Of a DNA stretch of 29,470 nucleotides, positions 1 through 29,470 are shown piece by piece. Location of the stretch: contig JYFJ02001099.1 of NCBI GenBank assembly GCA_000934665.2, positions 62,001-91,470 of the forward strand. Reading direction: 5' to 3'. Origin of the DNA: Catajapyx aquilonaris (taxonomy: Eukaryota). A model generated the notes under the pieces. The model ran no database searches. It was not told where the DNA came from and saw only the letters and a program-made list of their open reading frames with translations. Position 1 is the stretch's first letter. Each line of letters starts with the position of its first letter. Both the position numbers and the translations under genes were made by a program.

Positions 1-116
1 GCTGAGCGATTATTGTGGCTTATGTAACGTGGCTTTGCCAATGCTGAGATGCCTCCACACTGACTTTTGCCGTGCATATTGTTACAATGTGGGGTAATCA
101 TTTGTCGTAACCGTAG

Positions 117-1758
117 TTCACAGTAAAGGCCGTGAAAGACTACCAAGCAGCCCAGAGAAACGAACTGTCGTTCAAGACGGGCGCAATCATCACCAATGTC
201 ATCAAGGTGTCTGGTGTGTGGTGGAAGGGCGACTACGGTGGGAAGAAAGGGCATTGGTTCCTTAGAAAATACACGAAGGAAATAGATCAACCAACATCAG
301 GAGCTGAGGAACATCAGCAGACAGTAAGTGTGCGATATATTCCAGTAACATTTAAACGACATTTAATTAATCTAATAACAAGACAGATGAGCCGGAGAGT
401 TGGGCCAAAGGCACGATGGATGTTACGGGCGTTACGGCCGACGTGAGTGAACGGCCTGGAATGCCCTTTCCCTGGAACCTGAGGATTCAGCCGCAGTCCG
501 GACGCAACGTTCTGAACGTCGAGTTCTTCTCGAAGGAAGAAGCCACCAAATGGAAGGACAAGATAGTCGAAATTGCAAGAAAAGCTGCTGATAAGGTCGG
601 ACATTTCGTGTTCCAATGGATCTTCTCGGGGTTCTTTTTTCAATAACAAGCCTCGAGTATCTCATATGGTTTCGTCATATCTGTCTGAATCGTTGGTCCA
701 CAGGAAATCCGTCGTATCAAGATAGAGCGAGAGAAGAAAGTGGCTAAAGAACTATCCAACCTGATAGTCTACTGCCAGGCTGTCACTTTCAATCTGGAGC
801 GTCTGAAGGGTCCAAAGAGATTCAGAGAGATGAGTTCAGTCACGGAGATTCGAGCAGAGAACCTTCTGGTTCGGAGGGAACACATGTTCTTCCTGCATCA
901 CCATCAGATCCAGCTGACCCGGGTCTACCCAAAAGGTCAGCGATTCGATTCGTCCAACTATGACCCGACTCCTTGCTGGAACGTGGGTTGCCATATGGTC
1001 GCACTCAACTACCAGACACCCGACTACTCCATGCAGGTCAGATTAAGATCAGGTCAAAGTTCAAGTGATTCATAATAAATATTGCAGATCAACCATGGAA
1101 TGTTCCTTGGCAATGGAGGCTGCGGGTACCTGCTGCGTCCGGACTGCATGTTCGAACCCGGGTACGACCCGTTTGACCCGGAGACGCTCGGGGTTAGTCA
1201 CACCCGGGTGCTGCGGGTCAGGGTCATCGGAGCCAGACATTTGTCCAGGGTCAGCAGTGGGGGACGGAGACTCGGGGTGCTCTCTCCCTATGTGGTGGTA
1301 GAGGTCATCGGGGCTCCTTACGACTCAGGGGCCAAGAACCGGTACAGCACTCTAGCTTTGAGTAAGTCGCAGCCTTTAAATATGAAATTTGAGTAGTTTT
1401 AATAATGTTTTTAGTTGACAGCGGATTCAGTCCTTTGTGGGACGAATGGACAGATTTGAGTGTGAGGAACCCCGAGTGCGCCTTGCTGAGGTTCGTGGTG
1501 TACGACAAGGATGCGTTCAACGAGCCGCATCTGGTGGGACAGGCGACCTACCCGATCGCCTGCTTACGACAGGGTTACAGGAGCGTACCATTGAAGAACG
1601 GGTACAGCGAAGAGCTAGAGCTGGCGTCGCTTCTGGTGCATCTTCAGGTTCTCATCGGGAAGGAAGAAGAAGAAGAAGAGGTTCAATCACCCAGGATGCT
1701 GCAGGACGGAAGGTTGACAACGTTCTTCGGCGATGACATTGACGAATCGACAATGTAA
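117..1758 (+). CDS. PLCG: Phospholipase C-gamma, 3' part (SH3, C-terminal half of split PH, catalytic Y box, C2); 5' exons lie outside the window
   Basis: Exons 117-323, 383-595, 704-1036, 1088-1361, 1415-1758 join in frame across GT-AG introns. SH3 FTVKAVKDY..ELSF..WWKGDYGGKKGHWF; Y box ELSNLIVYC..EMSS..QLTRVYPKGQRFDSSNYDP..MVALNYQTPD; C2 RVRVIGARHL..LRFVVYDKD..GYRSVPLKNGYSEELELASLLV. The order SH3-cPH-Y-C2 is diagnostic of PLC-gamma. Confidence 0.95.
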
Positions 1759-2129
1759 GGTATAGGATGTGCTAATGACGTACTGTGTATATGACTTGCT
1801 TCGTATTGCAGGGATATGCAACAAGAGATGGAACAGTTATGGACAAGGATGTACGACTCATACGTAAGGAATGAGGAGGAAACATGCTTGTGAGACATGC
1901 CTAATTCGTTGCGATGTTTTTGTTCAGATAAATTGCAGACTGAGTTGCAATAAACCTGAATGTTGTTACATGAAGTCTTGTTATCTCCTATCCGGAAGGT
2001 GTCATATCTAAGCCACAATAATTATCTCGCTGTTCCTGAAATAATACGTCACACGTTTCACTAGAAATTTTCCCATTACGTGTCACTACCCTGAATAATA
2101 TATTACTAACCGTCACTAAATATATGGTC

Positions 2130-2139
2130 GGGAAAACCC
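2130..2139 (+). promoter_or_regulatory. kB-like site GGGAAAACCC in the promoter of GPI-family gene 1 (second site GGGAAAATTTC on minus at 2064-2074)
   Basis: Resembles Rel/Dorsal consensus; lies between a TATA-like TAAATATA (~2117) and an Inr-like TCAGTT (~2159). Motif match only. Confidence 0.45.
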
Positions 2140-2175
2140 ACCGTTCAAGAGTGTGCCGTCAGTTGTTCAGCAACA

Positions 2176-2889
2176 ATGAAGGTGGCTACCGTCCTCTGCG
2201 TCTTCGTAGGTGAGTTTGGTTGATTTTATCATTATGAAATTGAAGCCAATAATAATTGCACGTGATTGACAGCTCTTTCTGCTAACTCGTGTTGGGCACA
2301 GGCGCCCTTGTGCCTAAGGAAACTTAGCCAACAACTTGAGGAAATCAAATCTGCGAATGCTTTCGGTAACAACTTAACTGTTACGTGCAGGTGAGTATAA
2401 TGACGATTAGTGGTAAAAATAGAAACTATTGTGCCTAAACTTCCTGTGATATTTTAACTCGCAGGATAGGGAAGGACATGTACGAGTGTCTGCAGAAAGT
2501 GCTGAGAGACAATCCCCCTCCTGCATTCCGCAAAGCCCTTACGGGTCCAAGCGACCACATCAGACGAGTCATCATGGTAAGTGCACATATGGTAGATATT
2601 TCTCACAAACGGTATACAATATCCAGAGAGAGAGAAAAAAAATGTAGTCTTTCCGTTTCAGAATCTGTGTTTGGAGCAGCTGCCAGCAGAACATGAAGGC
2701 ACTTCTACTCCCTCACCATACACCACGCCCCTTGATCTTGAAGCCACGCCTCAAACCACGCCTTTCACACAAAAGGCTCCGCCTCCTGCGGACAATCTTG
2801 ACAGCAGTAACACTGGATTGTCAATTGCCCCACGTTTCATCCCATTAATACTTATTCTCGCGCACGTTAGCGCAGCACTAATTCTCTAA
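2176..2889 (+). CDS. Secreted, predicted GPI-anchored 4-Cys helical protein, paralog 1 (163 aa)
   Basis: Exons 2176-2209, 2273-2390, 2465-2576, 2662-2889 (phases 1,2,0). Signal MKVATVLCVFVALSANSCWA; domain CLRKLSQQLEEIKSANAFGNNLTVTCRIGKDMYECLQKVLRD..VIMNLC; Pro/Thr stalk; DSSNTGLSIAPRFIPLILILAHVSAALIL* GPI-type tail; AATAAA ~25 nt after the stop. Confidence 0.88.
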
Positions 2890-3256
2890 CAAAATGTAAC
2901 TTATAACTTACAATAAAATTGATATTTTACGTCATATTTTAGTAATTACAAGTATTTTAGTCACACTGGTGGTCGAGCCACCAATTTGTCTGTCTTGGCA
3001 CGTAATGATCCAACAGAGTCAAGTGTTGTAGCATGTGTTTGTTGACTGATAAAGTTTAAGTGCACCAGCCTTTGAGTTTTTAGAAATTCACCGGGGATTA
3101 CATATCTGCTGATAAGATTAAAAATGTAAGCGGCGGATAAATGGAATTTGCCGATAAGGGAGTTGCACGTCCGAAAGACGTTGGCTGCTGATTAAACATA
3201 TCAGGTGCAAGTGCTAATGTGTCAAGTTCAGTCGGTTTAATTAGCTCAGAGGAACA

Positions 3257-4364
3257 ATGAGGGTCCTCTGCTGCGTACTGGTTGGTGAGTTTAGTGAATT
3301 TCAATGCATTTTATATGTCGCCAATCGTTTCTGTCACTTTCATATTAGTGACATTGTTTGCTACAAGTTGCTGCGGAAATGATTTTTCATGTTGGGACCG
3401 ACTAAAGAGGGAGGGAAAGTTGGATCTGTTAATCCATGTGGATGACGACACGGGTGTCGACTTCACTGCTCTGTGCCCGTAAGTGCAACGCAATAAGTAG
3501 GCCTATATTTTAAAAATGGAAATTTTGTCTGTAAGTAAGATGTTCATATGGTGAGTTCCATCTAAAATAAACTGTCCGTAGAGACTAATTTATACATTTT
3601 TATAATTAATCTGCTTACTATATTATCAAGAGATAATAACTTGCTATTATGAAGCTTCTGCCTGTGTTTACGGACAATCAAAAATATTGTCTGCTTATAT
3701 ACACAGATTTCTGTTGCTTATTTATCAAGATATATTTTCAGTAATTTGCATATTTTTAAACGGTTACTTTCTAATAGTTAAAATGTTACCTGGTAACTTT
3801 TTGTTGTCTATTAATGAATTAATATTTTTCTCAGGAAACTTAGGGAATTAGTCGATTGCTTGGACCAGCTACTTAGAAAGCGTCTTTTTCCTAAAATAGA
3901 AGCGGAAGAGACGGCTACCTTCAGGCACCAAATTCAACAATACCTCATCGTAAGTTCACGCCCCCGTCTATCTGATTGATCTCATAATTATTAGTGAGTT
4001 AAAAATAATTAATCGAAAACATTGTACGCATCATGTATGCGCAAACAAGTGCACTTTTCAAGAGTGTATCAGGTTGAATCATCACATGAAGTACTTAGAA
4101 GCTTATTATACTTAAGTACTTAAACATCGTCTTAGACAATACAGATTTGGCCATATTTGTTATTAATCTATAACATGATTTTTCTCTCCAATTCAGGAAT
4201 ACTGTTCGGAACACAAACTTGGCAGCAGTAACACTGATGGAATGTTAGTGACTCCACATTTCACAATGTTTCTTTGGTTAATGTTGTGTTTTTATTCACT
4301 TGGCATAGTGACATTATTCGCGAAGGAGAGACCCGGAGAGAACTGTCATGTTTCGAGAAAATAA
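3257..4364 (+). CDS. 4-Cys helical family paralog 2 (146 aa); last exon runs into exon 2 of the next paralog, giving a TM segment plus short tail
   Basis: Exons 3257-3284, 3349-3478, 3835-3949, 4197-4364 (phases 1,2,0). MRVLCCVLVVTLFATSCCG-NDFSCWDRLK..FTALCPKLRELVDCLDQLL..YLIEYCSEHKLGSSNTDG..HFTMFLWLMLCFYSLGIVTLFAKERPGENCHVSRK*. Confidence 0.82.
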
Positions 4365-5109
4365 AGGAAAAATGGGGATTACCTCTACCTGTGAACAACC
4401 AGGGTTACACCAGCCTCACCACACTGTGTCAGTAAGTACCATAGAAGCTGTAATACAAGGAATGACGTAAACTGCCCAAGTCCACCACAAGACCATCTTC
4501 AAATTAGCGTTACCAGCAAATATGACAAAATAATGAATAATTAAATAAATGTAAAATATATGACTATATTTTTCAGGGTGGCTAAGGAGGCGGATGATTG
4601 CGTGACTCTGGTGCTGGAAGATGATCACGTCCTTACTCCACAAGAAAAAAAACTCTGGAGGAATTACGGGAAAGATTACAAAACCTTTCTCACAGTAAGT
4701 TGACCGAACATGACATGAGCAACACGTACAAATAATTATGGCAACAACTTGCAAGTGCGTAAAATTATAAAGATGTTTAATTCCTCATATTGTGAAGGTA
4801 ACATTTGTGAAAATGGCTTAATCAGTCGTTATGCAGTAATGACTTGTATTTATCATGATGGAATTTAGTAACATTAGAGTGCATTATTCCAACATGTAGG
4901 AGTCTCATAATTTTCATATTTTTCAGAAATACTGTTTCGGGTCACCGCCAGCAAAATACGAAGGTAATCCCAGGTCATCATCACGTTCCAAGCATCCTTC
5001 TGACAATCTCGGCAGAAGCAACGCAGGACTGGCAGTTAAACCCAATAATTTTACCCAGTTAATCCTTCTCTTCACCGCACTTTGTATTATGAACTGGTTG
5101 AAATTTTGA
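4309..5109 (+). pseudogene. Headless paralog 3 (exons 2-4 only; frameshift near 4325-4340), or an alternative exon cassette of paralog 2
   Basis: Exon 2 4309-4431 (VTLFA../ELSCFEKIKEKWG..SLTTLCQ), exon 3 4577-4694 (VAKEADDCVTLVLED..EKKLWRNYGKDYKTFLT), exon 4 4927-5109 (KYC..DNLGRSNAGLAV..LILLFTALCIMNWLKF*). Splice sites intact; no own exon 1; the VTLFA and ELSC segments are in different frames. Confidence 0.7.
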
Positions 5110-5200
5110 TGTAGCTCCTTGTAATAATCAAATGCCAGCTGATGTATGACGGTTTGTGTCATATTTCACTTAATAAACCCTGCTTATTATAAACACTATA

Positions 5201-5290
5201 TCCTCCGGACAAACTTGGCCGCAGTAACACTGGATTGTCAAGTGATCCCACATTCCGTTAATGCTTCTGTTTAGCTTATTAAAATATGAT
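5201..5290 (+). pseudogene. Orphan remnant of the family's GPI-signal exon
   Basis: cctccggacaaacttggccgcagtaacactggattgtca (PPDKLGRSNTGLS) matches the ends of paralogs 1 and 5; no upstream acceptor or domain. Confidence 0.7.
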
Positions 5291-5436
5291 AACCTTCATT
5301 CAGTATGCAAAATATTGTATGTCTGATTTTTATTAAATATATATTTTGCGGTGATAATAACTAGTGAACCCATTGCAAATATTTGGCGAAACCTATCGTA
5401 TAGGACGATCAGACACCTTTAATGAGAAGGCCAGCG

Positions 5437-5560
5437 GATTTATCACGCAGTACTACTCTTCATACGCAGATGGCGCATACTCCCTCTGCACACTCCTGCC
5501 ACCCTCAGGTCGTGCGAGAGATAGCTGTACTATGTCGGACAAACATCCGACAGAGAGAAT
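5437..5560. repeat. Dispersed ~125-bp repeat, copy 1
   Basis: gcagtacta..agatggcgca..ctgcacactcctgccac..ggacaaacatccgac.gagagaat recurs at 11431-11555. Confidence 0.8.
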
Positions 5561-5813
5561 AAGCCTATTAGGAGAAATATTATTTTCCTATAGTCTTAAA
5601 GTGATTTTGTACGCAATTATTAAGAGGCAAGGAAAGAAGTTTGTACAATGTATACAATAATAAGGATGAGCTGCGGTGGAGAAACTAGAAGATAGGAACA
5701 TCAAGGGGGGAGTAACAAGTCTTGTGGTTTCTTGAAAGGATGTTATGACTGTTATTTTTACAAGGAAAGTATCCTTCAGTTCCAAGTGTGTCGTCTTAGG
5801 TTGTTCAGCAACA

Positions 5814-6741
5814 ATGAAGGTTGTTCTCTTCGTCATCGTGGGTGAGTTTGGTTTGTTTGAACCACAGGGCATTGAATCTGAAGCATTAAACCATACGTTG
5901 CTTACACTGTCTTGATTGACAGCGGTTTTTGCTAATTGGTGCATGGGACAGGAGGAGATGCCTTTGTGCTTGGCGAAATCTGAACAAGAACTTGAGGATA
6001 TTGATTCTGATGAGGATGATGTCAGCTTAACTGCTAAGTGCCAGTGAGTAATGGTTTTTAGTATAATTTTTCTTTTAAAAGACACAAAGGCTCGGTTGTA
6101 GTACTGGTACTGAAAGCATGAATATAACTGATCATATTTTTATTAATGAACATTTAGGGTGGAATTTTTGTCACACTGCTAGTTAGCAAAATCATAATTA
6201 TTATGCCCTCATTACCGCCTGGACCTTTGATCATTTGGACGTTAAATTTTTGGACAGTACCTGCTTATACTGTATTATATCCGCAGGGTAATTAAGGATC
6301 TGCATGACTGTTTGAATAAATTGCTGGAAGATGGTTCCTATCCTGAATTACTCGAAGTAAGGGACACATCCGGAAAATTCTACAGGGTAAGTGCACATTG
6401 TAGTTATGTAAGCCCTTTCACATAAATAATGGATACTGCCTCCCTATAATATTGCTTGTAAATTATGGCTTCTCCAAGATGAACAAATTGTATTATTTGC
6501 ATATTGGTTACGTTATGCTACAATGATTGCTTTCCTTTTTTTACAGGAAATCTGTCTGGTGCTGCTTCCAGAAGAATATGAAGACATCGCACCACCTGCC
6601 ACATCACCTGACACGTCTCCTGCTGATGCTGACATAATTGGCAGCAGTAACAATGGATTGTCAATTATTGCACCTCATTTCATCCCGTTCACACTTTTCT
6701 TTTCATTGCACTTCGTATTGCTTGCAATGCTCTTTGTCTAA
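5814..6741 (+). CDS. 4-Cys helical GPI family paralog 4 (147 aa, acidic)
   Basis: Exons 5814-5841, 5923-6043, 6287-6386, 6547-6741. MKVVLFVIVAVFANWCMG-QEEMPLCLAKSEQELEDIDSDEDDVSLTAKCQVIKDLHDCLNKLLED..FYREIC..GSSNNGLSIIAPHFIPFTLFFSLHFVLLAMLFV*. Confidence 0.88.
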
Positions 6742-6777
6742 CTTACTGAGATGTACTGTACTGTACTGTACCCTACA

Positions 6778-6870
6778 AATTGGCAGTCTCAGTAACAGAA
6801 TGGGTTGTCAATAATTGTACCACATTTACACTTTTTTATTGCACTTTATTGTCTTGCTTACTAACCTAAC
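6778..6870 (+). pseudogene. Second degenerate GPI-signal exon copy in the 3' UTR of paralog 4
   Basis: aattggcagt..cagtaaca..gttgtcaataattgtaccacatttacactttt..attgcactt repeats 6637-6712 with indels. Confidence 0.6.
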
Positions 6871-6882
6871 TATCGAACAAAT

Positions 6883-6941
6883 GTGATGGGAACTTGGAAT
6901 AAAATTAATTGCCAATTAATTTCATTCCAAGTTCCCATCAC
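6883..6941. repeat. 59-bp near-perfect palindrome overlapping an AATAAA
   Basis: gtgatgggaacttggaataaaattaattg-c-caattaatttcattccaagttcccatcac: 29-bp arms, one mismatch. Confidence 0.9.
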
Positions 6942-7283
6942 TGGCGAGATATTTTAAAACAGATCTATACACATTTTATTGGAAATTTCAGGAAAATGTG
7001 TGCACGCACTATATGCTTGTGATTGTGGAAGATATTTTCGTGCCGTGAAATTGCAAAATTGCGAAATGTTTGCGATCACACAATCAAGAAGATTTCTATT
7101 TCGGTAATCAAACTGATAATGAGTCACCCGCCTATCCCTATATGTACTGAATGATTACGAGCTTGCTGTAAATAAAAGTCTGATTAGGGAAAATTACCCT
7201 TCGGTTTCTGCAGGATGTAACTACAAGTATATTTACTGTCAAGATAATATAATTATTTCAGTCCTTTGTATAGTTCAGCAACA

Positions 7284-7317
7284 ATGAGGCTTGGTATCGT
7301 CCTGTGCGTCTTTGTCG
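7284..7317 (+). pseudogene. Orphan exon 1 (signal peptide) of the GPI family with lost donor site
   Basis: gttcagcaacaATGaggcttggtatcgtcctgtgcgtctttgtcg (MRLGIVLCVFV) has the same leader as paralogs 1 and 4, but is followed by atgcaa instead of gtgagt; kB-like GGGAAAATTACCC at 7187-7199. Confidence 0.65.
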
Positions 7318-7809
7318 ATGCAAACAATACAATCCAATTACCTAAGTATCCTGATGTAAGAGTCACCCTGTATTGTGCGGGGATGACTCATTAAAAAAAA
7401 GTTGTACACAAAATAATGAAAACTATACTTTATAGCAGTATAGGCAGAGTTACATTTAGGGTACTTCTCTTTTTTTTTACTGAAGGAAATGTTTTTTTTG
7501 TTGCTCTTATGGGTATATTTTTTTTGAACAGAAATTTCGGCAATAATGGGACAAAATAAGGATTTGACATCGGTACAATTTGGTTAATTCTAACTATTTC
7601 AGGACGCGTATGACGAGTTGAAATTTCGAAACCGGGCTTCCCTGTCGGCTGATAATTAATATTTAAAAATATAGGTAGTGAAAAAAAACCCGGATATTTG
7701 GTAATGGGATGTGGTGCGGTGGGTGCAAACTAAAATACGTACTATATCATATATAAGTTACGCCTACGTATACTGTGTGATTCAGTCAGTTAAGATGCAG
7801 GAACAAAAT

Positions 7810-8723
7810 ATGAAGCTGACAGTCCTCTGCGTCCTGGTTATTAGTGAGTTTAGTGAATTCCATGATCGCTCATTTGAACTAATACACATTATCACTAATA
7901 TTTCTTGCAATTTACAGTCACATTATTCGCAACTCAGGAGAGCCGGGGACAGTATTTGTCATGTTTGGATCGACTCGAGCTTGACGGAACATTGGATTCG
8001 CTGTCATTGATGCTCTTCTCTCTAAGCGACAACTACCCTGCTATGTGCAGGTAAGTGTAAACGAGGTTACTATTACGTGGTAATTTGTATTGATTTTTTT
8101 TTCCATTTATGTGTACATACTCATATTATTTATTTTCTCAGGATGAGTAGGCAACTGGCCGATTGTTTGGACAAGCTCCTGAGGGTTCGTCCAATTCCGA
8201 AAGAAAAAGAAGTAGAGTACACTAGTGTCAGGAACAAAGCGCGACGATTTATCACCGTAAGTTCACACATATCTGCTTGACCTCATAATTATATGAGCAA
8301 GTTAAAAAATTCTCCAAATACCAATAGTACTTTCCAAAATAATAGCACATATGGAGGAAGTAACAGCTGTGTTGTCTTATAGACAATGTATGAAACTATC
8401 TTGTATTTATATATGCATTTAATTAACTTATAACGTACCATATAATTTTCGTTCCGTTTCAGAATCATTGCTCAGCGTATCCGCCGGACACAACTATTAA
8501 AGACATATCTACTCCTTCATCACAAACCACGCCCCTGGTACCTCCTCAGACCACGCCCCCTGTTAAAACCACGCCCCTTACACGTCCTCCGACCCCGCCC
8601 TTTCCACAAAACGCCCCGCCTCCTCCAGACAAACTTGGCAGTGGCAGCAACAATGGATTGTCGGTGACCCCACATTATTTCACCCTGTTAATAATGCTTT
8701 ATGTTCACTACTCCTTTGTCTAA
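7810..8723 (+). CDS. 4-Cys helical GPI family paralog 5 (180 aa, long Pro/Thr stalk)
   Basis: Exons 7810-7843, 7918-8050, 8142-8256, 8463-8723. MKLTVLCVLVIITLFATQESRG-QYLSCLDRLE..YPAMCRMSRQLADCLDKLL..FITNHC; TTP repeats; GSGSNNGLSVTPHYFTLLIMLYVHYSFV*; AATAAA at ~8754. Confidence 0.88.
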
Positions 8724-8838
8724 CTTACTATAAAAACGTGAAGTATATCCTACAATAAAAAATGATCTGAATTATCCGCTAATAAGATTTTATGTCTTTA
8801 AGTATAATCTGCAAAAATTTCGCAATGAAGCAGTGCAT

Positions 8839-8849
8839 GGGAAATCCCC
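8839..8849. promoter_or_regulatory. kB-like site GGGAAATCCCC (also GGGTATTTCC on minus at 8981-8990)
   Basis: Match to GGGRNWYYCC; intergenic, ~1 kb upstream of coiled-coil gene A. Confidence 0.45.
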
Positions 8850-9123
8850 TAAGGTATGTCCCAGCTCGTGGTCCAGCTGGCACCAGACTTCTTGTAAACA
8901 AACTATAGTTTCCTGCTAGACATAGCTCAAGGACTATGAAAGCCAGCAGGATCATGAACTATAATGATAGTCCAACCCGTGGAAATACCCGAAACTCTTT
9001 CCAAAGCTAGTTGGCCATGAAGTTTAATTTTGGCACAGTCTGTGGGCCGGTTAGCATTGAGAGCAGTCAGGGTCAAAGTCAAGGTCCTTTCCTTTACTCA
9101 TTATTCCGAGAATTCATGTACAG

Positions 9124-9519
9124 TACACTCCGGATACATATACTCATTGCACGGGTTAAATGTGTTTATCCCGGAAAAAAGATCACTCTTGTCATGGTTA
9201 TTTAACCCGGACATTTCTTAGTCGTGGTTATTTAACCCGGACATTTGTTAGAGTAGAGTGTATACACTCTAAGAAATGTCTAAGAAATTGTCATGGTTAT
9301 TTAACCCGGACATTTCTTAGTCATGCTTATTTAACCCGGACATTTGTTAGTCATGGTTATTTAACCCGGACATTTGTTAGAGTGTATCGAGTGTATACAC
9401 TCTAAGAAATGTCCGGGTTAAATAACCATGACTAAGAAATGTCCGGGTTAAATAACCATGACAAAAGTGATATTTTTTCCGGGATAAATACATTTAACCC
9501 GGACATTTCTTAGAGTGTA
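9124..9519. mobile_element. Non-autonomous foldback/MITE with TA-CACTC...GAGTG-TA ends and 30-bp subterminal repeats (CACTA/EnSpm-like)
   Basis: Unit tcatggttatttaacccggacatttcttag in several direct and inverted copies; 9151-9222 is the reverse complement of 9430-9501; internal gagtgtatacactc end-to-end junctions at ~9256 and ~9389. Superfamily assignment is inferred from the termini. Confidence 0.8.
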
Positions 9520-9611
9520 AGCTGAGACATGGCAATGTTGTTGGGATATCAATTTAATCGTATGATGACATCAGACCTTTCCAGAGAGGGCAAGGAACGG
9601 TGTTAGTCTGA

Positions 9612-9622
9612 GGGGAAATCCC
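9612..9622. promoter_or_regulatory. kB site GGGGAAATCCC upstream of coiled-coil gene A
   Basis: Canonical kB consensus ~200 bp upstream of Inr-like TCAGTC (~9816). Confidence 0.5.
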
Positions 9623-9768
9623 TCGTAACATGTGACATGTAGGAATAGTGTTTAAATGTACAGATAAAATACAAACAATATAATGATATATTGTTACTTA
9701 TTAGTTCTGAATAAGCAAACTTTAAAAATTGAGTCCTTTTTTAAAACATTTTAGGGCATCAAACGTAG

Positions 9769-9780
9769 TTGTAACCCTGC
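9769..9780 (+). promoter_or_regulatory. Conserved proximal promoter 12-mer TTGTAACCCTGC (also 12483-12494 and 14553-14564)
   Basis: Identical 12-mer shortly upstream of the first exon of each of three paralogous genes. Confidence 0.65.
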
Positions 9781-9955
9781 TTTGTTTATAGCATGTGGAC
9801 TTCCTTGAACTTTATTCAGTCGCTGTTCGGAGTTGCAGCCGTGCAGTCGGACACGTTGGTCTCCATTCGACAGAAAGGTATGGTAACAGTTCATTTTCGT
9901 CAAATCGTTTTGCTCATTTTTTCCCCCTCCAATTTCCAGTAATTTCGTGACCATC

Positions 9956-11764
9956 ATGGCCGGTCCTGCAGCTGGAGTTATGATAACCAGCGAGATAATT
10001 CGTGCCATCAACAATTCACGAGAGGAAGACATGCGCAAGATAAATGTGCGAGCTGCTGTTGAAGAAGAGCAACGCAGAGGAGACCAAAGAGTCAACGAAG
10101 TGGTCAGTCAATCCATGATATCTGACTTGAAGAGACAGCTGAAGGACAAGGATAGGGAGATTCAGAAAATGGTAAGGACATGCTACAGCGCAGTCATCAC
10201 TGTGAGATTAATACTTTTTATTAAATAAATTCGCAGAAAGAAGAAATAGACAGACTAAAAGAGCAGCTAGATAAAAGTCGTAAGGTTGAAAGTGATCTGC
10301 AACAACAGGTGTATAAAAACAGTGCTGATGAAACTGTTCAGAAGTTCAGGTCTGAACTGGCTGCAGAAAAGCTGGCAGATAGGGACAAGCAGTTGGACAA
10401 AACTGTGAGTCTGTTTGTTTGTTTGTTTGTTTGTTTATTACACTACAAATTCTCCCAACAGAAAGAACTGGTGTCACATTTGACCACTAGACTTCAGAAG
10501 TCTGAAGAAGACATGAGTGACCAAAAAGTTCTAACTGCCAGGATGGAAACAGAGGCAAAAGTGCTGAGAGACCAGCTGACCCTATTCATTGACCACAAGG
10601 AGAAGGTCAGTTGTATCATATACTCATTGAATGTGACCAGCTTGACCTCTGATGGCGTAATTTTTGCAGGATTACGCTCGCTTTGAAAGTGTGCTGCAGA
10701 AGTCGATGGAAGCAATCGTTTACATAATGGACTCCAACCAGAAGATGTTGACTCAGGTTGCTGCAGCCTCGAATCGCCCTGCCCTGGGTCCTGCCCCGAG
10801 CAGGAGCGTCCACAGCTGGATCCAGAGTTTGCCCAGGGTCCCAGAAGATGACCATAGGAGCATATGTTACCCTCAATCTGATGCCAGAACCGTGGTAACC
10901 AGGAGGACATCTGTTCCTGAGACCACCACCAGCAGGAGACCTAGGGACGCCCCTTCTGAGGTCAGCAGGGGTCACCGAAAGCCTGAGAGTGTGACCAGCA
11001 GCCACTGGACCAATGCCCGCAGCATCTCCAGCAGGATCAGCTCCAGCAGCGATCGTAACGCGTACGAGCGCAGGAACATGCCAACAACAATCAGAGCCAC
11101 GTTTCATCCCAAAAACAAGACCGGAATCAACAAGAGGATTGACCTGAGTGGACACAGGGTCGGGGACAGTTTGGAGAAGTTCCTGGAACCCATATTTGAC
11201 CAACATCATGACCTGACCCAAGAGGTCATCAGGAGACCCAGGCAAGCCTGCATCGATGCCCTGCACGATCAAGATTACTCGCTGCGTGTACTAGGTGTCC
11301 TATCATTTAATTTTTAATATCCGATTAATTTCCAAGTAGACTTTCGGATAACTAGGTTATTATTGATAACTAATAACTATATTTCTGTCCATCGAATGTT
11401 TGTCCGACCTCAAGTTATGCGCTGGAGGTCGATTTACTATGCAGTACTATTCTTAACGCATAGATGGCGCACTTCCCCTGCACACTCCTGCCACTCTTAG
11501 GCCGTGCGGGTGATAGGGGTACTATCAGGTGGGACAAACATCCGACGGAGAGAATATTTTTGTTTTTGAATATTTTTCGATGCTCTTGAACCGTTATTCA
11601 TTTACATTTTCCTTTTGTTTTCAGATAAGGACAATAAGAAGTGGATAAGGGTCCGCCAATTAAGCGACCTGATTAACTCATGTCCAGTCGACAGCCAGTA
11701 TATCCACGTCTACATTGTGCACGACGACGACAAGCAAGGAGTCCTTGAAGAACTGACGAAATAA
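9956..11764 (+). CDS. Coiled-coil protein A (430 aa): coiled coil, Ser/Arg-rich linker, C-terminal PB1/ubiquitin-like-looking domain; no membrane anchor
   Basis: Exons 9956-10171, 10237-10404, 10462-10605, 10670-11294, 11625-11764; 5'-UTR intron ~9878-9939. Heptad-rich ISDLKRQLKDKDREIQKMKEEIDRLKEQLDK; C-domain TIRATFHPKNKT..FLEPIFDQHHDL..YSLRVLDKDNKKWIRVRQLSDLINSCPVDSQYIHVYIVH. Confidence 0.82.
11431..11555. repeat. Dispersed ~125-bp repeat, copy 2 (last intron of gene A)
   Basis: Aligns with 5437-5560. Confidence 0.8.
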
Positions 11765-12227
11765 TTGTGATTAAAAAAGCATTTTTGTAATAATTGTTCC
11801 AAAAAAAACTATACATCAGCGTTAACCGGATATTAATTACTGTACGTTTGTACCTCAATATTATGTGTATATTATAATCATGCGAAAAATAAAAAGCGAG
11901 GCATTTTCAGTCTTCAAACGTTCGTAATTGCTACTGTACAGCCTATTTTTACAACAGGTGTATGACCGGCGTATGTAAAGATGGTAAGTGCACAGTACTG
12001 GATTTTGTACGAGCATCAATTCATGATCATGGTCAATTTCCGGATTCATCTTAGGTAAGTAAAAGAAGGTCAAAGTCACTTATTGGTGACTCCGTCCGGC
12101 GACATTACGTCCTTTATTGCGCTCTTCAAGTAGCTTGATTGACCTAATCTACGCTTTATAAATAACGATGTGTATCACCACTTCCTGTTTCGGACTTCGA
12201 TAATAACCATCAACCAGCACAGTGAGA

Positions 12228-12238
12228 GGGGAATTCCC
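12228..12238. promoter_or_regulatory. kB site GGGGAATTCCC upstream of coiled-coil gene B
   Basis: Palindromic canonical kB core; weaker GGGACTTTTT at ~12370; Inr-like TCAGTC at ~12508 and ~12515. Confidence 0.5.
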
Positions 12239-12598
12239 TCTAACCGTAATTCCCAGAAAGCCCTGGCAATGTTCCATTATCTACAACTACCCACACATAC
12301 CAAGGGATGTCCAAAGTTGGTGCAGGTTTTTGCTGGGGTCGACAATCGACGACTTATTCCTATAGCTGGGGGACTTTTTGGAAAGTGCGAACACGTGTGA
12401 CATAAAATGCTAGTGTATGATCGTTCTGTAAATTGCAATAAAAATAAACTGCATCGTAAAATTGAAAGTACGTCCTAGTTAGTTGTAACCCTGCCCACAT
12501 GTTACTATCAGTCGTCAGTCGGCATCTGGCCTTGGATAGAAGCAGAGGTCCAGTTGAGGATACACAGCTCTTTTAAATCCTCCAAAGTCTGAATAACT

Positions 12599-14253
12599 AT
12601 GGGAGCGTAAGTACATGTTACAGTTAACTTTAATTACTTGGAAGCCAATCGGTTCAATTAGTCTTTATGGGACTAACAGTAAGTTTTTAAAAATTTTTTT
12701 TAAATGGAACATGATATCAAAATGTGCAATTTCCTAAGTGAGTGTTTGGTTAATTTTTTATACTGTACTGTACTTGCACTATAAAAATGTCCATTTTACG
12801 TGACGCAATTTATTTATGTATGCTCAGCTTGTTGTTGTAAAAAATATGACATGCTCATTTTTTTGAGGTGACAGAAAAATATGAATTTAGCTGTTTTTTT
12901 TTTTGTGTGTGTGTTTGAAAATGACAACTATGAAATTTTTTTGTTTCAGTGATGGAAGCAAGGAAGCTTTAGAAAGAGACAATCGTAACCTGAGCAGTGA
13001 GATACGAAGGAAGGATGAAGAGGTCAAGGTCATTCGACACGACATCAGTCACCTCAATGACACAATTAGGGAAGGAAGATCTCGTCTTGAACGAGAGGTA
13101 AGAAGCCTATGACTCATTTATGAAACACTTTGTACACAGTATACATTTTTGTGTGTGTGTGTAATATGACAGGAAGAAGAGAGCAGACGGATGCGCAGAA
13201 GGATTGACAAGTTGGACCATACCAACAGGGGACTTGAAAATGAAACAATTAGGCAAAAACACGAGCTCAGATTGAGGGATGTGCAGATAGAGCTGGCGAA
13301 AGAAGAGCTGAAAAATTCGGAAAGGAGAATGAAGAAAAAGGTAAAGCCAAATTTTGTGACAGTTCAACAAGATATTTTTTTTGCTGATTCATTATTAGGA
13401 ACATGATTTGAGATGTTTGCGAGAAGACATAGAAATTCTGGCTGAAGAGAAAAGAGAGGTGGAAATAATTGCAGCAAGGACACAACGACAATGCGAAATG
13501 CTGGTTTGGCAAAATGAGCGTGATCGCGAATCATACGAGGAGAGACTGGCCATTATGGATCGACAAGCTGAAAGAGTAAGTCTTAATTGCAATTATATTT
13601 AACTGCAATGATTTCAACTTTGTTTTTTTGCAGAGCAGCAACGCAATCCGTCTTTTATGCGGCACTATCAACACTTTTGTCAACAACCAACCCACGAACT
13701 GCCTTCCATCAACCGGAACCACTCTTGCAATAACAAACGGAACGTCTGTTTCCCCAAGAAGACAACAATCCAGAAGAAACCTTGTCAGAAAAGTGTCTTT
13801 GACATTTTGCCCACTAGGAAAGACAAGTAGCGCAATACGGAAATTTCCACTTCTGGCCAAAGAAAAAGAAGGATCATATCTGGACTCCATATTTTACCTT
13901 CATGAGGATCTCAGGTCGGCCATTATCCCTGGATACAACCAGGATTTCTTAAGTGCACTGAAAAGCAATGGATATGAAGTGTTCCTCGTAGGTGAGTTGC
14001 CTTTTGTGCTTGTTTTTCTGCTTGTACTTCTTTCTGCCTATTTATAGATCCAGAGTACTACAACTTTGTGAAGATGACTACCCCAAGGACCCTGAAGAAG
14101 TTCATTCGAGACACACCTGAGAACAGTAGTCACCTGAGGTTTTATGTTGTACATGGAATGGAAGGAATGAAACGAATTCATCACGAAATGAATGGGTTCG
14201 ACTGCGCCTGGTTCTTTGTCATCATCTTCAGCTTTTTCTTAATTTTTTCATAG
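12599..14253 (+). CDS. Coiled-coil protein B (354 aa): predicted N-myristoylation, coiled coil, PB1/Ub-like-looking domain, C-terminal tail anchor
   Basis: Exons 12599-12606, 12950-13097, 13173-13340, 13399-13575, 13634-13991, 14048-14253. Starts MGADGSK (G2,S6,K7); domain KVSLTFCPLGKT..YLDSIFYLHEDL..YEVFLVDPEYYNFVKM..HLRFYVVH; ends CAWFFVIIFSFFLIFS*. Confidence 0.85.
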
Positions 14254-14618
14254 GCTTCAGTTATTGGCGAATTAGTGGTGTCAATTTAAAAAAACAACAA
14301 CAGATCACCACAAATTGTCAAATGTACATATTGCATAAGAAAAAAAAAGTGTAAAGTGTCCAAAATGTGATCTTCATGATTATAATTCCTTGTTTATATA
14401 TATTAGACCCTATAACCTGCTATAACTACAAGTAGTAAATAGAATTGTGTAGTTTATACGTATCTGAGAGCCATGTCAGTTAAATAAAGCGATTTTCTCC
14501 TAATTATTTATTCCTTCTGACAGGTGTCTGTAATGTGAATGTTTTTACCTAATTGTAACCCTGCTCAGTTGTTATCATTTGCATACCAGACTCTGTAGAA
14601 ACCAGTGCAGCTGAAGCT

Positions 14619-16219
14619 ATGGGAGGGTAAGTACACACTATTTGGTCAGTTACATTTGGTGTTGTTTAAACCAACAAAGGCAGTATGTGGAAGTTCTGGA
14701 AAAGTTTATGCTTGCTGAAAAAAAAAAGTGGGCCAATCAAAATTATAACAAAAAAAATTCGTTTCAGAAACGAAAGCAAACAAGGTTTGGAAAAAGGTAA
14801 TCGTAACCTGAGCAGTGAAATACACAGGAAGGATCAAGAGGTCAGGGTCATTCGACATGACATTAGACATCTTAATGACCAAATTAGGGATGGAAGAGAT
14901 CGAATTGAACGAGAGGTAAGGATCTATATGATTCATTATGAAACACTCTGTACACACAGTACATTCGGTATATGTGACAGGAAAAAGAGAGCAGACGGAT
15001 GCGACGGATGATGGAAGATTTGGACTATACAAACCAGGGACTTGAATATGACGTAATAAAGCAAATGCAAGAGCTCAAAGTGAAGGAAGTGCAGATAGAG
15101 CAGGCGAAATACGAGCTGGAAGAATACCAAGAAAGAATGATGGAAATGGTATGCCAATTATTAATTTTGCAACTATATTTTACTAATTTTGCCGTTTTTT
15201 TTGTTGACACGCCATATAGAAAGATGATTTGCAAAGGTTGCTGGCGGACATGGAAAATCTGGAGGATGAGAAGAGAGAGGCTGAAATATATGCAGCTAGG
15301 AAAGAACGCGAATGCGAAATGCTCGTTTGGCGAAATCACCGAGACCGCGAAACATACGAGGAGAGACAGGCCATTATGGATCGACAAGCTGAAAGGGTAA
15401 GTTTTTTTTTTTTGCAAGATTTTTGGCAACACTGCCCTGCCCGCTTCCCACTGTGGATGTAGTACGACATGCCACCAACCAGATGGCGCGCCCATCAGCA
15501 CACTTACTCTCACCACGCGGTAACTATGGTAGCTACATGCACGTTGGTGATGAGTCAACACGTGTATAAAGACACGCCCAGCCAATTCTTAATAAGGACA
15601 ATTCGCACTACATTTTGGGTATGTTGTAATGATATTACATGTCAGTTGTTTCGAATTTCAGGACAGTAACAAGATCCAATTTTTATGCAACACGATCAGC
15701 AGTGGTGGAAACGCACAGTCCAGTCTTCCATGGTCAACAACCAAGCTTGCATTGACAGATTCGCCATTTCTGTCCAATAAGACAGAAGAGCCATCAAGTT
15801 CTTACCTTCATGGTCTCTTGGGTGAGGACTTTGTCGTTATAGCTAGGTTCACAACGGACGTCGTTGTCGTTAGGTTGGGATTGGACCAAAACCAGGATGG
15901 ACCATATACAAAGATGCTGTGATTGGTTCATCCCAACAGCAACGACAGCCCGTGCGTGAACACATCTTTATTTTTCTTTTACATGTTACTTATTGTCTAT
16001 AAGTCAACATCTGTTCCCGCTGTTTCAGACCCTGAATATCACGAAATTTTGGGAAAGGCTGGCACAAGAATTAAGAAGAAGTTGGTTCCAGACACACCCA
16101 AGACCAGCAGCAGCAGTCATCTGGAGAAAAAGGAACACAAATTGAACTGGCTCGATTACATCTGGTTTCTATTCGTCATCTTCTGCCTCTACACTATTTA
16201 TTTAATAGTCTTCAGATAG
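14619..16219 (+). CDS. Coiled-coil protein C (283 aa): close paralog of B, myristoylation motif and tail anchor kept, globular domain largely deleted
   Basis: Exons 14619-14626, 14768-14915, 14981-15148, 15220-15396, 15662-15821, 16029-16219; exons 1-4 have the same lengths as in B (8,148,168,177). Starts MGGNESK; ends WLDYIWFLFVIFCLYTIYLIVFR*. Confidence 0.85.
15838..15970. mobile_element. Degenerate palindromic MITE in the last intron of gene C
   Basis: gttcacaacgg..tgtcgttaggttgggattggaccaa / ttggttcatcccaacagcaacgaca..ccgtgcgtgaac form imperfect inverted arms. Confidence 0.5.
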
Positions 16220-16424
16220 TGCATTTTGTCAATTAAAAACAGTCTGAAATATAGCTCCACAATTTGGGGCGAACATGATTTTAAATAATTGCTTATTATT
16301 ACTAAAGTGCTAATTACAGCATCACTTTCATACAGAAGAGTCATGTCCAGTTTGCCTGAAACAATAGCTAATTAACATGTCTCCAAAAGGGAATTAACTT
16401 GCGGCGGATTGTAACCAACCTTTG

Positions 16425-18044
16425 CTAAAAACGTGTCCTGTCGTCTGCACCTGACCTTTTGTGTGACCTGGCACATGTTTCCTGAGTACATTTCCACTCT
16501 GCATTCAATCGAGACATGTCCAATTGCATCTGATGTACTTGATCTTGCAGGTGTTTAATTTTGGTGTAGGTCCCTCCAGACTGAAATAATTTAACAGGTG
16601 GTTAACAGTGTTAACCATCTGTAAAATGATTTCTCTCTGTTGAATTATGTTGAGACTAAATCGTGTTAACCGAACATGGTTTGTCTGGACGTAATTCGAC
16701 ACTGACAGAAATCGGTTGGGTTGCATCATGCAAGGATGAAAAGTAACCCAAGTGTAACCTTTTCATTTTTTTGCAACATAACAGTATAGTGTTCATAGTT
16801 TGTATAAATAGACATAATAATTAAAGAATTGTCCTACTATTTGACTTACCAAACTTACTTTATAGTCAGACTTGTCCTGCATAGTTTCCTGGAGTCTCTC
16901 GACATCATGCTTCTGAGTCATTTGCATGGCAGACATTGAGTTTTTGATTTCATCCAGAGCCAAACTTTGCTGGTGCTGCTTAGCCTTCATCACCCTGATT
17001 TGTGTAGATATTTCGTTGAATTTTAAGTTAGTCTGAAATTAACATACGTCATTTTAGAGGATTCGGCGACGGAAGTGTCGTAGGCTGTATCCTCGTTTGA
17101 TGAATGATGCTGCCCCCCCCCCCCCCAAAACAACCTCTATATAAAGGGATCATCTGTATAGTGTCCAAAGAGTCTAAATAACATGGTACATCATTAATAC
17201 AATTACCTGGAACACAATGTGTTCAACTTTGCTGACAATTTTAGCTCTGTCAATTATTTCTGTGGAGTCATACTCGTTTTTCATTCCTTGAATTGTTACA
17301 TTCATGCTGTAGACAAACTCGGTCAAAGACTGCACCTCGGATTTCAACCTGTGACGTATACAGTTAAATGAGTAATCACTACAAATGTAACATACCCATA
17401 AAGACTTACGTGTCACTTGAAGATTTTGACGAAGAAAATCGACTTTTTGAAGAGTAAGCGCCATCATAGTGATTTTCCTTCTTAAATCACATAAATTTAA
17501 TTAGCACGTTTCATAATGTCTCATTACAACAAATAAAAGGGCTCACCTTTTGCTTGGCTGACCCAGAGTATGACTTCACCTGTCCTTTCCAATCATCAAT
17601 GTCTCGAGCTTGAGCTTTCTGTCATGTACCCAAAATATTATTTATTCTTGCGAATCTAAAATATATATAATTATATATTTTTAAATTATTGCTTACAAGA
17701 GTTGCTCGAAAATCATTAGTGTCTCGTTTCCTTTGCTCTGTCACTTCTTTTCTCAAGTGGTCCAACTCTCTTCGTTGACTCGAAGCAGATTCGTCACATG
17801 CTTTTCGGACGTCCCTGAACCTGTCGTCCACATCTCGAAGTGACCTGGACAAGTTGTCCACATCGCTCTTCAGACGCCTCACCTCATCATCCAATCGACT
17901 GGGATTTTTTTTTAAATAATTAAAACAGAACAATCAGTGTCGTATAAAGAACGCCTATACTGTGGTCAGTTAATTAATTAATTGATTGATTGATTGGCTG
18001 ATTGATGTGGTTCACTGCCCTATAAGGTGAACTTACCAGCTCAT
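16425..18044 (-). CDS. Coiled-coil protein D (~274 aa), convergent with gene C; last exon uncertain
   Basis: Minus-strand exons 18044-18037, 17898-17697, 17618-17547, 17480-17410, 17348-17207, 17032-16859, 16580-16425 join in frame: MSCRLDDEVRRLKSDVDNLSRSLRDVDDRFRDVRK..LKSEVQSLTEFV..LDEIKNSMSAMQ..KIKHLQDQVHQMQLDMSRLNAEWK. Confidence 0.7.
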
Positions 18045-18281
18045 GACTGGGCGACTATTTCTGCTGAACTGTGATACACTTGCAGACCCACAAATATTAA
18101 TCTCACTGACAGCACTTATCACAGGTTTTATGGAATTATGTATAAACTGACAACCACTGTTATATAGTATTAAATGTTATAAAGTATAAATGATTATCAC
18201 ATTTGACATGATCCAATTAGTTTGTATTTGCGAGCTATAAAAATGTCAGCGAGTTGCAAAAACACTTTGTGGAAGCCTGCA

Positions 18282-18638
18282 GAAAATCCCCGCTCTCTTC
18301 CAAGAAAGACTAAAGTACAGTGTGAGATAAAACGTGCTCAATATGGAAAGATTGGGATAAGGATTATGGAGATAACGTTTGTTATTGTTTCTGTCAGCCC
18401 ATTCATTCATCTTACGCAGAACAACCTTTAACCTCATTCACTTGACCTTGCTGCGACCATTTCTAACAGGACTTGAGAGGGCCACATCTGGCGCCAAAAT
18501 TCCAACAGCTTTTAAAGCTGTCTGGCGCCCAGAACAAAAATTGGTGGTATTTCCCACTCTTACAAGCCAGAATAGCCTGCCACGTTGGCTGCTGTTTGTT
18601 TATGAGTCTGCTAAACATTTTATCTGAGGGTTTTCCCC
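18282..18638 (-). promoter_or_regulatory. Two kB-like sites upstream of gene D: GGGGATTTTC (18291-18282) and GGGGAAAACCC (18638-18628)
   Basis: Motif matches to insect Relish/Dorsal-type consensus. Confidence 0.4.
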
Positions 18639-18878
18639 ACGAGTTGGAAAATAATATAGCACAACATTCGGTTTTGCTCCAACTGACTTAACAAAAAAAC
18701 TGATATGCTGATTACATCACAATTAGGTCACACATAGGCTTAATTAATTTAATTAGATTTAAGCCCGCAATTTGTGGAGATTGGAGACAGAAAAATAAGG
18801 GAATCGCTGCGCAGTTGCCGCTTCACATATCTCATGTACAATCATGCTCACGATAATTAACATGTAGCCGGCTTCATG

Positions 18879-19296
18879 AATCGATAATACGCGTACTTTC
18901 AACAACCATCCAACAGGTATATTCTTATTTATTTTACTATGTACACTTGAAACAGACGACTACATGTAAAAAAAATGTCATATTCAAAAGTGGGCGCCAA
19001 AATGTAAATGCCGCCATTTTGAATCCGCGTTGCCAGATTTGACTTAAAAAAATCATTTGCTAATTTTGAATATATATATATATCGTAAAATTGAGTTTAT
19101 TAATATTAATTACATTTACTATATCGTGTTGTGATCAAACCAGAACAAATTTTTAATCGGTTGCTGATGTAAGTGTTGGCAGACGATTTCATTATTCAAC
19201 ATGGCCGCTTCCTCGTGGTGAATGAGAAGAACGTCGCGTCGGTCTCTCAACATTCTCTTCTCTCTTTCGACGGAGGGGGACCCAAGTGAAATCAGG
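18879..19296 (+). promoter_or_regulatory. Candidate promoter and non-coding first exon of the Piwi gene
   Basis: DRE-like AATCGATA (18879), YY1-like GCCGCCATTTT (19010) and CAACATGGCCGC (19197), donor CAGG|GTAATT at 19297; the Piwi ATG follows an acceptor directly, so an upstream UTR exon is expected. The link is inferred. Confidence 0.35.
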
Positions 19297-20046
19297 GTAA
19301 TTAGAAAAAAAAAAAAAAGGTTTTGTTAATTGTCTGCCGCTTCAGTGTCGCAAAATTAATGGGAGATATGACTGGCTGTATTTCAGCCCATAAAATATAT
19401 ATTTGCATGTGTTGCAGTTCAGTAATGGATTTTTCGAACGTAAACTTTTGGCGACTTAGCTTTTCCTCTCAATGTTTGCATTTCTGTCAATTGTTAGGCC
19501 TAATTTGGCCCTTCATGTTCACCAGGGCTGTGAGGCCCGGCTCCCAAGAGTAAGGCACCAAGAGTATGAATCCGCAATAAAACAAGTTTTTTTCTCTCAC
19601 GGAAAGTTGGGAGTTGCTTTGGCAGCTGACGTCTATACAATTCAGTTTGGGCTATGGAACAGTAATGCCAAAAATAATAGCAATCCAAACCTATGTTTCT
19701 GATGCCATTGGCGCTCATGCATCTCAATTTATGCAGTATCTACGGTTTACATTTTTCAATGCATGTCCACCGTTGGTGGCCACAACAGCCACTGGGAGAG
19801 ACCTGAAGAGTTCACAGGCCTTGGCCAGGGTATCCGTTTCCATGTGCCCCATTGCCTCGGAAACTGCGATTTTGACTTGATCTCAGGTATTGGTATGGAC
19901 ATTGCCCTCTCTCAACCACGCGGCACATGTAGTAATCAAGGGGGTTGCAATTTGGGAAGCTACAGGGCCAAAAGTCTCACCCCCAGTGGTACTTTTATAA
20001 TTGATATTAAGGAGGTTGGCCCAGCATTGCCTTTCAACCTCCAAGG

Positions 20047-20215
20047 ATAGGGAAGGAAGGAAGCGGCTGTGGCCTATTATACGGAAGCGACCCCGGAATT
20101 ATCCTAGACAGACCGTGGAAAACCACGGTCAGGGTTGCCGGCCCTGGGATTCGAACCCAGGACCTCCCGATTAGCAGTCGGACGCCCACTATCCACTATG
20201 CCAACCTGCTTCGGT
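20047..20215 (-). mobile_element. tRNA-derived SINE, copy 1
   Basis: Minus strand: A box TGGCATAGTGG, B box GGTTCGAATCC, followed by a non-tRNA body ending ccttccttcccta; homologous to 27673-27851. Confidence 0.85.
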
Positions 20216-20226
20216 CCCCAGTGGTA

Positions 20227-21400
20227 CAGTGCTGGACAAATTAGCCGTCACGGAATGTTTTTTCCCCGTCGGCGACGGCGCTGCCTGGCAACCCCGTCCG
20301 GCGGGCCAATTCAAACACCAGCACATGGAGAGTGCTTCCATTGTTGCCACTGTTTACAAATCGAGGGAGTGACACGGACGACCCAGCGACGGGTCTCTTC
20401 TGCCTGCTCACACAGTATCGGCAGGGATACGCAGGAGAATATGGGAAAATAATGATGTTAGAAGCAAACCACGCTGGGCAAATATTATCCCTGGACTCAA
20501 AGAGAGGTTTTCGTCCTCAGCACACAAAATACAATATTCCACCCCTGAGGAGGGGGTGCCAATGATTAAGGTCAGGGGTGTGCTAATTGAAAGTGCGTCA
20601 ACTGGTGGATTCTTTCGGTTTTTGTGTCTTTTCCGCGTACTTCGACACCTCGAAGACGAATGGAGACCATGCCCCGTATGACAGACACCACGTCAGTCGT
20701 GTAATTTGTCCCCAAAGACGTCATATCTTAAAATGGCTTCCGCTGTTCCGCATATATACCAGTACGTGTCGTTCACGTCATATTCGCACCAGGAAGAGAT
20801 CCACGACTAACATGACACGTACAGGGGTTGGACACAATAACATGAACACCTGCAACAAGCGTTAGTCGTGTATCTCTTCCTGGCGCGAATATGACGTGAA
20901 TGACACTTACTCGTAGGCCTATATGCGGAACAGCGGAAGCCATTTTGAGATATGATGTCTTTGGGGACAAATTACGAGACTGACATGGTGTCTGACATAC
21001 GGGGCATGGTCTCCATTCGTCTTCAAGGTGTCGGAAAAGACACAAAAACCAAAAGAATCCGCCGGTTGACGCACTTTCAATTGGCACACCCCTGATCTTA
21101 ATTGACACCCCCTCCTCATGGGTGGAATATTGTATTTCGTGTGCTGTGGACGAAGACCTTTCTTTGAGTCCAGGGATAATATTTTCCCAATGGTTTGCTT
21201 CAAACATCATTATTTTCCCATTTTCTCCTGCGTATCCCTGCCGATACTGCGTGAGCAGGCAGAAGAGACCCGTCGCTGGGTCGTCCGCATCACTCCCTCG
21301 ATTTGTGAACAATGGCAACAATGGAAGCACTCTCCGTGTGCTGGTGTTTGAATTGGCCTGCCAGACGGGTTGTCAGCGACGGCTAATTTGTCCAGCACTG
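20227..21400. mobile_element. 1174-bp Tc1-type non-autonomous foldback element
   Basis: TA|CAGTGCTGGACAAATTAGCCGTC...GACGGCTAATTTGTCCAGCACTG|TA; arms ~20227-20810 and ~20861-21400 align as an inverted repeat; CAGTGCTGG ends with a TA target duplication are Tc1-like. Confidence 0.92.
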
Positions 21401-22301
21401 TACAGTACAGTAGGTCTCTCCTTCGTGGCTTTCGTCGGGAGATGGCCAGTCCTCAAAAGTAGGACTTCATCCGTAGTCCTCTCTGGAGATGATCTTGTGG
21501 TGCACACCATTCTCTTTGACCAGGACTCTACACTGTAATTCATGTACCGTACACCGCATCCACTGTCCATTGCTGCAGACTGAGCGACACAGAGGACTGA
21601 ACTCCGACTGAACTGAACATGTAATATTCCATATACTGGCTGTGATGTGACCCTTACCGTTCAGAGGGGAAAACGCAGAGGGAGGGGGGAAAAAAATTGC
21701 ATCATTAAGTGTGGACCATCTATATACTGGCTAGAGTTAGGACACGAGGGTCTGTACCGGTTGCGTCCTACCTATGTACTGGTTAAGGCCACATGTACTG
21801 TACTAGCTCGGAAGCAGGACATAGCTGGACAGCTGGTAGATGAATTACAGTGTATGGACTTGCCAGGGTCCTCTCCTTTTTTTCTCAATCTTCTCGACAA
21901 CTGCAGTGACAAACTCCTTGTCTCTCGTGTTTGGCATCCATTTTGCGTAAGGAAAAAACTCCTGGTTCTCAGCAGCTTGACTATGGAGATGCCTTTGAAT
22001 GTTTTGTGCCTATGTGTCTTCCTTCATCAAAAAGGGCGTAATTGTTGAGCCGAGGGCTACATACATTGCCATGAGACTTCCACGTTGGTGGGTAAGGACG
22101 TAAGGTACCCTGGGTAACTGGACTAGGCCCTTGATTAGCAAGGCCTAGCTAGGCCGGATTGTATTGTATGATTGTTTGATAGATGAATGTTGACCATTGT
22201 TATCTCCTGTTGTGAATTTTGCCAGCGATGAATAACGAAGCCGAGACAATTTAATTGCATTTACTATTAGTAAGGAACCTGGACTCGCTCATGTTCAGAT
22301 A

Positions 22302-23038
22302 GGGTAAACCATACAGTTATGGGCCACTTAAGAAATTTTTCAAGTTCACATCATCACATGACTAGGGGCACTATTGGATAAAATGATGCAGGCTAATATG
22401 CAGGTGCTGAAGCCAAGTATCCTGGTAAATGAATACGGGTATAGGGGGTTATAGAAGGGAAATAATTCTGAATAAACTTGAATTTATTTCCAGAATGAAG
22501 ATTGATACGAATGGATGGTACGGCCCTATTATGCAACAACCAATCAAGCCACATATGCCGTAGAGTCTAAAACGAGAAAAAGCCGTAAGGGCGAGTTGGA
22601 AGGTGATTCCTCTTAGAAGCCCGTCCTCACTGCTTGTGCATGCAAGGTCACTTTTCGACTCTACAGCAAATGTGGGTTAACTAATTCGTATTTCAATGAC
22701 ACCGTCCAAATAGCCCTATGTGAAAAAAAAAAAAGGCTGGATCATTTAGCTTCCTCTGCAATGTGGCACGGGGGACACCATATTTTCTAGCCAGAGTGAC
22801 GGTCAGTTCTCAGAATTTGCTAATTCTTCCAGCGCATAATGCACTACAGTCTTAGAGGATATACTCTAACAACCGTGGGTCCGACAGGGGGGAAGATATA
22901 ACCAACGTTCTTCCAACAATGCAGTGCAGCCACCCACGGGCGAAAATGATCGCTACTTACACTACACGCCTTAATGTAAATAAGATTACTGTAGGTGGCT
23001 CATTACTCTATGGTGCCCCATAACTGTATGGTTTACCC
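22302..23038. mobile_element. TA-flanked TIR element (Tc1/mariner-pogo-like, non-autonomous)
   Basis: TA|GGGTAAACCATACAGTTATGGG...CCCATAACTGTATGGTTTACCC|TA; no recognisable transposase. Confidence 0.85.
22544..22680. mobile_element. Small nested MITE, piggyBac-like end
   Basis: ccacatatgccgtagagtctaaaa ... ttttcgactctacagcaaatgtgggTTAA; right end GGG-TTAA, left end degenerate. Confidence 0.55.
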
Positions 23039-23432
23039 TAGCTGTTGATGGTTAGTTTAGAACTGGGTGTGGCCAGATTGCAAGCACATTTTCGCACATT
23101 TTTTAATCATCTTATATTTTGGCCCTTTCGCATTTACTACAGCGGGGAGTTGGAAACACAGCCAGGTCATTCGATGGCGGTCTGGGCTGTTGGGTCATGA
23201 CCTTGCCGCCCCTATTTTGGCACACATTTCGAGCAATATTGTTGTTAATCGAGGCTGATCCAGACCCATTGGGAAGCAATGTTTGTTCGCGAAAAATGGA
23301 CTCCATTTTTTTGGGTGAATTGGCCGAACATTCTAGAACAATCCGTAGTGGGTGGTTGGGAGGTGGAGGGAGGGGGGGGGACATCCGGTGGGGGGAGAGG
23401 GGATCCAATCAGAGGCCTCGTGAAGTCCTCGT

Positions 23433-23917
23433 GGACCAATCAGGAGTAGCGTCGGTGTGACGTCATGGGCCCTATATAAGGAGGGTGGGTTTCGCCATAA
23501 AATGACGCGTGACTGACAATACTTCCTGCAGGGTACCGTACGGTACTAAATAAATTCCTGAATAAAAATAAGGAGGAACGGAGGGAAAAAAAAAAAGACA
23601 GAAGAAATGACGAAAAAAAGAGGGAGGTGGAAAATAAAAAAAGCTTCAGCCGGACGCGAACCTGCAGCCTTCTGATCTGCAGGCCAGGGCGCTATCCATT
23701 CCGCTACGGCAACCATCGCTGGGATAGGTCCTTCCGATGGGGATTCTTATACTTCCCCGGGTCTCCCGCACGATGGCGCGCAGGCAGGGGCTGTGGGGAG
23801 CTTAGACCCAATTCGATCCGGCAACATTGCCGAAGTGGGAGTGGCCGGAGACACCCGGACCAATCAGGAGTAGCGTCGGTGTGACGCGCCATGGGCCCTA
23901 TATAAGGAGGGTGGGTT
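23433..23917 (+). repeat. ~59-bp direct repeat with CCAAT and TATA boxes (23433-23491, 23857-23917) flanking a tRNA-like segment on minus (~23641-23710)
   Basis: ggaccaatcaggagtagcgtcggtgtgacg..catgggcc.ctatataaggagggtgggtt occurs twice; the minus strand between reads gccgtagcggaatggatagcg..ctgcaga..ggttcgcgtcc. Confidence 0.75.
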
Positions 23918-25188
23918 CGTTTCGATCGCTCTCTTCGCCCCTCAGACGCCATCAGAAACAGTCGTGTTCGATTCCGTCTCTCTGTCGAAGTAGTGTGTGG
24001 TGAAGAAGAGATCCTCGAATGGTATGTGTGGTCCCCCTTGTTGATTCGTTGGGCTGCTTGTGCAAGGAGGGGGGCGACTCGGTGGGCGATGGGCCCCGGG
24101 GCGGCGGAAGGAACCAGCCTCGGGTGGGTGCGAGGGAAGGCGCCAAGACCCGCCTCTCTCAGGGGGGAACAGTCAGGGGAAGACGAGGCCTCTTTTCTGA
24201 ACGAGTCGCGTTTGGTTGGAGATGCTAGGACCCAGGGGCGGCCCGTGTGCGTAACGCGGGCAATAACCACGGGGGAGGTGGGGGTCTATAGCACTAGCTT
24301 TACTCGAGGGGGGGTGAAAAGAAGATGGCGGCCGACCACGCTAGTCCTTCCCCTTCCTTCGAGAGGGAAAAGGGGAGAAATGGTGGGTGGTGACGCCATC
24401 TTGGAAACATCTCGGCGTCCTTTTGCCCCCCCCCTTCAGCCGTTGTTCCCCTCCCCCTTCAATGGGACTTGCTTCAACCCAACCCTCCTTCGCGACTGAA
24501 GCCTGAACTCCCGATGGGCTGACAGATGACATAAAAAATAGGAGCAATTTCTCTCATTCGCTATGACCACTTGTCAAATGTAGAAAAATAATGGTTTTAG
24601 GAGTTAGTGCATGTGAAACAAAATAATTATCATGTTTCCCCCTGCAAAACCGATGCAAGATATGCATAGTGAAGTACTGCAGTTTTCAGAGAACGTCTGC
24701 ATTGCACATACAGGGTGATCTGAAATGTCAGACTGATGTGGCTCTTGGCACTATATTTGTAGCATTTTGAGTGGTTTTCACAAGTATTAGCTACTTACAT
24801 TAGGTTAAATGTACTGCAAAGTGCGGCAAAGTGGGTTCTGTCATCAAAGAGAGATGCAAATTATTGTTCCAATGGGCCGTTCCTAATAATTGGAAGTAGG
24901 CCTATTGGATTTGGTTTGGTGAAATATTTATGCATGATATCCACCACATGTAACTGATAAGTTCTGGCCTTTAGTGCCATTAATTGCTGTATTAGTCTGA
25001 CACGTATTCTGGAATACCCTGTACATTGCACTTGAATAGATGCTAGCAAAACAGGGTTGCAAAGTTGAAAGTTGTAAAACAGATCGATTTAAACTCATTG
25101 GAAGGGATAGGTTCCTAATAATTCCATGCCCATTACTAATGTCTGGTTTTTTATGAAGACAGGTTTAAAATTATATCTGTATAATATA

Positions 25189-25441
25189 CAGGGTGATTAT
25201 CTGGAATGGAAACACAAACATTCCTCAATAACTTTTTAACTATGGTATGGTTCCCGATGAAAACTGACATGTACTTACATTGTACCATGCCAAACAAGGT
25301 CTGACTAAGGAATACACCATTCTTTAGTCAGACCTTGTTTGGCATGATACAAGGTAAGTACATGTCAATTTTCATCGGGAACCATACCATAGTTAAAAAG
25401 TTACTGAGGAATGTTTGTTTCCATTCGAGAGAATCACCCTG
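25189..25441. mobile_element. 253-bp palindromic Tc1/mariner MITE
   Basis: TA|CAGGGTGATT...AATCACCCTG|TA with ~120-bp arms and a short loop near 25315; a related single end tacagggtgatc is at ~24709. Confidence 0.92.
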
Positions 25442-25831
25442 TACAAATGCCCAGTTCCTTCTGAGTCATGGAACAATATTATTGGTCATCCATACACTAC
25501 AAGAAAATGTGCTCCTTCCGCAAGACTAGTTAAAAATGGGGATATTTTTAACATAATGCAATTTATCGCTTTGGCCTTAGACAACGCCATTTATTACTAC
25601 CTAGTTAGTTCTCCATCCGCCTTAGGCGAGCTGCATCTTTCTAAGCGACAGTATTCTTTAAATTAGGCGGCGATTGAGGTGATTACATCTGCGGGATGCT
25701 TCTGTTTGTACCGTTGGCAGATATTGAGTTTCGGTTCTCCAGAATTTGTTCAAATGCCAAGTAAGCCTTTCCCTTATAACTTTAAGTGCCTTTGTGAATA
25801 AATCATCGGAATTGTTTAATGAGCAATATTA

Positions 25832-26511
25832 CTTGATGGTTCAAAAATGATTGGGATTCCGATTTTATTCTGAACACTAACCATTTCATGGACAAAATAA
25901 ATTCATGGTACATTAAGGTATTTCCTGCCAATGTCTATGCACTGTTGCCACCATCCCAGCAGTTTATGTGTTGCTGCAGAAAACCATTCTTTGGGGGAAC
26001 CCCGGCACCACTTGTGGACAACTGACTGAAGCGCATCGTCGGAGGTGAACCTGTGACAGCGCACCCTTTCATTGCATCAAACAGAGCATAGTCACTAGTT
26101 GCAAGATCCAGTGAATGTAGAGGATGAGGCAGCACAGTGTATACCCTAGAGCTTTCAGGATATCAGTGATGGAGTGACTGACTCCACATTGTCATGATCT
26201 CTAGGGTACACCATGCTGTATCATTCTACATATTTACCGGATCTTGAGACTAGAAACTATGCCCAATGAAAGAGGGAGTGCAATGGTCACAAGTTCACCT
26301 CCAACCACGAGCTCTGTTCGGTTGTCAACAAGGGTGCGGGGTATCCCCAAAGAATAGTCTTCTGCAGCAATACGGAAACAGCCGGAACGGTGGCAACAGT
26401 GCATAGACATTGGCAGGGAATTCCCGAATGTATCATGCACTCATTTTGTCCCATTAAATGGTTAGTGTGCAGAAAAAAAAATTGGAGTCCCGATTATTTT
26501 TGAACAAGCTG
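25832..26511. mobile_element. Mariner remnant made of two inverted copies of the transposase 3' end and TIR
   Basis: Minus strand PHPLHSLDLATSDYALFDAMK (mariner HPPYSPDLAPSD motif), then after a frameshift HRFTSDDALQSVVHKW..PKEWFSAATHKLLGWWQQCI; the same 3' region recurs on plus at ~26280-26511; both ends TA-flanked. Confidence 0.85.
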
Positions 26512-27672
26512 TATAAATCAAATCTTGACTGCCATTTTCAATTTTCAATTTTTGGATTTTTTAAAGCATGAGAATGATCTCAGAGTGAAAATGCCATTCA
26601 AATGCACCCATCAAGTTTAAGATTTATCCTGATCTGGAGGTTATGGTTTTGCTCATATGGATGAAGAATGCTAGAATATTTTGGCACATTTCATACCTTG
26701 TAGTTTTGCAACTACTTTTCCGAAATAATGCAGTACATTTCAGTCATATTTGGTTTAATGTAAGAACTGTAAAAAAGTGGGCGGATAGGATCAAGGTCTA
26801 GCTTAAGTCTATCAGGTCAGGCATTGCGCAGGATGAAAACAAGTCTCTCCTGTGCATGGCCTGCTCACCCTCATGCTCTGTAATGTGCGATTCAGCACAG
26901 TATTAGCAAACTTTCCAATTTGATAATACAGCAGTCACTGCATTTTCCGAAATGCATGATCCCATGATGACAGGGTCGAAGGGGGACATTCATCTTCAAC
27001 ACTTGCCATAGACCCCTGAAGGAGTTGACACCAGTGGGCAATGTATTGCCATGATATGCCCCAAAAAAAATCGGTCATTACTCGCAAATGACAAAAACTC
27101 ATTTTGTGGCTTACGCAGGCCTCCTTTGCTCCTGTACAGATATGTCTTGTCGTCAGCTTCACAGACCAGGGTGTCCAGCCGTGTGGAAAATCGAGAAATG
27201 TGCTTGAATATTGCTGTTGAGTAAACGGATTATTTTATTAAGAGTTCTTCCATGCTATGGATCTGAAAATATGACCTTTGCCTAAATGGTATTTGCTAAT
27301 ATCTTTAATTTACCTGGTCATTTTCTATACCTTCTTCTGCGTTTTAGCTTTTGTTTTCATTATGTAAGTTATTACTCTGTGACAACCGGATCTGTAATGT
27401 TTTAAGTTTTCTTTCATTTTGTGTTTAAAATTTTTCCGTTGCGGTTTTTTGTTTTATAAGTCAGTTTCGTCCAGTAAGAAAGCATTTTGTTTCTGTCCCA
27501 ATGTTGCAAGTTCATATTACTCGCCAAAACACAAAAATCGAGATAAAACACATTTTTCCGAATGCTTGTTTGCGAGAAAATGGCAGTTCCCTATAATATT
27601 ATGGGATGCTAGGAAAATGTAACCTATATTATGGCTATAACAGTTGTTGATCACATTACCATGGCACCAGTC

Positions 27673-27851
27673 ACCAAAGCAGGTTGGTGGAGTGGCTATA
27701 GGGTCCGACTGCTAATCGGGAGGTCCTGGGTTCGAGCCCCGGGGCCAGCAACTCTAACCGTCGTTTTCTGTGGTTTCCCACGGTCCCTCCAGGAGAATTC
27801 CGGAGTTGTTTCCTAAAATAATGGGCCGCCGCCGCCTCCTTCCTTCCCTAT
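27673..27851 (+). mobile_element. tRNA-derived SINE, copy 2
   Basis: aagcaggttggtggagtgg..gtccgactgctaatcgggaggtcctgggttcgagccc..ccttccttcccta, same family as 20047-20215, opposite orientation. Confidence 0.85.
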
Positions 27852-28387
27852 ATAACGGCGTAACATATTATTATTACTACGGCAGCAGTGACATTCAGCA
27901 ATATCAGTAGCTTCATAATAATTATCACCAATGGTTGATTGTTGTTGATTGTGTTACCACGGAAACAGGCCGCGCAAAGAATGGGTTGTAAGTTATAGTT
28001 ACAATCACGGCTGATTACTCAGGTCGCACAACTCCCTCCCCCAATGCGTGAGCTTAGCTGCGCAGACTTTAAAAAAATTAGAATTTAACGACTGGGCGCA
28101 GGTGTCCCCTGTCAGGGGCTCTCGGAATATCTGGGTTAATGTGAATTGATGTAATATAAAGCAGTGAAAATTGGATACACTACGTTTATAGGTACAGATG
28201 CTGGTAAAATGCATGAAGAAAAAAATAATCGGGGGCCACCTGTAGCACACCCGAGATGAGTTGTTCTCTGAAATGACTCAACATGAGTTAAGCCCAATTA
28301 ACCACCGAAGAGATCAGTATGTTAGCCCTTTGGAATTTAGCATGTACCACACGTGAAAAGGATTCATGCATTCTGCATGGTTATGCG

Positions 28388-28448
28388 GGTAAATTCCAGG
28401 TGTAATTTGACATGTTTAACTTGTGTCAAATTACACCTGGAATTTACC
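28388..28448. repeat. 61-nt hairpin with perfect 25-bp stem
   Basis: ggtaaattccaggtgtaatttgaca-tgtttaacttg-tgtcaaattacacctggaatttacc. Confidence 0.9.
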
Positions 28449-28564
28449 TGTGGATTTGGAGGGTTCTTGTTGGGAAGGTTGGTGCAAATTGACTATTTCT
28501 GCGCCTCAGAGACGCAAGGAAGTTATGTCAAATTAATTGGCGTAATGTACTACTTTCATTGCAG

Positions 28565-29470
28565 ATGGAAGGCCAAGGGAGGGCAAGAGGTAGGGCCAGG
28601 GGCCGCACGCAGGCTCAGGCCATGGGGGAAGGGGCGGCCAGGCCAGGGAGTGAACCGGTGGCATCAGGATCCCAGACGCGCCCCCCGGTTGGAGGCGGAA
28701 GGGCCGTGGCTGCAGGGGAGAGACCTCCTGCTCCGGGAAGGTCCCAGGCACCACCAGTCCCGCAGGAGGCAGCCGCCCAGCCAGAGAGGGTCGTGACCGC
28801 TGGTGCCGCTAGCTTGCAGAGGGAGTTGGCCGCAATGGCCATCCAGGAGGGTGAGCCACTTCATTTGCTAGCATTGCTTTTGCAGGCCTCGTCAAGTGCT
28901 CCAAGTACAAGGTGCATTGATCTCCCACATGTTGCATGTTGATCAGGTGGCATGATTATGCTTTTACAGGAAGTGGCAAGGAGGTGCTGGTGGGCAGGGG
29001 AGGCGCCAGGGAGAGTAGGGATCGCCGAGTTGAACATGTTCGCACCCGCCCAGACCACGTCAGCAGCAAGCAGGGCAGCACAGGCAGGGTCGTCAAGCTG
29101 ATGGCCAATTACTTTGAAGTGGTCAAGCGTCCAGAGTGGACCCTGGTTCAATATCGGGTGGACTTCACCCCAGAAGAGGACCGCACATCTGTCCGGAAGG
29201 GGATGCTGCGTTCCTGCCGTGAAAAATTGGGGGGAGACTACATTTTTGACGGAACTGTCCTGTACATGAATCGCCGCCTCCCAGGGGATCGCCTGAACAC
29301 CTGCTGCGAACGTGGGACCGACCAGGAGAAGATACAAGTGACTGTCCGCATGGTGGGGGAGTTGCAACCATCAGATCACATGTACCTCCAGGTGTTCAAC
29401 ATCCTGCTGAGGCGCACCATGGGGCACTTGAAGCTGGAGATGATAAATCGCCACTTCTACGACCGCCATG
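28565..29470 (+). CDS. piwi: Piwi/Aubergine-clade Argonaute, N-terminal part (truncated by window end)
   Basis: Exons 28565-28850 and 28970->29470 (phase 1). MEGQGRARGRARGR (RG/RA methylation motif), RTRPDHVSSKQGSTGRVVKLMANYF, WTLVQYRVDFTPEED, YIFDGTVLY, YLQVFNILLRRTMGHLKLEMINRHFYD: typical PIWI-clade N and L1 domains. piwi versus aub cannot be resolved here. Confidence 0.95.

Follow-up and report, generated by a model that had tools for sequence, protein, structure and literature searches.

We found two unrelated duplicated gene clusters, both with transcripts, that lie between the genes for PLC-gamma and Piwi in Catajapyx aquilonaris. Judged by sequence, one cluster appears to encode extracellular surface proteins of GPI type and the other coiled-coil tethers that face the cytosol. 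On balance, we consider it probable that these are two lineage-restricted families, which grew by tandem duplication and decay, are transcribed and spliced, and came to be neighbors by chance. The original prediction for this locus had named chance adjacency of two duplicated families as a fallback behind a co-regulated defence module; the evidence favors the fallback. Its two unrelated tandem families are borne out by paralogy z-scores, repeats, and shared intron phases.

We analyzed a 29,470-nucleotide stretch of contig JYFJ02001099.1 (the window). One edge carries SH3_1 (E 2.4e-10), PI-PLC-Y (E 2.5e-24), and C2 (E 1.3e-7) Pfam domains of a PLC-gamma-type gene. At the other edge, ArgoN (E 1.2e-6) and Piwi_N (E 2.2e-5) both fall in 28936-29469, and the top database matches of the exons there are Piwi/Siwi proteins at 39-43% identity; these domains confirm both flanks as first proposed. 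About 10 kb of repeats lie between the gene island and Piwi. Gene models were built by hand with GT-AG introns, and all eight hold an open frame over 4-7 exons with canonical splice sites (see table). Transcript evidence came from a single run (X1) of unrecorded kind, whose contigs are spliced; of 27 contigs aligned, 19 agree with the window to 99% or better. GT..AG joints in X1 match modelled exon borders in GPI2/3 (6 of 6), CCB (5 of 5), CCC (one), and CCD (one); one additional CCD joint lies beyond the modelled coding exons. X1 contigs do not cover CCA (9961-11952) or GPI4 (5313-6640), which has no bearing on the expression of these two genes. When all eight proteins were compared with the window by tblastn, no family members appeared outside 2176-17915.

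Table. Features of the window, in order of position; kB, site matching the strict kB consensus.
Feature	Position	Strand	Description	Exons	Basis
PLC-gamma-type flank	129..1755	+	3' exons of PLC-gamma-type gene, SH3 + PI-PLC-Y + C2		Pfam
GPI1	2176..2889	+	4 exons, 163 aa	2176-2209, 2273-2390, 2465-2576, 2662-2889	in-frame GT-AG model
GPI2/3	3257..5109	+	one gene, 7 exons, two 4-Cys domains, 247 aa	3257-3284, 3349-3478, 3835-3949, 4197-4243, 4309-4431, 4577-4694, 4927-5109	X1 contig; X1-supported model
Debris	5194..5255	+	isolated last-exon fragment of GPI family, omega-site region		repeat search, tblastn
GPI4	5814..6741	+	4 exons, 147 aa	5814-5841, 5923-6043, 6287-6386, 6547-6741	GT-AG model
Debris	7273..7320	+	5'UTR + exon-1 fragment, GPI1/GPI4-type copy, without splice donor		repeat search
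GPI5	7810..8723	+	4 exons, 180 aa	7810-7843, 7918-8050, 8142-8256, 8463-8723	GT-AG model
kB	8839..8849	.	intergenic, after GPI5, ~0.9 kb before CCA 12-mer		consensus match
kB	9613..9622	.	palindromic, 156 bp upstream of CCA 12-mer		consensus match
12-mer	9769-9780, 12483-12494, 14553-14564	+	exact 12-nt motif in CCA, CCB, CCC leaders		motif count
CCA	9956..11764	+	5 coding exons, 430 aa	9956-10171, 10237-10404, 10462-10605, 10670-11294, 11625-11764	hand-built model
kB	12228..12238	.	11-nt, palindromic, 255 bp upstream of CCB 12-mer		consensus match
CCB	12599..14253	+	6 exons, 354 aa	12599-12606, 12950-13097, 13173-13340, 13399-13575, 13634-13991, 14048-14253	X1-supported model; 5/5 introns in X1
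CCC	14619..16219	+	6 exons, 283 aa	14619-14626, 14768-14915, 14981-15148, 15220-15396, 15662-15821, 16029-16219	model; joint 15821>16029 in X1
CCD	16425..18044	-	7 coding exons, 274 aa, coiled coil without anchor	18044-18037, 17898-17697, 17618-17547, 17480-17410, 17348-17207, 17032-16859, 16580-16425	model + X1 joints
Piwi flank	28565..29469	+	first coding exons of Piwi gene		Pfam + database matches

The four GPI-family genes, as modelled by hand, share one layout: a predicted cleavable signal peptide is followed by a 4-Cys domain, then by a Pro/Thr stalk, and last by a putative GPI-type tail. Signal peptides and GPI signals were assigned from hydropathy and motif rules; a GPI signal has small omega residues, a spacer of ~6-10 residues, and a hydrophobic stretch that closes the chain without any cytoplasmic tail. 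Hydrophobic 15-residue windows begin at residues 1-6 in all four genes, as expected of signal peptides, and a C-terminal hydrophobic window exceeds the hydropathy threshold in GPI1 (hydrophobic at both ends), GPI2/3, and GPI4; the tail of GPI5 is weaker and falls below it. Four Cys columns, and a small-residue motif with a spacer before the tail, are conserved in five of five 4-Cys domains, which also have identical intron phases in the models and give z-scores of at least 5.0 in 10 of 10 pairwise Smith-Waterman comparisons (against 200 shuffles). Within the family, GPI4 is most like GPI1, with 64 identities in 139 aligned residues, and GPI5 has the longest Pro/Thr stalk of the family. X1 depth is low across 1993-3320, the GPI1 region, and GPI1 joints are not among the joints listed. 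A 612-nt X1 contig matches GPI5, its positions 296-612 corresponding to 8463-8779 of the window, a placement that fits GPI5 exons 1-3 (282 nt) preceded by a 13-nt leader. Products of this family would be secreted, O-glycosylated on the stalk, and GPI-anchored on the outside of the cell membrane, and the 4-Cys domain (~75 residues) may fold into a small bundle of helices held by two disulfides. The birth-and-death debris that had been claimed is present as two fragments: 5194-5255 is 80% identical to the reference copy and is matched by GPI1 and GPI2/3 in tblastn, and 7273-7320 is 81% identical to the start region of GPI1. By eye, an additional fragment may lie near 6770-6860.

The original prediction counted five 4-Cys GPI copies. 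Five domains are indeed there, but they belong to four genes, since X1 contigs join "copies 2 and 3" into one. All six GT..AG joints of GPI2/3 (3283>3348, 3478>3835, 3949>4197, 4243>4309, 4431>4577, and 4694>4927) occur in a single X1 contig of 813 nt, and the reading frame is open solely when these introns are removed. The 65-nt intron 4244-4308 excises the old hydrophobic tail of the first domain (copy 2). We propose that a deletion fused two adjacent copies, and that a donor site within the former GPI signal of the first copy then allowed its tail to be spliced out; the product would have two domains but only one anchor. GPI2/3 would be a clean case of gene fusion by intronisation, with transcript support.

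The second family comprises CCA, CCB, and CCC, which are paralogous with z-scores of 74 (CCB-CCC), 15 (CCA-CCB), and 6.6 (CCA-CCC). Heptad scores point to a coiled coil over ~150-170 N-terminal residues in all three. CCB begins with Met-Gly, has Ser as residue 6, and continues with a coiled coil of ~170 aa, a linker, a C-terminal domain, and a predicted terminal membrane anchor; its first exon is backed by the X1 joint 12606>12950. CCC matches CCB at both ends (106 of 167 residues identical in the N-terminal part; exons 77-82% identical in nucleotides) and has mostly lost the C-terminal domain, a relic of which lies within intron 5: in tblastn, CCB residues 167-353 align over 15659-16201 of CCC, intron included. 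CCA consists of a coiled coil, a long Ser/Arg/Thr linker, and a C-terminal domain of ~90 aa in common with CCB (z 14.6).

The N-myristoylation rule (PROSITE-type) calls for Gly2, a permissive residue 3, a small residue (Ser/Thr/Ala/Gly/Cys/Asn) at 6, and no Pro at 7. The predicted starts of CCB and CCC (Met-Gly...Ser) conform to it; the Met-Ala start of CCA does not. By hydropathy, CCB and CCC have one hydrophobic window each (336-354 and 259-283, respectively), in both cases at the extreme C-terminus, as in tail-anchored proteins, whose one membrane span falls in roughly the last 30 residues and which lack an N-terminal signal peptide; CCA has none. The earlier description of genes A-C, plus D, as membrane-tethered coiled-coil genes therefore stands for CCB and CCC and fails for CCA and CCD, both of which lack a hydrophobic window. 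We suggest that CCB and CCC could each form a rod whose two ends are fixed to the cytosolic membrane face, so that it lies flat along a single membrane or spans the gap between two, and that CCC has lost most of its C-terminal domain. CCA may have lost both attachments and is probably soluble. It is unusual for a short coiled-coil protein to combine a myristoylation-type start and a tail anchor.

CCD, on the opposite strand, is a coiled-coil gene as had been proposed. Its resemblance to CCA-CCC is marginal (z 3.1-5.0, with 1-3 of 200 shuffles equalling the score), and we provisionally set aside the idea that it is an inverted paralog of these genes: its first coding exon likewise has 8 nt, yet the similarity reaches only z 3-5. 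X1 contains the joints 16859>16580 and 16420>16120, both CT..AC and thus introns of the minus strand; the remaining five of the seven CCD introns come from the GT-AG model alone. Beyond the extra intron, 16419-16121, lies a 3' exon that is antisense to the last exon of CCC. CCD has no hydrophobic window, and its Met-Ser start does not fit the myristoylation rule. We regard CCD as a convergent coiled-coil gene in its own right, overlapping CCC in antisense at its 3' end.

Searches for relatives used single exons or exon alignments, a design that could miss a fold or family spanning exons. Pfam gave nothing at its cutoff for exons of either family. For the coiled-coil exons this includes family-specific domains (e.g. 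GRIP, GRAB, FHA); they produced no significant match and generic sub-threshold coiled-coil matches only, the best being Rootletin with a CCD exon (19.5 bits against a cutoff of 36). CCB exon 5 against longer proteins gave 296 candidates and 0 at E <= 0.01, and a profile of exon 5-type pieces from CCB, CCA, and CCC gave 0 matches at E <= 0.001 among 1.84 billion representatives. A profile of the four GPI last exons against longer proteins only scored 8000 candidates with none at E <= 1. Exon queries of PDB sequences returned best E-values of 0.48, 0.67, and none, and the top ESM Atlas score for CCB exon 5 was at chance level (0.76). Metagenome scans yielded 509 pattern matches for CCB exon 4 and 593 for the GPI1 last exon, of which 0 were confirmed in either case. 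In a control search with a Piwi exon, 5 of 881 candidates proved to be matching proteins, with a top identity of 43%; no close relative of the organism is visible in that database. The statement that no named gene is recognisable here thus agrees with the exon-wise Pfam and database results, and the profile searches suggested for both families have now been run, with 0 homologs. Because the searches went exon by exon and the Piwi control came no closer than 43%, "orphan" is unrefuted rather than proven.

We considered a TIR-like reading of the C-terminal domain of CCA and CCB, whose start looks box-1-like by eye. We rejected it, as no TIR match appeared even at E <= 1 in what is, exon-wise, a weak test; the domain has ~90 residues, versus ~135-160 residues with boxes 1-3 for TIR. 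No exon of any gene matched a TIR, death, or other immune domain in Pfam.

Known systems offer partial likenesses. Small GPI-anchored mucin-like surface glycoproteins such as CD24/CD52, Trypanosoma cruzi mucins, and Dictyostelium PsA resemble the GPI family in architecture only; they combine a signal peptide, a short ectodomain, a Pro/Thr-rich stalk, and an omega region with a hydrophobic tail that leaves no residues in the cytoplasm, in tandem multigene families. In contrast to these, the GPI family has a distinct ~75-residue 4-Cys domain and conserved intron phases, and exon-wise Pfam and database searches detected no sequence similarity. Ly6/uPAR proteins are small, disulfide-bonded, GPI-anchored, tandemly duplicated, and fast-evolving, as the GPI family appears to be. 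Their domains have 8-10 cysteines and a beta-rich three-finger fold, whereas the GPI family has 4 Cys per domain and segments that are amphipathic-helical by inspection. We rejected membership in Ly6/uPAR on the Cys count and on the lack of a UPAR_LY6 match among 11 GPI-family exons at Pfam E <= 1, which gave a single unrelated sub-threshold match.

CCB and CCC resemble golgin-84, giantin, CASP, SLMAP, and TRAF3IP3 in having a cytosolic coiled coil and a single C-terminal anchor without a signal peptide; they differ in being short (283-354 aa), in their N-myristoylation-type start, and in showing no sequence similarity. To our knowledge, neither that start nor the ~90-aa C-terminal domain of CCA and CCB occurs in tail-anchored tether families. 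TRAM/TICAM2 and GRASP65 share the Met-Gly start with a small residue at 6, which would hold the protein on a cytosolic membrane face, but they carry TIR or GRASP/PDZ domains and no C-terminal anchor, whereas in CCB and CCC we detected neither kind of domain and a C-terminal anchor is predicted. In the parts of the literature available to us, we found no description of a tail-anchored, N-myristoylated coiled-coil family.

Could the island consist largely of decaying or non-functional sequence, that is, pseudogenes that are still transcribed, or young genes under no selection for a role? The two debris fragments, the domain relic in CCC intron 5, the lack of detected homologs, and dN/dS values of 0.4-0.6, high for essential genes, are all compatible with this. 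We nevertheless regard it as very improbable. All eight models keep their frames and splice sites, spliced transcripts are present, and old paralogs have kept their signal peptide, Cys columns, omega region, Met-Gly start, and anchor in common. The age of these paralogs (dS 0.41 for CCB-CCC and 0.7-2.6 among GPI copies) also means that "fast turnover" was an overstatement. The dN/dS is 0.50 for CCB-CCC and 0.24-0.59 for whole GPI proteins, and values below 1 at dS 0.4-2.6 indicate long-term constraint; purifying to relaxed selection of this kind implies that the genes are not dead.

GPI1-GPI4 is the one pair with a near-neutral segment: its mature domain has a dN/dS of 0.98, while the values are 0.27 for the signal peptide and 0.38 for stalk and tail together. 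A gamete-recognition or self/non-self locus, with fast-evolving surface proteins mediating cell-cell recognition, perhaps in germline tissue beside Piwi, would account for such change in an exposed domain, for the variable stalk length and the domain-duplicated member, and for the germline neighbor. Yet the other five GPI pairs lie at 0.24-0.57 for the protein as a whole, the coiled-coil family is left unexplained, and adjacency to Piwi, across the ~10 kb of repeats, is uninformative on expression; we hold this explanation to be very doubtful.

The original prediction favored a co-regulated defence or recognition module, with kB-like sites upstream of most of the genes. In an NF-kB/Rel-driven version of it, GPI proteins would be variable surface receptors or decoys and the coiled-coil proteins co-induced membrane-bound adaptors. 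Across the window, the strict 10-nt kB consensus is matched 17 times, at 8 loci, versus 4.51 expected, and 0 of 100 shuffles reach 17. Together with the sites at 9613, 12228, and 8839, the GPI1-GPI4 mature domain evolving near neutrality beside constrained processing signals, and tandem duplicates and debris without detectable relatives, this count speaks for such a module. However, a strict site occurs in only two of eight upstream windows (CCA and CCB), which leaves six genes, including all four GPI genes, without one; another falls within CCA exon 4. Of the 8 strict loci, 4 fall beyond the island, and 3 of these sit in or next to a transposon-like inverted repeat (25890-26451). Sites with one mismatch occur in 6 of 8 upstream windows, at 3.55 per kb versus 2.71 per kb window-wide, and so are not enriched; the claim of sites before most genes, and the co-regulation that rested on it, give way accordingly. 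We also rejected homologous kB positions in the three coiled-coil promoters, as upstream regions are unalignable past a shared 12-mer, so the CCA and CCB sites do not sit in alignable positions. With no immune domain in any exon, we judge the defence module unlikely. The kB sites before CCA and CCB and the GPI1-GPI4 domain dN/dS of 0.98 are, for their part, what an immune or recognition role would lead one to expect, and they leave some probability for a functional link between the two families, of which we otherwise see no sign.

The 12-mer itself has three exact copies and, at 16409, one variant, versus 0.21 expected, and 0 of 100 shuffles reach 4. Sequence flanking it aligns poorly; an exact 12-nt element has been kept in three leaders that have otherwise diverged, and it is a candidate core-promoter or leader element.

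A more ambitious reading can be drawn for CCB and CCC: a new class of short rods pinned at both ends, by N-myristate and tail anchor, that would serve as contact or signalling scaffolds and be kB-switched along with CCA, while the GPI ectodomains would form the sensing arm of the same immune module. We consider this a long shot. Under the reading we favor, the island is, as it stands, an ordinary feature of an invertebrate genome, namely lineage-specific tandem duplicates with no role assigned. The present evidence does not require that a Rel factor co-induce the two families; if one does, the island would be a compact new immune module.

The locus belongs to an animal nuclear genome and has short GT-AG introns. 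Pfam recognizes SH3, PI-PLC-Y and C2 exons at its left end, which belong to the 3′ end of a PLC-gamma-type gene that stops near 1960, and ArgoN/Piwi_N exons at its right end, where the best database relatives are Piwi/Siwi proteins (39-43% identity). We built exon models by hand from the read sequence for eight genes: four encoding 4-Cys, GPI-type proteins (Family 1) and four encoding coiled-coil proteins (CCA, CCB and CCC of Family 2, and CCD). In all eight, the frame is open and splice sites are canonical. A public run of unrecorded kind, X1, matches 35% of sampled window words, and 19 of its 27 aligned contigs match the window at 99% or more. Because the introns missing from X1 contigs are precisely those of the models, bounded by GT..AG (CT..AC for the minus strand), we conclude that they derive from spliced RNA. 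A single 813-nt contig confirms all six introns of GPI2/3, and the GPI5 model is compatible with a 612-nt contig. Among the X1 joints listed are also those of every one of the five CCB introns, of CCC intron 5, and of CCD intron 6 together with an extra CCD intron at 16121-16419.

Gene models, gene debris and strict kB sites of the island (window positions)
Feature	Position	Strand	Remark
GPI1	2176-2889	+	
GPI2/3	3257-5109	+	two 4-Cys domains
GPI4	5814-6741	+	
GPI5	7810-8723	+	
CCA	9956-11764	+	
CCB	12599-14253	+	
CCC	14619-16219	+	
CCD	18044-16425	-	274-aa coiled-coil protein, without Gly2 start or anchor
Debris of further Family 1 copies	5194-5255 and 7273-7320		by similarity
Debris of further Family 1 copy	near 6770-6860		seen by eye only
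Strict kB sites	8839, 9613, 12228, 10944		10944 inside CCA exon 4

The five 4-Cys GPI copies of the original prediction hold as domain copies, but they belong to only four genes, GPI2/3 being a fusion present in a spliced X1 contig. All units share one exon plan with intron phases 1, 2 and 0, and ten of ten domain pairs reach a z of at least 5.0 against shuffles. A hydrophobic signal peptide comes from exon 1 and the beginning of exon 2. Exon 2 also supplies Cys1 and Cys2, exon 3 has Cys3, and Cys4 is encoded right at the beginning of the last exon; after it come a Pro/Thr-rich stalk of very variable length, a conserved stretch of small residues, a spacer and a hydrophobic terminus (weakly hydrophobic in GPI5 by our hydropathy threshold). 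Such a layout would be that of a surface protein with a GPI anchor and, probably, O-glycosylation. In GPI2/3, the last exon of the first unit is truncated at 4243 by a 65-nt intron that takes out that unit's former spacer and hydrophobic tail, and the reading runs on into the former exon 2 of the next copy, which has lost its own exon 1. Only the spliced form keeps the frame open. A short dispersed repeat that looks like a SINE-type element has two copies, 77% identical, at 5464-5533 (between GPI debris and GPI4) and 11456-11525 (CCA intron 4).

With dS of 0.7-2.6 and 24-46% identity over aligned residues, the Family 1 copies are old. Whole-protein dN/dS is 0.24-0.59; for the closest pair, GPI1 and GPI4, it is 0.98 in the mature domain, 0.27 in the signal peptide and 0.38 in the stalk and tail, in small samples of 18-67 codons. 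Set beside the whole-protein values and the open frames, the reading that the sequence is largely functionless seems to us improbable, and we give equally little weight to a recognition locus.

Judged by similarity against shuffles (z = 74 for CCB-CCC, 15 for CCA-CCB, 6.6 for CCA-CCC), CCA, CCB and CCC are paralogs. They share a 168-nt exon and, by a crude heptad score, a coiled coil over approximately 150-170 N-terminal residues. CCB and CCC also share an 8-nt first coding exon and 106 of 167 N-terminal residues (dS 0.41, dN/dS 0.50). Both begin with Met-Gly, followed by Ser6 and Lys7, a start that fits the N-myristoylation rule; their sole hydrophobic window, the last 19-25 residues, is a predicted tail anchor. 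CCA starts with Met-Ala at a downstream ATG; its Ser/Arg/Thr linker is long, and it lacks any hydrophobic segment. Hence, the proposed membrane tethering is predicted for only two of the four coiled-coil genes, CCB and CCC. A C-terminal domain of ~90 residues is common to CCA and CCB (z 14.6); CCC has lost most of it, a relic being alignable within intron 5, and X1 confirms the shortened splice.

CCA intron 2 (10405-10461) is 57 nt long, in frame and without stop codons, and CCA residues 69-176 align unbroken across 10225-10605 (tblastn), so its retention would add 19 residues with the frame intact. CCC intron 4 (15397-15661) measures 265 nt versus 58 nt for the matching CCB intron. In X1 contigs, 89 nt are skipped there without canonical borders (15445>15535, TC..CT), and loose ends at 15422/15423 and 15559 continue into unrelated sequence, which suggests a repeat or polymorphic insertion.

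CCD resembles CCA-CCC marginally (z 3.1-5.0, equalled by 1-3 of 200 shuffles). Its stop lies 5 nt ahead of a further donor, and the exon that follows, starting at 16120 and running downward, lies antisense to the last coding exon of CCC (overlap 16029-16120). A single X1 contig runs from the CCC splice through the shared piece into CCD exons, as expected of overlapping convergent transcripts. CCC and CCD are a natural antisense pair inside the island.

As in the original prediction, no named gene emerged from Pfam, protein-database, structure or metagenome searches by single exons. Pfam scans of 8 coiled-coil-family exons, then of 26 whole or partial exons from the two families, gave no family at cutoff, the sole matches being generic sub-threshold coiled coils. 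Protein databases yielded no homolog for CCB exon 5, a CCB/CCA/CCC exon 5-type profile or a profile of four GPI last exons; single exons found no relative among PDB sequences, CCB exon 5 gave no lead in the ESM Atlas, and CCB exon 4 and the GPI1 last exon matched nothing in metagenomes. Because these queries were single exons, whose domains span introns, and a Piwi control exon revealed no close relative of the organism in the word-indexed database, the putative orphan status of both families is unrefuted rather than demonstrated. By architecture only, Family 1 comes nearest to small mucin-like, GPI-anchored proteins of the cell surface and is not a member of Ly6/uPAR, and Family 2 comes nearest to tail-anchored coiled-coil tethers, from which it differs by the added N-myristoylation-type start. 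We know of no such start in those tethers, and a limited literature search returned no family combining the two.

The genes had also been proposed to form a co-regulated defence module, with kB-like (NF-kB/Rel-type) sites upstream of most. The strict 10-nt consensus, counted on both strands and in overlapping registers, has 17 matches at 8 loci versus 4.51 expected (17 was reached by 0 of 100 shuffles); four loci fall beyond the island, and three of these are in or next to an inverted repeat at 25890-26451. In upstream windows (no more than 500 bp, measured from the ATG or, for CCA-CCC, from the 12-nt leader motif), a strict site occurs in two of eight (CCA and CCB), and one with a mismatch allowed in six of eight. 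One-mismatch density is 3.55 per kb upstream (13 positions in 3,666 bp), 2.71 window-wide (80 in 29,470 bp) and 2.05 in the island. Sites before most genes are therefore not above chance; the two perfect palindromic ones that precede CCA and CCB are the remaining candidate lead. No direct support for a defence module emerged, and we consider one unlikely. Between GPI5 and CCA, flanked by the sites at 8839 and 9613, lies a MITE-like element (9152-9501) with 103-nt terminal inverted arms, 95% complementary, around ~30-nt tandem units; there, X1 contigs lack 5 nt at 9249 and contain odd joints.

The leaders of CCA, CCB and CCC share an exact 12-nt element (9769, 12483, 14553), around which upstream alignment is lost. 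There are four matches, including a variant at 16409, versus 0.21 expected. That variant (16409-16420) lies ~190 nt 3′ of the CCC stop, exactly on the CCD donor site, and could be what is left of a fourth plus-strand copy, now lost.

The 10 kb between CCD and Piwi are repeat-rich and contain a foldback-transposon-like nested palindrome (20293-21369; arms of 179, 138, 89, 71 and 55 nt, 87-94% complementary). Inverted tRNA-Ser(GCT)-like sequences at 20136-20209 (-) and 27679-27750 (+), with 66-nt arms 89% complementary, probably represent the heads of tRNA-derived SINEs, or else a tRNA gene and a decayed copy; only the former reaches the Rfam tRNA threshold. By eye, 23430-24025 holds a duplicated block (~23440-23500, ~23860-23920) with CCAAT-like, CRE-like and TATA-like elements, and downstream a short exon with an ATG at its end directly before a GT donor near 24021. 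The Piwi gene may have its first, non-coding exon here, 4.5 kb 5′ of the coding start.

The observation behind the original prediction was largely right in substance, except for gene number, tethering of all coiled-coil genes and general kB sites. We are moderately confident that the island holds two unrelated, lineage-restricted birth-and-death families that are neighbours by chance: one would supply surface glycoproteins held by GPI anchors, and the other cytosolic coiled-coil rods anchored at both ends, along with degenerate derivatives.

Follow-up and report, generated by a model that had tools for sequence, protein, structure and literature searches.

Tandem coiled-coil paralogues with an N-myristoylation motif and a C-terminal hydrophobic tail in Catajapyx aquilonaris

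Two tandem paralogues in the genome of Catajapyx aquilonaris, here called genes B and C, encode proteins that begin with an N-myristoylation consensus, continue into a long heptad-patterned region and end in a hydrophobic helix. They lie in a window of 29,470 nucleotides (the whole stretch of DNA analysed, contig JYFJ02001099.1, positions 62,001 to 91,470), downstream of a third paralogue, gene A; all coordinates refer to this window. The architecture of B and C is real, lineage-restricted and unusual. The account that we tentatively place first is that of a transcribed and recently duplicated pair of tail-anchored cytosolic rods, which would serve as surface scaffolds or short-range tethers rather than as permanent bridges.

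Few proteins combine N-myristoylation with a tail anchor. If both anchors work, B and C would form a very simple natural device by which membranes are tethered or spaced, and the locus supplies its own comparison set, with no anchors in A, anchors plus a globular domain in B, and anchors only in C. If the myristate helps in sorting only, the pair would be an animal example of a poorly understood targeting rule. The functional side of the family is prediction throughout.

Gene models and transcript evidence

The gene models of B and C, with GT..AG introns throughout (Table 1), are borne out as the earlier note had drawn them. Transcript evidence consists of spliced contigs from a single public run, X1, whose kind (RNA or not) is not on record. 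All 5 introns of B are joined in these contigs, as are 2 of the 5 in C, and the 3' end of B is spanned by one contig (14045-14287). In principle the joined form could be a processed DNA copy, X1 not being on record as RNA; such a copy too would stem from a spliced transcript, so splicing is still implied. Contig cover is absent over 14467-14920, which contains exons 1 and 2 of C, and over gene A, an absence that is uninformative.

The protein start M-G-x-x-x-S-K follows from an 8-nt first coding exon proposed for both genes. For B this exon is confirmed by a contig that crosses the joint with 36 nt on the 5' side of the donor; for C, where contig cover is lacking, it stands by the model. The start codon of B is supported by an in-frame TGA at −9, within those 36 contig-covered nucleotides, and stops in frame with the ATG of C occur at −63 and −69. 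There is no in-frame upstream ATG within 150 nt of either start, and both ATGs are preceded by a purine at −3 and followed by G at +4. Exon 1 and the start of exon 2 together encode M-G-A-D-G-S-K in B and M-G-G-N-E-S-K in C.

A joint at 16120>16420, considered as a tail-less isoform of C, was rejected. Its ends read CT..AC, the minus-strand form of GT..AG, so the joint belongs to the convergent gene D. Loose contig ends were seen at 15422-15567, in intron 4 of C.

Table 1. Coordinates of genes A, B and C and of associated features in the window
Feature	Position	Strand	Description
Shared 12-mer	9769-9780		Upstream of A
Gene A	9956-11764	+	Exons 9956-10171, 10237-10404, 10462-10605, 10670-11294, 11625-11764; 430 aa
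Shared 12-mer	12483-12494	+	105 nt upstream of B ATG
Gene B	12599-14253	+	6 exons, 354 aa, all introns GT..AG
B exon 1	12599-12606	+	8-nt first coding exon, ATG GGA GC; contig joint 12606>12950
B exons 2-4	12950-13097, 13173-13340, 13399-13575	+	Heptad/coiled-coil region, residues 3-167; contig joints at all three introns, 13097>13173, 13340>13399, 13575>13634
B exon 5	13634-13991	+	~45 residues of probable linker, then first ~73 residues of globular domain common to A; contig joint 13991>14048
B exon 6	14048-14253	+	Domain end, short basic stretch, apolar tail, stop codon
B tail	14203-14250		Residues 339-354
Shared 12-mer	14553-14564		Upstream of C
Gene C	14619-16219	+	6 exons, 283 aa, all introns GT..AG
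C exon 1	14619-14626	+	8-nt first coding exon, ATG GGA GG; position and length as B exon 1
C exons 2-4	14768-14915, 14981-15148, 15220-15396	+	Heptad region; lengths equal to those of B; contig joint 15148>15220
C exon 5	15662-15821	+	Linker and domain remnant, shortened by donor at 15821; contig joint 15821>16029
C exon 6	16029-16219	+	Linker, apolar tail, one trailing Arg, stop codon
C tail	16157-16213		Residues 264-282

The N-terminal glycine

The myristoylation motif first noticed at the two N-termini holds up against both descriptions of it that we applied: the stricter pattern M-G-{no EDRKHPFYW}-x-x-[STAGCN]-{no P}, modelled on PROSITE PS00008, and the consensus Met1-Gly2-X-X-X-Ser/Thr6 (PMC3724820). 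Judging from these motifs, co-translational myristoylation of Gly2 is probable in both proteins. Residues 3-5 differ between B and C, with changes at 5 nucleotide sites, and G2, S6 and K7 are kept. This retention, together with a dedicated 8-nt coding exon that gives Met-Gly in both genes (the one in B confirmed by contig), argues against a reading that we find unlikely and yet worth weighing, in which the Gly2 motif is incidental or unused and B and C are ordinary tail-anchored coiled-coil proteins with a free or acetylated N-terminus. In favor of that reading, the consensus is short and degenerate, paralogue A works without Gly2, and position 4 of B and position 5 of C are acidic. Conservation is moreover weak evidence because the motif is shared by descent between two young paralogues (dS 0.41). 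At 63% identity, four given positions would all be retained with a probability of ~0.16 by our own arithmetic. No orthologues were found, so G2/S6 and the tail can be called conserved only between two paralogues of shared ancestry.

Under the two-signal rule for acylated proteins, a lone myristate gives weak membrane binding. Neither B nor C has a second membrane signal beside Gly2 in the form of a palmitoylatable Cys or a basic cluster: B has its first Cys at residue 114 and C at 140, with net charges over residues 2-30 of −1 and +1, respectively. Because no second signal sits beside the glycine, the myristate would probably provide a weak, avidity-dependent contact.

Heptad region, linker, domain and tail

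In both proteins a heptad pattern free of proline runs through residues 8-167 (z 6.2 relative to shuffles, in B and in C); its score was reached by 0 of 300 shuffles for either protein, and ~50% of the residues in this region are charged. The ~165 residues of coiled coil described in the earlier note stand as a heptad rod, with the last ~30 residues slightly overstated: the register is constant over ~110-130 residues. A complex prediction with two copies of B exon 2 scored 0.09 against a mark of 0.32, which for a single exon speaks neither for nor against self-association.

At the other end, Kyte-Doolittle windows of 19 residues exceed 1.6 only where they start at residues 334-336 in B (354 aa) and 259-265 in C (283 aa), in keeping with the C-terminal hydrophobic helix originally described. 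There is no other hydrophobic segment or N-terminal signal peptide in either protein (no further window above 1.6, and hydrophilic N-termini). The apolar run is followed by no residue in B and by a single R in C, and the two tails align; the uninterrupted apolar run of B, at 16 residues, is short for a bilayer span. In this arrangement B and C appear to fit the topological class of tail-anchored membrane proteins. The absence of an N-terminal hydrophobic segment implies no entry to the secretory lumen, and a reading of the tails as GPI signals was rejected for want of a way into the lumen. Assignment as SNAREs was likewise rejected; the heptad region ends 95-185 residues ahead of the tail rather than adjoining it, and no exon translation of B or C (7 in all) matched a Pfam SNARE or synaptobrevin family.

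The 45-95 residues between rod and tail align poorly and give low-confidence models. For the 73-residue domain part in exon 5, AlphaFold2 run on two rows (B and A) returned an unusable model (mean pLDDT 50, pTM 0.33); the residue pattern invites no more than a guess at a beta-grasp-like alpha/beta fold.

Rod on one membrane or bridge between two

In the account we favor, B and C would be wholly cytosolic and would enter an organelle membrane after translation through the C-terminal tail anchor. Given the high apolarity of the tails, with 0 or 1 residue following, an ER-type membrane is judged the most likely target. The heptad rod, ~160 residues without proline and ~24 nm long if continuous, would connect to the tail through a flexible linker, with the small globular domain of B adjoining the membrane. 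The myristate would assist in sorting the protein, or in keeping it on its own membrane, and the rod would lie on, or loop back to, this home surface and touch another membrane only transiently.

A rod of ~24 nm is within the range of usual membrane contact-site distances. The earlier note had inferred for B and C a rod spanning two membranes. Set out fully, this would be a parallel coiled-coil dimer that extends off the home membrane and places two myristoylated tips in a second one, as a ~24 nm spacer or tether, an arrangement we consider improbable; we are as hesitant about its further terms, in which the partners would be two organelles, or an organelle and the plasma membrane, and C the minimal version. 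The lipophilic ends do lie at both extremes of a long single-register heptad region, both are kept in C despite the truncation of its domain, and GAP45 is a design precedent (PMC4231161). No result supports a rod spanning two membranes, and there are three arguments against a stable bridge. First, there is no nearby second signal at the glycine, so that each chain would offer one myristate without palmitoylatable Cys or basic patch, whereas GAP45 is described as having myristate plus palmitate (PMC4231161). Second, the linker of 45-95 residues is flexible, which would allow the rod to lie flat along its own membrane and its tip to fold back to the membrane that holds the tail. Third, in NADH-cytochrome b5 reductase (PMC2133939) and OEF18 (bioRxiv 10.64898/2026.08.13.744648), the two myristoylated membrane proteins found in print, the role reported for myristate is organelle targeting rather than bridging. 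A rigid parallel dimer with two myristates could still bridge membranes. That B and C are self-contained two-ended spacers, holding a ~24 nm gap without a protein partner as an independently evolved animal counterpart of the GAP45 ruler, we regard as doubtful; were this true, C would be the minimal anchor-rod-anchor form and soluble A a natural control. The idea of a role in virus release, also raised earlier, has no basis in the data.

Comparison with known systems

The earlier note claimed no homology to golgins or tetherin, and none was found. The golgin-84, giantin, CASP and SLMAP proteins resemble the proposed form of B and C in having a cytosolic coiled-coil rod, a C-terminal tail anchor and a capturing distal tip. 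The rods of these proteins are much longer than those of B and C, their tips bind through protein motifs, and we know of no tail-anchored golgin or other tail-anchored coiled-coil protein with an N-myristoyl tip. The Pfam families of golgin-84, giantin, CASP and SLMAP matched none of the exons. In tetherin/BST-2 the coiled coil is luminal/extracellular, preceded by an N-terminal transmembrane helix and followed by a C-terminal GPI anchor. It shares with the proposed form of B and C, purely as an analogy, a coiled coil flanked by two membrane anchors, and differs from them in its opposite topology; membership of B and C in this group was rejected, as neither has an N-terminal transmembrane helix.

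Similar designs are already in print in GAP45 and OEF18. The apicomplexan gliding-associated proteins GAP45 and GAP70 resemble the predicted layout of B and C in an N-terminal acyl anchor, a central coiled coil and a second, C-terminal anchor, and are described as using the coiled coil as a spacer, with paralogues of different length (PMC4231161). GAP45 in particular is said there to be anchored in the plasma membrane by N-terminal acylation and at the inner membrane complex by its C-terminus, with an extended coiled coil, so that the membrane distance stays constant (PMC4231161). By the same account, GAP45 differs from B and C in being both myristoylated and palmitoylated and in having its C-terminus held by protein partners, not by a transmembrane tail of its own. 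B and C, unlike GAP45, end in a hydrophobic tail and come from an animal, and the likeness is one of design, with no homology claimed. GAP45-type dual acylation, at Gly2 and a nearby Cys, is not found in B or C, which have no Cys in the first 113 residues. The GAP45 family is further characterised by a conserved, myosin light chain-binding C-terminal region.

OEF18, a C-terminally anchored EF-hand protein of Arabidopsis, and NADH-cytochrome b5 reductase share with the predicted layout of B and C the combination of N-myristoylation with a membrane-spanning anchor and a cytosol-facing disposition; they differ in being small and globular, without a long coiled coil, and the anchor of the reductase is N-terminal. 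The G2A mutant of OEF18 is reported to be mistargeted, and the authors call myristoylation with a tail anchor unusual; their preprint states that tail-anchored proteins are "generally not myristoylated" and counts four proteins common to an Arabidopsis tail-anchored list and myristoylome (bioRxiv 10.64898/2026.08.13.744648). For the reductase, myristate is reported to be required for targeting to outer mitochondrial, not ER, membranes (PMC2133939). A literature search outside subscription journals found no published myristoylated tail-anchored protein with a long coiled coil between its anchors.

Homology searches

Queries for homology and fold were single exons or parts of exons, and with these no search returned a relative, orthologue or known family of A, B or C. 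B exon 5 (119 aa) had 0 matches at E ≤0.001 in a HMMER search of 1.84 billion representatives, 0 among PDB sequences at E ≤10, and a best score of 0.76, under the 0.9 lead level, in the ESM Atlas, where A exon 4 gave no usable match. Word searches yielded 296 candidates among longer proteins for B exon 5 and 3 for B exon 4 (59 aa), and the domain part of A (75 aa) yielded 17; none of these candidates scored. No Pfam family reached the cut-off: the 7 exon translations of B and C gave 5 sub-threshold hits (PhoU, Csm1_N, ATG14, SOGA and DUF1129), and the 9 of A and D gave sub-threshold hits only, mostly to coiled-coil families. Such negative results argue only weakly for novelty, since short queries were used and proteins of this animal group may be sparsely represented in the libraries. 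By their sequences, A, B and C appear to be a small lineage-restricted animal gene family.

Paralogy, selection and the truncated domain of C

B and C have identical lengths in their first four exons (8/148/168/177 nt), and 106 of the 167 residues encoded there are identical. Over these codons dN is 0.21 and dS 0.41 (ratio 0.50), and pN lies ~2.7 standard errors below pS by arithmetic on the same counts. Purifying selection thus acts on codons 1-167 of the pair, the ratio of 0.5 indicating moderate constraint only. Gene A, the soluble paralogue, encodes the coiled coil and the globular domain too, together with a long linker, and lacks both Gly2 and a hydrophobic tail. A and B match in blastp with E 3.4e-11 over 142 residues, and the exon 5 domain part of B is 32% identical to A over 73 residues.

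The domain is truncated in C because the exon 5 donor at 15821 sits inside it, a joint confirmed by contig, and the truncation is visible in the B/C alignment too. C keeps both ends, as the earlier note had it; its domain is reduced to a remnant rather than lost altogether. Intron 4 of C measures 265 nt and contains a repeat insertion, against 58 nt in B. That C, or both genes, is a decaying duplicate without maintained function, its ends merely not yet eroded, might be argued from the loss of most of the globular domain, the repeat insertion, the B-C dN/dS of 0.5 and contigs thinner than those of B (contig depth being a poor measure), and is very improbable given that the 283-codon reading frame of C is intact, that its splice sites are canonical and homologously placed, that spliced contigs cross two of its introns, the new donor included, and that pN is significantly below pS.

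Upstream of the three genes, the only long block conserved among A, B and C is the 12-mer TTGTAACCCTGC, with one exact copy ahead of each (Table 1); 3 exact matches compare with a mean of 0.13 expected, and 0 of 100 shuffles reached 3. Rfam and tRNA scans returned only two tRNA-Ser-like elements, both outside the locus.

Gene models and transcripts of B and C

The tandem paralogues B and C are best read, if tentatively, as real tail-anchored rods in which a myristate would act as a weak sorting signal or a contact in cis. Splice sites in both genes are GT..AG throughout, and exons 1 to 4 have equal lengths in the two (8, 148, 168, and 177 nt). Contigs from X1, a public sequencing run of a kind not on record that contains a third of the stretch's sampled words, were aligned to positions 9700-16500. 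All 5 introns of B are joined exactly in these contigs, among them 12606>12950, where 36 letters lie on the 5' side; the contig therefore includes part of the 5' UTR and the 8-nt first coding exon proposed in the earlier note. Two of C's 5 introns are joined (15148>15220 and 15821>16029); contig cover excludes C exons 1 and 2 and all of gene A, the upstream paralogue, and is uninformative there. Such joins may reflect either cDNA or a processed DNA copy, both of which imply a transcript spliced in this way. In intron 4 of C (265 nt versus 58 nt in B), loose contig ends and odd joints (15443>15534, 15445>15535) mark an inserted repeated element.

In B, the start codon is flanked by A at −3 and G at +4, with an in-frame TGA 9 nt upstream in the contig-covered part, and no in-frame ATG lies within 150 nt upstream of B's or C's start. 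Translation from another start, which would have undone the earlier proposal, is thus unlikely for B. Around the ATG of C, positions −3 and +4 are both G, and in-frame stops lie at −63 and −69.

Features of the locus, with coordinates in the window
Feature	Position	Strand	Description
Gene A	9956-11764	+	five exons, 430 residues
Gene B	12599-12606, 12950-13097, 13173-13340, 13399-13575, 13634-13991, 14048-14253	+	354 residues
Gene C	14619-14626, 14768-14915, 14981-15148, 15220-15396, 15662-15821, 16029-16219	+	283 residues
Gene D	18044-16425	-	convergent, coiled-coil, seven exons, 274 residues, all GT-AG
12-mer TTGTAACCCTGC	9769-9780, 12483-12494, 14553-14564	+	exact; 176, 105, and 55 nt from the A, B, and C ATGs
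Loose contig ends	15422-15567	+	C intron 4
Phospholipase C-gamma-like exons	117-1755	+	left (5') flank; SH3, Y-box, C2 region; best solved relatives PLC-gamma-1 chains, E about 2e-29
Piwi-like N-terminal exons	28921-29469	+	right (3') flank
Pro/Thr-rich open frames	2596-2886, 6430-6738, 8427-8720	+	three, similar
Inverted repeat pair	20245-20562; 20776-21372	+; -	
tRNA-Ser-like elements	20136-20209; 27679-27750	-; +	
Shared-motif open frames	5361-5657, 11464-11589	+	one copy within A's last intron

N-terminal motif, rod, and tail

The myristoylation motif noted earlier holds up in both proteins, which match the consensus Met1-Gly2-X-X-X-Ser/Thr6 (PMC3724820, excerpt) and also fit a stricter pattern modelled on PROSITE PS00008. 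Residues 3 to 5 all differ between B and C (five base changes); Gly2, Ser6, and Lys7 are retained, Lys7 through a synonymous change. This pattern would be expected if selection maintained the enzyme's requirements. At 63% overall identity, though, the chance of four kept positions is ~0.16 by our own arithmetic. That the Gly2 motif goes unused is rather unlikely.

Residues 8-167 of both proteins lack proline, are about half charged, and hold a single heptad register across some 110-130 residues. Over this segment, the best-register score averages 0.47-0.48 versus 0.25 +/- 0.04 in shuffles (z 6.2), with 0 of 300 shuffles reaching the observed score for either protein. Of the ~165-residue coiled coil described before, the heptad pattern over residues 8-167 is borne out, and the last ~30 residues are less regular. 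At a rise of ~0.148 nm per residue, 160 heptad residues would give a rod of ~24 nm, if continuous.

The Kyte-Doolittle 19-residue mean exceeds 1.6 solely at the very C-terminus (peaks of 2.05 in B and 2.42 in C) and nowhere in A or D. As the earlier note had it, the hydrophobic end is followed by no residue or one: B stops on a short run of 16 uninterrupted apolar residues, and C on 19 plus a trailing Arg. The two tails align, so a tail was already present in the B/C common ancestor.

Predicted membrane topology and possible role of the lipid

Judged by topology, B and C would be wholly cytosolic; by the general properties of such proteins, Gly2 would receive its acyl group cotranslationally, and the tail would insert once the ribosome has released the protein. 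Because the tails are very apolar with no residue or one behind them, general tail-anchor rules weakly suggest an ER-type destination.

The geometry would allow a rod spanning two membranes, as first proposed, and apicomplexan GAP45 offers a precedent: there, the acylated N-terminus in the plasma membrane, the C-terminal anchor at the inner membrane complex, and the extended coiled coil together keep the membrane distance constant (PMC4231161, excerpt). GAP45, however, carries palmitate as well as myristate (same excerpt), whereas B and C lack Cys near Gly2 (none before residue 114 or 140, respectively) and a basic patch beside it. The rod tip could also return to its home membrane, because rod and tail are separated by a probable 45-residue linker and the globular domain in B, and by a probable 95-residue linker in C. 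Finally, the lipid serves organelle targeting in two other myristoylated membrane proteins: an OEF18 G2A mutant is mistargeted, its authors adding that tail-anchored proteins generally lack myristoylation (bioRxiv 10.64898/2026.08.13.744648, excerpt), and NADH-cytochrome b5 reductase depends on its myristate at the outer mitochondrial membrane but not at the ER (PMC2133939, excerpt). Given the missing second signal, the linker, and these precedents, we favour a cis or transient role over a stable bridge and consider a true two-membrane bridge quite unlikely.

Tail anchors on rods are a common design, as in golgins and SLMAP. The order of acyl anchor, coiled coil, and second anchor is known from GAP45 (PMC4231161, excerpt), and myristate with a C-terminal membrane anchor from OEF18 (bioRxiv 10.64898/2026.08.13.744648, excerpt). 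Full-text literature searches, mostly outside subscription journals, turned up no description of an N-myristoyl, long-coiled-coil, tail-anchored protein; the lipid and membrane properties of B and C are predictions.

Divergence and family relationships

Over exons 1 to 4 (167 codons), B and C share 106/167 residues and 397/501 bases, with dS 0.41, dN 0.21, and dN/dS 0.50. Differences fall at 30.5 of 96 synonymous and 73.5 of 405 non-synonymous sites, the latter proportion lying about 2.7 standard errors below the former by our own arithmetic. From these values, B and C are judged to have arisen by a rather recent tandem duplication and to be under moderate purifying selection. Blastp aligns the pair at E 5.9e-85 (41% over 353 residues). 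A decaying duplicate is a very unlikely reading. C's globular domain is reduced to a remnant because the exon 5 donor falls inside it, a joint confirmed by contig (15821>16029); the earlier note is right that C retains both ends despite this loss.

A aligns with B along a coiled coil, a long Ser/Thr/Pro/Arg-rich linker, and a ~110-residue globular domain (blastp E 3.4e-11, 28% over 142 residues; exon-limited alignment 32% over 73 residues), and the position of a phase-1 intron within this domain is common to A, B, and C. A begins Met-Ala-Gly and has no hydrophobic C-terminal tail. An apparent 5'-UTR intron precedes its second exon, which carries the ATG, and the starts of B and C lie 8 nt ahead of the first-exon donor; the exon that provides the start therefore decides whether the lipidation signal is there. 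Upstream of all three ATGs lies an exact 12-mer (3 matches versus 0.13 expected; 0 of 100 shuffles reach 3) in otherwise diverged sequence; it may be a promoter or transcription-factor element common to the family.

Single-exon queries gave no Pfam match over threshold and no relatives or look-alikes in protein libraries, the ESM Atlas, or PDB sequences; with such queries, these blanks mean no more than that the libraries searched contain no close relative that is easy to find. The exon-5 part of the globular domain was predicted at low confidence only (pLDDT 50). The A/B/C family appears lineage-restricted, without detectable relatives.

D starts Met-Ser-Cys; its first coding exon is likewise 8 nt long, and it lacks a hydrophobic tail; its similarity to C (pairwise E 0.009 over 27 residues) is weak and does not establish paralogy. 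A contig joint, 16120-16420, skips 16121-16419, whose CT..AC ends correspond to a minus-strand GT..AG intron beginning 5 nt past D's stop codon, so the 3' UTR of D appears to be spliced and to overlap the last coding exon of C in antisense. This contig also includes the 15821>16029 joint of C; the assembly has probably fused sense and antisense transcripts.

Flanks and other features

The window is eukaryotic DNA whose introns are short and of GT-AG type, and the four coiled-coil genes lie between phospholipase C-gamma-like and Piwi-like flanks, the latter closer to silkworm Siwi (E 2e-38) than to mammalian PIWIL1 (1e-24). These matches point to an invertebrate as the probable source. Each Pro/Thr-rich frame ends in a Ser/Asn/Gly small-residue stretch and a hydrophobic tail resembling a GPI-attachment signal; these may be the last exons of three tandem genes for small mucin-like surface proteins. 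The inverted repeat pair, with near-identical open-frame translations, adjoins a tRNA-Ser(GCT)-like element and resembles a mobile repeat of tRNA or other origin. The motif common to two further open-frame translations suggests another dispersed repeat.
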